This document shows, piece by piece, positions 1 through 64,000 of a stretch of DNA of 64,000 bases (positions are counted from its first letter, which is position 1; each line of letters opens with the position of its first letter). The position numbers were made by a program, and so were the translations under genes. The notes under the pieces were generated by a model. It was not told the DNA's origin. It saw nothing but the letters and a program-made list of their open reading frames with translations, and made no database searches. Location: contig CAVZPD010000009.1 of the NCBI GenBank assembly GCA_963777045.1, positions 371,009 through 435,008 of the forward strand, written 5' to 3'. The stretch is from an uncultured Chloroflexia bacterium. GTDB lineage: Bacteria > Chloroflexota > Limnocylindria > QHBO01.

Positions 1-218
1 AGGAGGGCACCACCACCACCCCGTTCGACATGGTGATGCTGAACGACCTGGACCGATTCCACCTGGTGATCGACGTGATCGACCGCGTGCCCGGTCTTGC
101 CGATCGCGCCGGTCACGTGCGCCAGGCGATGGTCGACCGCCGGATCGCGGCTCGCGCCTACACGCGCGACCACGGCGAGGACGACCCGGCGATCCGCGAC
201 TGGACCTGGCCGGGCTAG
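1..218 (+). CDS. xfp: phosphoketolase (Xfp), C-terminal fragment; the gene starts upstream of the window
   Basis: Frame 3 is open from base 3. The translation ...GTTTTPFDMVMLNDLDRFHLVIDVIDRVP...EDDPAIRDWTWPG matches the conserved phosphoketolase C-terminus. It lies directly upstream of ackA, the usual xfp-ackA pairing. Confidence 0.6.
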   Translation, partial: EGTTTTPFDMVMLNDLDRFHLVIDVIDRVPGLADRAGHVRQAMVDRRIAARAYTRDHGEDDPAIRDWTWPG

Positions 219-222
219 GCCG

Positions 223-1314
223 ATGCGCGTCCTCGTCCTCAACGCCGGCTCCAGCTCGCTGAAGACGAGCCTGGTGGGAGAGCCGGGCGACGTGACCGTC
301 TCGCGCGACGAGCTGCAGCGTCCCGCGCAGAGCGGCTGGAGCGGCGCCCTCGCCGAGGCGCTGGGTGGTGGCGATCGGATCGACGCCATCGGCCACCGGG
401 TCGTGCATGGTGGCGTCGGACACGCCGGTCCCATGCTCATCTCCGACACGGTCGTCGACGAGCTGGATGAGCTGCGGGACCTCGCTCCGCTGCACAACGG
501 TCCGGCCCTGGAGGTGATCGCGGCGGCCCGCGAGGCGTTTCCGGACCTGCCACAGGTCGCGTGCTTCGACACCGCCTTCCACGCCACCCTGCCGCCGCCG
601 GAGGTCGTCTACCCGCTGCCGTACGAGTGGTACGAGCGGTGGGGGGTTCGACGCTTCGGGTTCCATGGCCTCTCCGTCGCCTGGTCGGTGGAGCGCGCCG
701 CGAAGCTGCTGGAACGCCCCATCGGCGAGCTGCGCCTGGTCGTGGCGCACCTCGGCAGCGGCTGCTCGGTCACCGCGGTGGACGGCGGCCGCTCGGTGGC
801 GACCTCCATGGGCATGACCCCGCTCGAGGGGCTGATGATGGCGACCCGCTCCGGTTCGGTGGACCCCGGCCTCCTGCTGGAGCTGCTGGACGACAGTCGC
901 CTGACGCTGGACGAGCTGCGCCGGGCGCTGCAACAGGAGTCGGGGCTCGTGGGCCTCTCCGGGATCAGCGCCGACCTGCGCGAGGTGCAGCGGGCGGCCG
1001 CCGCGGGCGAGGAGCGGGCGGCGCTTGCGATCGAGGTGTTCGTGCGGCGCGCCGCGGCCGGGATCGCCGCCGTCGCCGTCGCCCTGCCGGCCGTCGACGC
1101 CCTCGTCTTCACGGCGGGCATCGGCGAGCACGCCGGTGACGTGCGCGCTGCGATCTGCAGCAGGCTGGCCGTGCTGGGACTGCCCGCCGTCCTCAACCAC
1201 GGATCGGACGAGGACGAGATCCTCAGCCTCCCCGGCTCGCGGGTGCGGGTGCTGCGCGTCGAGGCGCGGGAGGACCTGGTCATCGGTCGAGAGGTGGCGC
1301 GCCTGCTCGACTGA
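223..1314 (+). CDS. ackA: acetate kinase
   Basis: ATG at 223 gives MRVLVLNAGSSSLKTSL..., the acetate kinase N-terminal motif. The ORF is full length; the 5' part of the 97..1314 track ORF is upstream junk. Confidence 0.85.
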   Translation: MRVLVLNAGSSSLKTSLVGEPGDVTVSRDELQRPAQSGWSGALAEALGGGDRIDAIGHRVVHGGVGHAGPMLISDTVVDELDELRDLAPLHNGPALEVIAAAREAFPDLPQVACFDTAFHATLPPPEVVYPLPYEWYERWGVRRFGFHGLSVAWSVERAAKLLERPIGELRLVVAHLGSGCSVTAVDGGRSVATSMGMTPLEGLMMATRSGSVDPGLLLELLDDSRLTLDELRRALQQESGLVGLSGISADLREVQRAAAAGEERAALAIEVFVRRAAAGIAAVAVALPAVDALVFTAGIGEHAGDVRAAICSRLAVLGLPAVLNHGSDEDEILSLPGSRVRVLRVEAREDLVIGREVARLLD

Positions 1315-1415
1315 GCAGGCCTACGGCCACGCGCGATCCTCCGGCACCCCAAGACCTGACGCTTGGCACTGGCGTCATCGCGGCAGCTGCTGTCCTCTAG
1401 CGTGAGGAACTAGCG

Positions 1416-1928
1416 ATGCATGGGGACCGTGTCGTGAAGGCATACGTGGTGTACGAATCGTTGTGGGGCAACACGCGGGCGATCGCGGAGGCCGTGGCCG
1501 AGGGTATCGGTCCGGGAGCGAAAGCCGTCGCGACCGATGGCGTCACGGCCGACGAGCTCGCGGCGGCGGATCTGCTCGTTGCCGGCGCTCCGGTCATCGC
1601 CTTCAGCCTGGCGAGCGACAAGGCGCGTAAGGACATCGCGCGCAGCGAAACGGCGGCGCCGAATCCGCCCGACGTGGAGCACCCGTCGATGCGGGCGTGG
1701 CTTGAGAAGTTGCCGCATGCCGGTGCCCAGGCGGCAGCCTTCGAGACGCGCATCTGGTGGACGCCTCGAGGCGCCACCGGCGACATCGAGAAGCGGCTGC
1801 GGGGCGCCGGATACCGAGTCGTTGCGAAGGCCGGCAAGTTCATGGTGGAGGGTAAGTACGGTCCGCTGCGCGACGGCGAGGTCGAGCGCGCGCGGGCCTG
1901 GGGAAGGACGCTGGTGGCGTCGGAGTAG
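1416..1928 (+). CDS. flavodoxin-like fold protein
   Basis: 170 aa ORF with the N-terminal strand KAYVVYESLWGNTRAIAEAVAEG typical of the flavodoxin / NAD(P)H-dependent FMN reductase fold. Confidence 0.55.
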   Translation: MHGDRVVKAYVVYESLWGNTRAIAEAVAEGIGPGAKAVATDGVTADELAAADLLVAGAPVIAFSLASDKARKDIARSETAAPNPPDVEHPSMRAWLEKLPHAGAQAAAFETRIWWTPRGATGDIEKRLRGAGYRVVAKAGKFMVEGKYGPLRDGEVERARAWGRTLVASE

Positions 1929-1967
1929 CCCACGACGACGGCACCGTGCCAGTCGCGCGAGCTCGGC

Positions 1968-2453
1968 TCAGCCGACCTCAGCCCGGGGCGCATAGCGGAC
2001 GCGCGCGAAGGGCCACGCAGTGGCCAGCCAGTCCCTGACCACCCGGTACAGGTCGGCATCTCGGTCGGCGTGGGCCGCGCTGACCCAGGACCGGACTTCG
2101 ACATCGGCTCCATCCGTGCCTGGCTCGTCCGGGGGATAGATGTACACGCAGCCGATGACCTTGCCCGCGTCGTCCAGGACGGTGTAGGTGAAGCCGGTGC
2201 GTGCCGCGAAGTCCGCGGCGTGCCGCTCCAGGTCGCCGCGGTTCTGCTCCAGGCTCATCGGCTGCGGCCAGTCGCGTCCCGCGAAGCCGGGCGTGGCGCG
2301 GATGTGGCCGATGCTCGAGGTCCAGGCCAGGTGATCGGCCTCGTTGTGCTCCGGCCCAAGCGGCACCAGGTGGAATCCATCGGCGTAGAGCTCGCGCGGC
2401 ACCTCGAATTGGTCGGGCACGAAGGGTGGGCGTCGTCGGCTGGCATCGGCCAT
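1968..2453 (-). CDS. hypothetical protein, possibly a GNAT-type acetyltransferase
   Basis: ORF 1968..2597; the likely start is the internal Met (MADASRRRPPFVPDQFEVP...). The FHLVPLGPEH...D.LAWTSS pattern resembles a GNAT N-terminus. This is a weak call. Confidence 0.35.
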   Translation of the reverse strand: MADASRRRPPFVPDQFEVPRELYADGFHLVPLGPEHNEADHLAWTSSIGHIRATPGFAGRDWPQPMSLEQNRGDLERHAADFAARTGFTYTVLDDAGKVIGCVYIYPPDEPGTDGADVEVRSWVSAAHADRDADLYRVVRDWLATAWPFARVRYAPRAEVG

Positions 2454-2716
2454 GCTACCGCGTCGCGCGGGCGAATCCGTCCGCGTTCCCCGGACGGCCC
2501 GCCCGCGACACAAGGCACGTCCCTGGATACGCGCACGCCGGCGGGGACTTCCGCTGCACGGGAGGCCACGCCGCGCGTGTCCGCGGGACCTTCCCACGGG
2601 GAAGGAGAAGCGGGCCGCCGCGGGGCGACGCGACGAGCGGCGGGCCAGATGTCACACCCGGCCGGCCGATCGGCCCGTCCGGCCGCGCCACTCGGCACTG
2701 ATGCGCATCCCCGCAT

Positions 2717-3088
2717 ATGTCCTATGCTCATGCCATGGAACCGATCTACGAGCTCCAGGCCGAGGTCCTCAAGACGCTCGCGCACCCGCGGCGCCTCGAG
2801 ATCGTCCATGAGCTTGCGCGCGGTCCCCGCACCGTCGGTCGCCTGGCCGATTCGCTGGGGCTGGCGCAGCCGAACGTTTCCCAGCACCTGGCGCTGATGC
2901 GTGCCAGCGGCGTGGTGGAGGCCGAACGAGACGGTCGCGAGATCCGCTACCGGCTCACCGACCCCGACATCATCGCCGCCTGCGGGCTGATGCGCCAGGC
3001 GCTGCAGCGGCGCCTGGCCCGGCTCGCCGCCCTTTCCCGGCGGGCTCCCGGCGCCCCCACCCCGGTCGCCAGCGGCGGCCGCCAATAG
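2717..3088 (+). CDS. ArsR/SmtB-family transcriptional regulator
   Basis: HTH motif LAHPRRLEIVHELARGPRTVGRLADSLGLAQPNVSQHLALMRASGVV. It has a single Cys, near the C-terminus. It leads the DsrE/TusA/SQR cluster. Confidence 0.75.
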   Translation: MSYAHAMEPIYELQAEVLKTLAHPRRLEIVHELARGPRTVGRLADSLGLAQPNVSQHLALMRASGVVEAERDGREIRYRLTDPDIIAACGLMRQALQRRLARLAALSRRAPGAPTPVASGGRQ

Positions 3089-3099
3089 GGAATCGAACC

Positions 3100-3512
3100 A
3101 TGGACCAGACCGTCTCACTCGTCCTCTTCTCCGGGACGGACGACAAGCTGCAGTCGGCGGCGGTGATGGCCGCCGGTGCGGCCGCCGTCGGAAAGCCGGT
3201 GCACATCTTCCTCCAGTACTGGGCGCTCGACGCCTTCCGCCGGATCGCATCAACAACGACCACGGGCTGTCAGCCGAGGCAGGCCCGGTCGGGCACGCTG
3301 CGGTCGAGGCGCTGCGCGCCGCCGGCCAGGAGCCGTGGTACGAGACGCTGCGACAGGCGAAGGAGCTCGGCGAGGTCGAGATCCAGGCCTGCTCGCTGTC
3401 AATGGACCTTCTCGAAATCAAGCAGGACGACCTTGATCCGCTGGTCGACGGCGTGGAGGGCGTTGCCGCCTTCTTGATGGCTGCCGGCGACGGGCAGGTC
3501 GTCTTCATCTGA
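3100..3512 (+). CDS. DsrE/DsrF-like sulfur relay protein; frameshift near 3245
   Basis: N-terminus MDQTVSLVLFSGTDDKLQSAAVMAAGAAAVGKPVHIFLQYWALDAF is in frame 1. The DsrE-like C-terminus ...WYETLRQAKELGEVEIQACSLSMDLLEIK...VVFI* continues in frame 3 to TGA 3510-3512. Confidence 0.6.
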
Positions 3513-3764
3513 CGACATGTACGCGGAGGCACGAACCGACATGACCATGTCCGCATTGCCCAGCGCGTCGACGCGCGAGGACTCTCCTGCCCGCTCCCGA
3601 TCGTTCGCACCGCCATCGCCATCAAGGCGCTCAAGGCGGGCGAGCTGATCGAGGTGCTGGCGACCGATCCCGGATCGACCAAGGACTTCACCGCATGGGC
3701 CAAGACCACCGGCCACGAGCTGGTCGAGCATCGGTCGACGACGGCGTCTTCCGGTTCGTCCTGA
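3513..3764 (+). CDS. TusA-like sulfurtransferase; start codon unresolved
   Basis: Frame 3 reads ...VDARGLSCPLPIVRTAIAIKALKAGELIEVLATDPGSTKDFTAWAKTTGHELVEH*, with the CPxP TusA motif. There is no in-frame ATG or GTG; a Met in frame 1 at 3517 or 3541 suggests an indel near the start. Confidence 0.5.
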   Translation, partial: RHVRGGTNRHDHVRIAQRVDARGLSCPLPIVRTAIAIKALKAGELIEVLATDPGSTKDFTAWAKTTGHELVEHRSTTASSGSS

Positions 3765-3872
3765 GCGCAAGTGAGGCACCCATACGACGACCATCACCAA
3801 GCCAGAAACCTACCTCCCACCCGAGCTGATGGACGGGCTGGACGACCCGACGCCTGTCGAGGAGCTTGAACC

Positions 3873-4367
3873 ATGGAAGAGGGCGCCAACAAGACCGGCG
3901 AGCTGCTGATCATCTGCGAGAGCGGTGACCTTGAGCGCACCTGGGCGACCACCATCCTCGCTTCCTCGGCCGCGGCGAGCGGCCAGAAGGTGAGCATCTT
4001 CTTCACCTTCTGGGGCTTCTTCCCGCTGGTCAAGCCGGGGATCCGGATCACCGGTGAAAACTGGATGCAGAAGATGCTGTCGTTCATGAATCGGCCTGGT
4101 ATCGACCACGCCAAGACCAGCAAGTTCAACTTTATGGGCATGGGGCCGTGGATGATGAAGAAGCTCGCCAAGCGCTACGGCGTGGCCGAGCCGCGCGAGC
4201 TGTTGGAGATGGCCCAGGCCCTTGGCGTCGCCCTGATCCCGTGCCAGATGAGCATGGACATGATGGGCTTCAAGCGCGAGGACCTGATCGACGGGCTCGA
4301 GGAGCCGGCCGGTGCGGCCACCGTGCTCCAGATGATTGCCGACGGCGCGACGCCGCTGTTCATCTGA
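3873..4367 (+). CDS. DsrE/DsrF-like (DsrE2-type) protein
   Basis: Intact 164 aa ORF of the DsrE/DsrF-like family, embedded in the sulfur-trafficking cluster. Confidence 0.65.
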   Translation: MEEGANKTGELLIICESGDLERTWATTILASSAAASGQKVSIFFTFWGFFPLVKPGIRITGENWMQKMLSFMNRPGIDHAKTSKFNFMGMGPWMMKKLAKRYGVAEPRELLEMAQALGVALIPCQMSMDMMGFKREDLIDGLEEPAGAATVLQMIADGATPLFI

Positions 4368-4392
4368 CGTGACTGAGAAGGAAGGAAGCGCC

Positions 4393-4638
4393 ATGAAGGT
4401 GCTCGAGGTACCGATCGACCGCACCATCGACGCTCGCGGCAGCTTTTGCCCCGGGCCGCTGATGGAGCTGATCCGCGCGATCCGCGAGGGTCAGGTCGGC
4501 GACATGATCGCCGTCTGGTCCAACGACTCGGGATCGCGCCTGGACATCCCGAAGTGGATCGAGAAGGCCGGGCATCGCCTGGTCGGCATCGAGACTCGCG
4601 ACGGCTATGACGAGATCATCGTCGAGAAGCTTCGCTAG
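4393..4638 (+). CDS. tusA: TusA-family sulfur carrier protein
   Basis: RBS GAAGGAAG precedes ATG 4393. MKVLEVPIDRTIDARGSFCPGPLMELIRAIREG is the TusA CPxP motif. Confidence 0.75.
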   Translation: MKVLEVPIDRTIDARGSFCPGPLMELIRAIREGQVGDMIAVWSNDSGSRLDIPKWIEKAGHRLVGIETRDGYDEIIVEKLR

Positions 4639-4663
4639 GGAATCAAGAAGGAGCGCAGCATCG

Positions 4664-5818
4664 ATGCAACGCATCGTGGTTCTCGGCGGGGGTGTCGGCG
4701 GCACCCTCGTCGCGAACCTCCTCGTCAGGAAACTGAAGTCCGAGATCGACCGCGGCGACGCGTCGGTGACTGTGGTGGACGAAAAGGGCGAGCACATCTA
4801 TCAGCCCGGCTACATGTACATCGCCATGGGGAACGAGAAGCCCGAGCGCCTGAAGAGGCCCGAGCGCTCGTTGCTCGACCGGCGGGTGCAGCTGGAGATC
4901 GGCCGGGCACAGAAGATCGACGTGGAGAAGCGCCAGGTCACCATCGAGGGGGACAGGACGCTCGACTACGACCAGCTCATCCTGGCTACCGGGTCACGGA
5001 TCGTGCCCGAGGAGATCGAGCACTTCGACACCGAGGCGCACCACTTCTACGGGCCTGCTGAGGCGCAGCGGTTACGTGACGCGCTCAACGCGTTCACCGG
5101 TGGCCGCATCGTGATCGGTATCGCGGGCATGCCCTACAAGTGCCCGCCCGCCCCGCTGGAGGTGGCCTTCCTGATCGAGGACGAGCTGCGGCAACGCAAG
5201 CTGCGCGATAAGACGGAGATGCACTACTGCAGCCCCATCGGCCGCGCCTTCACCATCGAGAGCGTGTCCGAGATGGTCACGCCAATCCTGGAGGAGAAGG
5301 GCATCGAGCTGCACACGTTCTTCAATGTCGAAACCATCGATCCGGAGAAGAAGACGATTGGCAGCCTGGAGGGCGAGGAGCTGCCGTACGACCTGCTGGT
5401 CCTGGTGCCGCCGCACAAGGGCGCGCAGATCGTGGTGGATGCCGGGTTGGCGCCGCCATCGGGCTGGCTTCCGACCGACCACCACACCCTGGAGGTCAAG
5501 GGCCATCCCGAGATCCATGCCCTGGGTGACGGCACCGACCTGCCGTTGTCGAAGGCCGGCTCGACGGCCCATTTCGAGGCGCCGGTGGTGGCGGAGCGCG
5601 TGTCGGCCGTGGTCAAGGGCGAGAAGCCGAGCGGGAAGCATGTCTCCTACGAGGGCAAGGTGATGTGCTTCTTCGAGGTCGGTGACGGCAAGGGCACGCT
5701 GCTGCAGTTCGACTACGAGCACCCGCCCAAGCCGCCGAAGCCGAATCGGTTCTGGCACCTGGGCAAAATCGTCTTCAACAAGACGTACTGGCACACCGTT
5801 CCAAGGGGACGCATCTAG
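4664..5818 (+). CDS. sqr: sulfide:quinone oxidoreductase-like FAD-dependent oxidoreductase
   Basis: ATG 4664 gives MQRIVVLGGGVGGTLVANLL, a Rossmann GxGxxG motif. The ~384 aa NAD/FAD disulfide oxidoreductase is of SQR type and adjacent to TusA/DsrE. Confidence 0.7.
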   Translation: MQRIVVLGGGVGGTLVANLLVRKLKSEIDRGDASVTVVDEKGEHIYQPGYMYIAMGNEKPERLKRPERSLLDRRVQLEIGRAQKIDVEKRQVTIEGDRTLDYDQLILATGSRIVPEEIEHFDTEAHHFYGPAEAQRLRDALNAFTGGRIVIGIAGMPYKCPPAPLEVAFLIEDELRQRKLRDKTEMHYCSPIGRAFTIESVSEMVTPILEEKGIELHTFFNVETIDPEKKTIGSLEGEELPYDLLVLVPPHKGAQIVVDAGLAPPSGWLPTDHHTLEVKGHPEIHALGDGTDLPLSKAGSTAHFEAPVVAERVSAVVKGEKPSGKHVSYEGKVMCFFEVGDGKGTLLQFDYEHPPKPPKPNRFWHLGKIVFNKTYWHTVPRGRI

Positions 5819-5942
5819 GACTCCCTGCTCGGCTTCCCCCTTGCGTGGGGGGCGGTACCCGGTGCGGTGCCGCCGCTTTCTGCGTTCCCGTCTCGTAGAT
5901 CGCGCTGCTGGCGCAGGAGGCCCGCTACGCTGCTGCCGCGAT

Positions 5943-6608
5943 CTATCGGGCTGCGGGAGCGTGAGCGCGCCGTCGGCGCACGTCGCGTGCCGGACCCCGA
6001 TAGATGCTCGAGACCGCGCAGAACCGGTGCAGGGGCGCCGACCGCGATAGATCGCGGTCAGGCGGTGGCGCCGCCAGCACCGCTTCGACCTCGGCCAGCT
6101 GATCCCGCGCGGCCAGCACCACCAGCAGGTGGTAGAGCAGGTCGGCCGCCTCACCGCGCAGCTCGTTATCGGTCCCGGCCAGGGCCGCCCCGGCCACCTC
6201 GCCGGCCTCCTCGTCACCTTCTCGGCTGGACGGCGAGGCCCGCCGGCGAGCAGCCGAGCGGTGTAGGAGTCCGCGGGATCGGCGACGGCGCTCCGCGATC
6301 GTCCGCTCCAGGTCATGCAGGCCGAAGCCCGCCGCGGGGGCGACATCATCGGTGAAGCAGGAACGCGATCCGGTGTGGCATGCGGGACCCGCAGGACGGA
6401 CCCGGTACAGGATGGCGTCGGCATCGCAATCGGCCGCCAGCTCGACCACGTGCATCACGTTCCCGCTCGTGGCGCCCTTGCGCCACAGCTCGTCCCGGGA
6501 TCGGGACCAGAAATGCGCCTCGCCGGTGCGCTCGGTGGCGGCGACGGCCTCGGCATTGGCCCAGGCCAGCATCAGCACCTCGCCGGAGTCGGCGTCCTGG
6601 ACGACCAC
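5943..6608 (-). CDS. hisIE: bifunctional HisI-HisE (phosphoribosyl-AMP cyclohydrolase / phosphoribosyl-ATP pyrophosphatase); frameshifted, N-terminus unresolved
   Basis: HisI core [20 protein letters not shown]...HTGSRSCF is followed by HisE motifs ([12 protein letters not shown]; [14 protein letters not shown] in another frame; [12 protein letters not shown]). An in-frame TGA (6645-6647) lies just upstream of the GTG called as start. Confidence 0.6.
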
Positions 6609-6689
6609 CGGCAGCAGGTCGGTCGCGAACGCCGGGCGGCGGGCTCACCCAAGCCACGCGGCCACCTCTCTCGGGCGTGGGCGCCGCAA

Positions 6690-7455
6690 CCAGCGGCCGA
6701 ACCGGCAGGCCGCGCTCGGCCAGGGCGGCCTTGAGCTCCGGGATGGTCACTAGTCGCCGATGCAGCAGCGAGGCCAGCAGGGCGGCGGAGGCGCCGCCGG
6801 CATCGAGTGCCGCCAGGATGTCATCCGCGCTCCCGGCACCGCCGCTCGCGATCACGGGCACCGGCACCGCGTCGCTGACCGCGCGCGTCAGCTCCAGGTC
6901 ATAGCCCGAGCGCGTCCCGTCGCGGTCGATGCTGGTCAGGAGCACTTCGCCCGCGCCGCGTTCGACCGCCTCGCGCGCCCAGGCCACCGCCTCGCGGCCG
7001 CTGTCGGCCGTGCCCGAGACGCCGCGCACCGACCAGCCGCTGCCGTCGGCCGCGCGGGCGGCGTCGATCGAGATGACCAGCGACTGCGAGCCGAGCCGGG
7101 CGGCTATCCGGTCGAGCAGGCCGGGGTCTCGCAGCGCGGCCGAGTTGACGGAGACCTTGTCGGCTCCCGCGTCCAGGAAGGCGGCGGCATCGGCCAGGGA
7201 GGCGACGCCGCCGCCCACCCCCAGCGGAACGTCCAGGGCCGTGGCCGCCCGCGAGATGAGGTCGAGCAGGGCCGGGCGTCTGTCCTGCGTGGCGCCGACG
7301 TCCAGGATCACGATCTCGTCCGCCCCCTCCTCGGCGTACCGCGTCGCGAGCTCCACCGCGTCGCCCGCGTCCTGGAGGTCGGCGAAGCGCGTGCCCTTCA
7401 CCACGCGTCCGTCGGTCACGTCCAGGCAGGCGATCAGCCGCTTACGCAGGCTCAC
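6690..7455 (-). CDS. hisF: imidazole glycerol phosphate synthase cyclase subunit
   Basis: MSLRKRLIACLDVTDGRVVKG...VTIPELKAALAERGLPVR (253 aa) is canonical HisF. The track ORF runs on to 6346 with no stop, so the true end (~6690) is approximate. Confidence 0.8.
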
Positions 7456-8184
7456 CGGCCACCCGGGCTGGACACTGCCGCGACCGCTTCGGCCGGGCCG
7501 ATGGATCCATTGAGGAGTGCCAGCCCGACGACCGCGCCGTCCAGGCCGATGCGCTGCAGCGCCAGCAGGTCATCCACCGAGCCGATGCCTCCCGCTCCGC
7601 CCAGCCAGGCCCGGGAGGCCTCGCGGAACGCGGCGAGCAGTCCCAGGTTCGGCCCCGCGAGGGTCCCGTCCCGATGCGTATCGGTGACGAGGAGGCCCGC
7701 GGCACCGTCCGCCACCAGGCGCGAGCCGATCTCCGGCGGGTCGCCACGGCCTCCCGCAGCCAGCCGTCGACGGCGAGCCGCCCGTCGCGCAGGTCCAGCG
7801 AGACGAGGATGCGGCCCGGCCAACGCGCGGCGCACGCGCGACGAAGCCGCGCCTCCAGCGCAGCGGTACCCAGGATCGCGAAGTCGACCCTGCATCCGCG
7901 AAGAGTGCGGCCACGGCCTCCACCGTGCGCAGGCCGCCGCCCGACTGGATGTGGATCGCAGGGGCCGCGCGCTCGCGCGACCTCGGCGATCCGCTGCCAG
8001 CTGCCGCGGTTCGCCCGCCCGCGCCCCTTCGAGGTCCACCAGGTGCAGCCGCCGTACCCGCCGCCGCCCACTGCCGGGCGAGGCCAGCCGGATCCGGTAC
8101 GCCCTCGATCACCCGCTGGTAGTCGCCCTGCTGCAGCCGGACGCTGCGCCCGCCGATCAGGTCGATCGCGGCGATCAGCTCCAC
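7452..8184 (-). CDS. hisA: 1-(5-phosphoribosyl)-5-[(5-phosphoribosylamino)methylideneamino]imidazole-4-carboxamide isomerase; multiple frameshifts
   Basis: N-terminus MELIAAIDLIGGRSVRLQQGDYQRV, a middle part (IQSGGGLRTVEAVAALF; RILVSLDLRDGRLAVDGW) and C-terminus (LLVTDTHRDGTLAGPNLGLL...) are spread over three frames. The stop overlaps the hisF start. Confidence 0.7.
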
Positions 8185-8800
8185 GCCACAGCCTCCGCCG
8201 GGGAGCGGTCGAGCATGCCGCCGGCCCAGGCGGCCAGCAGCGAACGCCCGACGCCGCCGCTCTTCTCGGGATGGAACTGGGTGCCGAGCACCGATCCGGA
8301 CCGGACCACCGACGGGAAGCGGAAACCGTCGACCTCCGTCCAGCCGGCGACGCCGCCCGGATCGGCGGGGTCCAGCCAGTAGCCGTGCACGAAGTAGGCG
8401 TCGAAGGTCCCTGCCGCCAGCTCAACACGATTCCAGCCGATGTGCGGCACGCGCATCGGTCCACCGACAGCCGCGGGTGGGAAACGGCGGCAGATGCCGG
8501 GGAGGAGCCCCAGGCCGGGCGCGTCGTCCTCCTCGGATGCATCGAGCAGCAGCTGTGCGCCCAGGCAGATGCCCAGGAAGGGGCGCCCCCGGCGACCCAC
8601 TCCCGCATCGGTTCAACCATGCCCTGGCGTGTGAGCGTCTCCATCGCCGACCCGGCCGCGCCCACGCCGGGCAGGACCAGCCGCTCCGCGTCCGCCAGCT
8701 CGGCCGGCCTGCGGGCCAGGCGAGCATCGGCCCCGACCGCGGTGAAGGCGCGCAGGACGGAACGCGTATTGCCGGCCCCGAAGTCGACGACCGCGATCAC
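8175..8800 (-). CDS. hisH: imidazole glycerol phosphate synthase glutamine amidotransferase subunit; one frameshift near 8590
   Basis: A GTG at 8800 overlaps the hisB stop (GTGA). VIAVVDFGAGNTRSVLRAF... then switches frame to ...RPFLGICLGAQLLL...GTQFHPEKSG. Confidence 0.7.
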
Positions 8801-9388
8801 CGCAGCGTTCCCTTGCTGCTGGGGCTCTCGCCGGCCAGGCGGGGATCCGGCTCCGCGGCCTGCCGCAGGGCACGTGCCAACGCCTTCATGGCTCCCTCCA
8901 CCAGGTGGTGCGAGCTGCGCGCCTTGCGCACCTCCAGGTGCACCGCGAACCGACCTTCGCGTGCCAGCGTCTCCACGAAGTGGGGCCAGAGCTCCAGCCA
9001 CACGTTGATGCCGGTCAGCGGATCCGGGCGCGGCTCGACGTCCGCGTAGCCGCGACCACCCAGGTCCAGCGCGCAGAGCGCCAGCGCCTCGTCCATCGGC
9101 AGGCGCACGTCGCCGTAGCGGCGAATACCGGTGCGCTCACCCAGCGCCTCGTCGAGCGCACGGCCCAGCACCAGCGCCACGTCCTCCACGGTGTGGTGCT
9201 CGTCCACGTGCAGGTCACCGGTCGCCCTGACCTCGAGGTCCAGCAGGCCATGGCGCGCCAGGAGGGTCAGCAGGTGGTCCAGGAAGCCGATGCCCGTCTC
9301 GACATCGGCGCTCCCGGCCGTCGAGGTCCAGCCTGACCCGGACCGATGTCTCAGCCGTCGTGCGCTCCGCCGTCCCGACGCGGCTCAT
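8797..9388 (-). CDS. hisB: imidazoleglycerol-phosphate dehydratase; one frameshift near 9290
   Basis: MSRVGTAERTTAETSVRVRLDLDGRE... changes frame to ...ADVETGIGFLDHLLTLLARHG...HHTVEDVALVLG...HHLVEGAMKALARAL*. The ATG overlaps the hisC stop. Confidence 0.75.
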
Positions 9389-10500
9389 GCCAGCAGCTCC
9401 CGCAGCGCATCGATCAGGCGCTGCGTCTGCTCCGGTCGCGGGCGTTGGCACGCAGCCAGCCCGCCATGGGTCCGGCGTCGTACTCGCGCACCAGCAGGCC
9501 GCGGCGAGCGAGCGCGTCGGCCAGGGCATGGGCATCGGGCGGACGGAAGGCAACGAAGTTGGTGACCGACGGGAGCGTCCGGCAGCCCAGCTCATCCAGC
9601 GCAGCCGCCAGGCGCCGCCGCTCCTCCACCAGCAGCCGCCGCCGCTCGTTGACGGCGGGTTCGTCGGCCAGCAGGCCCAGGGCGATCGCCTCGCTGGGCT
9701 CGGCCAGGGCCAGCGGCAGCCGCATCGCGTCGAAGCGGGCGGCGAGCGGCTCCGGCAGCACCAGGTAGCCGACGCGCGCCGCGGCGGCGCCGTACGCCTT
9801 GGACAGGGAGCGCAGCACGAGCACGTTCGGCAGCTCGTCCTGCAGCCGGATCGCCGAGCCTGCGTTCGGCTCCTCCCCGGTCGCGGCCTCGGCGAACTCG
9901 AGGTAGACCTCGTCCACCAGCAGCAGGGCCGGCAGCCCGTCGGCCAGCTGGCGGATCTCGTCGAGCGTGTAGCGGTCGCCGGTGGGATTGTTCGGCGTGC
10001 ACAGCCATACCAGGCGCACCGCCTCCCGCTCGGCGGCCTCGCGCAGCTCGGCCACGCTCTGCCGCTCTCCGGGATCGCGCCGGGGGACCTCCACCACCCG
10101 GGCGCCGGCCAGGCGCGACTCCACGAAGAACATGCCGAAGCCCGGGCTCGGGATCAGCGTCGCGTCGCCCTCGCCCAGCGTGGCGGTCGCCACCAGCCGG
10201 ATCAGCTCGTCGGCGCCGGCGCCCGGCAGGATCGGTCGCCGGGAACGCCCAGCTTGGCGGCGAGGGCTGCGCGCAGGCGGTGGTAGGCCATGTCCCCGTA
10301 CTCGGTCAGGTGCGAGACGTCGTAGGCGCGCAGCCCCTCGACGGCGCCGGCCAGCGGTCCGCCACCCAGCGTGTTCAGGTCGAAGCGCAGCACCTGTTCA
10401 CCGGCAGCCCCAGCGACGCAGCGACCTCTTCGTCCGACGGTTCGGAGGGGTAGGCATCCACCGGCGCCGGGCGGCGCAGCAGCTCCACCGGGTCGTCCAC
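9385..10500 (-). CDS. hisC: histidinol-phosphate aminotransferase; at least 3 frameshifts
   Basis: GTG 10500 ([17 protein letters not shown]...) is followed by VLRFDLNTLGGGPLAGAVEGLRAY, then PGFGMFFVESRLAG...LCTPNNPTGD...LRSLSKAYG, and a corrected C-terminus ...QRLIDALRELLA*. Confidence 0.7.
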
Positions 10501-11752
10501 GGCGTCTGCATCGCCGTCGCGCGCGCGGCCCGCAGCGTCACGGAGGCGGCGTGTGCCGGCAGCCCCTCGACCGCGGCGATGGCCTCGACCGTCGGTGCCA
10601 GGCCGCACGCCGGCCGGCGTCACGCGCTGGACCTCCAGCCAGCGTCCGAACGACTCGACGCCGACGCCCCCGTACGCCCGGGCCGAGCCGCCGGTCGGCA
10701 GCACGTGGTTCGTGCCGGTGGCGTAGTCGCCGGCAGCCACGGCCGACCACGGACCGATGAAGATCGCGCCGGCATTCCGCACCCGCTCGGCGAGCGTCTC
10801 CGCGTCGCGGCACTGCAGGGAGAGGTGCTCCGGGGCGATGGCATCCGCCGCCTCGAGGGCGCCACCCATGTCGTCCACCAGCACCACGCGACCCCATTCG
10901 CGCAACGTCGACAGCGCCCGCTCACCGGTCGCCAGTGGCATGGCCTGGGTGGGGATCGCGGACTCCACGGCATCGGCCAGGGGGCGTCATCGGTGACCAG
11001 GACGCCAGCGAGTCCGGCCCGTGCTCGGCCTGTGCCAGGAGGTCGGCCGCCACCAGCTCGGCATCCGCGGAGGCATCGGCCACCACCACGCACTCGGACG
11101 GACCGGCCGGCAGGTCGATCGCCGTGTCGGCCGAGACCAGCCGTTTGGCCGCGGTGACCCAGGCATTGCCCGCGCCGAAGATGCGGTCGACGCGCGGCAC
11201 GCTTCGGTGCCATAGGCCAGCGCGGCGATCGCCTGCGCTCCGCCGACGCGGAGCACGCGCGCCACGCCCACCAGGGACGCCGCGTACAGGACGGCCGGAT
11301 CCACGCTGCCATCGGCCGCGGGTGGCGTGGCGACGATGAGCTCGTCCACGCCCGCCAGCTGAGCGGGGATTCCCAGCATGAGCACCGAGCTCGGGTAGCG
11401 TGCCCGGCCGCCAGGCACATAGCCACCCGCGCGGCGGAATCGGGACCCAGCGGCGCCAGGCCGTCACGCCTGGCCGCGTCCGCACGCGCCGGTCGGCGGA
11501 GAGGAACGAACGCTGGTCGGCGTGGTAGCGGCGAACCGCGGCCGCGCTGTCGCGCAACGCCTCGCGGACCTCGGGTGCCACGGCCTCGGCGGCGGCCGGG
11601 AGCGCCGCCTCGGGGACGAAGAGCGCGTCCAGCTCCACGCCGTCCAGCTCACGGGTCAGCTCCCGGAGGGCGCGGTCGCCATCGGTCCGCACCCGGGCCA
11701 GGATGGGAGCGACATCCGCGTCGGGAGTGCGGCCCGCAGTCCGGCCAGCCAA
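10497..11752 (-). CDS. hisD: histidinol dehydrogenase; several frameshifts, 3' end approximate
   Basis: Pieces are [20 protein letters not shown]...RRYHADQ; [26 protein letters not shown]; [19 protein letters not shown]...IDLPAGPSE...[11 protein letters not shown]; and a C-terminus ...[28 protein letters not shown] found in a shifted frame. Confidence 0.7.
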
Positions 11753-11821
11753 TCGGTCCGGGATCGTCCGTCCAGCGCCGACCAGGTGACGCGCCGGAGG
11801 AGATCGGCTTGGAGACCGCCA

Positions 11822-12684
11822 TCAGCGCACCACCTTTTCGATGGGCACCACCAGGATGTCGCGCGCCCCGGCCGCCTTCAGCGCGGGGATCAGGCGCCAT
11901 AGCGTCGAGCGCTCCACCACCGAGTGCACCGCGATCATGGATGGGTCGGCCAGCGGCATGACCGTCGGCCCCGACAGGCCGGGGATCAGCGCGCGGATCC
12001 GATCCAGCGCCGACGCCGGGGCGTTCATCATCATGTACTCCTTGCCGCGCGCGTCGATGACGCTCGACAGCATCGCCACCAGCGGCTGCCAGCGCTCGTC
12101 CGGCTGCTCCGCGCGGGTCACCAGCACGGCCTGGGACTCGAGCAGGTTGGCGATCGGCCGCAGGCCGTTGAGGCGCATGGTGCTGCCGGTGGCCACCAGG
12201 TCCACCACGGCGTCGGCCACGCCCAGCTGCGGCGTGACCTCCACCGCGCCGCGCACCTCGATCACCTGGGCGTCGATGCCGCGCTCCTCGAAGTAGGCGC
12301 GCGTCAGGCGCGGGAAGGAGGTGGCGACCCGGCAGCCGTTCAGCCCTTCGGGCTCCTGGACCGATGCGGATCGCGGCACGGCCAACGTCAGGCTGCAGAC
12401 CCCGAAGCCCAGCTCCAGCACCGCGTTCAGCCCGGGGACCGCTCCTCCACCAGGTCGACGCCGCTGATCCCGGCATCCACCAGCCCGTCGGCCACGTACT
12501 CGGGCACGTCCTCGGCCCGGACGAAGAGCAGGTCCAGCTCGTAATTGCGGGCGCTGGCGGTGAGGCTGGCGGTCGAGACTTCCACCTCCAGGCCGGCATC
12601 GCGCAGCAGCTGCAGCGCCGGCTCGGCCAGGCGCCCCTTGTTGGGCAGTGCCAGGCGCAGGGCGTCACCGCCGTTGAGGGTCAC
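11822..12684 (-). CDS. hisG: ATP phosphoribosyltransferase (long form); one frameshift near 12430
   Basis: GTG 12684 gives VTLNGGDALRLALPNKGRLAEPALQLLRDAGL...DVPEYVADGLVDAGISGVDLVEE. A frame switch then leads to AVLELGFGVCSLTLAVP...GSTMRLNGL... plus the C-terminal regulatory domain. Confidence 0.75.
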
Positions 12685-12987
12685 TTCGCGCTGCCCCCTC
12701 CGCGAGGCGGCCCAGGAGCAGTTCGTAGCCGCCGCGACCGTATCGGCGCCACTGGTTGACGCGGCTGATGGTCGCGCTGGATGCGCCGGTGCGTTCGCTG
12801 ATCTCGTGGTAGGGGATCCCCTCCGCCAGGAGGCGCGCCACGTGCCAGCGCTGCCCGAACTCCTGGAGCTCGCGGATGGTGCACAGGTCGCGCAGGAAGC
12901 GGAGTGCCTCCTCGCTGTCGCGCAGCGCGGCGACGGCGGCGGCCAGCTCGGCCGTCTCGTGTTCATCCAGTCTTCGGGCTGATTCAT
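12665..12987 (-). CDS. YerC/YecD-family TrpR-related DNA-binding protein; frameshift near the start
   Basis: This gene is absent from the ORF track. ATG 12987 (MNQPE...) then changes frame to ...LDEHETAELAAAVAALRDSEEALRFLRDLCTIRELQEFGQRWHVARLLAEGIPYHEISERTGASSATISRVNQWRRYG*. This is the Trp_repressor-like YerC/YecD signature. Confidence 0.6.
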
Positions 12988-12991
12988 CGCT

Positions 12992-13898
12992 TTAGCACGC
13001 TAATAGGAGGGTGAAGCTTACGCATGCCGAGGGGGTGGCGTCAAGGGCGTTCCCGGCGCCGAGGCCGCGAAGGGCTGCCCGCGGCCTCAAGGGCCGGGTT
13101 GGCCCGCGCGGAGAGTCACCAGCGACGACAGGGCCGAGCGGGCCGACGCCGGCGCCTGCCGTCCGGCTGCATCCGCCACCGCTGCCGACCAGGAGCGAGC
13201 CCACGATCACGCCATCTGCAGCGGCGGGGAGCGCGGCGACGTGCTGGGGCCGAGATCCCGAATCCCGCTGCCACGGGCGCGCGACCGGCGGCAGCGCGCC
13301 GACGCGGGAGAGCAGCGCTGCCGCACCGCCGCCACGCTCTCGCGCGATCCGGTGACGCCGTAGCGTGGGATCACGTAGACGAAGCCCGTTGAGGCGCCGA
13401 TGATCGCCTCGACGCGCTCATCCGAGGTGTTCGGCGCGACCAGGAAAGTGAGCGCCAGCCCCGCCTCGGCAGCCGCGCGCTCGAACGACGGTTCCTCGCC
13501 GGCCGGCAGGTCCGGGACGATGAGGCCGTCCACGCCATCGGCGGCGAGTTCGGCGAGGATGCCGTCGCCGGCGACCCGCAGCGGATTGCGGTAGGTCATC
13601 AGCAGCAGCGGCTGCTCGTGGCTCGCGGCGCGAAGACGGTGCACCACCTCGCGGGCGGTATGCAATCCGGCACCGTTGCGGACCGCTGCGCGGCCAGCCT
13701 CTGCGATGACCGGCCCGTCGGCCACGGGGTCGCTGAAGGGCACGCCGATCTCCAGCAGGTCCGCTCCGCCGTCCAGGGCCGCCGCGGCGACGGCCGGCGA
13801 CTCGTCGGCCGTGCGGTGTCCGGCCAGCACGTAGGCAATGAAGGCCGCCCTGCCCTCCCCGGCCGCGCGCCGAAGGCCGCTCGGATGCGCCGGTCCCG

Positions 13899-13902
<4 letters not shown>
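12992..13902 (-). CDS. trpA: tryptophan synthase alpha chain; C-terminal frameshifts, 3' end approximate
   Basis: GTG 13902 overlaps the trpB stop (GTGA). [51 protein letters not shown]...[14 protein letters not shown] is in one frame. The ADGVIVGS motif sits in another frame near 13150. Confidence 0.7.
13015..13044 (-). promoter_or_regulatory. candidate sigma70-type promoter for yerC-hisG
   Basis: The minus strand reads TTGACG - 18 nt - TAAGCT about 25 nt upstream of the yerC ATG. Confidence 0.3.
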
Positions 13903-15118
<1,216 letters not shown>

Positions 15119-15800
15119 CCGATCGGCGCCGGTCGGGTCGCGGCGCGCAGCGCGGACGAAGGCCGCCAGCCGGCTCGGGCTGGTGACGCCGTTCAGCTCC
15201 AGGCCGCTCGAGGCGTCGACGTAGGCGGGGCGGACTCGCCACCACACGCTGCGATGGTCGACGGTCGCAGGCCCCCGGCCAAGCCGACCGGCAGCAACCG
15301 ATTGAGCCGCCGCACCACATCCGCGGTGTCGCGTGCGCCGCTCCGCCCCCGCCGCCCTCGCGTGCGGGAGCTCCCTCCACCAGGAGCCTCGTCGCGCCCG
15401 CGCGAAACCACGCCTCGGCGCGCATCAGGCTCGCGCGGCCGCCGGCTGATGGAGGACGCCGATCACGTCGTCCAGGCCCGATGCCAGCTCCGGCAGCCAA
15501 TCGGGTGGCGCGTCGAAACCGGGCAGCTGTACCGAGCGAACGCCGGATGCGGCAACGGCGGTCTCGACCTCGTCGGGTGGGACGGCGGAAGACGAGGACG
15601 GGCCTCGGGCCGCCGTTGAGGCCGCGCGCCAGCTCGCCGGCGCGGCCGGATCCACGGCGCGGCGGCCGCCGGATGCCACGACGATCCCCGCCAGGTCGGC
15701 GTCGGCGCGGACGGCGGCGGCGATGGCCGCCTCCGAGCGGAGCCCGCAGACCTTGACCTGCGCGCGTCGCGGATGCGACGGCGGGACGGGCGGGATGATG
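15119..15800 (-). CDS. trpF: phosphoribosylanthranilate isomerase domain; frameshifted, possibly fused to trpC
   Basis: [37 protein letters not shown]...GVRSVQLPG is contiguous in frame with the trpC C-terminus. [12 protein letters not shown] and [31 protein letters not shown] lie in two other frames, the last one merged with the trpB ORF. Confidence 0.5.
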
Positions 15801-16572
15801 CGCGGGGCGGCCGCGATCAGCCGTTCGCGCTGCCCGCCGGATCGGCGTCGCGCAGGAATCGCGGTGCCGATCAGCACGCCACGGGCGCCTGCACCGGCGG
15901 CTCGCCGAGATCCGCGGAAGAGGCGAGCCCGGATTCGGCCACGACCGTTGCGCCCGAAGTGGCGGCCACCTCGACCAGCCGCGCCGCCGCCTCCACGTCC
16001 ACCCGCAACGTGGCCAGGTCGCGCGCGTTGACGCCGATCAGGGTGGCATCGGCCTCCAGCGCACGCTCGAGCTCCGGCTCGTCGTGCACCTCGACCAGGG
16101 CGTCCAGGCCGGCCTCGCTCGCCTCGTCGATCAGCCGCGCCAGGGTGTCGCCGGGCAGGCGCGGGCGATGAGCAGCACCGCATCGGCTCCAAGCGCACGG
16201 GCCTGCCACACCTGGTAGCGATCGACGGTGAAGTCCTTGCGCAGCACCGGCAGGCCCGCCATCGCCGCCGCCGCCAGGTCGGCATCCGACCCGCCAAAGC
16301 GGGTGGGCTCGGTCAGCACCGAGAGGCAGCGCGCCCCGGCGGACGCGTAGCCACGCGCCAGGCGGGCGACGGCATCGGTCCCTTCGCCGACGGCGGAAAC
16401 GACCCTCGGACGGGGAGGCACGCTTGATCTCGGCGATCACCCCCAGCCGATCGCCGTAGCGCAGGGCCGCCTCGAAGCGGCGAGCGGGCGGCATGGCCCG
16501 GACGGCGCGGCGCAGCTCCGCCAGGGACCGGCGGCGGCCGTCGCGGCGCGCCCGGCGGCGAGACTCGGCCAC
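15800..16572 (-). CDS. trpC: indole-3-glycerol phosphate synthase; at least 2 frameshifts
   Basis: [43 protein letters not shown]; a middle part [57 protein letters not shown] in a second frame; then [33 protein letters not shown]. Confidence 0.7.
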
Positions 16573-16593
16573 GAGCTCGTCCAGCAGCCGTGC

Positions 16594-17615
16594 TCATGCG
16601 GTGATCTCCGCCGCAGCGGTCACCACGTCGGCGGCGCGCCCGGAGTCGATCGCGTCGGCTGCCATGGCGATCCCCTCGCCGATGGTGTCGGCGGCGCCCG
16701 CCACGAAGAGCGCGGCGCCCGCGTTGAGGAGGACCACGTCGCGGGCCGGCCCCGGCTCCCCGCCCAGCAGGGAGATGGCAATGGCCGAGTTGAGCTGGGC
16801 GTCACCGCCGGCCATGGCGTCGCGGCCCGCACGCCGCAGGCCCAGCTCCGCGGGGTTGACGGTCGTCTCGGTCACGGCATGACCCTCGACCAGCAGCGCG
16901 CGGTTGGGTCCCGCCAGCGACAGCTCGTCCAGCCCATCGGCGCCGTGGACGACCAGGGCGCGATCCACGTCCAGGTGGGCGAGCGCGCCCGCAACCAGGT
17001 CGACGAGCTCCGGGTCGCCGACGCCCAGCAGCTGCCGCCGCACGCCGGCCGGCGAGCTCAGCGGGCCCAGGAGGTTGAAGACGGTGCGGATCGGCAGCTC
17101 GCGGCGGATCGGCCCGGCGTGCTTCATCGCCGGGTGGTAGGCAGGTGCGAACATGAAGCCGAAGCCGGCCTCGCGGATGGAGCGGCCGACCGCCTCCGGA
17201 CCGGGGTCGAGCGCGATGCCCAGCGCCTCGACCAGGTCCGCCGAGCCGCACTGACCGGTGATGGCCCGATTGCCGTGCTTCGCCACCGGCACGCCCGCGC
17301 CGGCCACCACGAACGAGGCGACGGTGCTGATGTTGAAGCTGCCGGAGTGATCCGCTCCGGTACCGCACAGGTCCACCGCGCCGTCGGGCGCCTTCACGGC
17401 CACCGCCCGCGAACGCATCACCTGGGCGAACGCGGCCAGCTCCTCGGCGGTCTCGCCGCGGAGGTGCAGCATGGCCAGCAGCGCCGCCACCTGGGTCGCG
17501 GGTGCGGCGCCGTCCATCAGCTCCTCCATGGCCGCCTCGGCCAGGGGCGCGGGCAGGGGCGAGCCCGAGGCCGCCAGCTCCACGGCTGCCGCCACGGCGG
17601 GCCGCCCGTGCCGCT

Positions 17616-17618
<3 letters not shown>
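16594..17618 (-). CDS. trpD: anthranilate phosphoribosyltransferase; N-terminal frameshift
   Basis: The core ([17 protein letters not shown]...[34 protein letters not shown]...) is intact over 333 aa. AGGAG plus ATG 17618 (MSGTGGPPW) lies in a neighbouring frame, implying a short 5' frameshift. Confidence 0.8.
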
Positions 17619-18196
<578 letters not shown>

Positions 18197-19634
18197 GGCC
18201 GCACCTCCCGCCGCGAGCGCGGCGCGCATGGCCGCCGCCTTGGCCGCCACCTCCGCCGACTCGCGCTCCGGCACCGAGTCGGCAACGATCCCGGCCCCGG
18301 CATGCACGTGGGCGATGGATGGGCCGATGACGGCCGAGCGGATGGTGATGGCGGCCTCCAGGTCGTCCGGGACGAAGAAGCCGATGGCGCCGCCGTACGG
18401 TCCGCGCCGCTCGCCCTCCAGCTCCGCGATGGCCTGCATGGCGCGCACCTTCGGCGCGCCGCTGACCGTGCCGGCCGGGAAGGCGGCGCGCAGGGCGTCG
18501 AAGGCGTCCAGGTCCGGCGCGGAGCCGGCCGTGGACCTCGCAGACGAGGTGCATGACGTGGCTGAAGCGCTCGACGGAGCGCAGGATCGGGACGGTCACG
18601 GTGCCGGGCTGCGCCACGCGGCCGACGTCGTTGCGCGCCAGGTCCACGAGCATGGCGTGCTCGGCCAGCTCCTTCTCGTCGGCGCGCAGCTCCTCCTCCA
18701 GGGCGAGGTCGCGCTGCGGGTCCTCGTCGCGCGGCCGCGTGCCGGCGATGGGCCGCGTGACGACCTCGCCGTCGCGGACACGGACCAGCAGCTCGGGCGA
18801 GGCGCCCACCAGCGCCTGCGGCTCGCTCGCCCGGCGCGCGCAGCTCGATGTGGAAGAGGTACGGGGACGGGTTGATGCGCCGCAGGGCGCGGTAGATGGC
18901 GAAGGCGTCGTAGCGGCCCGGCAGGCTGAAGCGGCGCGCCAGCACGGCCTGCAGCATCTCGCCGTCGCGGATCTGCTCCACCAGGCTGGCGACGCCGGCC
19001 TCGTAACCGGGGTCGGGTCGGGTGCGGCGGCGTGCCGGGGACGCACTGGCGGGCGCCGTCGGCAGCTCGGCCGGTGACCGGCGAGGCCAGGCGGCGGGCG
19101 ATCTCCTCCAGCCGCGCCAGCGCCTCGGCACGGCTCCCGGTCTGCAGCGTGGCGACCCGGGCCACCTGCTCCAGGTGGTCGAAGACGATGAGCGCATCGG
19201 GCAGGTGGAAGACGGCCTCCGGCAGGCCCAGCGGATCCGCATCCGGGACGGGCAGCCGCTCCCAGCGGGCGGCCGCCTCGTAGGCGATGTAGCCGATCCC
19301 CGAGGCGATGGGCACCGGCAGCCGCGAGTCGGGCGGCGCATGGGGCAGGACGCGGCGCAGCGCCTCCAGCGGGTCCCGGGCCTCGAAGCTCTCCAGCAGC
19401 GGCGCCGGTCCGGTCGCGCAGCTCCGCGCGACCGTCGGCCACGGTCAGCATCCGGCCGCGCACGCCCAGCAGCGAGTGGCGGCCGTATCGCACGCCGCCC
19501 TCGACGCTCTCCAGCAGGAAGGCCAGGCGCTCGCCAAGGCGCAGCGCGGCGCCGACGGGCGTGAGGGTATCGGCGTTCAGCTCGAGATCGACGATCGCGA
19601 GGGTGCCCGCGGGTTCGGCTGCGGCAGTGGTCAT
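18197..19634 (-). CDS. trpE: anthranilate synthase component I; at least 3 frameshifts
   Basis: ATG 19634 gives [44 protein letters not shown]. Later pieces are [14 protein letters not shown]...; [32 protein letters not shown]...[12 protein letters not shown]; [23 protein letters not shown]...[13 protein letters not shown]; and [25 protein letters not shown]. Confidence 0.75.
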
Positions 19635-19647
19635 CGGTCCAGTTCTT

Positions 19648-19690
19648 CGAGCAAACAACAACGCCTCCATCCATGAGGGACGGAGGCGTC
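19648..19690 (-). terminator. strong hairpin plus U-rich tract immediately upstream of the trpE start (candidate attenuator)
   Basis: Minus-strand RNA gacgccuccgucc-CUCAU-ggauggaggcgu is a 13-14 bp stem with one G.U pair. It is followed by UGUUGUUUGCUCG and lies about 13 nt before the trpE AUG. Confidence 0.4.
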
Positions 19691-19955
19691 TTCCGTGGTG
19701 CCACCCTGCGTTCGGACCGGAGGCTCGCACTCGTCGCACACGGGCTCGCGTTCGAGCCGATGTGCCAGGCCGCGGTAACGGGGCCGACCGTCGCCGCCTA
19801 CTTCCGCCGGCGCAATGCCGCAGCGCGGGTTCGGAGCGAGGCTCGCGGGGCCATTCGCCCGTCCGTGTCACGCCGGCTTGCACCATCCCCGGCTCGCTGT
19901 GGTGACCGATGGCGGGGTACTCGTCCCGGTCGTCGCCGTCTTGAGTTGAGGCCGC

Positions 19956-20701
19956 ATGCTAGGCGGGCCGGTCTGGCGGCGTCAAGGGTGTGCCATCCTT
20001 TCGGCCGTGGAAGGGCAGCGCACCGCCATCGTCACCGGCGCGGCATCGGGGATCGGCGCCGCCGTGGCCGCTCGTCTGCGCGGCTCGGGCTGGCGGGTCA
20101 TCGGCCTGGACCGATCCCACGGGGTCGACGTGGTCGGTGACGCCGCCGATGCATCGGTCCTGGGTGAGGCTCTCTCGCATGCCGGCGAGCGTCTGGACGG
20201 GCTGGTCTGCTCGGCCGGGCTCCCGCCGTCCGGCCCGTGGGATTCGCGCGAGCACTGGGACGAGCTGTTGCGCGTCAACCTGACCGCGCCGTACGAGGCG
20301 TTCCGCGCCTGCCATGCCGGCGCTGGCCGCCGCCGCGGGGGCGGCGGTCTTCGTCGGGAGCATCGTCGGCGCGGTCGAGGGGTCGCGACGTTCGCCCGCC
20401 TACGCCGCCTCGCGCGCCGGGCTGGAGGGGATGGCGCGCTCGCTGGCGCTCATCGGCGCGGCCGACGGCGTGCGCGTGAACGTGGTCGCCGCGGGCGCGG
20501 TGGATACGCCGTTCGACGCGCTTCTTGGCCCCGCCCGACGACCGGCCGGACGTGCCACTGGGCCGGATGGCGGCGGCGGACGAGGTGGCGGCGGTGGTGG
20601 AGTTCCTACTGGGGGAGCACGCGTCCTACGTCACGGGCGCGGTCTGGCGGGTCGACGGGGGCAGGACGGTGCAGCCGGGGATCGACCTCCGGCACAGCTG
20701 A
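19956..20701 (+). CDS. short-chain dehydrogenase/reductase (SDR); 2 frameshifts
   Basis: [19 protein letters not shown] (the TGxxxGxG motif), then [35 protein letters not shown], then a C-terminus ...[24 protein letters not shown] in three different frames. The TGA is at 20699-20701. Confidence 0.6.
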
Positions 20702-20713
20702 AGGGAGCGAGGA

Positions 20714-20881
20714 ATGCGGACGGTGTTTGCGCTGGGCGCAGCGCTCTGGTTCGTGGCATGGGCGGTCTTCACGCTGGACTGGTTTGTTATCGGCTTCGCG
20801 CTGGTTGCGCTGGCGTTGCTTGATGGCGCCGATGTCTCGCGCGGCCTCGATCGAATCAGCGGGCAGCGGGCGCAGGAGTAG
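20714..20881 (+). CDS. small hydrophobic protein (55 aa, predicted 2 TM helices)
   Basis: Below the track size cutoff. RBS AAGGGAGCGAGG sits 3 nt before the ATG. MRTVFALGAALWFVAWAVFTLDWFVIGFALVALALLDGADVSRGLDRISGQRAQE*. Confidence 0.35.
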   Translation: MRTVFALGAALWFVAWAVFTLDWFVIGFALVALALLDGADVSRGLDRISGQRAQE

Positions 20882-21136
20882 CAGCGGTCGGTCAGTACGG
20901 AACCGCACGGCATTGATGGGCCGCCGAACCTCGGAAGTTTTCACCTGCGATTCACAGTCGCGTTAGGCGAGTCGGCGTCGCGGCAAGCAGTGCCCGTCGA
21001 GCTCAGCCGGGGCCGATGTGGGGGTCCGACGGCGCCTTGCAGCCGTCTAAGGTGACTACCAGTCGCACCTGACAGGATCCGTGCGTTCCGCGCGGACGGG
21101 ACAGTGCGGACGGAACTGGCTCGCGAAGGCGCGACC

Positions 21137-21166
21137 TTGACAGCCGCCAACCGGCGCCGCTAGAGT
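21137..21166 (+). promoter_or_regulatory. sigma70-like promoter of the aro operon leader (TTGACA - 18 nt - TAGAGT)
   Basis: cTTGACAgccgccaaccggcgccgcTAGAGTcc. The predicted transcription start at ~21173 is only 6 nt before the leader ATG. Confidence 0.5.
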
Positions 21167-21178
21167 CCGCGTCCTCAG

Positions 21179-21205
21179 ATGAACAACTACTGGTTTTACG
21201 CTTAG
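21179..21205 (+). CDS. 8-codon leader peptide MNNYWFYA rich in aromatic codons (candidate aroF attenuation leader)
   Basis: ATG AAC AAC TAC TGG TTT TAC GCT TAG, with an in-frame TAG 6 codons upstream. Four of 8 codons are Tyr, Trp or Phe. It lies between the promoter and a terminator, ahead of the DAHP synthase gene. Confidence 0.55.
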   Translation: MNNYWFYA

Positions 21206-21258
21206 CGGGTACGAGGCAGGCGGGTGATCCCGTCAGCAGAGGCACTCGTGCCCGCAAA

Positions 21259-21292
21259 CGCAGTGGTCCGCAAGGACACTGCGTTTTTTGTT
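21259..21292 (+). terminator. rho-independent terminator in the aroF leader (attenuator)
   Basis: cgcagugGucc-GCAA-ggacacugcg forms a 10 bp stem with one bulge and a GNRA-type tetraloop. It is followed by UUUUUUGUU, 65 nt upstream of the aroF ATG. Confidence 0.6.
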
Positions 21293-21357
21293 ACCCCGGT
21301 CGGCGGGGCGGCGGGACCGACGCCTCGGAAGCCTCCGAACGGAGAGGACCGAACAAG

Positions 21358-22390
21358 ATGATCGTGGTGATGTCCCCAATGGCGACCAGGGAGGACGTGA
21401 CGACCGTGCGCCGCCACATCGAGGAGCACGGGCTGCAGGCCTTCGTGAGCACCGGGCAGGAGCGGACCGTCATCGGCGTCGTGGGCCTGAACCTCGAGCG
21501 GCTCGCCAACATCGGCAGCCTCGACGGGGTCGACCAGGTGATCCGCGTCACGAACCCATACAAGCTCGCCAGCGTCGAGCACCACCCGAGCGGACGCGGG
21601 TGATGGTGGGCGACGTGCCCATCGGCCTCGGGGACGACCTGGTGGTGGTTGCCGGCCCCTGCTCCGTCGAGAACCGCGAGATGCTGCTCGACACCGCCCG
21701 GTGGGTCGGCCACGAAGGCGCCCGCATGCTGCGCGGCGGCGCCTACAAGCCACGCACCTCCCCCTACTCCTTCCAGGGGCTGGGCGAGCCGGCGCTCGAG
21801 ATGCTGGCCGAGGCGCGCGAGGAGACGGGCCTCCCCGTCATCTCCGAGGTGACCGACGCGGCCGATGTCGAGCTCTTCGACCGCTACGTCGACGTGCTGC
21901 AGGTCGGCAGCCGCAACATGCACAACTTCGTCCTGCTGCGGGCGGTGGGGCAGTCGTCCCACCCGGTCCTGCTGAAGCGCGGCTTCGGGGCGACCATCGA
22001 GGAGTGGCTGATGGCGGCCGAGTACATCCTCTCGTCGGGCAACTCCAACGTGATCCTGTGCGAGCGCGGCATCCGCACCTTCGAGACCGCCACGCGCAAC
22101 ACGCTCGACCTCTCCGCCGTGCCGGTCCTGCGCGGCAAGACGCACCTGCCGATCGTGGTGGATCCCTCGCACGGCACCGGGCAGCGCGACCTGGTTGGGC
22201 CGATGGCGCTCGCCGGCGCGGCCGTCGGCGCCGATGCGCTGCTGATCGAGGTCCATCCCGATCCGCCCAAGGCGCTCTCCGACGGCGAGCAGTCGCTCAG
22301 CTTCCCGGAGTTCGGGGCGCTGATGGACGAGCTGCGCCGCATGCAGCTGCTGCGCGACCGGGCCGCGCGCGTCCGGCGCCGCGCCCGGTG
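21358..22390 (+). CDS. aroF: 3-deoxy-D-arabino-heptulosonate-7-phosphate synthase, type I-beta with an N-terminal ferredoxin-like regulatory domain; frameshift near 21600
   Basis: [29 protein letters not shown]...[12 protein letters not shown] is the FL domain seen in Thermotoga-type DAHPS. It then changes frame to [33 protein letters not shown]...[14 protein letters not shown]...[16 protein letters not shown]. The 3' end is approximate. Confidence 0.75.
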
Positions 22391-22692
22391 GAGGCTCCCG
22401 GCGCGCCGATCGGCGAGCTGCGCGACCGGATCGACCAGATGGACGATCGGCTGGCCTCGCTGATCCAGGAGCGCGCCGCGCTGGCGCTGGAGGTGCAGCG
22501 GGCGCGCGGCCCGGCCGGCCACGGGCACGACGTGCGGCGCGAGCGTGAGCTGCTGGAGCGGGCGGCGGCCGATGGGCGGGCCCGCTGACGCCGGAGGAGA
22601 TGACCGCCATCTTCGGTGCGCTGCTGCGGGCATCGCGCGCCGTGCAGCGGCGGGAGGCGCAGGCCGACCTGCTGGGCCAGCGCGGCGCGTGA
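22388..22692 (+). CDS. chorismate mutase (AroQ class); one frameshift
   Basis: GTG 22388 gives [41 protein letters not shown].... It then continues in another frame ...[36 protein letters not shown]. Confidence 0.6.
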
Positions 22693-24001
22693 GCGCGAGC
22701 CGAGCATCGCGCCTGCGACCGGTCCGGCGGCCGGCGCGGCTGCGGGGCGAGCTGCGACTGCCGTCGGACAAGTCGGTGGCGCACCGGGCGCTGATCGCGA
22801 ACGCGCTGGCCGGCGGGCCCGCGACGGTCGACGTTCGCGCGCCGGGCGATGACGTGTGGAGCACGGTGCGCTGCCTGCGCGGGCTGGGCGTGGAGTTGAC
22901 GAGCGGCACGTGCGGGGCATCGGTGCAGCTGGCCTGCGTGGGACGGGTGGCGCAGCCGGCGGGGCCGCTCGACTGCGGCAACTCGGGGACGACGATGCGG
23001 CTGCTGGCCGGGGCGCTGGCCGGCTTGCCGATGGAGGCGACCCTGGACGGCGACGCCTCGCTGCGGCGCCGTCCCATGGAACGTGTGGCGGCCCGCTGCG
23101 GCAGATGGGGGCGGCGGTCGAGACACGAACGGCCTGCCGCCGCTGCACGTCCCCGGCTCGGAGCGGCTCCGCGCGTGGAGCATCAGCTGCCGGTGGCCAG
23201 CGCCCAGCTGGTGGCGGCGATCTGCCTCGCGGCGCTCTCGGCGGAGGGCGAGACGCGGATCGTGACGCCCGCGCCGACGCGCGATCACACCGAGCGGCTG
23301 CTGGCCGCGATGGGCGCGGCGATCGAGCGGCGCCGGACGGTGCGACCGTGCTGCATGGTCCGGCGCGGCTTCGGCCGCTCTCGTTCACCGTGCCGGGCGA
23401 CCCGTCGGCCGCCACGCCGTGGCTGGTGGCTGCCGCGATCCACCCCGACGCCGACCTGCGCCTGGTGGACGTGGAGCTGAACCCGACGCGCCTGGGTGCC
23501 GTGGAGGTGCTGCGCGAGATGGGCGCGCGGGTCGACGTTCGCCACCGGCGAGCGGAGGGCCCGGAGCCGATGGGCGAGATCCGCGTCCGCAGCGGCGGCC
23601 GCCTGCGCGCGGTCTCGCTGGCCGGCGAGCGCGTCGCGGCGCTGATCGACGAGCTGCCGCTGCTGGCCGTGGCCATGGCCGCCGCGGACGGCGTCAGCGA
23701 GCTGCGCGACGCCGGTGAGCTGCGCGTCAAGGAGTCGGACCGGATCGCCGCCGTGATCGCGGGGCTGGGGGCCATCGGCGCGAAGGTGGAGGCGCTGCCC
23801 GACGGCTGGCGCGTGCGGCGGGGGAGCGCCCGCGACGCGGCGATCGCCACCTACGGCGACCATCGGATCGCCATCGCCTTCGCCATCGCGGCGCTGGCGG
23901 GCGTGGCCGGCGAGGTGGAGGTCGACGATCCCGAGTGCGCATCGGTCTCCTATCCGACCTTCTGGGAGGACCTCGAGCGGGTGAGCGGGGGCCAGGCGTG
24001 A
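22689..24001 (+). CDS. aroA: 3-phosphoshikimate 1-carboxyvinyltransferase (EPSP synthase); at least 3 frameshifts
   Basis: GTG 22689 overlaps the CM stop. LRLPSDKSVAHRALIANALAGG...LDCGNSGTTMRLLAGALAGL...LRRRPMERV; SAQLVAAICLAALSAEGETRIVTPAPTRDHTERLLAAMGAAIE; ...LRVKESDRIAAVIAGL...DHRIAIAFAIAALAG...*. Confidence 0.75.
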
Positions 24002-25194
24002 GGCGCCTGCGCCTGCTGACCGCCGGTGAGTCGCACGGCCCGGCGCTGAGCGGCATCCTGGAGGGGCTGCCGGCCGGCCTGCGCGTCTCGACCGCGAAGG
24101 TGGACCTGGACCTGCGGCGGCGGCAGCACGGCTACGGGAGCGGCCGGCGCATGCAGATCGAGCGCGACCGGGTGACCTGGACCGCGGGGATCCGCTACGG
24201 GCGAACGCTGGGCTCGCCGGTCGGCTTCACGGTCGAGAACCGCGACTGGGTGAACTGGACCGATCGGATGGCGGTCGAGCCGATCCCCGCCGCACGGCGT
24301 CCGAAGCCGATCACCCGCGCCCGACCCGGCCACGTCGACCTCGCGGGAGCGATCAAGTACGACACCGATGACATCCGCGACGTCCTGGAGCGTGCCTCGG
24401 CGCGAGCGACCGCGGCGCGGACGGTCGCCGGCTCGCTGTCGCGGCAGCTGCTGGCCGCCTGCGGCGTCCGGATCTGGAGCTTCGTCGACCAGGTTGGGCC
24501 GATCCGCGCCTTCGCGGATACCGACGAGCCGATGCGCCGCATCCCGGACGGCTGGTTCGAGCGCGACCTGCGCGACCCGTCGCCGCTGCGCTGCCCCGAT
24601 CCCGAGGCGGAGCGCGGCGATGCTGGCCGAGATCGACGCCGTGCGCGACGCGGGCGACACCATCGGCGGCTCGTTCGTGGTCGTGGCGGAGGGCGTGCCG
24701 ATGGGCCTGGGATCGTCGTCGGAGTGGGACACGCGCCTGGACGGGCAGCTGGCCGGCGCGCTGATGGCGCATCCCGGCGGCAAAGGGCGGTGGAGATCGG
24801 GCTGGGCTTCGGCGTCGTCCCGCTGCGCGGGAGCCAGTCCACGACGTGGTCGACGGCGAGGCCGATGGTGGGCGCCGGCTCACGAACCATGCCGGCGGGA
24901 TCGAGGGCGGCATCAGCAACGGCGAGCCGATCGTGGCGCGCGTCGCCATGAAGCCGATCTCCACCCTGCGCACGCCCGCTGCCGAGCGTCGACATGGCCT
25001 CCGGCGAGGTTGGGCGCGCGCACATCGAGCGCTCCGACGTCACGATCCTGCCGCGCTCCGGCGTGGTCGGCGAGGCGATGGTGGCCCTGGTCCTGGCCGA
25101 TGCCCTCCTCACCTCGTTCGGGGGCGACGCGATGGGCGACCTGCTGGCCGCGGTCCGGCGCCGTCGTCGGCGCTCGCGGGGCCCGCGCGGATGA
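23998..25194 (+). CDS. aroC: chorismate synthase; about 5 frameshifts
   Basis: GTG 23998 ([28 protein letters not shown]) overlaps the aroA stop. Fragments are [33 protein letters not shown]; [16 protein letters not shown]; [29 protein letters not shown]; and [28 protein letters not shown], each in a different frame. Confidence 0.7.
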
Positions 25195-25961
25195 CCCCAC
25201 GCGTGGTGCTGCTCGGCAGCGGGATCGGCTACTCGGCATCGCCGGCCATGCACAACGCAGCGTTCGCGGTGCTCGGTCTCGACTGGCGCTACGAGCTGGC
25301 CGACGTCGCCGGCGGACGCGCTGCCGGAGATGGTGCGGCAGCTGCGCCGACGGTGACGCTGGCCGGAGCCAACGTGACGAAGCCGCACAAGGCGGCGGTC
25401 ATCCCGCTCCTCGACGCGGTCAGCGAGGCGGCCGAACGGGCGGGAGCGGTGAACACCATCGTCCGCTCCGCCGATGGCCGCCTGCTCGGCGACAACACCG
25501 ACCTGCCGGCGCTGGCCAGCGAGCTTGCGCGCCTCGGCCGCTTCGAGCGGGCCGTGGTGCTGGGCCGGGGTGGCGCCGCGCGCACGGCCGCCGCGGCGTT
25601 GGCGGACGCGGGCGCATCGGTCCGGATGGTTGGGCGCGACGGATGGGCGGAGCTCCCCGCGCTGCTGGAAGCCGCGGACCTGCTGGTGAACGCCACGCCC
25701 ATCGGCACCGCGGAGGACGTCTCGCCCGTCCCGGCGGAGCTGCACCGGCCCGGCCTGGCCGTGCTGGACCTCGTCTACCGACCGTCGCCCACCCGGCTCG
25801 TGCGCGAGGCGGCAGCCGCCGGTGCCGATGCGGTGACCGGCGCCGGCATGCTGCTGCGGCAGGCGGTTCGCAGCTTCGAGCTGTGGACCGAGCGCTCGGC
25901 CCCGTTCGAGGTCATGCGGCGGGCGCTCGCCGAGGAGCTGGGAGCCGCGGTCCATGCCTGA
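25191..25961 (+). CDS. aroE: shikimate dehydrogenase
   Basis: The ATG overlaps the aroC stop (ATGA). [36 protein letters not shown]...[12 protein letters not shown]...GDNTDLPAL.... Confidence 0.75.
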
Positions 25962-26470
25962 GCCGGGTGCCGGCGTCGTGCTGGTGGGGCTGCCCGGGAG
26001 CGGCAAGTCCACCGTCGGCCGCCTGCTCGCCGAGCGACTGGGGCGCCCGTTCCACGACACCGACGAGCTGATCGAGCGGCGCTCCGGCATGCCCGCCCAC
26101 GAGTACCTCCGGCGCCACGGCGAGGCGCAGTTCCGCGCGGTGGAGCGCGACGCCCTGGACGAGGCGTGCGCGGGACCGGCGCCGTGGTGGCGACCGGCGG
26201 CGGCGCGCTGCTCGACCCGCTGAATCGCTGGCGCCTGTGGGAGCACGGCCGCGCGGTCTGGCTGCAGGCCGATAACGACGTCCTCCTCGCGCGCCTCGAG
26301 CGCGACGCCACGCCGCGGCCGCTGCTCGACGGGGACGCCGCCCGGAAGCTGTCGGCGCTGGCCGAGGAACGGGCGCCGTTCTACCGCGCGGCCGACGATG
26401 CAGCCTCGGCCATGGGCACGCCGGACCAGGTCGCCGATGCCGTCGCGGACGCCGCTGGCTTGCCCGACGC
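25954..26470 (+). CDS. aroK: shikimate kinase; one frameshift, 3' end approximate
   Basis: [46 protein letters not shown] (Walker A). It then changes frame to [32 protein letters not shown].... It runs without a stop into aroB. Confidence 0.65.
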
Positions 26471-27542
26471 CACCCGGCCGGCGCCTCTTCGATGCGCTGG
26501 AGCCACGCAATCACGTCATCGGTCCGTCGCATGGCCGCGTCGTCCTCGGCCGTGGGCTGGGCCGATCCTGCGGGACATCCTCGACGAGCTGGGTGGCATG
26601 CCGTCGGTGGTCGTCGATCGCCGCGCGATGGCGCACCTCCCGCCGATCGGCGGCCGCTGCCTGGCGATCGCCGGCGGCGAGCGGGCGAAGCGGCTGCGCT
26701 CGCTGGAGCGGATCCTGGACTGGCTGGCGGCCGAGGGGGCGGAGCGGACCGACCCGCTGGTGGCGGTCGGCGGCGGCACGGTGGGCGACGTGGCCGGCTT
26801 CGCCGCCGCCACCTACGCCCGCGGCGTGCCGTACGTGGCGGTGCCGACCACCTGGCTCGCGCAGCTCGACGCCTCGATCGGCGGCAAGGTGGCGGTCGAC
26901 CTGGCGGCCGGCAAGAACCTGGTGGGCGCCTTCTGGCCGGCGTGGGCGGTGCTGGCCGATGTCGCGGCGCTGCGCACCCTGCCGCGTGCCCGGCTGCGCG
27001 ACGGACTGGCCGAGGCGGCCAAGGCCGGGATCATCGGCGACCCGGCGCTGTGGCGGCTGATCGCGGAGCGCGGGCGCGAGGCGCTGGGCGGCGACGAGGC
27101 GGTGCGCGCTACGCGATCACCGAGCGGGCGGTGCGCGTGAAGCTGGCGGTCGTCCGCCGCGATCCATTCGAGCGCGGCGAGCGGCGCGTCCTGAACCTGG
27201 GCCACACCATCGGTCATGCGCTGGAGGCGGAGGCGGGCTATCGGCTCGCGCACGGCGACGCGGTGGCGCTCGGCATGCGCGCGGTGGCCGCCATCGCGGC
27301 CGGACGGGGCGGCGATCCGGCGCTGTCCGCGGAGCTGGACGAGGTGCTGTCGGGCCTCGGCTTCCCGCTGACGCCATCGGTTCGACCCGGTGGCGGTCCA
27401 CGCGAAGCTGCGAACCGACAAGAAGCGCGTGGCGGGCCGGCAGCGCTGGCTGCTGCCGATGGCCATCGGCCGGGTGGAGGAGGTCGACGACGTGACCGAT
27501 GACGAGCTGGCGCGCGCGCTGCGCGCCATCGGGCAGGAGTAG
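26470..27542 (+). CDS. aroB: 3-dehydroquinate synthase; frameshifts at both ends
   Basis: LAIAGGERAKRLRSLERILDWLAAEGAERTDPLVAVGGGTVGDVAGFAAATYARGVPYVAVPTTWLAQLDASIGGKVAVD is the core. The C-terminus ...RDPFERGERRVLNLGHTIGHALEAEAGYRLAHGDAVALGM... and the final ...AMAIGRVEEV...LRAIGQE* (TAG 27540-27542) are in other frames. Confidence 0.7.
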
Positions 27543-27546
27543 GAGC

Positions 27547-27979
27547 GTGCGCATCCTGCTGCTGAACGGCCCGAACCTGTCGACGCTGGGCCGCCGCCAG
27601 CCCGAGGTCTACGGCACCACCACGCTGCCGGAGATCGTCGAGGCCTGCCGCGCGCGCGCCCTGGAGCGCGGCGCGATGCTGGACGACCTGCAGTCGAACC
27701 ACGAGGGGGCGCTGATCGACCGCCTGGAGCAGCTCGACTACGACGCCGTCGTGATCAACCCCGGCGCCCTGTCGCACACCAGCTACGCGCTGCACGACGC
27801 GCTGCTTGCCTGCGATCGCCCGGCGGTCGAGGTGCACATCTCGCGACATCACGACCCGCGAGCCGTGGCGGCGGGTGAGCGTCACCGCGCCGGCAACGCG
27901 GCACCAGGTGGTGGGGAAGGGTTGGCGCGGCTACCTCGAGGCGGTCGACTGGCTGCTGGAGCATGCCGGCGACGCCTGA
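27547..27979 (+). CDS. aroQ: 3-dehydroquinate dehydratase, type II; single +1 insertion near 27845
   Basis: AGGAG plus GTG 27547 gives VRILLLNGPNLSTLGRRQPEVYGTTTL...AVEVHIS. After a 1-nt shift it continues DITTREPWRRVSVTAPATRHQVVGKGWRGYLEAVDWLLEHAGDA*, which matches the canonical type II DHQase C-terminus. Confidence 0.75.
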
Positions 27980-28047
27980 CCGCGCTGGACTGGCCCACCG
28001 CGTCCGAGCTTGCCGCCGCTGGAATCGCCTGTGGTGAGATTCCCCGG

Positions 28048-28902
28048 ATGACAGCGCAAGGATCACCGAAGGCGGCGTTCGGCAACCCGTGGGTCTGCGG
28101 CACCTGTGGAAACCACTACCCGCCCGCAGCGGAGCCGCCTAGCGTCTGCATCATCTGCGCGGATGAGCGCCAGTGGGTGCCGCCAACGGGTCAGCGCTGG
28201 ACGACGCTTCCCGAGCTGGCCGCGGCGGGGCATGCGGGCGACGTCCGGGAAGTGGAGCCCGGGCTGACCGGGATCGGCTTCGATCCGCCCGTCGCGATCG
28301 GACAACGGGCGCTGCTGGTCCAGACGGACGAGGGCAACGTGCTGTGGGATCCGCCCGGCTACATCGACGAGGTCGCCATCCGCGCGGTCCGGGCACGCGG
28401 CGGTCTTCATGCGGTGACGGCCAGCCACCCGCACTTCTACGGCGCGATCGTCGAGTGGAGCCGAGCATTCAACGCGTCGATCCTCCTCCCCGAAGCCGAT
28501 GCACATTGGCTGACCAGGCCCGATCCGGCGGTTCAAACCTGGCGCGGCTCGCTTGAGGTGCTTCCCGGCGTCACGCTCGTCCAGTGCGGCGGTCACTTTG
28601 CGGGTAGCGCGGTTCTCCATTGGTCGGCCGGCGCCGATGGAGCGGGCGTCCTCCTGGCCGGCGACACGATCTTCGTCACGCCCGGCGAGGATCGCGTGAC
28701 CTTCGTTCGCAGCGCCCCGAACCGCCTGCCGCTCCCCGAACAGGCGGTGCGACAGGTGGTCGAGGCCGTGGGGCCCTACCCATTCGACCGGATCTACGGC
28801 GGCTGGTGGAAGCCGACGATCCACCGCGACGCACGCACGATCCTCGAGCAATCGGCCGACCGCTATATCCAGTGGCTTCGCGGCGAGGCCGCGTCTGATT
28901 GA
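28048..28902 (+). CDS. MBL-fold metallo-hydrolase with an N-terminal Cys4 zinc-ribbon motif
   Basis: MTAQGSPKAAFGNPWVCGTCGNHYPPAAEPPSVCIICADERQ (CxxC...CxxC) is followed by a metallo-beta-lactamase-like core (...VTASHPHFYGAIVEW...). It is open in the same frame as aroQ in the track. Confidence 0.55.
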   Translation: MTAQGSPKAAFGNPWVCGTCGNHYPPAAEPPSVCIICADERQWVPPTGQRWTTLPELAAAGHAGDVREVEPGLTGIGFDPPVAIGQRALLVQTDEGNVLWDPPGYIDEVAIRAVRARGGLHAVTASHPHFYGAIVEWSRAFNASILLPEADAHWLTRPDPAVQTWRGSLEVLPGVTLVQCGGHFAGSAVLHWSAGADGAGVLLAGDTIFVTPGEDRVTFVRSAPNRLPLPEQAVRQVVEAVGPYPFDRIYGGWWKPTIHRDARTILEQSADRYIQWLRGEAASD

Positions 28903-28976
28903 CTGACCAGCCGGGCTGTGGGGCGGCAACCTCCCGCGTGGCGCCTGGTGCAACGAATCACGCCAGGAGGACCTGC

Positions 28977-29145
28977 CCCGGCCGGTTCCTGCGCGAAACG
29001 TTGCCCTCACCGCAACAGAATGCGCGGGAGGGGCCGTTCGTGCGCCTGGCGTTGCATCTGCCGCAACAAACGACTCCAGAAGGCCGGTCCAGGGCCGGCT
29101 CGTGCGCAAAACGTTGCGCTCAGCGCAACGGGCGGTGCGGCGGGA
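28977..29145. repeat. three tandem ~54 bp repeats, each with an internal GTTGC-N7-GCAAC palindrome
   Basis: The units begin near 28977, 29031 and 29085. The consensus is gGCCGgtTCgTGCGCraaacGTTGC-n7-GCAAC. The palindromes are at 29000-29016, 29051-29067 and 29113-29129. The array sits in the convergent gap between the MBL gene and leuD. Confidence 0.6.
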
Positions 29146-29155
29146 TGCCGCGCGC

Positions 29156-29772
29156 CTACTGCGGCAGCGTGGAGATGCGCGGCGCGTGCGAGGCCTCGTA
29201 GGCGGAGATCGCCTCTTCCTGGGCGAGCAGGAAGCCGAGCTCATCGGTTCCGGTGAGGAGCATCTGGCGCGAGAACGGGTCGACCACAAAGCCGATGACC
29301 GAGCCGTCCGGCAGCCGCAGCTCCTGCGCCTCCAGGTCCACGCTGAGCGCCAGGTCGGGGTGCGCCTCCAGCAGGGCGGTGATGCGGCGCAGCTCCTCCG
29401 CCGGCACCTCGATGGGCAGCAGGCCGTTCTTCAGCGCGTTGGCCTTGAAGATGTCGGCGAAGGAGGAGCTGATCACCGCGCGGAAGCCCCACGCGGTGAG
29501 CGCCCAGGGCGCGTGCTCGCGCGACGAGCCGCAGCCGAAGTTGTCGCCGGCCACCAGCACCTGCCGCCCGGCCGCGCCGCGGGCGCGTTCAGGACGAAGT
29601 CGGCCCGCGGCGAGCCGTCGTCGGCGTAGCGCCAGTCGGCGAAGAGCTGATCGGCCAGGCCAGAACGGTTGATGGTCTTCAGGAAGCGGGCCGGGATGAT
29701 CTGGTCCGTGTCGACGTTGTCGCGCGGCAGCAGCACGGCCGCGGATTCGACGTGGGTGAAGGGCTCGCTCAT
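29156..29772 (-). CDS. leuD: 3-isopropylmalate dehydratase small subunit; one frameshift near 29565
   Basis: [49 protein letters not shown]... then changes frame to ...[20 protein letters not shown]...*. Confidence 0.75.
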
Positions 29773-31199
29773 CCCAGCGCCCTCGGATCGGTGAGGCGGC
29801 CGGTAACCGCGGACGCCACTGCGGTCAGCGGGGACGCCAGGAACGTGCGCCCGCCCTTCCCCTGCCGCCCCTCGAAGTTGCGGTTCGACGTCGAGACCGC
29901 GTACTGCCCCGGCGACAGCTGGTCGCCGTTCATGGCGATGCACATGGAGCAACCGGCCTCACGCCACTCGGCGCCGGCCTCGCGGAAGACGGACGCCAAT
30001 CCCTCGATCTCTGCCTGGCGCTTCACCTCGGTGGAGCCCGGGACGACCATGACCCGCACGCCATCGGCCACCCGGCGTCCGCGCAGCATGCGCGCCGCCT
30101 CCCGCAGGTCCGAAATGCGCGAGTTGGTGCATGAGCCGATGAAGACCACGTCGATCGGCTTGCCCAGCACCTGCTCGCCGGGATTCAGCGCCATGTAGGC
30201 CAGCGCCGACTCCAGCGAGGATCGTGCCACGGCATCCGACAGCGAGGCGGGATCGGGAATGCGCGACGTGATCCCGAAGCCCATGCCGGGGTTGGTGCCG
30301 TAGGTGACCATCGGCTCGAGCGCTGCCGCGTCAAGCGTGATCGAGCGGTCGTAGGTGGCGCCCTCGTCCGAGGGGAGCCGGCGCCATCGGTCCAGCGCGG
30401 CCTCCCAGTCCGGACCGGCGGGGGCATGCGGTCGTCCGGCGACGTACTCGAAGGTCGTCTCGTCGGGCGCGACCAGCCCGGCGCGTGCGCCGCCCTCGAT
30501 GCTCATGTTGCAGATCGTCATGCGCTGCTCCATGCCCAGCGCGCGTATGGCCGAGCCGCCGTACTCGAAGACGTGCCCGGTCCCGCCCGCCACGCCGATC
30601 CGCGACAGCAGCGCCAGGATGATGTCCTTGGCGGTCACGCCCGGGTGAAGCGCCCCCTCCACGCGCACCTCGAAGGTCTTCGGCCGCCGCTGCAGCAGGC
30701 ACTGGGTGGCGAGCACGTGCTCAACCTCGGAGGTGCCGATCCCGAAGGCCAGCGCCCCGAAGGCGCCGTGCGTGGCGGTGTGGCTGTCGCCGCACACGAT
30801 CGTCATGCCCGGCTGCGTCAGTCCCAGCTCCGGACCGATGACGTGGACGATCCCCTGGTGCGGCGAGCCGATCCCATGCAGCGGGATGCCGAACTCCTTG
30901 CAATTGTCCTCAAGGCGGCGAACCTGGGCTGCCGCCATCTCGTCGACGATGGGCAGGCTGCGATCCGTGGTCGGGATGGAGTGGTCGGCGGTCGCCACCG
31001 TCTGCTCGGGGTGGCGGACGCGGAGGCCCCGGGCGCGCAGCCCGTCGAAGGCCTGCGGGCTGGTCACCTCGTGGACGAGGTGCAGGTCGATGCCCAGCAC
31101 GTCGGGCACGCCGTCGCCGCCCGGGACGACGACGTGCTCGTCCCAGATCTTCTCGACGATCGTTCGCGGGCGCGGAGGAGTAAGGGTCGGTTCGCTCAT
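29769..31199 (-). CDS. leuC: 3-isopropylmalate dehydratase large subunit
   Basis: Intact. ATG 31199 gives [24 protein letters not shown]...GIVHVIGPE...[31 protein letters not shown].... The stop overlaps the leuD start. Confidence 0.85.
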
Positions 31200-31224
31200 C
31201 GGTCCGGCCACCCTAGCCGATGCG

Positions 31225-31650
31225 TCAAGAGGGCGCGACGGTGAACCCTTCGCGCTGCGCCGCATCGGCCAGGCGGCCGTCGAAGGTGACGAAGGCGAGG
31301 CTGGCCGGATGCCCTTCGGCGGCCGACAGCGCAGCGGCCAGCTGGAGGGCATCGGCGGCACGCAGTGGGTGCACTCGCAGGATTCGAATGGCCGACTGAC
31401 GCAACTGATCCGAGGGCTCAACTTCCTGCCACGACGCAGTCAGCTCGTCCAGGCGATGCATTGCGCGGGCGAAGGCGCCGGGTTGAAGCCGATCCTCTCG
31501 TTGGCGCCGGGCCATGGCCGATACGACTTCGACGCCCGTCCCCCACCAGGTGACCAGGTCCGGATCACGCTCGAATTCGGCTCGGGCTTGGCCGTGCTCC
31601 GGCTCGCCGATCAGCAGGGGCACAATCGCTGAGCTATCCCAGAACTTCAC
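31225..31650 (-). CDS. vapC: type II toxin VapC (PIN domain)
   Basis: [52 protein letters not shown]... is a PIN-domain toxin signature. It overlaps the antitoxin stop by 4 nt. Confidence 0.7.
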
Positions 31651-31940
31651 CGGCCTGTCCGCCGCTCCTCGAGCAGAGCTTCGAGGACGCTTCCGCCGGG
31701 CTCGACCGCCGGCGGCGCCTCCCGCATGAGATCGATTGGCGGGGCTGACCTGCCGCGCCGGATGATGCCGGCCCGCTCGAGCCGCGCGATGCGACCGTCA
31801 GGATCCGGGTGGCTCGCCATGGGCTCCAAACGTGCCACCGGGACACCGCGATCGGTGATGACCACCGACTCACCCGCTCGCACGCGGTCGATCAGCGCAC
31901 TCAGCCCGTTCTTTGCCTCGGTGATCGTGGCTGTCTTCAT
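31647..31940 (-). CDS. vapB: type II antitoxin (Phd/YefM or VapB-like)
   Basis: MKTATITEAKNGLSALIDRVRAGESVVITDRGVPVARLEPM... is the prevent-host-death/YefM-like antitoxin N-terminus. Confidence 0.7.
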   Translation of the reverse strand: MKTATITEAKNGLSALIDRVRAGESVVITDRGVPVARLEPMASHPDPDGRIARLERAGIIRRGRSAPPIDLMREAPPAVEPGGSVLEALLEERRTGR

Positions 31941-31967
31941 CTGGCTATTCTAGCCAGGTGAGTCTGG
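31941..31967 (-). promoter_or_regulatory. palindromic operator / -10 region upstream of vapB
   Basis: CTGGCTAttcTAGCCAG is a 7 bp inverted repeat directly abutting the vapB ATG and overlapping a TAGAAT -10-like hexamer on the minus strand. A second inverted repeat CCAG-n6-CTGG is adjacent. Confidence 0.4.
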
Positions 31968-32265
31968 CTTGACTAGTCCTGTTTGAGTTCGATGACGGTT
32001 CCATCGTCGGAAGCCACGGTGGGGCGTTGGTCGGAGGGGGCGCCGCTGTCAGACCCCGGTCGTGGGGCACCTGCAGCACGTGCGGCACGCGCCCCACGAG
32101 CGATCGCTGACAGTGTGACACCCATTCGAGTCGCCCTCTCCTCCGCAGCGGCGAGGTACGAGGAGCTGGGGTTCCAGAGGGTCATCGACTCGACGATGAG
32201 CCGGCAGATGTCGTCGACCTCATCAGCTCGCGCGACGGATCTCTTCCGTGGCGTAGTGTGGATGG

Positions 32266-32733
32266 ATGGCAAGGCGTTTCGGCGCTTCGATCGTGGCCGC
32301 TGCCATGCTGTCGGCGTGCTGTGCGCTGGCGCCATCGCCACCGCCCTTGCCGATCGCAGCCGAGACGCCAGCACCATTCGCCGGCGACGTGAGCGAGCTG
32401 CTCGCACACGCCGACGAGTACCTCGGCGCCTCAGTTCGTGTCACGGGGGTGATCGATTTTGTTGCCGAAGGCGGCCCCTCATTCGTGCTCGCACCAGCGC
32501 GCGGCGAAGTGGGGATCGTCGTGCTGGACCTGGACGAGCCGGCCGACGAGTCGCAGACGTTTCGCAACCACGAGGGCGCAACGGCCGAGGTGGAGGGCAC
32601 CCTCTACGAGCTCACGCCAGAGAACGTCGACCGAGCGAATCTGCGGACGGTCGAGGGCCGCGCCTTCGTCCACGTCTTCGACGGCAGCGGCATGCAGTAC
32701 CTGATCATCGGTCACACCGTCTCAGTGGGGTGA
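32266..32733 (+). CDS. hypothetical lipoprotein (possible OB-fold)
   Basis: Signal peptide with a lipobox (AAAMLSAC). The mature part is VRVTGVIDFVAEGGPSFVLAPARGEVGIVVLDLDEP...EVEGTLYELTP. Confidence 0.45.
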   Translation: MARRFGASIVAAAMLSACCALAPSPPPLPIAAETPAPFAGDVSELLAHADEYLGASVRVTGVIDFVAEGGPSFVLAPARGEVGIVVLDLDEPADESQTFRNHEGATAEVEGTLYELTPENVDRANLRTVEGRAFVHVFDGSGMQYLIIGHTVSVG

Positions 32734-32747
32734 GGTCGGGAAGGAGC

Positions 32748-33353
32748 CTACGACTCGGGCTTGGTATCGGCCTCCGGCAGCACCGGGTAGTCCGGAATCG
32801 GGTAGATGCCCACCACGAACCCGTACGCGGTCTGTCCCGACCGTGGGATTCGGTCGAACTCCTGGACGAGCTGCATCGCGCGCGCCCAGAACTCCGACGC
32901 CCGCTCCGGGGGAATGCGGGCGTGGCGGATGAACGACCACAGCCGATGCGCCTGGTACGCCTCCTGTGATTCCCCGGCGGCGACCTCGAAATCGTTGAAG
33001 TCCAGCGGTAGGATGCCCTCCCGCTCGCGCCCCCCGACGCCGACGTAGAACATGCGCGCCGTCCGGCCGTAGTAGCGCTCCTCGATTGCGCGGACGCGGC
33101 GCGTGCGGACCACCCGGACGAGTCCCGCGTCCTGGAGCACGCCGACGTGGTACGCGACGGTGCTCTTCGGCCGCCCGACGGCGGTGGCCACCTCGGTGAC
33201 GCTGGCGGCTCGTTCGTGCAGGAGGCCAAGGATCGTCGTGCGGAGTGGATGGCTGATGGCCTGCACCTGCGCCGGGGCGGTCAGCATCAACGTGTCGTCG
33301 AGCTCGTAATCGGGCACCGGGGGCTTGTCGGCCATCGGTGAACAGACTATCAT
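32748..33353 (-). CDS. ArsR-family transcriptional regulator with a C-terminal extension
   Basis: The HTH is ISHPLRTTILGLLHERAASVTEVATAVGRPKSTVAYHVGVLQDAGLVRVV. It is divergent from the dienelactone hydrolase gene. Confidence 0.65.
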   Translation of the reverse strand: MIVCSPMADKPPVPDYELDDTLMLTAPAQVQAISHPLRTTILGLLHERAASVTEVATAVGRPKSTVAYHVGVLQDAGLVRVVRTRRVRAIEERYYGRTARMFYVGVGGREREGILPLDFNDFEVAAGESQEAYQAHRLWSFIRHARIPPERASEFWARAMQLVQEFDRIPRSGQTAYGFVVGIYPIPDYPVLPEADTKPES

Positions 33354-33356
33354 CTC

Positions 33357-33366
33357 CGAACGTTCG
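33357..33366. promoter_or_regulatory. perfect 10 bp palindrome CGAACGTTCG in the ArsR / hydrolase divergent promoter region
   Basis: Seen directly. It lies in a 50 bp AT-richer spacer between divergent genes and is a candidate operator. Confidence 0.35.
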
Positions 33367-33404
33367 ACAATTATGGATCAATCACAGCAGAGAGCGGGGA
33401 GACC

Positions 33405-33983
33405 ATGACTGAAGTCGTCTTGTTCCACCACGTCCAGGGCCTCACTCCGGGGGTCGTCGCACTCGCCGACAAGCTGCGTGAGGCGGGCCACAGCGTGCAT
33501 ACGCCCGACCTCTTCGATGGTCGGACCTTCCCGACGCTGGAGGAGGGAATGGCCCACGCGAAGTCCGTCGGCTTCGGTGCCATCCTGGAGCGCGGCGTCG
33601 CCGAGGGGGAGGCGCTGCCGTCGGAGATCGTCTACATGGGCATCTCCATGGGCGTCATGCCTGCCCAGCAGCTGGCTCAGACGCGCGATGGCGCTCGCGG
33701 AGCGGTGCTGATCGACTCCTGCCTGCCGCTCGAGGAGTTCGGCGGCGCATGGCCCGACGGAGTCCCAGCCCAGGTTCACGGCATGGACGCCGACCCGATC
33801 TTCGCCGGCGAGGGCGACCTGGACGCGGCGCGTGCGCTTGTCGACTCGACCGACGCGGCCGAGCTCTTCCTCTACCCAGGCAACGCGCACCTCTTCTCGG
33901 ATTCCTCGCTGCCCTCCTACGACGCGGCGGCGACGGAGCTCATGATCGGTCGGATCCTGGCATTCCTCTCGACGCTCACCTGA
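33405..33983 (+). CDS. dienelactone hydrolase family protein
   Basis: MTEVVLFHHVQGLTPGVVALADKLREAGHSVHTPDLFDGRTF... has alpha/beta-hydrolase DLH-family features. Confidence 0.65.
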   Translation: MTEVVLFHHVQGLTPGVVALADKLREAGHSVHTPDLFDGRTFPTLEEGMAHAKSVGFGAILERGVAEGEALPSEIVYMGISMGVMPAQQLAQTRDGARGAVLIDSCLPLEEFGGAWPDGVPAQVHGMDADPIFAGEGDLDAARALVDSTDAAELFLYPGNAHLFSDSSLPSYDAAATELMIGRILAFLSTLT

Positions 33984-35175
33984 CCAACTGGGAATCGCGC
34001 TCCTGGCCGGCCGGGATGACGCCGACGGCGAGGAACGGGAAGAGCGCGGCCGCCCCGAAGGCGATCCCGTAGCCGGTCGCGGCGCTCGCGGAGATCGCCA
34101 GGATGGCCGCTACGGTGGGCGGCACGGCGGCGCCGATCAGGTTCTGGAACGTGTTCTGGACGCCCAACGCGCGCCCGGCCCACGCGCGCCCGGCGTACTC
34201 GGCGACGGCGGTGAAGGCGAGGCCGTTCGGGCTGACGGTCACGATCATCGCCGCGAGGATCGCAACGTCGGCGAAGGATGAGCCGATGGTCGCCAGCACC
34301 CCCAGCACGGCCATCGTCGAGCCGATGACGATCGCCAGCCAGCGCATCGGCGTCAGGCGGGTCCCGAGCCGATCGGACCACCAGCCGGCCGCGATCCGCC
34401 CCGACGCGCCTGTGAGCTGGCCGACCGCCACCAGCAGCCCGGCGGGCGTCTCCTGCCAGCCGCGCCCGGTCACCAGGAAGTCGAAGGCGAAGGCCAGGAT
34501 GGCGGTCTGCGAGATGATCAGCAGCCCCGACGCCGCGTGGATGCGCCACAGGTAGGCGGCGCGGTAGGGCGTGCCCGAAGGCGGCGCCACATCGTGGTGT
34601 CCGCCCGTCCTGAGCGGATCGCGGACGAGGGTGGCCACCATGGCGCCCGAGACGAGGCAGCCGATGGCCAGGAAGACGAATGCGCCGCCGATCCCGTTGG
34701 CCGCCAGCGCGGGCAGCGCGAGCGCGGCCAGCGCCACGCCCAGTGGCTGGCCCGTCTGCCGGATGCCCATCGCCAGGCCCCGTTCGCGCGAGGCGAACCA
34801 GCCCAGGATCAGGCGTCCGCTTGCGGCATGCACGGCGGAGCTCGTCGCTCCGACCACGAAGAGGAGCGGCAGGAGGAGCGTCCCCTCGCCGACCTGGCTG
34901 GCTGCCAGCAGCGTGGATCCCGCAGCCGTCAGGCCGATACTCAGCACGACGCGCTCGCCCCATCGGTCGGCGGCCCAACCCCAGGCGATGAGGCCCGCCA
35001 CCACGCCCAGCACCGGGGCGGTGATGAGCGCCGCCGCCAGGCGGATGTCGAACCCCTCGGCGCGCAGGGCGGGCAGAAGGAACGCGTAGCCGTACTGGGC
35101 GGCGCAGGCGGTGATGAGCGAAACGAGACCGACGGCGAGCATGACCCACCGCAGAGCCGGCGAGCGCGGCGTCAT
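33976..35175 (-). CDS. MFS transporter
   Basis: 399 aa with 12 predicted TM segments and a typical MFS loop (GWAADRWGER). Confidence 0.7.
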   Translation of the reverse strand: MTPRSPALRWVMLAVGLVSLITACAAQYGYAFLLPALRAEGFDIRLAAALITAPVLGVVAGLIAWGWAADRWGERVVLSIGLTAAGSTLLAASQVGEGTLLLPLLFVVGATSSAVHAASGRLILGWFASRERGLAMGIRQTGQPLGVALAALALPALAANGIGGAFVFLAIGCLVSGAMVATLVRDPLRTGGHHDVAPPSGTPYRAAYLWRIHAASGLLIISQTAILAFAFDFLVTGRGWQETPAGLLVAVGQLTGASGRIAAGWWSDRLGTRLTPMRWLAIVIGSTMAVLGVLATIGSSFADVAILAAMIVTVSPNGLAFTAVAEYAGRAWAGRALGVQNTFQNLIGAAVPPTVAAILAISASAATGYGIAFGAAALFPFLAVGVIPAGQERDSQLVR

Positions 35176-35197
35176 CGGTTCATGGTCGCAGATCCGC

Positions 35198-36085
35198 TTA
35201 TCCCGAAGAAGTCGCCATGGGTGATCGACGTCGCCGGTCGCTGAGCGTCACGCCGATGGCCGCGACCGTGACGCACGCGATCGCCGCCACGCCCGTCGGC
35301 GGAAGCGCCTGGCCGAGGATGAGCAGGCCGACCACTGCAGCAGCGACCGGCTCGAGCGTCACGATGACGCCGTAGGCGCGTGCGGTCATCCGTTGCAATG
35401 CCTCGAACTCCAGGGAGAGCGGCAGGGCCGTGGAGAAGATCGCGACCGCAAGCGCGCCGGCAAGCACGGGAAGTTCCATCCGTTCCAGTCCCCCTGCCGC
35501 CAGACCGAAGGGCAGCGTGACGACGCCGGCCACCGTCATCGCCAGGGCGAGGCCGGCACCTCCCACGCCGTTCGCCACCCGCGGGCTGAGCAGCACGAAG
35601 GCAGCCCACCCCATGCCGGCCGCCAGCGCAAGGCCGATGCCGAGCGGGTCGAGCGAGCCGCCGATCTCCGGCGTCAGCAGCACCAGCCCGGCCACGGCAA
35701 GGCCGATCCAAAGGAACTCGGTGAGCCGGCGCGAGGTCAACGCCGCGACCCCGAGGGGCCCCACGAACTCGATGGCCACCGCGATGCCCAGCGGGATGCG
35801 CGAGATGGCGCCGTAGAAGGACATGTTCATGGCGCCGATGACGCAGCCGAGCAGGATCAGCAGCCCGACGTGGCGGCGGGCTCGCGCATCGATCTGGCGC
35901 CCCGTCGCGACCAGCAGCAGGATCGCGGAGAAGGCGATGCGCAGGAACGTCGTGGTGATCGGACCCAGGGTCGCGAACAGGTTCACCGCCACTGCGGCGC
36001 CCAGCTGGATCGAGGTGATCGACACAACGAGCAGCGCCGGCGGGGGAACGGCCTCGGCGACGCGGGCGAAAGGACGAGCCTGCAT
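35198..36085 (-). CDS. EamA/DMT-family transporter
   Basis: 295 aa, about 10 TM helices, with the duplicated EamA domain pattern. Confidence 0.65.
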   Translation of the reverse strand: MQARPFARVAEAVPPPALLVVSITSIQLGAAVAVNLFATLGPITTTFLRIAFSAILLLVATGRQIDARARRHVGLLILLGCVIGAMNMSFYGAISRIPLGIAVAIEFVGPLGVAALTSRRLTEFLWIGLAVAGLVLLTPEIGGSLDPLGIGLALAAGMGWAAFVLLSPRVANGVGGAGLALAMTVAGVVTLPFGLAAGGLERMELPVLAGALAVAIFSTALPLSLEFEALQRMTARAYGVIVTLEPVAAAVVGLLILGQALPPTGVAAIACVTVAAIGVTLSDRRRRSPMATSSG

Positions 36086-36143
36086 CCCGCCACGGTACCC
36101 GGCAGAGGCGGGGGCTTGCGCGGGCCGCTACATTGGCGGCCTC

Positions 36144-37872
36144 ATGAGCACCGAGCAATACGATCCCCGGGAGCACTCCCGCCGCCTCGTCGACGGTCCG
36201 GACCGCGCCGCTGCGCGGGCGATGCTGAAGGCCATCGGCTTCACCGACGAGGACCTGTCGAAGCCGATTATCGGCGTCGGATCCAGCTGGATCGAGACGA
36301 TGCCCTGCAACTACAACCAGCGCCACCTCGCCGAGCTGGTGAAGGACGGGATCCGGGCGGCCGGTGGCACGCCGATGGAGTTCAACACGATCGCCGTGTC
36401 GGACGGGGTCAGCATGGGCACCGAGGGGATGAAGGCATCGCTGGTCAGTCGCGAGGTGATCGCCGACTCGATCGAGCTGGTGGCGCGCGGCCACCTCTTC
36501 GACGGGCTGGTGATCCTGGTCGGCTGCGACAAGACCATTCCGGCGGCCGCCATGGCGCTCGCGCGCCTGGACCTGCCGGGCCTCGCGCTCTACAACGGGA
36601 CGATCCAGCCGGGCGTGGTGCGTGGGAAGCGCGATGCCACGGTGGTGACCGTGTTCGAAGCGATCGGCGCATACCGGGCCGGGAAGATCTCGCTCGAGGA
36701 GCTGCGCGAGATCGAGGACGCGTCGTGCCCGGGGCCAGGCGCCTGCGGCGGGCAGTTCACGGCCAACACGATGGCCACCGCACTCGAGTTCCTGGGCATC
36801 TCGCCGGGCGGGCTGAACGGCATTCCCGGCGACCGACCCGGCCAAGGACGACGCGGCCCGTCGCAGTGGCGAGCTGGCGATGGAGCTGGTGCGGGAAGGG
36901 ACGCGGCCGTCGCAGATCATGACCCGGGCCGCCATCGACAACGCGATCGCATCGGTCACCTCCATGGGCGGCTCGACGAACGGCGTGCTGCACCTGCTGG
37001 CCATCGCGCACGAGCTGGGGATCCCGCTCGAGATCGACGACTTCGACCGCATTGCGGCACGCACGCCCATCGTGGCCAACATGACTCCGGGAGGCCGATA
37101 CACGGCGGTCGACATCCACGAGGCGGGAGGCATCGGCCTGGTCGCCCGCGAGCTGATCCGAGGCGGGCTGATCGACGGGTCCACCCGCAACGTGGACGGG
37201 CGGACGCTGGCCGAGGTGGCGGACGCCGCGGTGGAGACACCCGGCCAGGAGGTGGTCGTCTCGGTCGAGCACCCGATCAAGCCGACCGGTGGCCTGGCGA
37301 TCCTGCACGGCTCGCTGGCGCCCGACGGCTGCGTCATCAAGCTGGCCGGCCACGAGCGCCGGCACCATCGCGGTCCGGCGCGGGTCTACGACTCGGAGGC
37401 CGAGTGCTACGACGCGGTGCGCGCGCAGCAGATCCTGCCAGGCGACGTGGTCGTCATCCGCAACGAGGGCCCGGTCGGCGGGCCCGGCATGCAGGAGATG
37501 CTCTCCGTCACCGCCGCGCTGGTGGGGGAGGGGCTGGGCGGAGACGTCGCGCTGCTCACCGACGGCCGCTTCTCGGGCGGAACCCACGGGCTGATGATCG
37601 GGCACGTGGCGCCGGAGGCGGCGCTGGGCGGACCCATCGCGCTGGTGCGCGAGGGGGACGAGATCGAGATCGACGTGGACGCGCGGCGGCTGGACCTGCT
37701 GGTGGACGACGAGGAGCTGGCGCGACGGCGGGCTGCCTGGTCGCCTGCTCCGCCCCGCTATCCCGGCGGCGTGCTCGCCAAGTACGCGGCGCAGGTGTCA
37801 TCGGCCTCGGAGGGTGCCGTGACGACAGGCGCCCGCATGCGTCGCCAGCTGGAGAGCGCCACCGACGGCTGA
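36144..37872 (+). CDS. ilvD: dihydroxy-acid dehydratase; single-base insertion near 36832
   Basis: [33 protein letters not shown]...[11 protein letters not shown]...[17 protein letters not shown]... is the N-terminus. Deleting one G in [10 protein letters not shown] restores ...[26 protein letters not shown]... and the C-terminus ...[28 protein letters not shown]...*. Confidence 0.8.
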
Positions 37873-38085
37873 TCGGACGTGGAGCAGCGGAATCGGCCGG
37901 CGCTCGCCGGTTTCCGCCAGTAGGTGGCGCTAACGGCCGAGATATTCCGCCAGGGCGTCCGGACGGGCCCGCTTCTCGGCCGATTCCTTCAATGGCTGGC
38001 GGAAAGAGGCACGAATCGACACCGGACGCGAGATTCTCGGTCGATACCGCCAGCAGATGGCGGATCTGCGACGAACGCGCGTAAC

Positions 38086-39939
38086 TCAGTCCCGGCCCAG
38101 ATAGATCAGGCTGGCCATCATGCGGTCCAGGACTGCCTTGTTCAGGACGTAGTCGACCGCGCCTTCGCTCGAGGTGGCGGCGTCCAGGCTCGGCCCAAGG
38201 GAGGGGGCAGGCTCGAAGCTCACGCCGTAGCGGTAGCTCGGGGCGATTCGTTCGTAGCCGCCACCCTCGTATCCGATGCCGATCTGCTCACCGCGGAAAC
38301 CATCGCGCCCACCGATGCTGACCGTCTCCGCCAAGTCGTAGTCCGGTGAGTTGATCACCCCAAACCCGCCATCGATGGCAGTGATCACGATGGCCACCGA
38401 ATCGGGCATGTCGCGGACATTCGAGACTTCGAATGGCACCGGCGAGAACCAGCTGCAGGCCGGCAGTTCGCCGACCGTCGCATTCGTGTACCACGACGCG
38501 GGGAACGCGATCGTGAAGTTGCCCACCGGGTTGGTGCAGGTGTCGACAGTCTCGAACAGGGCATCGGCCTGTGCGCTGTCGATGACGGTGAAGGGGCCGC
38601 CCGGGTTTGGCCGATAAGTGACCGGCGTCGGGGTCGGAATGGGGTTCACGCGGTTGATCGATACGACCACGAACTGCTGGGCGCACCAGAGCGCCGACTC
38701 CTCGGCGGTTTCGGACATGCCGGCGGGCAGATCGGTCCGACGGCAACCTGAGCTCCGCTCGTCATTGAAGTGTCCGGTAGCCTCAACCTCCTCGCCAACC
38801 GGGAACCCACCGGCAGTCGGGTCTACATGGACGGAGAGTATTGGCCCCCACGTCTCCGGCGAACCGGCCAGCAGGGCAAGATCGGGAGCATCGACGAGCC
38901 ACGCCGGGTCACCCCCGAAACCAGACCCGAAGTCGGCCTCCTGTGCGGAGCCACGCAACGTCTGGTTCGTGCTCCCAAAGCAGACCAGCAGCTCGGGCGG
39001 CGTCAAGCCAGCCATCACCGACGAGAGGCCCTGGACCCGGGTATCCGGGCACTGGAGTTGCGTGGGGCGCAGCGTCGACTGGCCATCCAGCTCCAGCGGC
39101 GCCCAGGCGAAGGCCCAGCCCGACGCACCATCGGTCGACACCCAGGTCTCGACTCGTCGCCATCCATCCATGGCGGGGCGATCAGTCACATACACGCGGA
39201 CGTGCTGATCGGTGTCCGTTGCGCCGAATGCGAGCACCTCACCTACGACCTGGGAATTCAGGTCCTGGTCCGCGTACAGCGGTAGCGTCTCGACAGCGAC
39301 CTCGGCGAAGCTGTCGTAGTCGGGCGCATAGACCGATGGGGAGCTGTTCGCCGTGGGCGAGGCCGTCGCATCGAGCTCGGCGAGCATGCCGGTGACATCG
39401 ACGTTGACGTAGTAGTAGGACTCGCCATCCGGCTCGTCGCCAACGTAGACGCACACCATGTGACCCGATGGCGATGCGGGTGGCGACGGTTGGGAGATCG
39501 GGCCCAACACGTCCGGGAGCTGAACTCCCTCATCGAAGACCACGGCGAAGGCCGGCTGGTCCACCTCGAGCTCCGGCGAGCGGCCCATGTTCGGGAAGTA
39601 GCGCTGGTAATCGGCTGCGACGAAGGGGAAGGCGGCGATCACCTGGTCCCCATTGCCCAGGCCGCCGCCGCAGGCCGCGAAGCGGGGATCGGACGCGACG
39701 ATCGGGAACGAGGGCGAGGCGCTCGGCCCGCCGCTCGGCGGCAGCTTCACGACGAGCGTCGCAACCACCGCCACCACTGCGACAGCCGCCACGGTGACGA
39801 CCGCCGGCAGGAACCCCGCGAACCACGAGCGGTGGACCGGCGTGGACGTGATCTCGGCCATGACGCGGTCGGACAGCCCCATCGGCGCATCCACCCGCGA
39901 GCGCGACCGCAGGTACTCGACGATCTGCTCGTCGTTCAC
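38086..39939 (-). CDS. membrane protein with a large extracytoplasmic domain, co-oriented downstream of an ECF sigma factor (putative anti-sigma factor)
   Basis: 617 aa with one TM helix (AGFLPAVVTVAAVAVVAVVATLVV) after a ~50 aa cytoplasmic N-terminus, then a ~550 aa external domain. Its start overlaps the sigma factor stop. Confidence 0.5.
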   Translation of the reverse strand: MNDEQIVEYLRSRSRVDAPMGLSDRVMAEITSTPVHRSWFAGFLPAVVTVAAVAVVAVVATLVVKLPPSGGPSASPSFPIVASDPRFAACGGGLGNGDQVIAAFPFVAADYQRYFPNMGRSPELEVDQPAFAVVFDEGVQLPDVLGPISQPSPPASPSGHMVCVYVGDEPDGESYYYVNVDVTGMLAELDATASPTANSSPSVYAPDYDSFAEVAVETLPLYADQDLNSQVVGEVLAFGATDTDQHVRVYVTDRPAMDGWRRVETWVSTDGASGWAFAWAPLELDGQSTLRPTQLQCPDTRVQGLSSVMAGLTPPELLVCFGSTNQTLRGSAQEADFGSGFGGDPAWLVDAPDLALLAGSPETWGPILSVHVDPTAGGFPVGEEVEATGHFNDERSSGCRRTDLPAGMSETAEESALWCAQQFVVVSINRVNPIPTPTPVTYRPNPGGPFTVIDSAQADALFETVDTCTNPVGNFTIAFPASWYTNATVGELPACSWFSPVPFEVSNVRDMPDSVAIVITAIDGGFGVINSPDYDLAETVSIGGRDGFRGEQIGIGYEGGGYERIAPSYRYGVSFEPAPSLGPSLDAATSSEGAVDYVLNKAVLDRMMASLIYLGRD

Positions 39940-40460
39940 GACGCCACCTCCGGTTCGGCCCGATCTTCAGGTGTCCCGACCGCGCTGCGCAGGACGCCCA
40001 GGGCCGCGTTGAGCCGCGACTTGGCCGTGCCTTCCGGCACGCCCAGCGCGTCGGCGGACTCGGCGATCGAGTAGCCAAGGCTGTAGTGGAGTGCCAGGAC
40101 CGCCCGCTGGTCGGGGTTGAGGCGCTCGAAGGCCGGTTCCAGGAGGGCGCGCGCCTCGATCGGTCCACGGAAGTCGGCCGGACTGGTGGCCGATGTCTCC
40201 GCCATCGCCATCGGCGCAGCGACCGGGCGGCGGCGCTGGCTTCGGAGCCAGTTGCGCGACCGGTTCACGCAGATCCGGCGCAGCCAGGCCGGGAACGCTT
40301 CCGGGCTTCGGAGGCGTGGCAGCTCCTGCCAGGCCCTGACGAACGTCTCCTGCGCGACGTCGGGTGCGCTCGCTTCGCCGACGATGGCCGCAGCCAGCCG
40401 ATAGATGCCGGACATGTGCTGTTCCACGAGCATCTCGAACGCCTCCTGGTCGCGGGCCAT
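39936..40460 (-). CDS. ECF-type RNA polymerase sigma factor
   Basis: MARDQEAFEMLVEQHMSGIYRLAAAIVG... (region 2) and ...VLALHYSLGYSIAESADALGVPEGTAKSRLNAALGVLR (region 4). The track ORF extends to 40709, but the internal ATG 40460 fits the sigma N-terminus; the GAAGGGAGGG RBS lies ~24 nt upstream of it, too far for ideal spacing, so the start stays ambiguous. Confidence 0.65.
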   Translation of the reverse strand: MARDQEAFEMLVEQHMSGIYRLAAAIVGEASAPDVAQETFVRAWQELPRLRSPEAFPAWLRRICVNRSRNWLRSQRRRPVAAPMAMAETSATSPADFRGPIEARALLEPAFERLNPDQRAVLALHYSLGYSIAESADALGVPEGTAKSRLNAALGVLRSAVGTPEDRAEPEVAS

Positions 40461-40830
40461 GGCTCGGCGGATGGTCTCCAGCAGATTCCCTCCCTTCGGC
40501 CGCTCACTATCCAGACACCGGAATCCCGCGAACTGTTCGCCGTCATTCTTGATCGGCTTGGCTTCTCCGCGAAGGATGCCCGGGGATGCGGGCGAAGCTC
40601 TCACGAGATTCTGTGGCCGCTGTCTTTGGACAGTTCTCGTACCGCACGTCCGCACGTGCGGTACGTGCGGCCAGCGCCGTACGAGGGAAGGCTGACAGCA
40701 GCGGAGCATCGGCCGTGACGACCGGCATCCGCATGCAGCCCTGGGCTGGTATCACCGCTGAGGCGCACACGCAGCGGCGCGCTGAGCGTGACAGGGGGTT
40801 GGGGTTGACAGCGCTGTTAGGGTCCCCCCA

Positions 40831-40974
40831 ATGCACCCGATGAGCGCGCGACTCGCGTCCGCATCGCCGGCGCCGGCCAACCAGGCTGCGCTCGGCGGTT
40901 TCGTCGTGGTACTCGGCATTCTCCGGCTCGTCCTCCTTATTGGATGGCGGGATAGAGGACGCCGGACGGCCTGA
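40831..40974 (+). CDS. Ile/Leu/Val-rich leader peptide of the ilvBNC-leu operon
   Basis: MHPMSARLASASPAPANQAALGGFVVVLGILRLVLLIGWRDRGRRTA* (or a start at the second ATG, 40840). The run FVVVLGILRLVLLI holds 12 branched-chain codons out of 14. TTGACA at 40805-40810 lies just upstream. Confidence 0.5.
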   Translation: MHPMSARLASASPAPANQAALGGFVVVLGILRLVLLIGWRDRGRRTA

Positions 40975-40999
40975 CGGCCAACCGAAAGCGAACCCGAAT

Positions 41000-41036
41000 C
41001 CCGCCAGCCAGCAAGGCCGGCGGGTTTTTCGTTCTC
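41000..41036 (+). terminator. rho-independent terminator (attenuator) between the leader peptide and ilvB
   Basis: cccgccAgcc-AGCAA-ggccggcggg is a 10 bp stem with one mismatch. It is followed by UUUUUCGUUCUCC, about 55 nt before the ilvB ATG. Confidence 0.6.
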
Positions 41037-41090
41037 CGGACCGATAACTCCCAGGACCGAAAGGGAACCCGAAAAAGTGCAGGCAACTTC

Positions 41091-42842
<1,752 letters not shown>

Positions 42843-42844
42843 CA

Positions 42845-43378
42845 GTGTCGGCGGACCCGCATCAGCGCCGGCACGTGGTGAGCGCCCTGGTCATCGACCG
42901 TCCGGGGACGCTCAACCGCGTCTCCGGCCTCTTCCGGGCACGCTCGTTCAACATCGAGTCGCTCACGGTCGGGAGCACGCTGCAGCCGGGCCGATCGCGC
43001 ATGACGGTCGTCATCCGCGGCGACGAGGCGCACCTGCACCAGGTGCTCGCCCAGCTGGAACGACTGATCGAGGTGATCGAGGTCACCGACCTGACCCACG
43101 CGCCGCGCGTCGAGCTGGAGCTCGCGCTGGTTGAGCTCGATGCTCCCTCCGGAGCCGATGACGATGCCGCCATCCGGGCGGTGCTCGAGGCGGCCGGCGG
43201 CGCGGTGATTTCAACCGATGACGGGGCCTGGAGGCTGCGACTGACCGCCGCGCCGGCCGACGTCGAGGAAGCCCTCTCCCTGCTGCGCCGCCACGGGCTG
43301 CGCGGCCTCGTCCGCGCCGGAACGGTCGCCATGGCCGCCGGCGAAGCCATCACGAAGATCGGAGCAAGCACCACATGA
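42845..43378 (+). CDS. ilvN: acetolactate synthase small (regulatory) subunit
   Basis: GTG 42845 lies just after the ilv[63 protein letters not shown]... is the ACT domain. Confidence 0.8.
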
Positions 43379-44442
43379 CGAAGCTCATCTACGACCGTGA
43401 CATCGACCCGGCGGCGCTCGCCGGGCAGACGGTGGCGGTCATCGGCTACGGCAGCCAGGGCGAGGCGCACGCGCGCAACCTGGCCGATTCCGGCGTGGAC
43501 GTGATCGTCGGCCTGCGCCACGATTCCGCCTCGGCCGATCGGGCCCGGGAGGCTGGCCTGCGGGTGACCGATGCCGCAGCGGCCGCCGCCGCCGCGCAGG
43601 TCGTGATGCTGCTCGTCCCCGACACGGCGGCGCCATCGGTCTATGAGGCCGAGATCGAGCCGAACCTGGCCGATGGCGACCTGCTGATGTTCGCCCACGG
43701 CTTCAACATCCACTTCGGCACCATCGACCCGCCGGGTGGCGTGGACGTGGGGATGGTGGCGCCGAAGGGCCCCGGACACCTGGTGCGGCGGCTCTACGAG
43801 CAGGGCGGCGGGGTCCCGGCCCTGTTCGCCGTCCACCGCGACGCGACCGGCACGGCCCGCGCCCGAACCCTCGCCTACGCCCGGGGGATCGGCGCGGGCC
43901 GTGCCGGCATCCTCGAAACGACGTTCGCCGAGGAGACTGAGACCGACCTGTTCGGCGAGCAGGCCGTCCTGTGCGGCGGCGTCACCTCGCTGGTGCAGGC
44001 CGGATTCGAGACGCTGGTCGATGCCGGCTACCAGCCGGAGCTCGCCTACTTCGAGACGATGCACGAGCTCAAGCTGATCGTGGACCTCATGTACCAGGGC
44101 GGCCTGCAGTACATGCGCTACTCGATCAGCGATACCGCCGAGTACGGCGACTACGTTTCCGGCCCGCGGATCGTGGACGAGCGGATCCGCGCCGAGATGC
44201 GCCAGATCCTGTCCGAGATCCAGGACGGCAGCTTCGCCCGTCGCTGGATCGAGGAGGGGCAGCAGGGTGCGCCGGAGTTCCGCCGTCTGCGTGCCAAGAA
44301 CGCGAATGCGCGGATCGAGGGCGTGGGCGCGGAGCTGCGCTCGCACATGGACTTCATCGGCCCCAAGTCGGCGCCGGAGGGCTGGGCCGATTCGGGCCAC
44401 CAGAACCAGGTGCGAGCCGGGGCAGGGGAGGAGAACGCCTGA
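43375..44442 (+). CDS. ilvC: ketol-acid reductoisomerase
   Basis: Intact. [43 protein letters not shown].... The ATG overlaps the ilvN stop. Confidence 0.9.
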
Positions 44443-46127
44443 TGCCCCCGCGATCCCGGACGGTACGCGTCTTCGACACCACCTTGCGCGACGGGGAGCA
44501 GACGCCGGGCGCCGCGCTCACCGTCGACGAGAAGGTCCAGGTCGCCCGCCAGCTGGCACGGTTGCAGGTCGACGTCATCGAGGCCGGCTTCCCGGCCGCC
44601 TCGCCCGGCGAGGCGGAGGCGGTCCGCCGCATCGCCGAGGAGGTTGGCGCAGAAGCCGATGCGCCGGCCATCGCGGCGCTGGCGCGCTGCGTCCCGGCCG
44701 ACGTGACCGCGGCGGCGCTGGCGCTGGAGCCGGCAACGCGCACGCAGCTGCACGTCTTCATCGCCACCTCCGACATCCACCTCAAGCACAAGCTGCGCGC
44801 CACGCGCGAGGAGGTGCTCACACGCATCAGCGAGTGCGTGGCGCAGGCACGGCGCATGGTCGGCGACGGCCAGGAGGTCGAGTTCAGCGCCGAGGACGCC
44901 AGCCGCACCGAGCTGCCGTTCCTGCTGGAGGCGTACGAGCGGGCGCTCGACGCGGGCGCATCGGTCATCAACGTGCCCGACACCGTCGGCTACGCCGAGC
45001 CGGACGAGTTCGCATCGGTCGTCAAGCAGGTGGTGAAGGCCGTCGGCAAGCGCGGCATCGTGTCGGTCCACTGTCACAACGACCTGGGCCTGGCCACCGC
45101 CAACACGCTGGCCGCCGTGCGCGCCGGGGCGCGGCAGGTGGAGGTCACCGTCAACGGCCTGGGCGAGCGGGCCGGGAACGCCTCCCTGGAAGAGGTCGTC
45201 ATGACGCTGCGCACCCGTCCGACGCGCTTCGGCGGGGCGACGACCAGCGTCGTCACCGAGCAGCTCACGCCGGCCAGCCGCCTGGTCAGCTACCTGACCG
45301 GGATCGCCGTGCAGCCCAACAAGAGCGTGGTGGGCGGCAACGCCTTCGCGCACGAGTCGGGTATCCACCAGGACGGCTTTCTGAAGAACGCGCTGACCTA
45401 CGAGATCATGACCCCCGAGTCGGTGGGGCTGACCGGCTCCACGCTGACGCTCGGCAAGCTCTCCGGCCGCCGCGGGTTCAACGAGCGGCTGCGGCGCCTG
45501 GGCGTGGAGCTGGAGCCGGAGGCGCTCGACACGCTCTACGCCGAGGCGATCGCCCTGGCCGACCAGAAGAAGCAGGTGACCGACGCCGACCTGCTGGCGC
45601 TCGCCGAGCAGACGACCGACCCCGTGCCGCAGCTCGTGCAGCTGGAGCACTGGGCGGCCGCCAGCCGCCAGGGCGAGTCGAGCAGTGGCAGCGTCAGTGT
45701 CTTCTTCGACGGCAAGACCTACCGGGCCTTTGCCGGCGGGAACGGGCCGGTCGACGCGCTGCTCAAGGCGGTCGACAACGCGCTGGAGCAGATCATCGGC
45801 GGGCGGCCGACGCTGGTCGACTACCAGCTGCGGAGCGTCGGCTCCGGCGAGGACGCGCAGGGCGAGGCGATGCTGAAGATCGCGCAGCCCGGACCGCCCG
45901 GTGACGACGGCCTGCCGCAGACGTACACCGGCCACGGCCTCTCGACGAACGTGGTCGAGGCGTCGCTGCGCGCCTACCTGGCGGCGATCAACAAGCTCAT
46001 CGCCGAGCACCCCGCGTCGGAATCGGCGCGGCAGGCAGCTGCCGAGAACACGCCGAAGCCGAACGGGAGCGGACCTGGTTCCGGTCCTGTCCCCGCCGGT
46101 TCCGCCAGCGCGAAGGCGCGCCCGTGA
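44442..46127 (+). CDS. leuA: 2-isopropylmalate synthase
   Basis: ATG 44442 overlaps the ilvC TGA. ...VRVFDTTLRDGEQTPGAALTVDEKVQVARQL...HCHNDLGLATANTLAAVRAGA.... It is intact and includes the C-terminal regulatory domain. Confidence 0.9.
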   Translation: MPPRSRTVRVFDTTLRDGEQTPGAALTVDEKVQVARQLARLQVDVIEAGFPAASPGEAEAVRRIAEEVGAEADAPAIAALARCVPADVTAAALALEPATRTQLHVFIATSDIHLKHKLRATREEVLTRISECVAQARRMVGDGQEVEFSAEDASRTELPFLLEAYERALDAGASVINVPDTVGYAEPDEFASVVKQVVKAVGKRGIVSVHCHNDLGLATANTLAAVRAGARQVEVTVNGLGERAGNASLEEVVMTLRTRPTRFGGATTSVVTEQLTPASRLVSYLTGIAVQPNKSVVGGNAFAHESGIHQDGFLKNALTYEIMTPESVGLTGSTLTLGKLSGRRGFNERLRRLGVELEPEALDTLYAEAIALADQKKQVTDADLLALAEQTTDPVPQLVQLEHWAAASRQGESSSGSVSVFFDGKTYRAFAGGNGPVDALLKAVDNALEQIIGGRPTLVDYQLRSVGSGEDAQGEAMLKIAQPGPPGDDGLPQTYTGHGLSTNVVEASLRAYLAAINKLIAEHPASESARQAAAENTPKPNGSGPGSGPVPAGSASAKARP

Positions 46128-47208
46128 ACCGATACCGTGTCGCCTACCTGCCCGGCGACGGGGTCGGCCCGGAGGTCCTCGCCGCCGCGCGCGGCTGCGC
46201 CGATGCCGTGGCCGCGCGCAACGGCTTCGCGATCGACTGGGACGAGCAGCCGGTGGGCGGCGCCGCCATTGACGCGACCGGCCAGCCACTCTCCGAGGAG
46301 ACGCTGGCTGCCTGCGCCGGCGCCGATGCCGTGCTGCTGGGCGCCGTGGGCGGGCCGAAGTGGTCCAATCCGCGTGCGCCGGTCCGGCCCGAGCAGGCGC
46401 TCCTGCGCCTCCGGGGCGAGCTGGAGCTCTTCGCCAACCTGCGGCCGGTGACGGCGGTGGACGCGCTGGCCCACGCCTCGCCGCTGCGGGCCGAGGTGCG
46501 CCACGGGACCGACATGGTGATCGTGCGGGAGCTCACCGGCGGCCTCTACTTCGGGAAGCCGCAGGGTCCCACCGAGGACGGTGCGGTCGATACCTGCGCC
46601 TACTCTCGCGCGGAGGTGGACCGGATCGTGCGCCTCGCCTTCCTGCTCGCGGCGCAGCGCCGCGGCAAGCTGACCAGCGTCGACAAGGCGAACGTGCTCG
46701 CGACCGGACGCCTCTGGCGCCAGGTGGTCGACGAGGTGGCGAGCGAGTTCCCCGGCGTGAGCGTGGAGCACGCCCTGGTGGACTCGCTGGCCGCTGCGCT
46801 CATGACCCGACCGTCGGACTTCGACGTGGTCGTGACCGAGAACATGTTCGGCGATATCCTCTCCGACGAGGCGGCGGTGATCGCCGGCTCGCTGGGACTG
46901 CTCGCCTCCGCCAGCCTGGGCACGCGCATGACGGAGCACGGCCGCTTCGGCCTCTACGAGCCGATCCACGGATCGGCGCCAGACATCGCGGGCAAGGGGA
47001 TCGCCAACCCGGCGGGCGCCATCGGCTCGGTGGCCATGATGCTGCGCTGGTCGTTCGACGAGACGTCGGCCGCCGATGCCATCGAGGCGGCGCTTCGCCA
47101 GGTGCTGGAGGAAGGCCCCTGGACGGCCGACCTGGGTGGCTCGGCCGGGACCGATGCGGTGACGGCCGCGGTGGTCGACCGCCTTGGCGCGCCGAGCGGG
47201 GTGCCGGC

Positions 47209-47212
<4 letters not shown>
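46124..47212 (+). CDS. leuB: 3-isopropylmalate dehydrogenase
   Basis: Intact. [22 protein letters not shown]...[28 protein letters not shown].... Confidence 0.9.
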
Positions 47213-48819
<1,607 letters not shown>

Positions 48820-48823
<4 letters not shown>

Positions 48824-49801
48824 CCGGGACGCTTGATCGGCCGGAGGCCGCATCGGCCCAGGCGAAGGGTGCGCAGGGAGGCGACGGGAGCCGGATCGAG
48901 GCCTGCGAGCTCGCCTACTTCAACGGCGCGCTCGTCCCCTTCGCCGATGCGAACGTCTCCATCGCGACCCACGCCCTGAACTACGGGACCGCGATCTTCG
49001 AGGGGATCCGCGCCTACCGCCAGGACGATGGCGGGATGGCGATCCTGCTCGGGCGGGAGCACTACCAGCGCTTCCTGCGCAACGGCCGGCTGCTGCGCTG
49101 CGAGGTCACCGAAACCGCGGACGAGCTGCTGGAGCTGACGCGCCAGATCCTGGAGCGCCACCCGACCGCCGAGGACGTCTACATCCGGCCGCTGCTCTAC
49201 AAGTCCGCGCCGTCGATCCGCCTGCAGCTCACCGGCCTGGACGACAAGGTCGCCATCTACGCCTACCCGATGGGCGACTACGTCCCGACCGACGGCCTGC
49301 GCGTCACCGTCTCCGCCTGGCAGCGGGTCAACGACAACGCCATCCCGGCGCGCGGCAAGGTGACCGGCTCGTACGTGAACGCCTGCCTGGCCGTGGAGGA
49401 TGCGCACACCGGCGGCTTCCAGGAGGCGGTGCTGCTCACCGCGGACGGTCACGTGGCCGAGGCCTCGTCGGCCAACGTCTTCGTGGTGCGGGACGGGGTG
49501 ATCGCCACGCCGCCGCTCTCGGACGACGTGCTGCCGGGGATCACCCGCGCCGCCGTCAGTCACGCTGGCCCGCGACGCCGGCCACGCCGTCGAGGAGCGA
49601 ACCCTGGACCGCACCGAGCTCTTCCTGGCCGATGAGGTCTTCTTCACCGGCACCGGCGCCCAGGTGGCGCCGGTCGCCTCCGTCGACGGTCGGACCGTTG
49701 GCGACGGCACCTCGCCGATCGCCTCCGACCTCCAGCAACGCTACTTCGCCGCCGTGCGCGGCATGGACCCGCGGTACGCCTCGTGGCTGACCCGCGTCTG
49801 A
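48820..49801 (+). CDS. ilvE: branched-chain amino acid aminotransferase; one frameshift near 49555
   Basis: ...AYFNGALVPFADANVSIATHALNYGTAIFEGIRAY...GKVTGSYVNACLAVEDA.... The C-terminus ...ELFLADEVFFTGTGAQVAPVASVDGRTVGDG...YASWLTRV* is in a second frame. Confidence 0.75.
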
Positions 49802-49828
49802 CATCGAACACGTAGGAGCAGCCACGCC

Positions 49829-50362
49829 ATGACCACTTCCTCTTCCGCACAGACGACCGCCGTGCCGGGGCCGACCTTCAGCGTCGAGCGCTGGTCGGCA
49901 ACATCGGCCTCTCATCGCGACAGCCGCGCCGACCTGGTCCTGGCCGGGGCCGGCCGCCGATGGCGCGCGCATGCCACCGGCAACGGCGCCGTCGATGCCC
50001 TGCTGCGCGCGGTCGACACCGCGCTGGCCCCCGTGCTGGGCGACGGCGTGGAGCTGCAGACCTACAACGTCCACGCAACCGGGGAGGGGCACGACACCGC
50101 CGCGGCGGTCACCGTGAGCCTGCGCCAGCGGACCGATGAGGCCCACGCCCCCGCCTACCCCGGGCGCGGCACGCACGAGAACATCCTCGAGGCCTCGCTG
50201 ATGGCCTACGTGGACGGGATCAACCGGCTGGTGGCGCACGGCGACATCGACGTCGCGGCGGCCGCTCCCGCCCCCGGCGAGACGGCGATCCCCGAGCGGG
50301 CGGACGATTCCGAGACTTCGCTGAAGCACAACGACCGCTTCATGGAGATGTTCAACCACTGA
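49829..50362 (+). CDS. stand-alone LeuA allosteric/dimerisation-domain-like protein
   Basis: 177 aa. GNGAVDALLRAVDTALAPVLGDGVELQTYNVHATGEGHDTAAAVTVSL...ENILEASLMAYVDGINRL parallels the GNGPVDALLKAVDNAL... C-terminal regulatory domain of the LeuA encoded upstream. Confidence 0.5.
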   Translation: MTTSSSAQTTAVPGPTFSVERWSATSASHRDSRADLVLAGAGRRWRAHATGNGAVDALLRAVDTALAPVLGDGVELQTYNVHATGEGHDTAAAVTVSLRQRTDEAHAPAYPGRGTHENILEASLMAYVDGINRLVAHGDIDVAAAAPAPGETAIPERADDSETSLKHNDRFMEMFNH

Positions 50363-50370
50363 GCGGCCGG

Positions 50371-51225
50371 GTGAAGGTCGCCTACCAGGGGGAGCCCGGG
50401 GCCTACGGCGAAGAGGCGGTCATCGGCTACTTCGGAGCCGATGAGCGTGGAGCCCCTGCCGCTGCCCACCTTCTCGGCGGTCTGCTCGGCCGTCGCCTCC
50501 GGCGACGGCCGTTGCCGCCCTGCTGCCGATCGAGAACTCGATCGCCGGCAGCGTGGGCGAGGCGGTCGACGCGCTGATCCGCAGCCACCTGTCGGTGGTC
50601 GGCGAGGTGCTGCTGCCGGTCCGCCACCAGCTGCTGGCGCTGCCCGGCGTCGCGCGTTCCGAGGTGCGGTCGGTGGCCAGCCACCGCCAGGCACTGGCCC
50701 AGTGCGAGGCGTACCTTGCCCGGACCGGCTGGACGGTCGTGGTGGCGGACGACACCGCCGGCGCAGCCCGGCAGCTGGCGGAATCGGGCGACCGCTTCGC
50801 GGGCGGTGATCGCATCGGCCCAGGCGGCGGAGCGCTACGGGCTGGAGGTCCTTGACCGCGACATCCAGGACCACGACGGCAACACCACCCGCTTCGTCGT
50901 CGCCGTTCCCGAGGGTGCCGAGTCGCCGTCGGCTGCCGGTCCGCTGGTGCCTCCCGCAGACGCGCCGCACACCACCCTCGTCGTCTTCGAGACGCGCCAC
51001 GTCCCTGGTGCCCTGCACCACGCGCTCGGTGCGCTGGCCGAGGCGGGCGTCAACATGAGTCGCATCGAGTCGCGCCCCACCGGTCGCGCCCAGTGGCAGT
51101 ACCGCTTCCTGGTAGCCCTCGGCGGTGATGCCGGCGAGGAGCCCCTCGCATCGGCCTTGGAGGCCCTTCGCGAGCGCACCCACGACCTCCGCATACTCGG
51201 CAGTTTCCCGTCGTCCGGATCTTGA
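50371..51225 (+). CDS. pheA: prephenate dehydratase with a C-terminal ACT domain; about 3 frameshifts
   Basis: MKVAYQGEPGAYGEEAVIGYFGADE; SVEPLPLPTFSAVCSAVASGDG; AALLPIENSIAGSVGEAVDALI...SHRQALAQCEAYLAR; and ...TRFVVAVPEG...TTLVVFETRHVPGALHHALGALAEAGVNMSRIESRP...* fall in successive frames. Confidence 0.7.
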
Positions 51226-51278
51226 CCGACCACCTGACCGCCACGACACTGGCCACGTCTGGCAATGGGAGGTGACGT

Positions 51279-51533
51279 GTGGAGCCCCTGGAACGTCAGC
51301 CGGCATCACCCCTGCGGCTCGGCGTGGCCGCACTGCTCGCCGGCCTGGTCGTCTTCGTCCTCCAGTTTCAATGGGGCGGCGGAATCGATACGGACCCGCC
51401 AACCTGCTACGGGATGTTCGGCGCGTGGACCGTTCCCTGCGGAGGATGGCCGACGTTGATCGGTGCCCTCGTGACCGCCTTGCTCGTCTGGGTCGTGCTC
51501 GTCTTGAAGGAGAACCGCAAGCTCCTCCGATGA
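51279..51533 (+). CDS. small membrane protein (84 aa, 2 TM helices)
   Basis: RBS GGGAGG sits 7 nt before GTG 51279. The two hydrophobic helices are LRLGVAALLAGLVVFVLQF and PTLIGALVTALLVWVVLVL. The stop overlaps the next ATG (ATGA). Confidence 0.45.
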   Translation: MEPLERQPASPLRLGVAALLAGLVVFVLQFQWGGGIDTDPPTCYGMFGAWTVPCGGWPTLIGALVTALLVWVVLVLKENRKLLR

Positions 51534-52141
51534 TCCTTCCCAAGGTCCGAGATCCGCGGTTCATCACCCTGCGTCGTGGTGGCAGCCTGACCGATGACAA
51601 CCACCACCTCCTGGCGCTCTGGGCGGCCGACTGCGCCGAGCATGTCCTTCCCCTCTTCGAGCAGGCGCGGCCCGATGACGACCGTCCGCGGCGTGCGATC
51701 GAGCTCGCGCGTGCCTGGGTACGGCGAGAGGTGAGGATGACCGAATCTCGAACCGCCGCGGGGCATGCCAACGCTGCTGCCAGGGACCTCCGAGGAGCGG
51801 CGCGCCACGCCGCGTACGCGGCCGGCCAGGCGGCCGCTGTAGCTCACGTCGCGGCCCATGAGCTTGGTGCCGCGGCGTATGCGATCCGGGCGGCGCAGGC
51901 ATCGGCCGCTCCTGACGCTCGCGGTGAGGCAGGTCGGGCGGAGTGCCGATGGCAGCGGGCCGAGCTACCCGATGAGATCCGCGACCTCGTGCTCGACGAC
52001 CAGCGCCTCCGCAATGAGCTCTGCTGGTTCGTCTTCGACTGCCGATGCGGCGTCCACTGCCGCTGGCCTTACGGCTCGACCTCGATCGTCACTGATGCCA
52101 GGAGCCGGTCAGGGCTGCGGTCGCAGAAATCGGTTGGGTAG
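51530..52141 (+). CDS. hypothetical alanine-rich helical-repeat protein (possible Imm5-like immunity-protein family); 3' end uncertain
   Basis: MILPKVRDPRFITLRRGGSLTDDNHHLLALWAADCAEHVLPLFE...AARDLRGAARHAAYAAGQAAAVAHVAAHELGAAAYAIRAAQAS...LVLDDQRLRNELCWFVFDC. The family assignment is from memory and tentative. Confidence 0.4.
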   Translation: MILPKVRDPRFITLRRGGSLTDDNHHLLALWAADCAEHVLPLFEQARPDDDRPRRAIELARAWVRREVRMTESRTAAGHANAAARDLRGAARHAAYAAGQAAAVAHVAAHELGAAAYAIRAAQASAAPDARGEAGRAECRWQRAELPDEIRDLVLDDQRLRNELCWFVFDCRCGVHCRWPYGSTSIVTDARSRSGLRSQKSVG

Positions 52142-52635
52142 ACGGTCGTCTGCGCGATGATCGCCCACGTGCCGGCGGGCAGCCGGAGCTCCTTCGAGGA
52201 GAAGTACGAGTCATAGAAGTCGGCCATGGGATCGCCATCGGGCGAATAGCCAGACTTCACAAACTGGTACCGATCAGGTTCACCGCGGACGAAGTGGTGC
52301 TTGGCGCAGTCTCCCGTGAATATCGGGTCGACCTTGATGCGTCCGTCGGCTGACTTCAGCCCGAACCCCACCAGCGTTCCCGAGCCGCTTCCCTCCAGTT
52401 CAGGATCCGGTCCGAGGTACGTGAGCTCGGCGCTGATGCCGATCAGCTCGCCCGCCCGGTAGCGGTCCTTGGAGGATCTGATAGTCAGGCTGAAGCTGTC
52501 GCCGTTGTCGACTGTGGACTGGGGCTCGCCGCTCATGGTGGACCCGGTGGGTTCGAGCGGAATGGTGGGCGCTGCGCCGGTGGCGCACGAAGCGAGCACC
52601 AATGCGGCCATGACACTGACGAGAGCCACCTTCAT
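52069..52635 (-). CDS. hypothetical lipoprotein
   Basis: MKVALVSVMAALVLASCATG is a signal peptide with a lipobox Cys. 188 aa with no recognisable catalytic motifs. Confidence 0.5.
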   Translation of the reverse strand: MKVALVSVMAALVLASCATGAAPTIPLEPTGSTMSGEPQSTVDNGDSFSLTIRSSKDRYRAGELIGISAELTYLGPDPELEGSGSGTLVGFGLKSADGRIKVDPIFTGDCAKHHFVRGEPDRYQFVKSGYSPDGDPMADFYDSYFSSKELRLPAGTWAIIAQTTVYPTDFCDRSPDRLLASVTIEVEP

Positions 52636-52639
52636 TGGG

Positions 52640-53437
52640 CTATCCACCGTCGATCGGAAATGCGGGCGATGGCTCAACGGGTGGATAGGTGTATCCGTCA
52701 AGGAGCGTTCGGTCACTCAGCGGCTCGGGGAGGGTGAGGATGGCGGGGGTGCCGGGAGTTCCGGGACAGGTGTGGGCACCCTCGAGCGGTCGGACGCCGA
52801 TGGTCACGGTGACCGATTCGGCAGTGAAGACGACGACCGGTGCGGACATCCGCCCCGTGGCCGCGTACTCGTCGTGGCAGGCCAGCTCCCACACGAGGAT
52901 GTGCAGCTGGGTCTGGGCTGCATCGGGCTGTGGGTAGGCTGGGTCAAGTGCCCACTGTGCCGGTCCGAAGTCTTCCGAGAGCTGGACATTGAGATTGCAG
53001 TTGCCGCCCCCGGCAGGTTTCCACGCCTCGTCGTGCTCCACGACCACCACCCACCAGCCCGCGTCGCCGTCGGGCCGCGCCAGGAAGAGGGCGCCACTGT
53101 CGTCTTGCTGCGCCACGAACCAGGTGAGGCTCTCCGCCATCGGCAGGTCGAATAGGTCGATGCCCTCGCGCAGTGCGTCGAACATCGGTCCAGCCTCGTC
53201 CTCAGCACCGGTCCGGTTCTCGAGTGCAGCAGTGGGAAACGTCCGGTCCGGGTAACCGCAGGTCAGCATCGCCTCGGGTGCGGTGTCCACAGCGGCGGCC
53301 AGGCGTTCGGGCTCGACCGGGAGCGTGGGCAGTGTCGAGGGTGAGGGTCCACCCGCCGCCGCGCAGGCAGCGAGCATGAATCCTGCGAAGATGACGGCGA
53401 TGCGTCCCCTCACCACTTGAGCCTGTCTCCCACTCAC
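52640..53437 (-). CDS. hypothetical lipoprotein
   Basis: Signal peptide and lipobox (FAGFMLAACAAAGG). 265 aa. The exact start is unclear. Confidence 0.45.
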   Translation of the reverse strand: MSGRQAQVVRGRIAVIFAGFMLAACAAAGGPSPSTLPTLPVEPERLAAAVDTAPEAMLTCGYPDRTFPTAALENRTGAEDEAGPMFDALREGIDLFDLPMAESLTWFVAQQDDSGALFLARPDGDAGWWVVVVEHDEAWKPAGGGNCNLNVQLSEDFGPAQWALDPAYPQPDAAQTQLHILVWELACHDEYAATGRMSAPVVVFTAESVTVTIGVRPLEGAHTCPGTPGTPAILTLPEPLSDRTLLDGYTYPPVEPSPAFPIDGG

Positions 53438-53844
53438 GGGCCGCTTCCGCCGCCGTCGAGGCGCCAGGGGCCGGTGGACGTGCGCTGCAGGTCGAAGAAC
53501 CAGGTGATGCCTCCGGGTGGGACGGTCCCGTCACCCGTCCCGCTCGTGACGAGGTGTGTGGTGAAGACCACCTCGCCGTCCCGTGGCTCGGCCGGTTCAC
53601 CAAGGATGCCGAAGGTCGTGACGTCCGTCTCGCCGCACAGGTCGCCGCTGCCGTCGGCGAACGCGCTCGCTGCCAGGGCACGGCCGACCTCGCAGTCGCC
53701 GGCGACCAGGGCCGTCAGGTAGGTGGTGAGAATCTCACGTGGGGTCGCGGAATCAGGAGAAAGGCTGACGGCGGCCCCGCCGCACGCGACAACGCCCAGC
53801 GCGAGGAGCAGAACCACGACGACCGTACGATGGCGACGACGCAT
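53434..53844 (-). CDS. hypothetical lipoprotein
   Basis: Internal start MRRRHRTVVVVLLLALGVVACGG is a signal peptide with a lipobox. About 136 aa. Confidence 0.45.
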   Translation of the reverse strand: MRRRHRTVVVVLLLALGVVACGGAAVSLSPDSATPREILTTYLTALVAGDCEVGRALAASAFADGSGDLCGETDVTTFGILGEPAEPRDGEVVFTTHLVTSGTGDGTVPPGGITWFFDLQRTSTGPWRLDGGGSGP

Positions 53845-54079
53845 CAGCGGCAGATTCCGCCCATGCCCCGTGGCTGTCAATGGCATGTTGCGTTGCGTCG
53901 GCGGGGCGTCAGCCATGCCGATGTCGCCGCAGGGTTCCCTACCGGCCATTCAGCGGCCATGCTGTCGTCCTGTGCCGACACTTCGAGGCGCTCCATGGCC
54001 GGCGTGTCGCCGCAGCGTTCCATTCGGCCACTCAGGCGCCGATAGGGTGCGCCAGGGCGACATCCGGCAATAAGGCCAG

Positions 54080-55073
54080 CTATCCCGCTGCTACCTCCTC
54101 GCCACCCAGCGCGGCAGCGGCGAGCGCCTCGCGCAGGATCGCCGTCAGCTGCTCCCACTCGACCAGGAAGGCGTCGTGGCCCTTGGTTGAGCTGATCTCC
54201 CGATAGGCAGCCACCACCCCGGCTGCCCTGGCGGCATCCACGAGGGAACGGACCTGGCGAGGCCCGAAGAGGATGTCGCCGGTGATCCCCACGCCGGTCA
54301 GCCGCGTGTCGGACAAGGCCAGGGCATGCAACGCCGCAGCCACGCCACCCCGATCCCGGCCAACGTCGTGCGCGTCCATCGCACCGACCAGCGCCAGGTA
54401 CGACGACGGGTCGAACCGCTCGCGCAGCTTGCGGCCCTGGTGCTCCAGGTAGGAGCCGATCCCCTCGCGGGTCCCGAAGTCCTCCTCTGACCGATAGGTG
54501 GTCATCGCCAGCTGGCGGGCCAGCTCCAATCCGCGATCCGGATCCAGCTCCAGCATCGAGCGCTGGATGTGATTCCAGCCCTGGGCGAGGGCGCCGATCT
54601 CCGCCGGGGCGGCGATCGGCATGACGTGGTCGACCGCCGAAGGCCGGGCCAGCGCCACCTCCAGCGCCACCATGCCGCCCAGCGAGCCGCCGACCACCAG
54701 GGTCAGCCGCTCGACCCCCAGCGCATCGAGCGCGGCCCAGTGGGCGCGCGCCTGGTCGCGCGGGGTTATCGGTCCGAAGGAAGCAACCGTGGTCGGGCCG
54801 GTGCTTCCGTAACAGGAGCCGAGCAGGTTGCAGCAGATCACCTGGGTGACATCGGTGTCCAGGGCCTTCCCAGGACCGATGACCGGCGCACCACCAGTCG
54901 CCGGCCGCGTCGGCCGAACCGGTGAGCGCGTGGATCACCAGCACCGCCGAGGACGACGGCGGGCCGTCACGCCGGTACGCCACCACCAGCTCGGGGAGCG
55001 TCTCGCCGGCCTCGGTCCGGAAGGGACCGAGGCGCAGCGATGGCTCGCGCGGGCTCAGCGGAAGCAGCGTCAC
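54080..55073 (-). CDS. metX: homoserine O-acetyltransferase; one frameshift
   Basis: GGAGG plus GTG 55073 gives VTLLPLSPREPSLRLGPFRTEAGETLPELVVAYRRDG...VLVIHALTGSADAAGDWW. It then changes frame to ...ICCNLLGSCYGSTGP...GGSLGGMVALEVA...*. Confidence 0.7.
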
Positions 55074-56368
55074 GCCGCCGCCTCCGTCCGGACCGCCTCC
55101 TCGATCGCCTGGTCGAGGTCGCCGATGATGTCGTCCAGCGCCTCGATTCCGACCGAGAGCCGCACCATCTCCGGGGCGCAACCCGCCTTGCGCTGGTCCT
55201 CCGGGCTCAGCTGCTGGTGGGTGGTCGAGGCGGGGTGGATGATGAGCGACTTGGCGTCGCCCACGTTGGCCAGCAGGCTGAACAGCTTCACGGAGTTGAT
55301 CAGCCGCCGCCCGGCCTCCAGCCCGCCGCGCAGGCCGAAGGTGATGATCCCGCCGAACCCGCCGGACAGGTAGCGCTCGGCGTTGGCGTAGGTGGGGTGC
55401 GACTTCAGGCCGGGGTAGGTGACCCACTCGACCTCGGGGTGCGACTCCAGCCACTTCGCCACCGCCAGCGCGTTCTGCGAGTGCCGCTCGATCCGCAGCG
55501 GGAGCGTCTCCAGCCCCTGCAGGAAGAGGAACGAGTTGAAGGGCGACAGCGCAGGACCGATGTCTCTCAGCAGCTGGACCCGCAGCTTGATGATGTAGGC
55601 CAGGTTGCCGAAGCGAGTCCGTGTAGGACACGCCGTGGTAGCTGGGATCGGGGTCGACGAACTCCGCGAAGCGGCTGGACGCGGTCCAGTCGAAGGTGCC
55701 GCCGTCCACCACCACCCCGCCGATGCTCGTCCCGTGCCCGCCGATCCACTTCGTGGCGGAGTGGATGACCACGTCCGCCCCGTGCTCGATCGGGCGGCAG
55801 AGGAGCGGCGCGAAGGTGTTGTCGACCAGCAGCGGCAGGCCCTGGGCGTGGGCCGCATCGGCGATGGCGCGGATGTCGGGGACGTCCAGCCGGGGATTGC
55901 CGATGGTCTCGATGTAGTAGGCGCGCGTCTGCTCATCGGTCTGGCGCGCGAAATGCGCCGGGTCGAGTTGCCCTCCACCCATCGGACCTCGATGCCCAGG
56001 CGCGGCAGGGTGTAGGCGAACAGGTTGTAGGTGCCGCCGTAGAGGCTGGTGGACGACACGATGTTGTCGCCCGCCTTCGCCAGGTTGAGGATGGCGAGGG
56101 TCTCCGCCGCCTGCCCGCTGGCCAGCGCGACCGCCCCCACGCCGCCCTCCAGCGCCGCGATTCTCTGCTCGAAGACGTCCGTCGTCGGATTCATGATCCG
56201 GGTGTAGATGTTCCCGAACTGCTGCAGGGCGAAGAGCCGTGCGGCGTGATCGGCGTCGTCGAAGGTGTAGGAGGTGGTGGCATAGATGGGGACCGCGCGG
56301 GCTCCCGTGGTCGGGTCCGGCTGCTGGCCCGCGTGAATGGCCAGCGTCTCGGTCTGGTAGTTGCTCAT
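55070..56368 (-). CDS. metY: O-acetylhomoserine sulfhydrylase; 2 frameshifts
   Basis: ATG 56368 gives MSNYQTETLAIHAGQQPDPTTGARAVPIYATTSYTF.... A middle part (...DNTFAPLLCRPIEHGADVVIHSATKWIGGHGTSIGGVVVDGG...) is in a second frame, and the C-terminus returns to the first frame. Confidence 0.75.
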   Translation of the reverse strand: MSNYQTETLAIHAGQQPDPTTGARAVPIYATTSYTFDDADHAARLFALQQFGNIYTRIMNPTTDVFEQRIAALEGGVGAVALASGQAAETLAILNLAKAGDNIVSSTSLYGGTYNLFAYTLPRLGIEVRWVEGNSTRRISRARPMSRRAPTTSRPSAIPGWTSPTSAPSPMRPTPRACRCWSTTPSRRSSAARSSTGRTWSSTPPRSGSAGTGRASAGWWWTAAPSTGPRPAASRSSSTPIPATTACPTRTRFGNLAYIIKLRVQLLRDIGPALSPFNSFLFLQGLETLPLRIERHSQNALAVAKWLESHPEVEWVTYPGLKSHPTYANAERYLSGGFGGIITFGLRGGLEAGRRLINSVKLFSLLANVGDAKSLIIHPASTTHQQLSPEDQRKAGCAPEMVRLSVGIEALDDIIGDLDQAIEEAVRTEAAA

Positions 56369-56460
56369 TGCGTGGAGTTCCCTTCGGTGGCGCGTGACGG
56401 GCAGGCGTGATTCGCCTGCGGGAGTCGGGGATTGCGGCTGGTCCGCGTCGCGCGAAGGGA

Positions 56461-56502
56461 ATTGAAAAAGCCGCACCCGTTCCAGTTCGTGGAAGGTGCG
56501 GC
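56461..56502 (-). terminator. intrinsic terminator on the minus strand, within the metY 5' leader
   Basis: Minus RNA gccgcacc-uucca-CGAAC-uggaa-(cg)-ggugcggc forms an 8 bp plus 5 bp stem with a 2-nt bulge. It is followed by UUUUUCAAU and lies ~95 nt upstream of the metY AUG. Confidence 0.55.
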
Positions 56503-56702
56503 CCCTGGGGCGCTATCGGCCCCGGCAGCGTCAGCTGTCCAGGCCGATCAGGCCCGATCCTCCAGGCGGCGGGGCCGCCAGGGCATGGACATGGTTGACC
56601 AGTGCGGGTGACGCTCTGCTCGAGGCATGCGAGGACGCTATCAGCGCTGTCAACCCGGCTGGCCGCGGATGTTGTTGCTCAACGACTTTGTCACCGCTAA
56701 CT

Positions 56703-58062
56703 GCTCAGTGAGTTTGTCAGTCTCCACCGATGGAGGAGACGATCTGCATGAGCAGTACCGAGCAGCGACGAGCCTGGATCCTGACGAAGCTGTTGGTCGG
56801 CGAGGTCACCGTCGCTGAGGCGGCGGCGCTGCTGCAGCTGAGCGGGCGCCAGGTGTGGCGGCTCAAGGTTCGGTTTGAGCGCGACGGGCCAGCCGGGCTG
56901 GTCCATGCCAACCGCGGACGGGCCAGCCCGCGGCGCCTGCCCGGCCCGGTGCGCGAGCAGATCCTCGAGCTGGCGCGCGGTCGCTACGCCGGCGTCAACG
57001 ACTGCCACCTGGCCGAGCTGCTGGCCGAGCACGAGGCGATCACCATCAGCCGTGCCGCCCTGCGCCGCCTGCTGCGTGCGGCCGGCCTGGCCAGCCCGCG
57101 CCGGCGTCGTCGTCCGCGGCATCGCAGCCGGCGCGATCGCATGCCGCAGGCCGGACTGCTGCTGCAGGTCGACGGCTCACGTCACGACTGGCTCGAGGGC
57201 CGCGGACCGCGCATGACCCTGGTCGGCGGCATCGACGACGCCACCGGTCTGGTCAGCGGTGCGGTCTTCCGCGAGCAGGAGGACGCCGCCGGCTACCTGG
57301 AGGTGCTGCGCGACACGCTGCGCCGCCACGGTGTGCCGGCGGCGGTGTATCGCGATCGGCACACCATCTTCGAGGCATCTGACCGGGCACTGACCCTCGA
57401 GGAGCAGCTGGCCGACACGCGGTTGCCGACCCAGGTCGGCCGTGCGCTTGACGAGCTGGGCATCACCTCGGTCGCCGCCCACTCACCCCAGGCCAAGGGC
57501 CGCATCGAGCGGCTGTGGGGCACCTTTCAGGACCGGCTGGTGACCGAGCTGCGTCTGGCGGGTGCCAATGATCGTGACGCCGCCAACCGGGTGCTGGCCG
57601 CCTTCCTGCCCAAGTTCAACCGACGCTTCACGGTGGCGCCGCTCGATCCGACGCCCGCCTGGCGCGCCGCACCCGGCCGCGCCGCAGCCGAGCGCATCTG
57701 CTGCCTCAAGTACCGGCGCGTGGTAGCCAACGATCACACCATCCGGGCTGGTGCCAGCCTCCTGCAGCTGCCACCGCGCGCCGATCGGCGCAGCTATGCC
57801 GGCGCACGGGTTGAGCTCCAGCTGCGGCTCGACGGGCGGTTGGTGGTGTGGGACGGCCAGCGCGAGCTGCTGAGCGTGCCGGCACCCGCCCAGCCGTTCC
57901 AGCTGCGGACCCTGACCGCGGCCCGCGGCAACCTTGGCAGCCGACCGCCGAGCGCCGGCTATCGGCCGCCGGCCAATCACCCGTGGCGGCGCGGTCCCAC
58001 CACCCGACGCAGCCCGACAGTGACAGAATCACCGAGCAAATGAGCTGACAGACTCACTGATC
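56703..58062 (+). mobile_element. insertion sequence (~1.36 kb, single DDE transposase ORF, ~18 bp imperfect terminal inverted repeats)
   Basis: Left end GCTCAGTGAGTTTGTCAG matches the reverse complement of the right end GATCAGTGAGTCTGTCAG (2 mismatches). Between them is one 437 aa transposase ORF. No clear target-site duplication is visible. Confidence 0.6.
56730..58043 (+). CDS. DDE transposase (N-terminal HTH plus integrase-core domain; ISNCY-like by recollection)
   Basis: MSSTEQRRAWILTKLLVGEVTVAEAAALLQLSGRQVWRLKVRFERDGPAGLVHANRGR...LLLQVDGSRHDW...GIDDATGLV...VYRDRHTIFEA...SPQAKGRIERLWGTFQDRL.... The family name is an inference and not verified. Confidence 0.65.
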   Translation: MEETICMSSTEQRRAWILTKLLVGEVTVAEAAALLQLSGRQVWRLKVRFERDGPAGLVHANRGRASPRRLPGPVREQILELARGRYAGVNDCHLAELLAEHEAITISRAALRRLLRAAGLASPRRRRRPRHRSRRDRMPQAGLLLQVDGSRHDWLEGRGPRMTLVGGIDDATGLVSGAVFREQEDAAGYLEVLRDTLRRHGVPAAVYRDRHTIFEASDRALTLEEQLADTRLPTQVGRALDELGITSVAAHSPQAKGRIERLWGTFQDRLVTELRLAGANDRDAANRVLAAFLPKFNRRFTVAPLDPTPAWRAAPGRAAAERICCLKYRRVVANDHTIRAGASLLQLPPRADRRSYAGARVELQLRLDGRLVVWDGQRELLSVPAPAQPFQLRTLTAARGNLGSRPPSAGYRPPANHPWRRGPTTRRSPTVTESPSK

Positions 58063-58289
58063 TACGACACCCGGCTGGCCGCGGACGAAGCGCTAGAAGG
58101 AGGCGATGAAGGACTTCGGCCCCTGGTACGAGGCGGGGTTCCGGGGGACCTTTCCCACCCTGGTCGCGCTTCTGGATGCGGAGGCGGCTGCGCGCGAGGC
58201 GGACCGGCCCGTTGAGCCTGACCTGCCGGCGGTCTCAGACCGGAAGCCGGTCCTGCAGACTGGACTTGGAGTAGTCCATCAGCCCTCGA

Positions 58290-58471
58290 CTGCCGATACG
58301 TGGGGCAGATGGTCACCAGACGTGGCTTTCGGGCGCCGGAGCGCCGATACGTGGGGCAGCCGCGAGCACAAACGGCACCTCCGGGTCGCCTTCACGCTCA
58401 CCGCTGCCCGATGTAGCGGCAGATTGTGGCCCGAGCTGCTCCCGGGTGCTGTTCTGCCCTATGTAGCGGGC
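58290..58471. repeat. four degenerate ~50-60 bp tandem repeats, each with a CTGCC-N9-GGCAG mini-palindrome
   Basis: Copies are at 58290-58308 (ctgccGATACGTGGggcag), 58342-58359, 58404-58422 (ctgccCGATGTAGCggcag) and 58454-58471. Shared flanks are GTGGCTTTCGGGCG / GTGTTTCGGGCG. The array lies in the 3' flank of argF next to the IS right end. Confidence 0.5.
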
Positions 58472-58488
58472 CGTGTTTCGGGCGATGG

Positions 58489-59430
58489 CTACGCCAGGAA
58501 CGCCACCAGCAGCGCCTGCTGCGCGTACATCCGGTTCTCCGCCTGCTCCAGCGCAACCGACCGCGGGCCGTCGAGGACCTCGGCGGTGATCTCCTCCCCG
58601 CGGTGGGCGGGCAGGCAGTGCATCACCAGCGCATCGGGCGCGTGGGCAAGCAGCTCGGCGTTGACCTGGTACGGCGCGAACCGTTCGCGACGGGCGGCAG
58701 ATTCGGCCTCGAAGCCCATGCTGGTCCAGACATCGGTGTAGACCGCATCGGCTCCGGAGACGGCTCCGACCGGGTCGATCAGGACCTGGACCGATGCAGT
58801 GGCAAGATCACGAGCGACCGCGATAACCGCGGGGTCGGGCGCGTGCTCGGGCGGGGTCGCCACGCGGACGTGCATGCCGCACAGCGCGGCCGCGATCACC
58901 AGCGAGTGGCAGACGTTGTTCCCGTCGCCCACGAAGGCGAGCGTGCGACCGGCCAGCGAGCCCCACTGCTGGCGCAGGGTCAGCATGTCGGCCAGCGCCT
59001 GGCAGGGGTGCTCGCGGTCGTCGAGCGCGTTGATGACCGGGACCGATGACGCCGCCGCCAGCTCCGCGATGATCCCCGGACTGGAGGCGCGGACCACGAT
59101 GGCATCCACCCAGCGCGACAGGTTGGCGCCGATGTCGGAGGCGGGCTCGCGCTGGCCGAGCTTGACCTCGTCCGCACCCAGGAAGACGGCGTGGCCGCCG
59201 AGCAGCTCGACGCCGATATCGAAGCTCACCTTGGTGCGCAGGCTGGGCTTGTCGAAGAGGAGCGCCACCTGACGGCCGGCGAGCTCGGGTGTGAGCGTGC
59301 CCGCGGCGCGCGCCTCGCGGAGCGCCTGGGCGTGGGCGAGCAGCGCCTCCATGCCCAGCGGTGCCAGGTCGGCGGCGGAGAGGACGTGGTGCGGCGCGCT
59401 AACCGCCGCGCGGGGCAGCGTGGTGGTCAT
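58489..59430 (-). CDS. argF: ornithine carbamoyltransferase
   Basis: Intact 313 aa. MTTTLPRAAVSAPHHVLSAADLAP...SLRTKVSFDIG (STRTR-like)...HCLPAHRGEE.... The ATG overlaps the argD stop. Confidence 0.85.
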   Translation of the reverse strand: MTTTLPRAAVSAPHHVLSAADLAPLGMEALLAHAQALREARAAGTLTPELAGRQVALLFDKPSLRTKVSFDIGVELLGGHAVFLGADEVKLGQREPASDIGANLSRWVDAIVVRASSPGIIAELAAASSVPVINALDDREHPCQALADMLTLRQQWGSLAGRTLAFVGDGNNVCHSLVIAAALCGMHVRVATPPEHAPDPAVIAVARDLATASVQVLIDPVGAVSGADAVYTDVWTSMGFEAESAARRERFAPYQVNAELLAHAPDALVMHCLPAHRGEEITAEVLDGPRSVALEQAENRMYAQQALLVAFLA

Positions 59431-60645
59431 GACGACGCCGCCTGGAGGGCGCGGCGCAGGCGGCGCAGTGCCTCGTCGACCTCCGCCTCGCTGATGGTCA
59501 GCGCGGGGAGGAATCGGAGCGTGGTGTCGCCGGTGGCGTTGATCAGCAGCCCTTGATCGTCGCGCGCCTGCTCCACCGCCTTCTTCGCCCACGGGCCTGC
59601 CGTTTCCAGCGCCAGCATCAGGCCGCGGCCGCGAACCTCGGTGCCGAAGCCGTCGTCCACCAGACGCTGCAGCCCGGCGGCCAGGCGCGACCCCTGCGCC
59701 GACGCGGCAGCCAGCAACCTCTCCGAATCCAGCACCTGCAGCGTGGCGACCGCCGCGGCACAGGCCAGCGGGTTGCCGCCCAGCGTCGTGCCGTGGTCGC
59801 CCGGCTGGAACGCCGAGGCGGACTCCGTCGCCAGGATCGCGCCGATCGGCACGCCGCCGCCCAGCCCCTTGGCGATCGTCACCACGTCCGGCACCACCGG
59901 CGTCTGCTCGAACGCAAAGAAGGTGCCGGTGCGGCCCATCCCGGTCTGCACCTCGTCGAAGATGAGCAGCGCGCCCACCCGGTCGCAGGCGGCACGGGCG
60001 GCTGGACAGGAACTCATCGGTCAGGGGATGGATGCCGCCCTCGCCCTGGATCGGCTCCAGGAGGACGGCGCAGGTCTGGTCGGTCACCGCCCCCTCCAGC
60101 GCCGCGACGTCGTTGCGGGGGACGTGGCGGAAGCCGGCAGGCATCGGCTCGAAGGGAGCCCGGTACTTCGGCTGGCCGGTGGCGGCCAGGGAGCCGAAGG
60201 TGCGGCCGTGGAAGGAGTTATCAAGCGCCACCACCTCGGTCGCGCCGCGCGAACCGCCATGCCGTCGGGCAAGCTTCAGTGCCGCCTCGTTGGCCTCGGT
60301 CCCTGAGTTGGTGAAGAAGGCCCGGTCGAAGGGCGAGCGCTCGAGCAGTTTCTCCGCCAGGTCCAGCTGCGGCAGCGTGTAGTAGAGGTTCGAGACCTGC
60401 AGCAGCGTGCGTGCCTGTGACGCCAGCGCGGCGGCGACCGCCGGATGGGCGTGGCCCAGGACGTTGACCGCCAGGCCGGAGACCAGGTCCAGGTAGCGAT
60501 GGTCCGAGTCGTCCCAGACCCAGCTGCCGGATCCCCGGACCAGGGTGAGCGGCTGCCGGGCGTAGGTGTGCAGGTGGACGCGCGCCTCGCGTTCCTGCGC
60601 GCGGCTGGCGTTGGGATCGGCCGTGGGTCGGGGGTGGAGGACCAT
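59427..60645 (-). CDS. argD: acetylornithine aminotransferase; one frameshift near 60010
   Basis: ATG 60645 gives MVLHPRP...LTLVRGSGSWVWDDSDHRYLDLVSGLAVNVLGHAHP...EVVALDNSFHGRTFG...LEPIQGEGG. It then changes frame to LLIFDEVQTGMGRTG...DVVTIAKGLGGG...*. Confidence 0.75.
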
Positions 60646-61133
60646 GGCCGTGTTCCACCGGCGGAATGGCCGGTCCGGGCCGCGATCCGCCTCCAGCACC
60701 GGTGGCACGTCCTCCCAGGGGATCTCCTCGAAGCCGAAGCGGGCGAAGTAGTCGGGGCGCGCAGTGAGGACGAAGAGGCGCGAGATCCCCGCCCGGGCGG
60801 CATCGCGCACCACGGCGCGGACCAGCACCTCGCCCAGGCCCCGGCTCTGCGCCTCCTTGGCGACCGAAAGCGAGCGCAGCTCGCCCAGGCCGCGGCCGAA
60901 CTCGCGCAGCGCCGCAGTGCCGCAGACGCGTTCGTCGAGGACCGCCACCCGGAAGGATTCGATCTCCGAGTCGATCTCCTCGCGCGACCAGGGGAGGAGG
61001 ATGCCCTGCTGTGCGTAGGTGTCGATCAGGCTCCAGATCGCGTCCGTATCGGTGCCGCGGGCGCGCCGCTGGAACGAGGCGCCGGAGCTGAGGGCGGCAA
61101 TCGTGCCGCCGGCCTTGAGCTGTGCTTCGCCGG

Positions 61134-61137
<4 letters not shown>
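60646..61137 (-). CDS. single-domain GNAT acetyltransferase, N-acetylglutamate synthase-like; in frame with argD with no stop
   Basis: ATG 61137 overlaps the argG stop (ATGA). ...ALREFGRGLGELRSLSVAKEAQSRGLGEVLVRAVVRDAARAGISRLFVLTARPDYFARFGFEEI is GNAT motif A. Residue 164 is followed directly by the ArgD Met. Confidence 0.55.
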
Positions 61138-62425
<1,288 letters not shown>

Positions 62426-62429
<4 letters not shown>

Positions 62430-62947
62430 GCGGGGTCTCCTTCCGTCTCGCCGGTGATGGGGAGCGCGGTCGAGCGCAGCGCCTCCAGGCGTCCGCGCAG
62501 ATCGTCCAGTGCCGCCTCGCCGCGGCAGGCCACGAAGATGGTGTCGTCGCCGGCCACCGTGCCGACCACTCCCGGCAGGAAGGTCAGGTCCATGGCCGAT
62601 GCGATGACGTGGGCCGCACCCGGCGACGTGCGCAGCACCAGCAGCGGGGGAGCGGCATCGATGATCAGCGGCAGGTCGCCCAGCAGCCGCCGCAGCCGGT
62701 CCACGCTCGCCGGCTCGGGCGAGCCGCCGGCGCCCAGCACGTCGTCGGGCAGGAGGTAGGCGACGCCCTTGCCGCCCTTCCGGGAGCCGCGCAGCGCGCC
62801 CAGCGCGGCGAGGTCGCGCGAGACGGTCGCCTGCGTGGCGACGATGCCGCGCGTGGCCAGCGCCTCCACGATCTCCACCTGGGTGTGGAAGCGCCCGGTC
62901 GCCACCAGCTGGCGAACGGCCTCGCGACGGGTTGTGCTCGCGTTCAT
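62426..62947 (-). CDS. argR: arginine repressor
   Basis: MNASTTRREAVRQLVATGRFHTQVEIVEALATRGIVATQATVSRDLAAL... is the winged helix, with the ArgR C-terminal domain (GDDTIFV). Confidence 0.8.
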
Positions 62948-63708
62948 GACACCTCCTGTGGTGCGCGTACGGTGGTGCCGACCGGATCGCCGCGCAGCGC
63001 GGCGGCCACGGCATCGGCCGAGCGGCCGTCGATGATCCGGACCGTGCAGCCGGCATGCGCCGCCACCAGGGCAGCGCGCAGCTTGGGTCGCATCCCCTCG
63101 GACGCCGATCCGTCGTCGAGCATGGCGTTCGCCTCATCGGCATCCAGGTCGGCCACCGGGTCGCCGTGGTGCAGCACGGCGGGGACATCGGTGCAGAGGA
63201 GGAGCGTGCCTCCCCGGGCGGCCGCCACGGCGCCCGCCACCTCGTCGGCGTTGACGTTGCGCAGCCGGCCTTCGGCATCGGCGCCGATGGGAGCCAACAC
63301 CGGAGTCAGGCCTTCCACCAGCAGGCTCTGCAGGAGCGCCTGGTCCAGGCCGATGACCTCGCCTACGTTGCCGATGTCGGCGGGGTGCGGCTGGATCCGC
63401 AGGAGTCCGCCGTCCACTCCGGTGAGGCCGATGGCCGGGCGCCCGGCCGCCACCAGGTGCGCCACGATCCGCGAGTTCACCAGCCCGGCAAGGACCGCGA
63501 CCACCACCTCCAGCGTGGCGTCGTCGGTGACCCGCAGCCCGTCGCGGAACTGCGGCTGGATGCCCATGCGCAGCGACCAGTCGCCGACCACGTTCCCGCC
63601 GCCGTGGACCACGACCATGGCGTCGCCCGGGTGGGTCGCGACGGCGTCCACCGCCACGCGGTGCTGCCCGGCCCAGCCGCCGATCTTCAGGGTGACGGGG
63701 CCGCTCAT
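62944..63708 (-). CDS. argB: acetylglutamate kinase
   Basis: ATG 63708 overlaps the argJ stop. MSGPVTLKIGGWAGQ...MVVVHGGGNVVG...NVNADEVAGAVAAA.... Confidence 0.75.
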   Translation of the reverse strand: MSGPVTLKIGGWAGQHRVAVDAVATHPGDAMVVVHGGGNVVGDWSLRMGIQPQFRDGLRVTDDATLEVVVAVLAGLVNSRIVAHLVAAGRPAIGLTGVDGGLLRIQPHPADIGNVGEVIGLDQALLQSLLVEGLTPVLAPIGADAEGRLRNVNADEVAGAVAAARGGTLLLCTDVPAVLHHGDPVADLDADEANAMLDDGSASEGMRPKLRAALVAAHAGCTVRIIDGRSADAVAAALRGDPVGTTVRAPQEVS

Positions 63709-64000
63709 GTCCGGTACTCGCTGTTGATGGACACGTACTCGGCGGAGAGGTCGCAGCCCCAGGCCTCGCCCTTCCCCTCGCCCATGCCCAGGTCCAGGGT
63801 CAGCGGCACCACGCGGGCTCGCAGCGCGCGACTGGCGCGCCGTTCGTCGTAGTCGCACGGGGAGCCTTCGAAGACGACCTGCTCGCCGATGCCGATGCGC
63901 AGGCGCGCCGGGTCCAGCTCGTCCGCCACCTGGCCGGCCGCCGATGCGATGCGGCCCCAGTTCGGGTCACCGCCATGGACCGCCGCCTTCACCAGCGACG
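63705..64000 (-). CDS. argJ: glutamate N-acetyltransferase / ornithine acetyltransferase, C-terminal part; the gene continues beyond the window
   Basis: KAAVHGGDPNWGRIASAAGQ...LTLDLGMGEGKGEAWGCDLSAEYVSINSEYRT* is the ArgJ beta-chain C-terminus. Confidence 0.7.
   Translation of the reverse strand, partial: SLVKAAVHGGDPNWGRIASAAGQVADELDPARLRIGIGEQVVFEGSPCDYDERRASRALRARVVPLTLDLGMGEGKGEAWGCDLSAEYVSINSEYRT

Follow-up and report, generated by a model that had tools for sequence, protein, structure and literature searches.

[quoted passage not shown] DsrE/TusA/rhodanese modules also accompany sqr in the yrk cluster of Bacillus and the cst cluster of S. aureus (PMC9918477). Repressors of the ArsR type use cysteine to sense sulfane sulfur, and those of the SqrR/BigR type do so with a pair, the first Cys in alpha2 and the second towards the C-terminal end of alpha5, joined by an intraprotomer polysulfide bridge (PMC10451225; PMC10054925). 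On the side of the sulfur carriers, the sole DsrE2B protein tested, that of Metallosphaera cuprina, was unreactive to every sulfur compound tried in vitro and bound neither TusA nor DsrE3A (PMC4175335).

The locus described here carries six genes on the + strand, in the order arsR, dsrE-A, tusA1, dsrE-B, tusA2 and sqr (Table 1), and lies in a window of 64 kb, the whole stretch of DNA analysed. It belongs to a bacterium of 'Ca. Limnocylindria', an uncultured class of Chloroflexota that is abundant in soil and freshwater. The six-gene order recurs in ~60 species-level genomes of the class, and a tblastn search gave 80 related loci, of which nearly all those with enough flank show the identical order; the arrangement is therefore no chance juxtaposition. 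Intergenic gaps among the relatives are short (medians 6, 25, 28 and 8 nt; 8 nt between tusA2 and sqr), and the genes on either side vary from one relative to the next. Within the window, the neighbourhood of the operon consists of amino-acid biosynthesis genes, with the his operon next door. Pfam and NCBIfam searches matched all six genes, in agreement with the sequence-only reading, which had listed an ArsR regulator, two DsrE proteins, two TusA proteins and an SQR. Orthologue alignments reveal one invariant cysteine in each carrier protein and two in the SQR. Most likely, the operon oxidises toxic hydrogen sulfide and hands the sulfur to small carrier proteins; we put at about 0.6 the probability that its six genes form one autoregulated unit, probably leaderless, that oxidises or detoxifies sulfide in the cytoplasm.

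Table 1 Features of the six-gene locus, in window coordinates
Feature	Position	Strand	Basis
Promoter and operator	2694..2728	+	upstream regions of 52 loci, aligned on ArsR start
Conserved GGCACT box	2694-2699	+	alignment of upstream regions
7-2-7 inverted repeat ATGCGCA-TC-CCCGCAT	2701-2716	+	two mismatches against family consensus
-10-like TATGCT	2723-2728	+	6 nt upstream of ArsR ATG
arsR, ArsR/SmtB-family repressor, 117 aa	2735..3088	+	Pfam HTH_5, NCBIfam ArsR/SmtB subfamily
dsrE-A, DsrE2B-like sulfur carrier, 137 aa after correction	3100..3512	+	Pfam DrsE_2, PDB 2QS7
Deletion in dsrE-A	~3238 (3238-3244)	+	comparison with L001
tusA1, TusA-family carrier, CPLP, invariant Cys (corrected start, ATG 3517)	3517..3774	+	Pfam TusA 3e-24
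Three deletions in tusA1	~3554, 3730, 3763	+	comparison with L001
dsrE-B, DsrE2-like protein	3782..4367	+	Pfam DrsE_2 6.6e-41
Deletion of G in true ATG of dsrE-B extension	after ~3783	+	comparison with L001
Deletion in dsrE-B N-terminal extension	3869	+	comparison with L001
tusA2, TusA-family carrier, CPGP, intact	4393..4638	+	Pfam TusA 3.1e-20
sqr, sulfide:quinone oxidoreductase, probably type III, 384 aa	4664..5818	+	NCBIfam type III SQR model

Starting from the upstream end, the aligned loci share a palindrome with the consensus ATGCGCA-NN-TGCGCAT; 46 of the 52 have it with no more than two mismatches. A conserved box precedes the palindrome and a -10-like element follows it, and its distance from the start codon is fixed: in 48 of the 52 loci it ends 17-18 nt before the ArsR ATG. 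In 22 loci the palindrome is perfect, with one copy per locus and zero elsewhere in ~1 Mb of locus DNA, and the single match at ≤2 mismatches in the 64-kb window is the operator copy itself, both mismatches of which fall in one half-site. The ArsR start, previously placed at 2717, is corrected to the ATG at 2735, which agrees with the 116-117 aa that gene callers give for its homologues. No Shine-Dalgarno sequence precedes this ATG, and the arsR mRNA is probably leaderless. Control of the operon by ArsR, as proposed earlier, is likely, acting through the conserved palindromic operator that overlaps the promoter.

The repressor matches Pfam HTH_5 (6.5e-14) and an NCBIfam ArsR/SmtB subfamily (1.3e-24), and its AF2 model, with a pLDDT of 88.5, places helices at residues 3-15, 18-28, 34-41, 45-57 and 77-103. 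Its invariant residues are His25 in alpha2, His51 in the recognition helix and Cys83 early in alpha5, the last being the only cysteine of the protein in 53 of 53 orthologues. The earlier observation of a single Cys, in place of the SqrR/BigR pair, thus holds across the family. In the alignment with BigR and HlyU, the position of their alpha2 Cys (in BigR, presumably Cys42) is taken by His25; around residue 103 no Cys occurs, and the score with the NCBIfam BigR equivalog is 67.8 bits, where the cutoff is 155. With the pair absent, a SqrR/BigR-type identity is ruled out, and with His25 in place of the first Cys, no C-terminal alpha5 Cys and a BigR score below cutoff, an intraprotomer alpha2-alpha5 polysulfide bridge is impossible here.

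A metal- or metalloid-sensing ArsR/SmtB identity is rejected as well. None of the ligand sets checked (the alpha3N CxC, the alpha5 DxH-x10-HxxE/H and the alpha4C Cys pair of CmtR) occurs in the sequence: alpha3 reads PRTVGRLAD, alpha5, DPDIIAACGLMRQALQRRL, contains no His, and alpha4, VSQHLALMRASGVV, no Cys, while the NCBIfam CmtR model gives 57.8 bits (cutoff 150). The regulator therefore groups neither with the metal sensors, a placement that the sequence-only reading had raised, nor with SqrR/BigR. Instead, its PDB ranking is headed by the uncharacterised type of Mycobacterium tuberculosis Rv0081 (2.6e-21), followed by M. smegmatis SmtB and then BigR. Beyond the clade, the alpha5 Cys is retained in more than 100 of ~146 ArsR representatives (about 70%), down to 36% identity, and Cys-less homologues have L, I, V or F at position 83. 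Nine of the representatives have informative neighbourhoods; in four of these, DrsE_2, TusA or rhodanese genes lie alongside, and in two, OsmC or AhpC-type genes.

An alignment with SmtB/CzrA at their alpha5 metal sites would put Cys83 beside the two-fold axis of the alpha5-alpha5' dimer. A role for Cys83 as a structural residue of this interface is possible, although on balance unlikely; the repressor would then be ligand-free or otherwise controlled, like Rv0081, or would answer to another signal or a protein partner, and the remainder of the operon would work as in the sulfide-oxidation reading. Rv0081, the best match by sequence and structure and the closest solved relative, has Leu at this position and no known ligand; its ArsR SSN cluster is largely uncharacterised, and inducer sites may be missing from some ArsR proteins (PMC10054925). 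The hydrophobic replacements in homologues are those expected at a buried interface, and the Cys pair that defines SqrR/BigR is missing. However, the fold tolerates these hydrophobic alternatives and Cys is nevertheless kept in every orthologue and in most representatives, and the regulators that keep it repeatedly adjoin genes for DrsE_2, TusA, rhodanese, OsmC or AhpC.

The flavoprotein aligns with positions 1-391 of the 406 of the NCBIfam type III SQR model (2e-105, 353 bits), matches Pfam Pyr_redox_2 (4.3e-17) and FCSD_central (2.7e-6), and has an N-terminal FAD-binding motif, VVLGGGVGG, at residues 4-12. Its score lies below the model cutoff of 525 bits, which is that of a selenoprotein subtype, and type III is the only SQR type modelled in the NCBIfam library, hence no other type has a score there; in the PDB, entries of types I, II and V and of FCSD are matched far more weakly than the type III model. 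At the top of the PDB list, with E-values from 4e-33 to 1e-15, stand SQR and flavocytochrome c sulfide dehydrogenase entries alone; the NDH-2-like YjlD reaches no more than 1.6e-7, so an NDH-2 identity is rejected and the earlier assignment to SQR is borne out. All 81 aligned sequences keep Cys160 and Cys335, and in the PDB alignment the cysteines of KCPPAP and VMCFFE fall on the conserved ones of human SQOR (in KCAGAP and TSCPLV, which we take to be Cys201 and Cys379). The catalytic residues of canonical type III SQR are Cys159 and Cys339 (PMC13047784). The C-terminal tail, FWHLGKIVFNKTYWHTVPRG, is aromatic and basic and conserved among relatives. The sequence has no signal peptide, so the active site presumably faces the cytoplasm.

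No sink to receive the sulfur was found. Neither a persulfide dioxygenase, a rhodanese nor a sulfite exporter is conserved in the window or in the flanks of the 80 relatives, so the sink would be encoded elsewhere. The absence of the dioxygenase and the exporter from the operon and its conserved flanks would suit an assimilatory pathway, in which sulfane sulfur from the SQR passes through TusA and DsrE to cofactor or tRNA thiolation or to cysteine synthesis, as would the amino-acid biosynthesis genes around the operon. We regard assimilation as improbable. Among relatives the genes on either side differ, so the biosynthetic setting is incidental; the module encodes no biosynthetic sulfur acceptor, and carriers linked in one operon to a respiratory SQR, with a repressor of their own, are the pattern of known operons for sulfide stress.

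Compared with a collinear relative, L001, the operon has six single-base deletions. The sequence-only reading had noted frameshift or start problems in the first dsrE and the first tusA and ascribed them to the artefact class seen elsewhere in the window; both genes are indeed broken, and by that class of error, but the deletions number six rather than two, and the N-terminal extension of dsrE-B had gone unnoticed. Restoring one base per site yields full-length proteins, including an uninterrupted tusA1 product collinear with that of L001, and leaves no nonsense codons or larger lesions. Relative to L001, dN/dS is 0.08-0.21 overall and alike in broken and intact genes, the broken ones spanning 0.08-0.18 (dsrE-A 0.10, tusA1 0.18). 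Because deletions of the same class riddle the neighbouring essential his operon and dN/dS does not differ between broken and intact genes, the six frameshifts are almost certainly assembly errors, not gene decay. The contig has other signs of assembly trouble. A pseudogene array decaying in this genome, with real frameshifts, is very unlikely: it could draw on the confinement of all six deletions to 630 bp (3238-3869), with arsR, the dsrE-B core, tusA2 and sqr free, but the spread of such deletions through the his operon, the lack of other lesions after correction, the dN/dS values and the state of the contig all argue against it.

Both TusA proteins are well above the Pfam TusA cutoff of 28.6 bits (TusA1 85, TusA2 72) and have an invariant CPxP motif, CPLP in TusA1 and CPGP in TusA2. 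They fall short of the NCBIfam equivalog for E. coli TusA (47.5 and 38.8 bits; cutoff 78) and are thus members of the family rather than orthologues of that protein. In TusA2, Cys19 and His61 are invariant in 77 sequences. DsrE-A, once its one frameshift is corrected, matches Pfam DrsE_2 at 1.4e-17; it forms a single uninterrupted HSP in 68 relatives and has an invariant Cys98 in the motif ACSLSMD. DsrE-B has a conserved core of 164 aa that begins at ATG 3873, with invariant Cys124 and His79. This core is preceded by a variable acidic N-terminal extension, and the frame is open upstream to an ATG 8-11 nt past the tusA1 stop in at least 60 of 67 relatives.

The closest solved structure to both DsrE proteins is 2QS7 (SSO1126, a DsrE2B), matched over the full length by DsrE-A (1.6e-23) and at 3.8e-17 by DsrE-B, which also matches 3PNX (2.3e-12); in each the single conserved Cys aligns with the DsrE2B reference, Cys99. 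On fold, aligned Cys and nearest structure, the carriers are best assigned to the DsrE2B type rather than to DsrE3, and the likeness to DsrE3/TusA thiosulfate modules drawn earlier is not upheld. DsrE2A (NCBIfam NF047629) is rejected, the scores of 75 bits for DsrE-B and 34 for DsrE-A being below the cutoff of 210, and DsrE2A has two strictly conserved cysteines against one in each protein here. A thiosulfonate (thiosulfate/tetrathionate) relay of the M. cuprina DsrE3A-TusA type, which shares the pairing of dsrE with tusA (PMC4175335), has the slimmest of chances, since neither protein has the Cys-X7-Cys motif that defines DsrE3A, the DsrE3A structure 3MC3 is matched by DsrE-B alone (1.3e-5; no hit for DsrE-A), no sHdr or lipoamide dehydrogenase (dld) genes are linked in the flanks of the operon in the window or in relatives, and the enzyme that is linked is SQR.

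Taken as a sulfide-oxidation operon, the locus may work as follows. An ArsR dimer bound to ATGCGCA-NN-TGCGCAT would block RNA polymerase until rising sulfide or sulfane sulfur modifies Cys83, most plausibly by persulfidation or by an inter-protomer Cys83-Sn-Cys83' bridge, and releases the repressor from DNA. The SQR, probably of type III and membrane-associated, would oxidise H2S at Cys160/Cys335 and pass the electrons to quinone. [quoted passage not shown] The literature searched contains no demonstration of direct sulfur transfer from SQR to a free-standing TusA or DsrE2.

The conjunction of a one-cysteine ArsR sensor class, a Cys83-Cys83' switch and direct transfer from SQR to TusA and DsrE2B is a doubtful proposition. 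A widespread ArsR class of sensors with one cysteine, responsive to sulfane sulfur or redox state and related to the Rv0081 cluster, itself uncharacterised, would have in this repressor its first member to be recognised in a clear functional context. The switch of the repressor would be a symmetric Cys83-Sn-Cys83' bridge or a double persulfidation across the alpha5 dimer axis, as opposed to the intraprotomer alpha2-alpha5 bridge of SqrR/BigR. Free-standing TusA and DsrE2B-type proteins of the operon would be direct protein acceptors of sulfane sulfur from a type III SQR, and DsrE2B would gain its first biochemical role.

Among known regulators, those of ArsR SSN cluster 4 (SqrR, BigR, SoxR, sHdrR and HlyU) share with this repressor the ArsR fold, a place beside sulfur-oxidation and sulfurtransferase genes and a family-specific invariant position in alpha2, the one that their N-terminal Cys occupies. 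That position is Cys in cluster 4 and His25 here, and the C-terminal alpha5 Cys is missing, Cys83 lying ~20 residues earlier in the helix. With Rv0081 (PDB 6JMI; ArsR SSN cluster 3) the repressor shares ~41% identity, a TM-score of 0.74-0.85, the N-terminal EP(I/L)Y..L.AE..K(T)LAHP motif and a long alpha5; Rv0081 differs in having Glu at position 25 and Leu at 83, and in controlling hypoxia-related genes, not sulfur genes (PMC10054925).

The DsrE proteins resemble the DsrE2B of Sulfolobales (Mcup_0682; SSO1126) in fold family, single aligned Cys, full-length match and a gene that adjoins tusA (PMC4175335), but the archaeal genes lie in sHdr/DsrE3A clusters, not with SQR, and DsrE-B has in addition an acidic tail at its N-terminus and an internal insertion of ~25 residues, similar to PDB 3PNX. 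DsrE4 of Sulfolobales (prototype Mcup_1724) is also encoded beside SQR, and is likened to the present carriers on that linkage alone. The Firmicute clusters compared, cstR-tauE-cstA-cstB-sqr of S. aureus and yrkD-yrkE-yrkF-...-sqr-pdo of Bacillus, have an SQR that we take to be type II. Their repressor (CstR/YrkD) is of the CsoR family, and they carry a rhodanese, a persulfide dioxygenase and TauE, all absent here. As in the present reading, a repressor, DsrE-like and TusA-like proteins and an SQR are joined there against sulfide or sulfane-sulfur stress (PMC9918477).

The closest precedent, compared by description, is the SolV operon MFUM_v2_0219-0221, which the sequence-only reading had not named. 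As here, an SQR, a TusA homologue and a DsrE2-type protein are encoded in one operon; the SolV enzyme is of type III, as the present one probably is, and the SolV operon has a link to sulfide oxidation and detoxification (PMC10205796). In SolV, which belongs to another phylum, sqr comes first rather than last, there is one carrier pair instead of two, and no ArsR repressor is reported in the operon. The Limnocylindria operon is thus readily recognised as a variation on systems already described; only its repressor, with one conserved Cys, is out of the ordinary.

The sulfur module consists of a promoter/operator and six genes (Table). Family matches were found for all six products, which bears out the content proposed in the sequence-only reading: a regulator, a DsrE pair, a TusA pair and a flavoprotein of the sulfide:quinone oxidoreductase (SQR) type. 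The species-representative genomes scanned contain 212 SQR relatives, and the best 80 of these come almost entirely from Chloroflexota metagenome-assembled genomes of 'Candidatus Limnocylindria/Limnocylindrales'; in the closest relative, locus L001, the SQR protein is 90% identical. In tblastn searches with the six proteins, the order ArsR, DsrE-A, TusA1, DsrE-B, TusA2, SQR recurs in nearly all loci with enough upstream sequence. Median intergenic gaps in the relatives are 6, 25, 28 and 8 nt, and the flanks are variable, with no neighbour gene family recurring in more than 17 of the 80 loci. The conserved order, the short gaps and the unconserved flanks together indicate a self-contained, vertically maintained module. 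Two CSP1-4-type Chloroflexota loci (L027 6849–9107 and L034 2–2011) have a four-gene form in tblastn, with ArsR, DsrE-A, TusA2 and SQR; TusA1 and DsrE-B, absent from this form, may be an accessory pair. Near-identical six-gene modules also occur on contigs assigned to bins of Zixibacteria, Steroidobacteraceae and Angelobacter (L003, L012 and L076), through either mis-binning or lateral spread. In the literature, neither a description of this cluster in Chloroflexota nor any mention of the NCBIfam 'TsoR' model was found.

Features of the sulfur module and of the remainder of the window, in window positions
Feature	Position	Strand	Match or remark
Promoter/operator and six closely spaced genes	2694–5818	+	
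Gene 1, arsR: ArsR/SmtB-family winged-helix protein			Pfam HTH_5 6.5e-14; NCBIfam ArsR/SmtB subfamily 1.3e-24
Gene 2, dsrE-A			Pfam DrsE_2 1.4e-17 after correcting one frameshift
Gene 3, tusA1: TusA protein			3e-24; CPLP motif
Gene 4, dsrE-B			Pfam DrsE_2 6.6e-41
Gene 5, tusA2: TusA protein			3.1e-20; CPGP motif
Gene 6, sqr: flavoprotein			Pyridine-nucleotide-disulfide-oxidoreductase fold
Palindrome	2701–2716		ATGCGCATCCCCGCAT; two mismatches
TATGCT	2723–2728		6 nt 5′ of ATG 2735
Single-base deletion, dsrE-A	about 3238		
Single-base deletions, tusA1	about 3554, 3730, 3763		
Single-base deletion, dsrE-B	about 3783		G of the real start codon
Single-base deletion, dsrE-B	3869		N-terminal extension
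Hairpin after sqr	5852–5873		GC-rich, 8 bp, then CGCTTTCTGCGTT
Apparent single-ORF fusion	24765–25961		Chorismate synthase + shikimate dehydrogenase
Apparent single-ORF fusion	27496–28902		Dehydroquinase + metallo-β-lactamase (MBL)-fold protein
MBL-fold domain	about 28309–28902	+	SHPHFYG at the expected metal-motif position
Second regulator, HTH_20 (ArsR-like)	32748–33377	−	
Open frame, 626 codons (stop to stop)	38086–39966	−	No Pfam match at E ≤ 0.001; GC3 0.83
Open frame, 215 codons (stop to stop)	52069–52716	−	No Pfam match at E ≤ 0.001; GC3 0.80
ORF with HTH_32 and HTH_29 domains	56712–58043	+	Inside amino-acid biosynthesis region
Apparent single-ORF fusion	58489–61194		GNAT + aminotransferase + ornithine carbamoyltransferase

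The sqr product aligns over its full length with the NCBI type III sulfide:quinone reductase model (2e-105, 353 bits). Its best solved relatives are all SQRs or flavocytochrome c sulfide dehydrogenases (4e-33 to 1e-15), as opposed to merely 1.6e-7 for an NDH-2-like protein, and the Cys of its KCPPAP and VMCFFE motifs align with two conserved Cys of human SQOR, the redox-active pair Cys201 and Cys379. The flavoprotein is therefore an SQR, as first proposed, and not an NDH-2, the alternative raised with that proposal. Persulfide dioxygenase, rhodanese, TauE and sHdr are not conserved accessory genes of the module, none being present in the flanks of more than 17 of the 80 loci, and they were not found elsewhere in the 64-kb window. 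The MBL-fold domain near 28309 was considered as a possible persulfide dioxygenase and set aside, since SHPHFYG stands where the HxHxDH metal-binding motif of that fold would be expected. Across the dsrE-B/tusA2/sqr half (3500–5500), G+C falls from 72% to 64%; GC3 there is 0.84–0.92, the same as in the rest of the window, and the fall comes from the first and second codon positions alone. The unchanged GC3 rules out a foreign origin of this half, and the dip is therefore a matter of protein composition and not of recent import.

Upstream of the module, the regions of 52 loci, aligned at the ArsR start, where Met-(Asp/Glu)-x-Ile is conserved, contain GGCACT, followed by a 7-2-7 inverted repeat, ATGCGCA-NN-TGCGCAT, and a TAnnnT-like box. 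The palindrome is present with 0–2 mismatches in 46 of the 52 loci, and it ends 17–18 nt 5′ of the ATG in 48. Its perfect form, with 14 specified bases, was found a single time in each of 22 loci, invariably at this site, and at no other place in about 1 Mb of locus DNA. The window's copy is the sole match with two or fewer mismatches in 64 kb, and no Shine–Dalgarno sequence was found upstream of ATG 2735. This fixed geometry fits a leaderless arsR transcript, with a promoter overlapped by the predicted repressor site, and the conservation and position of the palindrome suggest that the repressor binds it. A leaderless start at ATG 2735 gives an ArsR product of 117 aa, in agreement with the 116–117 aa called for most homologues. 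Within 2400–6200, a sigma-70 consensus scan did not find a promoter, and an intrinsic-terminator scan found nothing above chance on the + strand. The hairpin, which separates sqr from the convergent hisIE, is a possible bidirectional terminator; its folding is no better than that of shuffled sequence (z = −0.74).

Among 53 orthologues of the repressor, three invariant residues have side chains that could matter chemically: His25, His51, which lies within the family-wide SQHL recognition helix, and Cys83 (numbered from Met 2735). An AF2 model (pLDDT 88.5) places His25 in α2 (18–28) and Cys83 in the second turn of the long α5 (77–103). In a PDB profile search, His25 aligns with the α2 Cys of BigR and HlyU, which in BigR is Cys42. 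This α2 Cys is the N-terminal member of the pair that defines persulfide-sensing ArsR proteins (PMC10451225; PMC10054925). The C-terminal partner, expected near residue 103 of the repressor, is absent, leaving Cys83 alone, and the single Cys described in the sequence-only reading, without the SqrR/BigR pair, is thus confirmed. The metal-ligand sets α3N CxC, α5 DxH...HxxE and the CmtR α4 Cys are all absent from the repressor, and its BigR and CmtR equivalog scores are far under the cutoffs. The best match in both sequence and structure is M. tuberculosis Rv0081, which has Glu at repressor position 25 and Leu at position 83. Rv0081 stands for a cluster of the ArsR network whose members are said to be mostly uncharacterised (PMC10054925). 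A fold search with the ArsR model gave generic ArsR-family matches only and did not discriminate subfamilies. With His in place of the α2 Cys, no partner Cys, no metal ligands, low BigR and CmtR scores and Rv0081 as best match, the repressor belongs neither to the SqrR/BigR group nor to the metal sensors with which it might have clustered.

A distant ArsR search of 1.84 billion cluster representatives (E ≤ 1e-10) returned 1036 proteins. Among the best 150 of these (36–71% identity), more than 100 have a Cys at the position of Cys83, as part of the motif Y-x-L-x-D-P-x-(I/V)-x-x-A-C. His25 is present in the closer homologues only, the rest having D, Y, N, E or S. Nine such representatives had contigs usable for neighbourhood analysis, and several other distant ones lay on contigs too short to inform. 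The neighbours are DrsE_2 and TusA for P0148, DrsE_2 for P0139, DrsE_2 and an AhpC/TSA-type protein for P0171, a single-domain rhodanese for P0164, DUF302 and OsmC for P0170, and unrelated or unidentifiable genes for the other four. In this small sample (n = 9), the α5-Cys clade is tied to sulfur-transfer and thiol-peroxidase genes, even without a conserved His25. Cys83 aligns with SmtB Tyr111 and CzrA Met91. The α5 metal ligands of SmtB (D104/H106 with H117′/E120′) and of CzrA (D84/H86 with H97′/H100′) bracket the two-fold axis at residues 111–112 and 91–92, respectively. Given this alignment at the axis residues, Cys83 and Cys83′ are likely to face each other across the α5–α5′ interface of the dimer. 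Homologues without the Cys have L, I, V or F at this position, as expected of a buried packing residue, and Cys83 could accordingly be structural, a role that we regard as rather unlikely. In the sensing role that we favour, sulfane sulfur would persulfidate or bridge the Cys83 pair and so release the repressor.

The carriers DsrE-A and DsrE-B have one invariant Cys each, Cys98 in ACSLSMD and Cys124 in PCQMSMD, respectively. The best solved relative of both is 2QS7 (1.6e-23 over the full length for DsrE-A, 3.8e-17 for DsrE-B), with the Cys aligned. 2QS7 is S. solfataricus SSO1126, orthologue of the DsrE2B prototype (PMC4175335). Both proteins lack the Cys-X7-Cys of DsrE3A and score under the NCBI DsrE2 equivalog cutoff, and the likeness to a DsrE3/TusA relay, drawn from sequence alone, has to be given up. 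Metallosphaera cuprina DsrE2B reacted with no sulfur compound in the set tried and did not bind TusA or DsrE3A, and a separate group, DsrE4, is encoded beside SQR in Sulfolobales (PMC4175335). DsrE-A and DsrE-B are 25–30% identical and TusA1 and TusA2 33–38%, and such low identity means that the paralogues of each pair are old and did not arise by recent duplication. The reading frame of dsrE-B extends upstream without a stop to an ATG 8–11 nt 3′ of the tusA1 stop in at least 60 of 67 relatives, and from that ATG the protein begins with a variable, acidic, proline-rich N-terminal tail. The 105 nt that had been taken for a spacer before a dsrE-B start at ATG 3873 are coding in relatives; they contain no further copy of the palindrome, and a second operator or internal promoter in this 'gap' was rejected.

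Window 1–13812 is collinear with L001 3375–17150, part of a Microflora Danica MAG contig, and within the module the only coding length differences from L001 are single-base deletions in the window. The sequence-only reading had noted frameshift or start defects in the first DsrE and first TusA genes, which are present, and had missed the deletions near 3783 and at 3869. With one base put back per site, all six sites together yield uninterrupted proteins collinear with those of L001, and neither stop codons nor larger lesions are left in the corrected genes. In the three broken genes, dN/dS against L001 is 0.10, 0.18 and 0.08, as compared with 0.10, 0.21 and 0.14 in the intact ones. Deletions of the same class, also relative to L001, are scattered across the adjacent histidine-biosynthesis operon (window 6000–13300), in keeping with the earlier suspicion of an artefact recurring in the window. 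On these three grounds, we attribute the six deletions to assembly error rather than decay, and the apparent gene defects of the module are almost certainly artefacts, not biology; that the frameshifts are real and the module consists of pseudogenes in this genome is, on the same grounds, very improbable.

Elsewhere in the window, deletions of this class split or fuse ORFs, and indel errors seem to extend across the whole contig; the three apparent fusions in the Table join unrelated enzymes. Window 1–2250, which holds acetate kinase, a flavodoxin-like gene and the beginning of a GNAT gene, matches L001 with 100% DNA identity, and over 2300–13812, still collinear, identity falls abruptly to 75–92%. 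The jump near 2250 suggests a chimeric or strain-mixed assembly, or very recent transfer. The module is more similar to L001 (84–94% DNA identity per 250-nt bin, window 2751–5750) than the his genes are (76–87%, 6001–11750), perhaps because it is more strongly constrained or because related lineages have exchanged it. The second ArsR-like regulator adjoins a dienelactone hydrolase, an MFS transporter and an EamA transporter (region 32748–36127), and the two open frames without Pfam matches have gene-like GC3. HTH_32 and HTH_29 are domains associated with IS630-like transposases, and the ORF that carries them is possibly a mobile element. tRNA and Rfam scans of the window found nothing.

Limnocylindria, still uncultured, are an abundant group in soils and fresh waters. 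A strictly conserved, repressor-controlled SQR operon would imply that they routinely meet and oxidise sulfide, and this would bear on cryptic sulfur cycling in oxic soils. The module is compact, made up of a single enzyme, four small carriers, a repressor and a defined operator, and should be easy to reconstitute, opening to experiment the role of DsrE2B-type proteins, direct hand-over of sulfur from SQR to a carrier and sulfane-sulfur sensing by a one-cysteine ArsR repressor.

The nearest known counterpart is the operon MFUM_v2_0219–0221 of Methylacidiphilum fumariolicum SolV. Its products are a type III SQR, a homologue of TusA and a putative DsrE2, and it is up about 1.7-fold in sulfide-adapted cells oxidising H2S to elemental sulfur (PMC10205796). 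Firmicute cst/yrk clusters place DsrE-like, TusA-like and rhodanese genes with sqr under a sulfane-sulfur-sensing repressor (PMC9918477). Based on the analogy with these systems and the lack of export signals in SQR and the carriers, we propose that a monotopic SQR would oxidise sulfide on the cytoplasmic side and reduce quinone. The SQR-bound sulfane sulfur may then pass to TusA2, whose gene abuts sqr, and from TusA2 to DsrE2-like trimers and TusA1, which would limit free polysulfide, with the final sink presumably encoded outside the module and its conserved surroundings. The module resembles the SolV operon in joining a probable type III SQR to TusA and DsrE2-like proteins. To this known kind it adds a second carrier pair, a promoter/operator predicted to be leaderless, and a one-cysteine ArsR repressor of a type not yet characterised.

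Follow-up and report, generated by a model that had tools for sequence, protein, structure and literature searches.

At the locus described here, which lies within a window of 64,000 nt (the whole stretch of DNA that was analysed), a gene for a bifunctional DAHP synthase fused to chorismate mutase (DAHPS-CM) is followed by aroA, aroC, aroE, aroK, aroB and aroQ, recognised by their Pfam matches (EPSP_synthase, Chorismate_synt, Shikimate_dh_N/SDH_C, SKI, DHQ_synthase and DHquinase_II). This seven-gene operon covers all shikimate steps to chorismate, and related contigs display the identical order of shikimate genes. Its reading frames are broken at several sites with respect to intact homologues, for example by a CCCC to CCC change at ~21584, and that of DAHPS-CM is interrupted by indels near 21584, at 22366-22403 and at 22570-22581, while its intact homologues (97% identity) are 445 aa long and carry PF18152, PF00793 and PF01817. 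These breaks are either assembly errors or decay; the leader sequence of the window, unlike the disrupted operon frames, agrees with that of its relatives. The closest named relatives among the matches listed are Candidatus Limnocylindria, which places the locus in the phylum Chloroflexota and not in the Actinomycetota, as a reading of the sequence alone had assumed. An anthranilate synthase gene lies upstream of the operon in divergent orientation, and nothing obvious in the way of a Trp leader was seen ahead of this divergent trpE/G gene. The window also has a classical leader rich in Ile, Leu and Val codons ahead of ilvB.

The shikimate operon is preceded by a promoter, a mini-ORF and a structured RNA region that ends in an intrinsic terminator (Table 1). 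The promoter is the sole promoter-like site within 20500-22000, where 0.1 would be expected by chance. Only 12 nt separate its -10 hexamer from the ATG of the mini-ORF, whose frame is closed upstream by an in-frame TAG six codons 5' of the ATG, within the -10 box. If transcription starts ~7 nt past the -10 hexamer, the 5' UTR is ~5-6 nt long and has no Shine-Dalgarno sequence, so the message would be near-leaderless. Aromatic codons make up four of the seven non-start codons of this ORF, which precedes DAHPS-CM and with it the entire shikimate operon.

Table 1 Features of the leader and of the operon, in window coordinates.
Feature	Position	Strand	Description
Sigma-70-type promoter	21137..21166	+	-35 TTGACA (21137-21142), 18-nt spacer, -10 TAGAGT (21161-21166); 10/12 consensus matches
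Leader mini-ORF MNNYWFYA	21179..21205	+	ATG AAC AAC TAC TGG TTT TAC GCT TAG; 8 codons; ATG at 21179, TAG stop at 21203-21205
X, aromatic-codon stretch ACUACUGGUUU	21186..21196	+	Complementary to the 5' arm of T; pairs only if free of ribosomes (truncated fold)
Stem A, 5' arm GCGGGUACGAG	21205..21215	+	First base is the G of the TAG stop codon
Inner hairpin P2, GGCGGG-UGAU-CCCGUC, closed by GC/GC	21216..21237	+	21219-21224 paired with 21229-21234; two-sided changes in 7/8 pairs
J, conserved purine bulge AGAGGCA	21238..21244	+	GGCA can pair with UGCC of the stem A 3' arm, giving an alternative mini-hairpin
Stem A, 3' arm CUCGUGCCCGC	21245..21255	+	Folding and alignment; pairs with 21205-21215 (11 bp)
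Intrinsic terminator T, then UUUUUUGUU	21256..21292	+	Hairpin 21256-21286, 13-bp stem with one bulged G and a GCAA loop; TTTTTT at 21284-21289, then GTT; covariation; L086 homologue found by terminator scan
Bifunctional DAHP synthase fused to chorismate mutase	21358..22692	+	Ferredoxin-like N domain and catalytic domain; frame disrupted in the window
aroA, aroC, aroE, aroK, aroB, aroQ	22700..27950 (approximate; several frames disrupted)	+	Pfam

The stop codon of the mini-ORF runs into stem A, which encloses P2 and J and directly adjoins the terminator T without overlapping it. The segment 21173-21300 has a folding energy of -56.1 kcal/mol, i.e., a z-score of -4.25 against dinucleotide shuffles, none of 200 being as stable. 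A terminator scan misses T in the window owing to the bulge and calls the homologous hairpin in one relative, L086. An intrinsic terminator is thus found between the leader ORF and the first structural gene, as in ribosome-mediated attenuators. The DAHPS gene begins 66 nt past T, and this interval offers neither room nor signal for a promoter, so expression of the operon needs read-through of T. The promoter, the eight-codon ORF, the stem at its stop codon and the strong terminator are all present where the sequence-only reading had placed them, the positions given there for the stems being off by at most 1 nt.

Conservation of the leader peptide and of its RNA

To compare the leader among relatives, we assembled 18 distinct related leaders from genome and metagenome contigs whose DAHPS is 65-95% identical to that of the window; the matches listed by contig scans were mostly distant DAHPS homologues, and close relatives were obtained by nine exact-protein look-ups. 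All 18 have TTGACA 38-42 nt ahead of an ATG or GTG start and a near-leaderless, in-frame mini-ORF of 8-9 codons whose TAG stop is fused to CGGGYACGA. The encoded peptides (MHNYWFYA, MNSYWFYA, MNKFWFYV, MNSCWFYA, MNLVVWFYV, MTRSWFYG, MTRNWFYG, MNQNWFYG, MSHNFWFYA, MSQMWFYG, MTYQWFYG, MNPQFWFYG, MTQHFWFYA, MNHAFEFYA, MRTSWYYD and MNSYWYFS) vary freely at residues 2-4 and share a W-F-Y-x-stop core in which 53 of 54 cells hold an aromatic residue: W in 17 of the 18 sequences, followed by F/Y and then Y/F in all of them. The substitutions include synonymous exchanges (TTT/TTC and TAC/TAT) as well as F/Y swaps needing two base changes, and their combination with the retained aromatic core argues for selection on the encoded residues. 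The Phe codon TTT, rare in this DNA, accounts for 17 of the 22 Phe codons in the leaders as opposed to 15 of 265 in the genes of the window, a ~13-fold enrichment that resembles the rare-codon use of some classical leaders. Conservation of the mini-ORF had been set beforehand as a test by the sequence-only reading, and in these 18 relatives it is indeed kept as a coding unit, which shows the leader features to be more than chance. The data support the view that the mini-ORF, which looks translated, serves as a conserved sensor of Trp, Phe and Tyr, established as far as sequence can establish it.

The RNA is conserved along with the peptide. An RNAalifold consensus on the 18 sequences recovers stem A, P2 and T, and a covariance model built from these window-type leaders finds 17 further Chloroflexota leaders over the full model length (E = 1e-5 to 1e-10), adding a second leader type with peptides M..YFYFRCPA and variants such as MCAIYRFTCPA. 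In the joint alignment of 35 sequences, the helices of stem A, P2 and T have 97.5% of their cells paired, with two-sided changes in 17 of 27 pairs; not one of 500 shuffles comes up to this, and slid controls are 37-47% paired. In T itself, two-sided changes occur in seven of nine modelled pairs, the top of the hairpin covarying and its base being conserved in sequence. Stem A (helix 1) is 99.1% paired in the 35 sequences and has two positions exchanged between G-C and C-G from one leader type to the other; it is invariant inside the window's type, and this single between-type difference is its support from covariation.

The geometry of the two types is closely comparable. Their aromatic codons lie at the same distance from stem A in the joint alignment, the 5' arm of the stem beginning 8 nt past the initial base of the final aromatic codon, or 6 nt past it in second-type leaders, whereas the stop codon stands at the base of that arm in the window's type and 9 nt further, at the arm top, in the second. 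Stem A adjoins T with a linker of 0-2 nt, which is 0 nt in 15 of the 18 window-type members; some second-type members have 5-nt linkers. In all 35 members, the lowest 5 bp take 12-22 kcal/mol to open in stem A, as compared with 6-12 kcal/mol in T.

Stem A and J are near-invariant even in relatives with no more than 65% DAHPS identity, in contrast to the free covariation of P2 and of the top of T; such a pattern would be expected for a sequence-specific binding site. This raises the question of whether the structured RNA formed by stem A, P2 and J could be bound by a protein or a small ligand that controls T, translation of the mini-ORF being incidental or secondary; the fact that no RNA-only antiterminator was found in the folds described below would fit such a scheme. 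However, the fixed frame and length, the aromatic swaps, the synonymous changes and the conserved start and stop argue for translation, and the invariance of stem A may equally reflect the overlapping demands that the stop codon, the J mini-hairpin and pairing with T place on it. Moreover, a search of Rfam 15 with the whole window at gathering thresholds gave no match, the best sub-threshold match over the leader being Atu_C8 (23.9 bits, the threshold being 50), and no candidate for a protein that would bind it came to light. We regard control by a bound ligand or protein as very unlikely.

Ribosome position, stem A and the terminator

Each leader was folded with the bases covered by the ribosome forced to remain unpaired (by default a mask of 10 nt from the first base of the A-site codon), both as a full transcript and as a transcript cut short of the T 3' arm. 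The minimum-energy structure of both Chloroflexota types contains T for all ribosome states (no ribosome, ribosome stalled at W, F or Y, ribosome at the stop); in the stalled states, the 5' arm of T remains unpaired as long as the 3' arm has yet to be transcribed; and no mutually exclusive antiterminator overlapping T was found in the constrained folds of either type. This negative result is meaningful because the identical procedure succeeds in two classical leaders: in actinobacterial aro leaders, the codons CGG CCC GG pair with the terminator 5' arm when the ribosome is stalled, a pairing that is lost at the stop, and in the ilvB leader of the window the antiterminator formed by GGCGGGAU with AUCCCGCC is found. 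It had been suggested from the sequence that a ribosome at the leader stop codon could toggle between alternative RNA structures. The folds argue against such a classical toggle, since stem A adjoins T without overlapping it and T forms whatever the position of the modelled ribosome. Of the attenuator as first proposed, the sensor ORF, the promoter, the covarying terminator and the DAHPS operon hold, and the overlapping antiterminator does not.

A variant of the classical scheme with 1:2, 2:3 and 3:4 pairings can nevertheless be drawn, in which stem A is 1:2 and, when its 5' arm is covered by a stalled ribosome, J together with the 5' half of the stem A 3' arm pairs with the 5' arm of T to give a 2:3 antiterminator. 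A weak pairing of this kind, GGCACUCGUGC with GCAGNGGNC, appears in truncated folds of several members and is 83% paired versus 30-50% when slid; furthermore, when the mask, counted as before from the A-site codon, is taken as 13 nt, stalling at Tyr is enough to disrupt stem A. Yet the conserved part is a 4-bp core with a bulge (CUCGUGC/GCAG) that shows no covariation and is equalled by 111 of 500 shuffles, and the pairing between the stem A 3' arm and the T 5' arm falls far short of T in strength and does not occur in the second leader type. Such a switch would also answer only to the last codon (Tyr), and it could not distinguish a stalled ribosome from one at the stop, as both mask the same arm. 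Attenuation of this classical form therefore appears highly improbable here.

Systematic listing of conserved helices, together with targeted pair counts, left three candidate alternative pairings, one of which is the weak pairing of the stem A 3' arm with the T 5' arm described above. In the mini-hairpin of J with the 3' arm of stem A, 90% of cells are paired, in columns that are invariant, so that no covariation signal is possible. The pairing of the aromatic codons with the 5' arm of T is present in 92.6% of cells in the 18 sequences versus 25-59% when slid, and is predicted in 29 of the 35 members of both types, where it prolongs stem A so that a single long helix results; its second-type version, which differs in register and in sequence, has 9-14 bp and contributes -8 to -14 kcal/mol. 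The energy of the best duplex between uncovered upstream RNA and the 5' arm of T does not discriminate real from shuffled arms in such G+C-rich sequence, as even the actinobacterial positive control is not set apart (-14.9 versus -14.2 kcal/mol). The only conserved competitor of T is the pairing of the aromatic codons themselves with its 5' arm. Any ribosome on these codons masks that pairing, so stalling would favour termination, which is the wrong polarity for a starvation response.

This competitor could be taken at face value, as a switch driven by occupancy whose polarity is inverted or non-specific. In a leader free of ribosomes, a long helix would join the vacant ORF strand (aromatic codons plus stem A 5' arm) to the stem A 3' arm and the T 5' arm and act as the antiterminator, while any ribosome on the leader, whether stalled or terminating, would favour T; read-through would then report absent leader translation, for example through poor leaderless initiation or fast peptidyl-tRNA drop-off from very short chains, rather than stalling itself. 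Besides the pairing counts in both types, the formation of T in all ribosome-bound states and the conserved base and covarying top of T, as expected under a third-partner constraint, are consistent with this explanation. However, it gives no reason for Trp, Phe and Tyr codons, although aromatic leaders are tied to DAHPS across phyla and the ilvB leader of the same genome is rich in Ile, Leu and Val; in addition, starvation could only raise occupancy and lead to more termination, which is maladaptive for a biosynthetic operon. Two relatives, L086 (W-Y-Y) and L088 (W-Y-F), have altered the paired bases with no compensating changes in T, and 5 of the 18 window-type members do not show the pairing in their minimum-energy structure. 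An occupancy switch is consequently unlikely in our view.

Three further candidates were rejected. A second ORF, starting from a GUG in the 3' arm of stem A with the GAGG of J ahead of it and translated through T, ends in the window at the ATGA with which DAHPS starts; the 18 relatives do not keep this ORF in a constant frame with respect to DAHPS. A +1 frameshift at UUU-U when tRNA-Tyr is scarce is not general among the leaders read by eye: the +1 frame ends in the P2 loop in the window and in relatives L081 and L087 and is open in L083 and L089, and the four-U run is absent from L088 and from the second leader type. Finally, a pairing of J with the U-tract, of 6 bp and mostly G-U, is too weak, and the U-tract moreover sits in the RNA-DNA hybrid at the decision moment.

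Taken together, the element is a true regulatory leader that has been conserved, and its peptide, as judged from the sequence, very probably senses aromatic amino acids; we consider it likely that it acts as a ribosome-mediated transcription attenuator for the seven-gene shikimate operon. In the mechanism that we propose, transcription would begin ~5-6 nt before the ATG, the eight-codon ORF would be translated as a near-leaderless message, and codons 5, 6 and 7 (UGG, UUU and UAC) would report the charging of tRNA-Trp, tRNA-Phe and tRNA-Tyr, while T, 51 nt downstream, would stop most transcripts. In the constrained folds, stem A is kept with the ribosome at W, F or Y and lost with the ribosome at the stop, and this is the one structural difference between these states. 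In these models, the geometry shows that the state of stem A depends on where the ribosome stands: one held at W, F or Y would leave the stem folded, and one that reaches the UAG would unwind its entire 5' arm, the freed 3' arm then possibly being caught by the J mini-hairpin.

The actuator downstream of stem A we infer from the expected polarity. Should starvation induce the operon, a behaviour implied both by its function and by the related classical leaders, termination would have to be prevented while stem A is intact and allowed once it is unwound. Intact stem A would thus block the completion or the function of T and give read-through under starvation, and its unwinding would permit termination. 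This block might arise from steric abutment in the RNA exit channel, from a domain that binds RNA polymerase or another protein, or from the proximity of the stalled ribosome; alternatively, the polarity may be set in some unusual way. The 0-nt linker and the stronger base of stem A are compatible with a steric block to completion of the T stem in the exit channel, an argument that draws on general structural knowledge, and the 5-nt linkers of some second-type members weaken a purely steric reading. Such a non-classical actuator, in which stem A, alone or with a stalled ribosome at its base, stops T from completing or modifies the polymerase with no alternative hairpin involved, is put forward tentatively on the basis of the models, and we consider it rather doubtful. 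Still more speculatively, the W-F-Y-x nascent peptide might act like TnaC and render its own release at the stop codon responsive to free aromatic amino acids, which would also explain why vacant aromatic codons pair with the 5' arm of T.

Relation to known leaders and wider occurrence

Leader peptides ahead of aroF have been described before, and the claim of the sequence-only reading that they are not commonly annotated was overstated, as two precedents illustrate (aroR, PMC11802643 and PMC7356990, and uORFC-13-1, PMC8632094). The leader peptide aroR upstream of aroF in Corynebacterium glutamicum is experimentally known (Neshat et al. 2014, as cited in PMC11802643 and PMC7356990); according to these papers, aroR carries Phe-Tyr-Phe, responds to Phe and not to Tyr, and raises expression of the operon when ribosomes stall at the aromatic codons. 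As far as this published description goes, the two leaders share a short aromatic-codon ORF directly ahead of a DAHPS operon, and a high-G+C Gram-positive-type host for aroR may be counted among the likenesses; in contrast, the present leader belongs to another phylum, has one codon each for Trp, Phe and Tyr, is only eight codons long and near-leaderless, and has its stop fused to a conserved stem with no detectable overlapping antiterminator. In Acholeplasma, the predicted uORF of the uORFC-13-1 motif has a promoter, is followed at once by an intrinsic terminator and precedes aroF; the motif includes an extra conserved base-paired substructure of unexplained role (PMC8632094). The order of promoter, uORF and terminator before aroF and the extra conserved paired substructure are found in the present leader as well, whereas uORFC-13-1, as described, comes from the low-G+C Mollicutes, is U-rich, senses Phe only and differs in sequence. 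Its motif is not represented in the copy of Rfam searched, and no Rfam family matches the leader studied here.

With classical trp, phe and his attenuators, represented here by the actinobacterial aro leaders and the ilvB leader, the Chloroflexota leader has in common a terminator in the 5' leader and a ribosome-gated helix whose start lies ~8 nt beyond the last regulatory codon, a spacing of 8 nt being found for the actinobacterial antiterminator (5' strand) as well. In the classical leaders, however, the gated helix uses the 5' arm of the terminator, forming an overlapping antiterminator, while here its partner is a separate segment that only adjoins T. A different parallel is offered by the mycobacterial leaderless polycysteine short ORFs, in which Cys codons mask the Shine-Dalgarno sequence of the next gene, a translational control with no terminator (bioRxiv 10.1101/834739): in both cases a leaderless short ORF has regulatory codons that pair with a downstream segment, and ribosome occupancy decides the fold, but here the partner of the codons is the 5' arm of a terminator, so that the sign to be expected is reversed.

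Within the literature searched, no paper joins leader peptides, Chloroflexi and transcription attenuation. The general kind, i.e., an aromatic leader before DAHPS, is known; the Chloroflexota variant differs in lacking the usual antiterminator. It would extend leader-peptide attenuation to Chloroflexota, with a minimal sensor of one codon each for Trp, Phe and Tyr governing the whole common aromatic pathway from a single near-leaderless transcript. The compact W-F-Y sensor, the near-leaderless start and the missing classical antiterminator are its points of interest, and the architecture is a mechanistic puzzle because the only conserved pairing that competes with T has the wrong polarity.

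Aromatic leaders are also widespread beyond this group. We scanned 155 loci encoding FL-domain DAHPS homologues from many phyla for short ORFs with at least four aromatic residues in a six-codon window, on the sense strand and within 250 nt upstream. Such a mini-ORF precedes 50 of the 155 genes, as compared with 0 of 155 on the antisense strand, 1 of 155 in shuffled sequence and 4 of 143 further upstream, which indicates that the pairing of an aromatic leader with a DAHPS gene is general. Roughly one-third of the sampled loci, in several phyla, therefore carry such leaders. They comprise at least three architectures, are largely unannotated, and may prove useful for genome annotation and for metabolic engineering of the aromatic pathway. 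A large family among them is formed by the actinobacterial aro leaders, with the 24-codon peptide MRxQFWFWYGYRPGxRTVARQTLR.

Aromatic leaders upstream of DAHP synthase

Aromatic mini-ORFs of all designs taken together are present upstream of the DAHP synthase (DAHPS) gene in 50 of the 155 collected loci, versus 0-4 in the controls. A large family is found in Actinobacteria (L030, L038, L050, L058, L062, L095-L099, L101, L105, L112, L113, L116, L125, L126, L128, L142, L149, L155 and L157), whose aromatic leaders of 24 codons share the consensus MRxQFWFWYGYRPGxRTVARQTLR, lie ~75-190 nt upstream of the DAHPS start and are followed by a terminator of the form GCCCCGGGCC...GGCCCGGGGCUUU. In the five members that were folded (L030, L038, L058, L101 and L126), the R-P-G codons (CGGCCCGG) pair with the 5' arm of this terminator, i.e., they form a classical antiterminator. 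No description of this actinobacterial leader family was found in the literature searched. Aromatic-rich mini-ORFs of still other designs precede DAHPS in metagenome-assembled genomes of Acidobacteriota, Desulfurellales, Dormibacterota, Gemmatimonadota and Planctomycetota (L022, L032, L059, L061, L066, L071, L073 and others), with peptides such as ..FTYFFYTYYWFWQRVG and MNISWRYYWFSFTG...

Among the 18 distinct relatives of the MNNYWFYA leader, the rare codon TTT (21194-21196 in the window, and the homologous codons) accounts for 17 of 22 Phe codons, as compared with 15 of 265 in the genes of the window. The conserved UUUU run of these leaders (GGUUUUAC) results from this use of TTT, a preference that could reflect either rare-codon sensitisation or a constraint at the RNA level.

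A predicted Ile/Leu/Val leader, and a sub-threshold match of the aromatic leader to Atu_C8

Upstream of ilvB lies a second predicted leader-peptide attenuator of the window, besides the aromatic one (see table). The leader ORF includes a stretch rich in Ile, Leu and Val and ends in ...GGFVVVLGILRLVLLIGWRDRGRRTA*, and 60 nt separate the hairpin and its T-tract from ilvB. In constrained folds with a stalled ribosome, a classical antiterminator is formed between GGCGGGAU (40946-40953) and AUCCCGCC (~40998-41005); placing the ribosome at the stop codon abolishes this pairing.

Features outside the aromatic leader
Feature	Position	Strand	Remarks
Promoter-like site	19886-19990	-	TTGACG, 17 nt, TAGCAT; upstream of divergent anthranilate synthase (trpE/G)
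Predicted Ile/Leu/Val leader attenuator	40831-41029	+	precedes gene 41091-42842
Terminator hairpin	41000-41029	+	CCCGCCAGCC-AGCAA-GGCCGGCGGG, then TTTTT; after leader ORF
ilvB	41091-42842	+	acetolactate-synthase-like TPP enzyme; downstream of leader

The aromatic leader region (21178-21298, +) gives a full-length but sub-threshold match to Rfam RF02502 (Atu_C8, a Rhizobiales sRNA; 23.9 bits, E = 0.12), and both show a short ORF followed by an enclosing stem with inner hairpins and a terminator. The consensus of the Atu_C8 family starts with AUGAUUAUUCUUGUGGUG (MIILVV), and this sRNA could be a leader of the ilv type that has escaped recognition as such.

The divergent trpE/G and the frames of the aro operon

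No Trp-rich leader was evident upstream of the divergent trpE/G (19886-19990, minus strand), where the -10 box of the promoter-like site is overlapped by the start codon (TAGCATG). The genes of the aro operon (21358-25500, +) have broken frames with respect to intact homologues of 97% identity, with indels, for example, near 21584 (CCCC to CCC), near 22366-22403, near 22570-22581 and inside aroA and aroC; these disruptions represent either homopolymer assembly errors or pseudogenisation. The window also contains ilvB, which is intact.

Follow-up and report, generated by a model that had tools for sequence, protein, structure and literature searches.

What kind of element is the row of short palindromes of the form GTTGC-N7-GCAAC that lies between two converging genes of an uncultured soil bacterium of the Chloroflexota, and what, if anything, does it do there? 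The palindromes occur in a single gap within the 64-kb stretch of DNA analysed here, referred to below as the window. The array is most likely an intergenic hairpin minisatellite of the terminator or REP-like type, which is a known kind of element. The features on which this assignment depends are given below in window coordinates.

28048..28902, + strand: MBL-fold hydrolase gene (284 aa; Pfam Lactamase_B; best homologue 90% identical)
28903..29167, no strand: segment inserted relative to the nearest relatives (~265 bp in place of ~12 bp)
28915..28976, + strand: unit c0 (type A, degenerate), core GTGGC-N7-GCAAC at 28938-28954; part of the 113-nt repeat
28936..29048, + strand: 113-bp compound unit (A+B), first copy, from repeat finding (72% identity between copies)
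28977..29030, + strand: unit c1 (type B, interrupted hairpin), core at 29000-29016
29031..29081, + strand: unit c2 (type A), core at 29051-29067; left box kept, outer stem lost
29049..29161, + strand: 113-bp compound unit (A+B), second copy; aligned part 29049 to 29140
29082..29100, + strand: further small hairpin, GGCCGGUC-CAG-GGCCGGCU, that overlaps unit c3 at its GGCCGG box
29093..29147, + strand: unit c3 (type B), core at 29113-29129
29108..29130, - strand: candidate leuD intrinsic terminator, the c3 hairpin followed by UUUU (29111-29108)
29156..29772, - strand: leuD, frameshifted near 29560 (two ORFs that overlap in different frames and, once rejoined, give an Aconitase_C match)

The core has exactly three perfect copies in the window, those of c1, c2 and c3, against a chance expectation of 0.03 per 64 kb, and three copies were reached in 0 of 100 dinucleotide-preserving shuffles. 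The remainder of the window contains no exact match. Each exact core has the sequence GGCCGgTTCsTGCGC 5' of the palindrome, and the 37-nt consensus GGCCGNTTCNTGCGC-N4-CGTTGC-N7-GCAAC matches the three array sites only, with 0, 2 and 1 mismatches (0.01 matches expected in the window). The core of c0 is degenerate and differs by one mismatch. Cores relaxed to this level number nine in the window, compared with 5.9 expected, and four of the nine fall inside the array. The true repeat is a compound unit of 113 nt present twice (28936-29027 vs 29049-29140), the core spacings are 62, 51 and 62, and alignment of the units shows their types alternating A-B-A-B. The first-pass annotation had described three ~54-bp tandem copies with a shared consensus. 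The three palindromic units are real and the consensus does single them out, but a fourth unit has to be added, the period is compound rather than uniform, and what had looked like non-conserved tails in c1 and c3 are the 3' arms of outer stems. The copies are only ~65–75% alike, and because of this the array was not reported by Tandem Repeats Finder. Among the exact cores the half-sites are invariant and the 7-nt spacer is variable. Divergence between copies is likewise blocky, with stems and boxes kept and loops and linkers at random-level identity. The G+C content of the gap is the same as that of its surroundings.

Folding of the individual units pairs the left box (UCSUGCGC) with the unit tail (UGCG(G)CGGGA) in c1 and c3, which are therefore predicted to be interrupted hairpins of 46-50 nt. 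In both, the prediction gives a GC-rich outer stem, then a 4x4 internal loop and then the inner stem GUUGC/GCAAC. In c1 the outer stem is formed by UCCUGCGCG/UGCGCGGGA and the inner stem carries a 7-nt loop; the fold has a predicted energy of -21.0 kcal/mol on the + strand (z = -3.75) and -18.3 kcal/mol on the - strand. The sequence of loop 1, CCUCACC, is C-rich. Unit c3 (copy 3) folds at -22.5 to -25.4 kcal/mol on the + strand (z = -2.05) and at -16.7 kcal/mol on the - strand. Its core is a perfect 8-bp stem, CGTTGCGC-TCA-GCGCAACG (29112-29130), as had been noticed at first reading and as both the sequence and the fold confirm; this core alone is worth -11.4 kcal/mol and the outer stem surrounds it. 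At one position of the outer stem c1 has C-G where c3 has G-C, which looks like a compensatory pair in the predicted folds. Unit c2, degenerate like c0, folds weakly (-8 and -11.9 kcal/mol, z near 0). The extra hairpin at 29082..29100 is ordinary (-13.3 kcal/mol, z = -0.44). The invariant 5-bp inner stem is weak by itself (-3.7 to -5.3 kcal/mol) and is extended to 8 bp only in copy 3. Taken whole, the 253-nt gap folds no better than shuffled sequences (z = -1.0 and -1.5).

On the leuD strand the copy 3 hairpin begins 26 nt past the leuD stop codon. On the - strand UUUUG stands behind copy 3 and GUUUCG behind c1; among the four units a real U-run is confined to c3, and on the + strand no array hairpin has a U-run after it. 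A consensus terminator scan (at least five T in eight bases) called none in the array region, and a simple consensus scan found no promoter-like site there. No Rfam model overlaps 28903-29155, even at E values up to 10, and an Rfam search of 20 array-bearing loci returned nothing but tRNA genes. With its 8-bp stem and UUUU, copy 3 on the leuD strand looks like a terminator of leuD, a resemblance that is based on predicted folding.

The array has a stop codon on either side, that of the MBL-fold gene (28902, + strand) and that of leuD (29156, - strand), with leuC beyond leuD, and the convergent setting originally proposed for it is thus correct. Homologues of LeuD are 92% identical. For LeuD and AroQ the named homologues belong to MAGs that carry the label Ca. 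Limnocylindria (a Chloroflexota class), and for the MBL-fold gene they are actinomycete. Three metagenomic contigs (L216, L206 and L052) share ~91% identity with the flanking genes of the window (88-92% in the coding flanks of L216 and L206). In L216 the order is the same (aroA ... aroQ-MBL, then the 3' end of leuD) and the stop codons are separated by TGA-GGAGAG-CTA alone; in L206 leuC-leuD faces the MBL-fold gene across a 6-bp gap. L052 has the same MBL/leuD junction (1154-1510) with an unrelated, unalignable insert of 355 bp, which has its own inverted repeats (arms of 24-29 nt) and no core. The array is therefore absent from all three nearest relatives, two of which have a 6-bp gap, and this identifies it as a recent, lineage-specific insertion that was locally amplified. 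Judged from these sequences, it arose after the split from the L216, L206 and L052 lineages. The insertion alters the C-terminus of leuD from ...STT* to ...STLPQ*. No target-site duplication was found at the insert, and the only inverted repeat near its ends is weak (15 nt, 80% complementary).

Several other features of this neighbourhood were observed. Given the different insert in L052, the MBL/leuD junction seems to be an insertion hot spot. More distant relatives show that convergence of leuCD and the aro operon is general in the class, and that the set of genes between the two varies. A contig from Ca. Limnocylindrales (L220 1165-1340, also at the end of L219) has, in the gap after leuD, four CCGAT-NN-ATCGG palindromes spaced 50/64/50 with a super-period of 114, the same ABAB architecture as the 62/51/62 of the window. 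The core is different and the two arrays have no sequence similarity. Directly upstream of leuC in the window is a PIN (VapC-like) and Phd/YefM antitoxin pair (31225-31940), which is kept at the same place in L217. Many genes of the window are frameshifted (27499-28902, 29156-29952 and elsewhere): aroQ continues in frame into the MBL ORF, and a by-eye reading of the translations shows metY-like and argD-like genes split as well. In a blastn comparison of the window with L216, gaps are opened 34 times over 6.4 kb. Either indel errors are abundant in the assembly or there are many pseudogenes.

The unit appears to be confined to this locus in everything that was searched. There is no further copy of the 37-nt unit in the window, even with 10 of 37 mismatches allowed. 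Among 185,579 representative genomes (one per species), the pattern TCSTGCGC-N4-CGTTGC-N7-GCAAC has 51 single matches in unrelated phyla; these are mostly chance matches inside coding sequence, and none of the 51 is an array. A stricter unit pattern has 0 matches in the JGI metagenomes, which do include relatives 90% identical, and no plasmid or phage sequence matches the 265-bp segment. The insert has no detectable homology to the arrays of L084, L218 and L220, to the L052 insert or to the other loci compared. Direct reading of the units revealed no GTAG-type box, and no RAYT or Y1-transposase-like gene was recognised in a by-eye reading of the window translations. At 56705-58060 there is an IS element whose terminal inverted repeats are 16 nt long (TCAGTGAGTTTGTCAG / CTGACAGACTCACTGA). 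Its transposase ORF spans 56712-58040, and the element has no relation to the array. The first-pass annotation had suggested a small REP/MITE-like family, which holds loosely, in that the units are extragenic imperfect palindromes, but no second locus exists in the window, representative genomes, metagenomes, plasmids or phages. It had also proposed searching for the unit and its 17-bp core elsewhere: judged by the standard of refutation set there, the 54-bp unit does not stand up, being neither found again nor conserved, but the core does recur in other arrays.

These other arrays come from a loose metagenome scan for two GTTGC-N7-GCAAC cores 43-73 bp apart, which gave at least 120 contigs, with 73 sequence families among the matches listed. 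Conservation of the core among these loci is ascertained, the search having used the core, and is no independent evidence. The matches listed are heterogeneous. Some are near-identical minisatellites with periods of 54-62 bp; others have variable loops and linkers and lie directly after stop codons or after a tRNA-Leu gene; in L127 the cores are in promoter regions. Those in high-GC families are not CRISPR-like, their loops and linkers varying between copies. Among the high-GC families listed (L055-L174), adjacent cores are spaced 60-63 bp apart in 20 cases compared with 8.5 expected, and 71-73 bp apart in 13 compared with 6.4 expected. Helical phasing of the spacings is not established, as the Rayleigh test gives p ~0.01 equally for any period from 9.5 to 12. 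In viral contigs the tandem GTTGC/GCAAC pattern occurs 21 times, compared with 6 and 4 for the composition-matched palindromes GTGTC/GACAC and GTTCG/CGAAC. None of the listed arrays elsewhere has the left box of the window or any other sequence shared with it.

At least some of the loci come from the class of the window. L084 is syntenic with it (aroB 69% and aroQ 75% amino-acid identity) and has at least seven GTTGC-N7-GCAAC-like cores directly after aroQ (1053-1374), organised as a 133-bp super-repeat. A close relative of L084, L218, has one or two cores at the equivalent site after aroQ (5433-5500), and the two counts show rapid copy-number change in an analogous array. In ~140 kb of DNA from relatives, the L218 site is the one place where the core occurs. 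L090 is in the class of the window, with ribosomal protein S6 and SSB identical to proteins of a Ca. Limnocylindria MAG. In L134 (1323-1493) two cores 62 bp apart lie directly 3' of tRNA-Leu(UAA), and L090 has the same array (5361-5480 and 10872-10957). In L090 the array abuts an apparent partial tRNA-Leu 3' end, with a full tRNA-Leu 5.4 kb away. The arrangement in L090 and L134 suggests an element integrated at a tRNA gene.

Further contexts of the core are more varied. An XRE-type HTH gene (228 aa; HTH_31; weakly like the restriction-modification controller C.BclI) is present in L111 (183-1138), L114 (3109-4317) and L085 (60-1054) with GTTGC-N7-GCAAC cores upstream and/or downstream. Its product is a candidate for the protein that binds them; no homologue exists in the window. 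In L015 (707-760) and L045 (3734-3787), contigs from Actinomycetota MAGs, two of the palindromes stand 2 nt apart (GTTGCGTCCTGCGCAAC-CC-GTTGCGCAGGACGCAAC) just upstream of an IclR-type gene that adjoins a dimethylglycine-dehydrogenase-like gene, and this pair looks like an autoregulatory operator. L057, L110, L074, L083 and L096 contain paired elements consisting of an A-run, a ~20-bp stem and a T-run, in which the tip, CGTTGCGC-TSA-GCGCAACG, is that of copy 3. All belong to one high-GC lineage, in which they are found at three separate 3' intergenic sites and resemble a bidirectional-terminator family. In L072, L080, L097 and L129, all from sample ERZ869909, a REP-like palindrome (GGCGATCGTTGCCGTTGCGGCAACGATCGCC) is dispersed between genes and also found in tandem, with periods of 54, 58 and 62 bp.

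On balance these observations make it probable that the array is a young, lineage-specific hairpin minisatellite, locally amplified, which acts, if at all, through hairpins in the transcripts as a terminator or barrier. Its history may have begun with a short imperfect-palindrome DNA inserted between the converging MBL and leuD stop codons, where the ancestral gap would have been 6 bp. Tandem duplication on the spot, from A to AB and then ABAB, would have produced two 113-bp compound units and four hairpin units. In the leuCD transcript (- strand) the GC-rich 8-bp stem of copy 3 and the UUUU behind it, just past the stop codon, could then end transcription. The c1 and c3 hairpins might serve as back-up stops, or as barriers to 3' exonucleases, for both converging transcripts, and such barriers would keep the two transcripts from running into each other. 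Both neighbouring genes end at the array, the c1 and c3 hairpins are the folds that stand out from shuffled sequence, and c3 has its UUUUG on the - strand. The unit is unique to the locus, relatives ~91% identical have a 6-bp gap or an unrelated insert, copy number differs in the analogous array of L084 and L218, and the hairpin with the copy 3 tip is found elsewhere, paired with A-runs and T-runs, in 3' intergenic regions. A compound bidirectional terminator is accordingly the best supported of the four roles first suggested for the array. Several points stand against it: the consensus scan calls no terminator here, the real U-run follows c3 only, the whole-region fold is not above shuffles and c2 has no outer stem. 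The invariant part is a weak, A/T-containing 5-bp stem in a genome of 70% G+C, which looks more like conservation of sequence than of stability. The relatives manage with a 6-bp gap, and therefore no terminator is required at this junction.

The array might instead be a series of phased binding sites for a dimeric protein recognising GTTGC-N7-GCAAC, forming a roadblock, an insulator or a centromere-like site. The invariant half-sites around a variable 7-nt spacer would suit such a protein, as would a stem too weak to matter as a hairpin, spacings of 62/51/62 that are near whole helical turns, and the 60-63 bp spacing of the core in many unrelated high-GC families among the matches listed (20 vs 8.5). 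Cores that flank the XRE-type gene in L111, L114 and L085, lie in promoter regions of L127 and precede the IclR-type gene in L015 and L045 are also consistent with recognition by a protein. Even so, binding is quite unlikely at this locus. The position is between two 3' ends with no promoter-like site, the three nearest relatives have no array, the window has neither an XRE homologue nor an adjacent regulator, and outside the array relaxed cores occur in the window about as often as chance predicts; the other arrays came to light through the same core and are thus ascertained, and the periodicity test is not specific to 10.5 bp. The earlier idea of a phased operator array fails on the first three of these grounds. 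A broader conjecture, to which we give little credence, is that GTTGC-N7-GCAAC arrays (preferred spacing ~62, also 51, 72 and 83 bp) recur among the high-GC bacteria of soil, Ca. Limnocylindria included, and are recognised by a dimeric DNA-binding protein that is itself conserved, conceivably the XRE-type HTH protein whose gene has cores beside it in L111, L114 and L085. At gene ends the array would form a phased roadblock, insulator or centromere-like site. The array of the window would be one member with fast turnover, and the CCGAT-NN-ATCGG array of L220 a re-specified version belonging to another lineage. Were the 17-bp core and ~62-bp spacing that recur across unrelated contigs to reflect a protein-binding system, the finding would matter more, and abundant soil bacteria would possess a class of chromosomal site not yet described.

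Two other explanations of the array are each unlikely. The array could be one locus of many, a cluster within a dispersed mobile REP/MITE-like (BIME-like) family spread by a transposase in trans. Extragenic imperfect palindromes at a convergent junction, polymorphic for presence and absence between close relatives, are what such a family would leave. Dispersed GTTGC...GCAAC hairpin families do exist elsewhere (four ERZ869909 contigs carry GGCGATCGTTGCCGTTGCGGCAACGATCGCC, and three loci the copy-3-like tip), and arrays with the same core occur within the same class (L090 and L084). Against this are the single locus of the unit in 64 kb, the 0 strict matches in the JGI metagenomes, the ~140 kb of relatives' DNA that is coreless apart from the L218 site, the lack of a GTAG-type box or of a Y1/RAYT-like gene recognised by eye in the window, and the unrelated ends of the sole IS. 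Alternatively, the array is a functionless leftover, junk DNA made by slippage and tolerated between genes. Its absence from relatives with a 6-bp gap, the decay of the copies to 65-75% identity with c0 and c2 degenerate, and the different, unrelated insert of L052 at the same junction would all be expected of neutral DNA; the blocky divergence, in which stems and boxes are kept, is unlike the uniform decay of neutral tandem duplicates. That the region encodes one or more small RNAs, as had also been suggested, is scarcely credible. Stable local hairpins and the C-rich loop 1 point that way, but there is no promoter-like site, relevant Rfam match, conservation in relatives or exceptional overall fold.

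A number of specific candidates were rejected. CRISPR arrays have near-identical repeats and unique spacers of ~26-40 nt; here the copies are 65-75% alike, the loops differ, the linkers are 14-25 nt and Rfam CRISPR models do not match. By direct reading, an integron attC site (RYYYAAC ... GTTRRRY) is contradicted by CCGCAAC and GTTGCAT/GTTGCGC, which break the R/Y positions. A tRNA-like anticodon or T-arm is contradicted by loops that differ between copies and by the lack of U33. Leucine regulators of the IclR type (LtbR/NdgR) are known from actinobacteria, and an operator for one of these was discarded as no such gene adjoins leuC, where the PIN/Phd toxin-antitoxin pair is found instead. Derivation as a MITE from the IS of the window was rejected, the ends of that IS (TCAGTGAGTTTGTCAG) being unrelated to the array. 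A literature search on GTTGC and GCAAC as motif words gave nothing relevant.

As it stands the finding is of small importance, and the array a rather ordinary intergenic repeat that evolves fast. The finding shows the speed at which junctions between converging genes acquire hairpin repeats and multiply them in an uncultured lineage of Chloroflexota, and it provides a concrete candidate terminator for leuCD. It also serves as a caution that a neat, phased array of palindromes can be a very recent and dispensable insertion.

Among known systems, the REP and BIME elements of enterobacteria and pseudomonads have hundreds of dispersed copies, a GTAG-type box, alternating orientation in BIMEs and a RAYT transposase, and REPs are thought to stabilise or terminate transcripts. 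The array resembles them in consisting of extragenic imperfect palindromes of a few tens of nucleotides (~20-50 nt in c1 and c3), which in REPs too are often between converging genes, in its regularly spaced clustering and in being present or absent between close relatives. It differs in that its unit was found at one locus in the searches done, its repeats are direct, and neither a GTAG box nor a RAYT was seen. The plasmid centromere sopC of F is made of 43-bp tandem repeats, each with a short inverted repeat, and the likeness is in tandem units that each contain a short palindrome of fixed half-sites. The array differs in being chromosomal, in having four diverged units and no partition genes nearby, and in its absence from relatives. 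Compared with operator arrays in general, palindromic half-sites at fixed spacing are present (three exact, one with one mismatch); the position is at two gene ends rather than at a promoter, and the orthologous loci of L216, L206 and L052 have no array.

Closer parallels are found among tandem repeats and terminators. The mycobacterial MIRU are located within operons and contain short ORFs overlapping the neighbouring stop and start codons. Like VNTRs of this type, the array consists of tandem intergenic units of ~50-60 bp with a copy number that varies between relatives. MIRU copies are much more alike and are not palindrome-based, and the convergent junction and 62-bp period (not a multiple of 3) set the array apart from MIRU specifically. 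What does apply is the general description of a minisatellite, with head-to-tail units of 51-62 bp (or two of 113 bp) that are present here and absent in relatives. Compared with typical intrinsic terminators, the U-run is restricted to one of four units, the c1 and c3 stems are broken by 4x4 internal loops and the structures are predicted ones. The GC-rich stem-loop of copy 3 soon after the leuD stop codon, with UUUU on the leuD strand, nevertheless has the form of intrinsic terminators, including the TRIT motif, a conserved family of terminator hairpins in mycobacteria. The same hairpin tip is identical to that of the A-run/hairpin/T-run pairs in L057, L074, L083, L096 and L110.

Follow-up and report, generated by a model that had tools for sequence, protein, structure and literature searches.

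The DNA upstream of ilvB in the analyzed stretch (hereafter the window, 64 kb in length) carries a short ORF rich in codons for branched-chain amino acids (BCAAs), a predicted intrinsic terminator, and a segment complementary to the terminator. We consider this region to be a ribosome-mediated leader-peptide transcription attenuator of the ilvB-ilvN-ilvC-leuA operon, with a probability of roughly 0.8, which very probably switches the BCAA operon on when Val, Leu, or Ile is short. The structural features that define leader-peptide attenuators are all present at the level of sequence and computed folding. The positions of the features are listed in Table 1.

Table 1. Positions of the leader elements and of the downstream operon in the window
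Feature	Position	Strand	Remarks
TTGACA hexamer, conserved	40805–40810	+	Present as GGGTTGACA in the listed short forms with upstream sequence
Extended −10-like TGtTAGGGT, putative promoter	40815–40823	+	TGnTAnnnT conserved
Leader-peptide ORF, 47 codons plus TGA	40831–40974	+	ATG kept in 24/24 short forms; mRNA probably leaderless
GC-rich in-ORF hairpin just 5′ of the regulatory codons, possible pause/coupling hairpin	40863–40899	+	Predicted
Regulatory codon block FVVVLGILRLVLLI	40900–40941	+	4 Val, 5 Leu, 2 Ile
Anti-antiterminator (1:2) hairpin	40922–40966	+	40922–40935 with 40955–40966; predicted, −21.0 kcal/mol
Antiterminator 5′ strand, core GGCGGGAU at 40946–40953	40925–40953	+	Predicted to pair with 40998–41026
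Small hairpin GGCC-UGAC-GGCC	40968–40979	+	Stop codon in loop; from folding
Antiterminator 3′ strand, the whole terminator hairpin region	40998–41026	+	From folding and repeat search
Intrinsic terminator, predicted	41000–41034	+	Stem-loop 41000–41024, then U-tract TTTTTCGTTC; −18.6 to −19.2 kcal/mol
ilvB-ilvN-ilvC-leuA operon	41091–46127	+	Pfam
ilvB	41091–42842	+	Pfam TPP_enzyme N/M/C; ATG at 41091
ilvN	about 42845–43378	+	Pfam ACT_AHAS_ss plus ALS_ss_C
ilvC	43375–44442	+	Pfam KARI_N/C
leuA	about 44445–46127	+	Pfam HMGL-like plus LeuA_dimer

Leader ORF, regulatory codons, and putative promoter

The leader ORF starts with ATG and encodes the peptide MHPMSARLASASPAPANQAALGGFVVVLGILRLVLLIGWRDRGRRTA. 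It is co-directional with ilvBNC-leuA, and its stop codon lies 116 nt upstream of ilvB, while the distance from ATG 40831 to ilvB is about 260 nt. A divergent ECF sigma gene, the start of which is most likely near 40460, is found upstream. An earlier reading of this DNA, made from the letters alone (the sequence-only reading), had placed a 47-codon ORF upstream of ilvB, and this ORF is recovered here. The same reading counted 12 branched-chain codons among 14 and gave the non-coding gap upstream of ilvB as 380 bp. The codon count is corrected below, and the gap was underestimated, since the intergenic region spans ~630 bp when the ECF sigma gene starts near 40460. The attenuator accounts for 40805–41090 of this region.

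In the regulatory block FVVVLGILRLVLLI, 11 of the 14 codons specify branched-chain amino acids, the exceptions being F, G, and R. This block is the sole 14-codon stretch with at least 11 V/L/I codons in all six frames of the window, and no such run is found in 20 first-order Markov randomizations of the window. Rare codons occupy four of the 11 regulatory positions (ATT twice, GTA and CTT once each); ATT, GTA, and CTT each account for no more than 1.6% of their synonymous families in four neighboring genes. CTG, which makes up 68% of the Leu codons in these four genes, is unused in the block.

The variation among relatives should also be considered. In the short forms of the leader (defined later), codon position 2 throughout the BCAA block is invariably T across 26 relatives. 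The first and third positions are variable, and V, L, I, and M thus interchange with each other. Judged from this alignment, the pattern is that of selection for amino-acid class, as expected of regulatory codons. The N-terminal half of the short forms is free to vary at the amino-acid level, and one relative with a peptide of 31 aa is devoid of this half. The start codon and the frame of the ORF are conserved in the relatives, and variation of the synonymous type is present. These features are indirect indications that the ORF may be translated. A peptide of 47 codons is long for a leader peptide, which counts against the attenuator reading.

Upstream of the start codon, an extended −10-like element is conserved. 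The TGnTAnnnT pattern ends 6–9 nt before the ATG, mostly 6–7 nt, in each of the 24 short-form loci for which the upstream DNA is long enough. All 24 start with ATG, and none of them has an SD-like GGAG, GAGG, or AGGA within −20 to −4. The homologous long forms are arranged differently: an SD is present in 17 of 20, the start codon is TTG or GTG in 19 of 20, and a canonical promoter (e.g., TTGCGC-17-TAGACT) lies about 40–55 nt upstream. The single long form that starts with ATG lacks an SD and has its −10 at a distance of 10 nt. This association of ATG without SD with a nearby −10, as opposed to TTG or GTG with SD, suggests that the leader mRNA in the window is probably leaderless and that the first ATG is the start codon. 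Transcription would then start at about 40830/40831 from the extended −10 TGtTAGGGT.

Two proposals of the sequence-only reading concern the same stretch. A second in-frame ATG at 40840 had been put forward as the possible real start; this codon is absent in relatives, and the conserved start is 40831. The TTGACA hexamer lies, as described there, 20 nt before the ATG, but it does not serve as an ordinary −35 element, since only 7 nt instead of about 17 nt separate it from the −10-like TAGGGT and no −10 is present 16–18 nt downstream of it. The hexamer may be an operator or may be a part of the GGGTTGAC/GTCCACCC complementarity with the bases just before the ATG. Together with TTGACA, the stretch GTCCCCCC is a candidate site for a second regulator.

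Terminator, antiterminator, and ribosome-position folding

The terminator stem-loop is CCCGCC-a-GCC/AGCAA/GGC-c-GGCGGG, with a predicted energy of about −19 kcal/mol, and is followed by TTTTTCGTTCT. The U-rich tail after the predicted hairpin includes UUUUUCGUU. The hairpin begins 25 nt past the leader stop codon and the U-run (to about 41034) ends ~56 nt before the ATG of ilvB, in good agreement with the ~25 and ~55 nt given in the sequence-only reading for a GC-rich hairpin with a U-tract. A simple consensus scan for promoters and terminators reported neither element in the leader region. The terminator was missed because its stem is bulged, and the promoter because it is not a two-hexamer −35/−10 pair. 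The whole leader folds better than its shuffles (z = −2.46).

The antiterminator (40925–40953 with 40998–41026) has a cofold energy of −38.6 kcal/mol. An inverted-repeat search gives arms at 40935–40953 and 40998–41016, which are 19 nt long and 84% complementary. Within these arms, GGCGGGAU (40946–40953) is exactly complementary to AUCCCGCC (40998–41005), a segment containing the 5′ arm of the terminator, and the two predicted folds exclude each other. When the nascent transcript up to 40997 is folded, the 1:2 hairpin is the predicted form, in which the antiterminator strand is sequestered or enclosed.

Two additional hairpins are predicted in the leader. The 51-nt segment 40855–40905, which contains the in-ORF hairpin, folds to −26.4 kcal/mol; the CCGG...CCGG equivalent of this hairpin in relatives is 77% paired, compared with 57–60% when slid by one column. 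The 21-nt segment 40964–40984, which contains the stop-codon hairpin, folds to −10.2 kcal/mol. A hairpin with the stop codon in its loop, though with other stem sequences, was also seen by eye, unscored, in most long-form loci.

The effect of ribosome position was calculated by deleting the 13 nt that a ribosome was assumed to cover, counted from the first A-site base, and computing ensemble probabilities. In the masked window leader, the probability of the terminator is ~0 with the A-site at codons 22–35 and ~0.8 from codon 36 to the stop codon. The boundary of the switch moves by one codon with footprints of 10 or 16 nt and is otherwise stable. The sequence-only reading had proposed structure prediction of the alternative pairings, and in this calculation the prediction gives the switch of a classic attenuator.

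The behavior of the untranslated RNA should be noted. The untranslated window leader prefers the antiterminator at equilibrium (terminator probability 0.02), while the untranslated leaders of two relatives, L002 and L048, prefer the terminator (0.96 and 0.98, respectively). Since the antiterminator is preferred at equilibrium, termination in the window without translation would depend on kinetics, and in this respect the leader differs from the textbook trp attenuator. This preference does not refute an attenuator, because attenuation is kinetic. As far as these models go, the behavior of the leader without translation cannot be predicted from equilibrium folding. Equilibrium folding reproduces the switch in only about 5–6 of 20 long forms, and the terminator dominates in most of them because the long-form terminators are very stable. 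Equilibrium mask folding is ambiguous as evidence for the long forms and was set aside for them.

Conservation of the leader among Limnocylindria

When ilvB was compared with 185,579 species genomes, the best matches came from uncultured members of the Chloroflexota class Limnocylindria, two at 83–84% identity and about 25 at 58–63%. The host is thus a member of Chloroflexota, neither an actinobacterium nor a proteobacterium, and comparison with known ilv attenuators is therefore limited to mechanism. A BCAA-rich ORF in frame, a strong terminator, and a complementary antiterminator segment are kept at each of the 25 orthologous Limnocylindria ilvB loci whose upstream DNA is available (3 short-form, 20 long-form, and 2 third-variant) and at 26 metagenome loci. 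The sequence-only reading had named absence of the ORF or the terminator from orthologous leaders as evidence against it; both are present in every one of these loci. Across the 25 loci, the leader ORFs end 40–60 nt before a hairpin with a U-rich tail. The equivalent hairpin has −19 to −26 kcal/mol and is followed by a U-rich tail in every one of the 23 loci for which RNAfold was run, and a hairpin plus a T-run is seen by eye in the two third-variant loci. The ORF, its frame, its start, and the terminator are kept down to about 60% ilvB identity, and the ORF lies directly 5′ of ilvB in every locus examined.

The leader peptides fall into three divergent homologous forms, through which the start codon and the reading frame persist. 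The short form (44–47 aa) is found in the window, L002, and L048, and its metagenome consensus is MSxERGxxAAxPxVRPxxxGLLGVLVLIxILRLVILLGWRDGGRSTE. The long form (65–72 aa) has the consensus (M/L)GLFDGRxRRxVAVVVTxDGRRVxVP...VSLLxLLRSLLxGLxxLxGLLITGSRRENGGTRRxGR. The third variant, in L017 and L022, ends with ...LLGLLIQPRRG. At least 1917 protein clusters match the leader-peptide profile; all of them are unnamed or annotated as "hypothetical protein," and Pfam domains are absent from all of them.

Pairing was evaluated separately in the short and long forms, since RNAalifold on a mixed alignment, in which the terminators were misaligned, gave almost nothing. In 24 short forms, 99.5% of the alignment cells are paired in the 1:2 hairpin (CGUCAUCC:GGAUGGCG in relatives), where no covariation occurs, and 99% are paired in the terminator, where one covarying pair changes from C-G to U-A in 10 of the 24. 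The terminator of 20 long forms is 97% paired with three covarying pairs. The slid controls for the terminator plus the 1:2 structure are 32–49% in the short forms and 46–59% in the long forms. For the antiterminator, 93% is paired in the 24 short forms compared with 32–48% in the slid controls, and no covariation is present (0 double changes). In the 20 long forms, 94% is paired compared with 40–63%, with one double change. Support for the antiterminator in these alignments is thus conserved complementarity with almost no covariation.

The ways in which the loci were collected bear on this conservation. The metagenome scan used a 21-nt pattern from the antiterminator of the window as the query and gave 36 loci, 26 of which are short-form leaders upstream of ilvB; the invariance of the metagenome loci across those 21 nt is therefore partly by construction. 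The long-form loci were fetched via ilvB, independently of the leader. In these long forms, LITGSRRE, which corresponds to the antiterminator segment, shows no variation at any of the three codon positions, suggesting a constraint at the RNA level. Contrarily, DGRRVxVP is invariant at codon positions 1 and 2 and variable at position 3, suggesting a constraint at the peptide level.

Outside Limnocylindria, unrelated BCAA-rich upstream ORFs were also observed upstream of ilvB in other Chloroflexota classes, suggesting that the strategy is probably widespread in the phylum.

Proposed mechanism, alternatives, and comparison with known systems

The elements described above suggest the following sequence of events. 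The extended −10 TGtTAGGGT would direct transcription from the A of ATG 40831 or a neighboring base, and a ribosome would load on the leaderless mRNA and trail the polymerase. During a shortage of tRNA charged with Val, Leu, or Ile, the ribosome would stall within codons 25–35 (40903–40935) and cover the 5′ arm of the 1:2 hairpin, leaving GGCGGGAU and its flanks free. The freed region would pair with AUCCCGCC and the bases following it (40998–41026) and use up the terminator, so that the polymerase would read into ilvB. When Val, Leu, and Ile are plentiful, the ribosome would reach the stop codon at 40972, or at least pass codon 36, and cover the 5′ strand of the antiterminator. The terminator stem-loop and its U-tract would then form, and transcription would end before ilvB.

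Other explanations of the same elements were considered. The terminator and the antiterminator might be switched by a protein or a small ligand, with the ORF being a passenger or only a loader of ribosomes. The conservation of the antiterminator segment at the nucleotide level beyond coding needs would fit such a switch, and the conserved TTGACA and the palindrome-like GGGTTGAC/GTCCACCC in the promoter region could point to an extra regulator. A precedent is known in Streptomyces coelicolor, where mutating the candidate regulatory codons of an ilvB leader is reported to have had no effect (PMC1262725); architecture alone thus does not prove the mechanism. However, the leader matches no T-box, ppGpp, or other riboswitch model. 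The constant T in the middle of the codons of the BCAA block indicates selection on amino acids, which is not expected of a binding site for RNA or protein, and the start codon and the frame are kept through three divergent leader forms. We therefore regard a switch set by a protein or a ligand as unlikely.

Even less probable is that the ORF is an independent gene for a functional small protein and that the hairpin is the terminator of this gene, with partial readthrough into ilvB. This explanation draws on the long forms, whose VAVVVTxDGRRVxVP is under peptide-level selection, and on the annotation of the matching clusters as hypothetical proteins, but the short form in the window lacks that motif and its N-terminal half is variable or deleted in relatives. 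The peptides have no relative in Pfam, NCBIfam, or PDB, and the AF2 model of a long form is of low confidence (pLDDT 68, pTM 0.33). Moreover, a plain terminator needs no conserved complementary segment inside the ORF, and the ORF lies immediately before ilvB in every locus examined. Chance co-occurrence of an ORF and a hairpin in GC-rich intergenic DNA has a negligible probability. Many long spurious ORFs are found in high-GC DNA and the simple scans were empty at the leader, but the uniqueness of the BCAA run in the window, the folding z-score of the whole leader, and above all the fact that loci with only about 60% ilvB identity still have the ORF, with its frame and start, and the terminator stand against chance, which is effectively refuted by the comparative data.

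While the leader-peptide attenuator is our preferred reading, three hints taken together raise the more doubtful idea, which we hold only tentatively and consider rather improbable, that the Limnocylindria leader family does more than count codons. One is the folding of the window leader, where the antiterminator is the predicted thermodynamic default; termination would need a ribosome at the stop codon, i.e., the terminator would be licensed by translation. Another is the conserved TTGACA, complementary to the bases just before the ATG, which could be a second control site at the promoter level. The amino-acid-level selection on VAVVVTxDGRRVxVP in the long-form sequences further suggests a nascent-chain or small-protein function on top of the attenuator. 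The long-form peptide module, the odd spacing of TTGACA, and the default-on equilibrium are the unusual observations here, and they lie mostly outside the original finding.

Searches for known families were made at both the RNA and protein levels. In Rfam release 15 (4227 families), no match with an E-value below 1 was found in 40400–41300, even with permissive filters, and the Leu, His, Thr, and Trp leaders, ilvB-OMG, the T-box, and the ppGpp riboswitch in this database do not match the leader. Rfam searches of seven related or comparison loci gave no leader family, and the sole match reaching the gathering score was an unrelated riboswitch. None of the Pfam and NCBIfam profiles scored above the cut-offs for 23 family members, and the best PDB match had an E-value of 1.4. 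We found no description of leader-peptide attenuation in Chloroflexi in the literature. The mechanism itself is a textbook one and leaves the understanding of attenuation unchanged, while the leader sequence belongs to no described family.

These results extend classic ilvB leader-peptide attenuation to an abundant uncultured class of soil and freshwater Chloroflexota. They also offer a functional reading for the at least 1917 "hypothetical protein" clusters, and in genome annotation, the short ORF would be better called a leader peptide than a gene product or non-coding DNA.

The ilvGMEDA (ilvL) and ilvBN (ivbL) operons of Escherichia coli and Salmonella are regulated by multivalent Val/Leu/Ile attenuation, with a 32-aa leader and competing 1:2, 2:3, and 3:4 pairings. 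The sequence-only reading had assigned the window to this paradigm, and our results support the assignment for the mechanism only, as there is no sequence relationship to the described leaders. The ilvL and ivbL leaders are SD-led, shorter, and devoid of sequence similarity to the window leader. In contrast to these attenuators, the untranslated RNA in the window is predicted to favor the antiterminator at equilibrium.

The ilvBNC operon of Corynebacterium glutamicum (IlvL; ilvB-II motif) has a BCAA-rich upstream ORF and three competing hairpins, as in the window (PMC11857589, PMC10272879). [quoted passage not shown] Transcription in the window would likewise begin at the leader start codon or 1 nt away from it, and both leaders contain the rare codons CUU and GUA. 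However, the two leaders belong to different phyla and have no sequence or Rfam relationship. IlvL has 15 aa compared with 47 aa here, and the C. glutamicum leader is 292 nt long, whereas the window has 116 nt from the leader stop codon to the ilvB ATG (about 260 nt from ATG 40831). Unlike in C. glutamicum, the operon here also includes leuA, and the antiterminator here pairs with the whole terminator hairpin in the predicted fold. The candidate ilvB leaders of Actinobacteria (Mycobacterium and Streptomyces), ilvB-OMG, and the Leptospira ilvB motifs were predicted by comparative genomics (PMC1262725; PMC10272879). In these leaders, as in the window, ilvB is preceded by a terminator and, adjacent to it, a short ORF containing runs of Ile, Val, and Leu codons, but they belong to other lineages and other sequence families.

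The long-form (in the range L001–L028, and L044) and third-variant (L017 and L022) leaders of other Limnocylindria are homologous to the window leader. They share the C-terminal ...LLR.L...G(W/S)R(D/R)..GG.RR, the GGCGGGA core of the antiterminator, the design of the terminator, and the position upstream of ilvB. The long forms differ from the window in the extra N-terminal VAVVVTxDGRRVxVP, the promoter located farther upstream, the SD, and the TTG or GTG start codons. The clade of the window has lost the VAVVVTxDGRRVxVP module and has probably become leaderless. One family provides a natural comparison between probably leaderless leaders started by ATG and SD-led leaders started by TTG or GTG.

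Elements within and around the short-form leader

In front of the short-form leader ORF (44-47 aa) lies a promoter-proximal element, GGGTTGACA, which is kept in those of the listed short-form loci that have upstream sequence. The distance between this element and the −10-like TAnGGT is only 7 nt. GGGTTGAC is complementary to GTCCACCC, and the latter lies immediately 5' of the leader ATG. In two related ilvB loci, L108 and L084, the complementarity is retained in another register (GGGTTG...CAACCC). The complementary segments could act as a palindromic operator or fold into a 5' hairpin.

The hairpin inside the leader ORF is located immediately 5' of the regulatory Val/Leu/Ile codons, with UUUCGU coming next. 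The 51-nt segment containing this hairpin (40855-40905) has a predicted folding energy of −26.4 kcal/mol, and the modeled hairpin could serve as a polymerase pause or coupling hairpin. Downstream, the terminator is separated from the ilvB ATG by about 30 nt more than in L002 and L048, which are also short-form loci, and this spacer contains GGACCGA twice. The Shine-Dalgarno sequence of ilvB in the window is weak or distant, whereas relatives have GAGGA.

Positions of the features in the window and in related ilvB loci
Feature	Position	Remark
ilvD	window 36141-37869	split over two reading frames
Inverted repeat CGTACCGCACGT / ACGTGCGGTACG	window 40638-40649 and 40654-40665	perfect, 12 nt; 4-nt spacer
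Region of the promoter-proximal element	window 40802-40830	
GC hairpin in leader ORF	window 40863-40899	strong; predicted fold
Terminator-to-ilvB spacer	window 41035-41090	
GGACCGA copies	window 41038-41044 and 41056-41062	
Long-form leader (example)	L008 1994-2209	
c-di-GMP-I-GGC riboswitch	L008 1468-1545	Rfam RF03167, 66 bits
Third leader variant	L017 about 2170-2330; L022 about 540-700	

Neighboring features of the window

The 12-nt inverted repeat sits in the stretch that separates the leader from the divergent ECF sigma gene, with additional copies of CCGCACGT/ACGTGCGG on its flanks (40636-40685). No U-tract is present at the repeat. Given this absence and the location, the repeat could be an operator, or it could be a structure in the 5' UTR of the ECF sigma gene. 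In ilvD, the N-terminal part reads correctly at first and then turns into Arg/Gly-rich nonsense, while the C-terminal part is in a different frame, from 36817. The different frames of the two parts imply a putative frameshift near 36820-36850, which is either an assembly indel or a mark of a pseudogene.

Other leader forms in Limnocylindria and beyond

Long-form leader ORFs (65-72 aa; L001, L003-L016, L018, L021, L027, L028, and L044) possess the module VAVVVTxDGRRVxVP, in which codon position 3 is free and positions 1 and 2 are fixed. This pattern indicates selection at the amino-acid level, and the module may give the leader peptide a further function. The AF2 model of the long form consists of a β-hairpin and a long helix (pLDDT 68), and one member shows a weak match to Pfam YukD (E = 0.002). 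The riboswitch in L008, approximately 450 nt upstream of the ilvB leader in the same genome, is unrelated to the attenuator.

In the third variant (L017 and L022), the leader ends with ...LLGLLIQPRRG*, CCCGGCGGGG precedes the stop codon, and the terminator after the stop codon is of the same design as in the other leader forms. BCAA-rich uORFs, such as MAVVVVLVDLLIGLKEAFGVGRATT and MGLLIALIIVVVLLPGKSRGRLGWHP, are also found 100-175 nt upstream of ilvB in Chloroflexota outside Limnocylindria (Caldilineaceae, Anaerolineae, and Ktedonobacteraceae; L030, L049, L073, and L078). These uORFs are unrelated to the Limnocylindria leader family.
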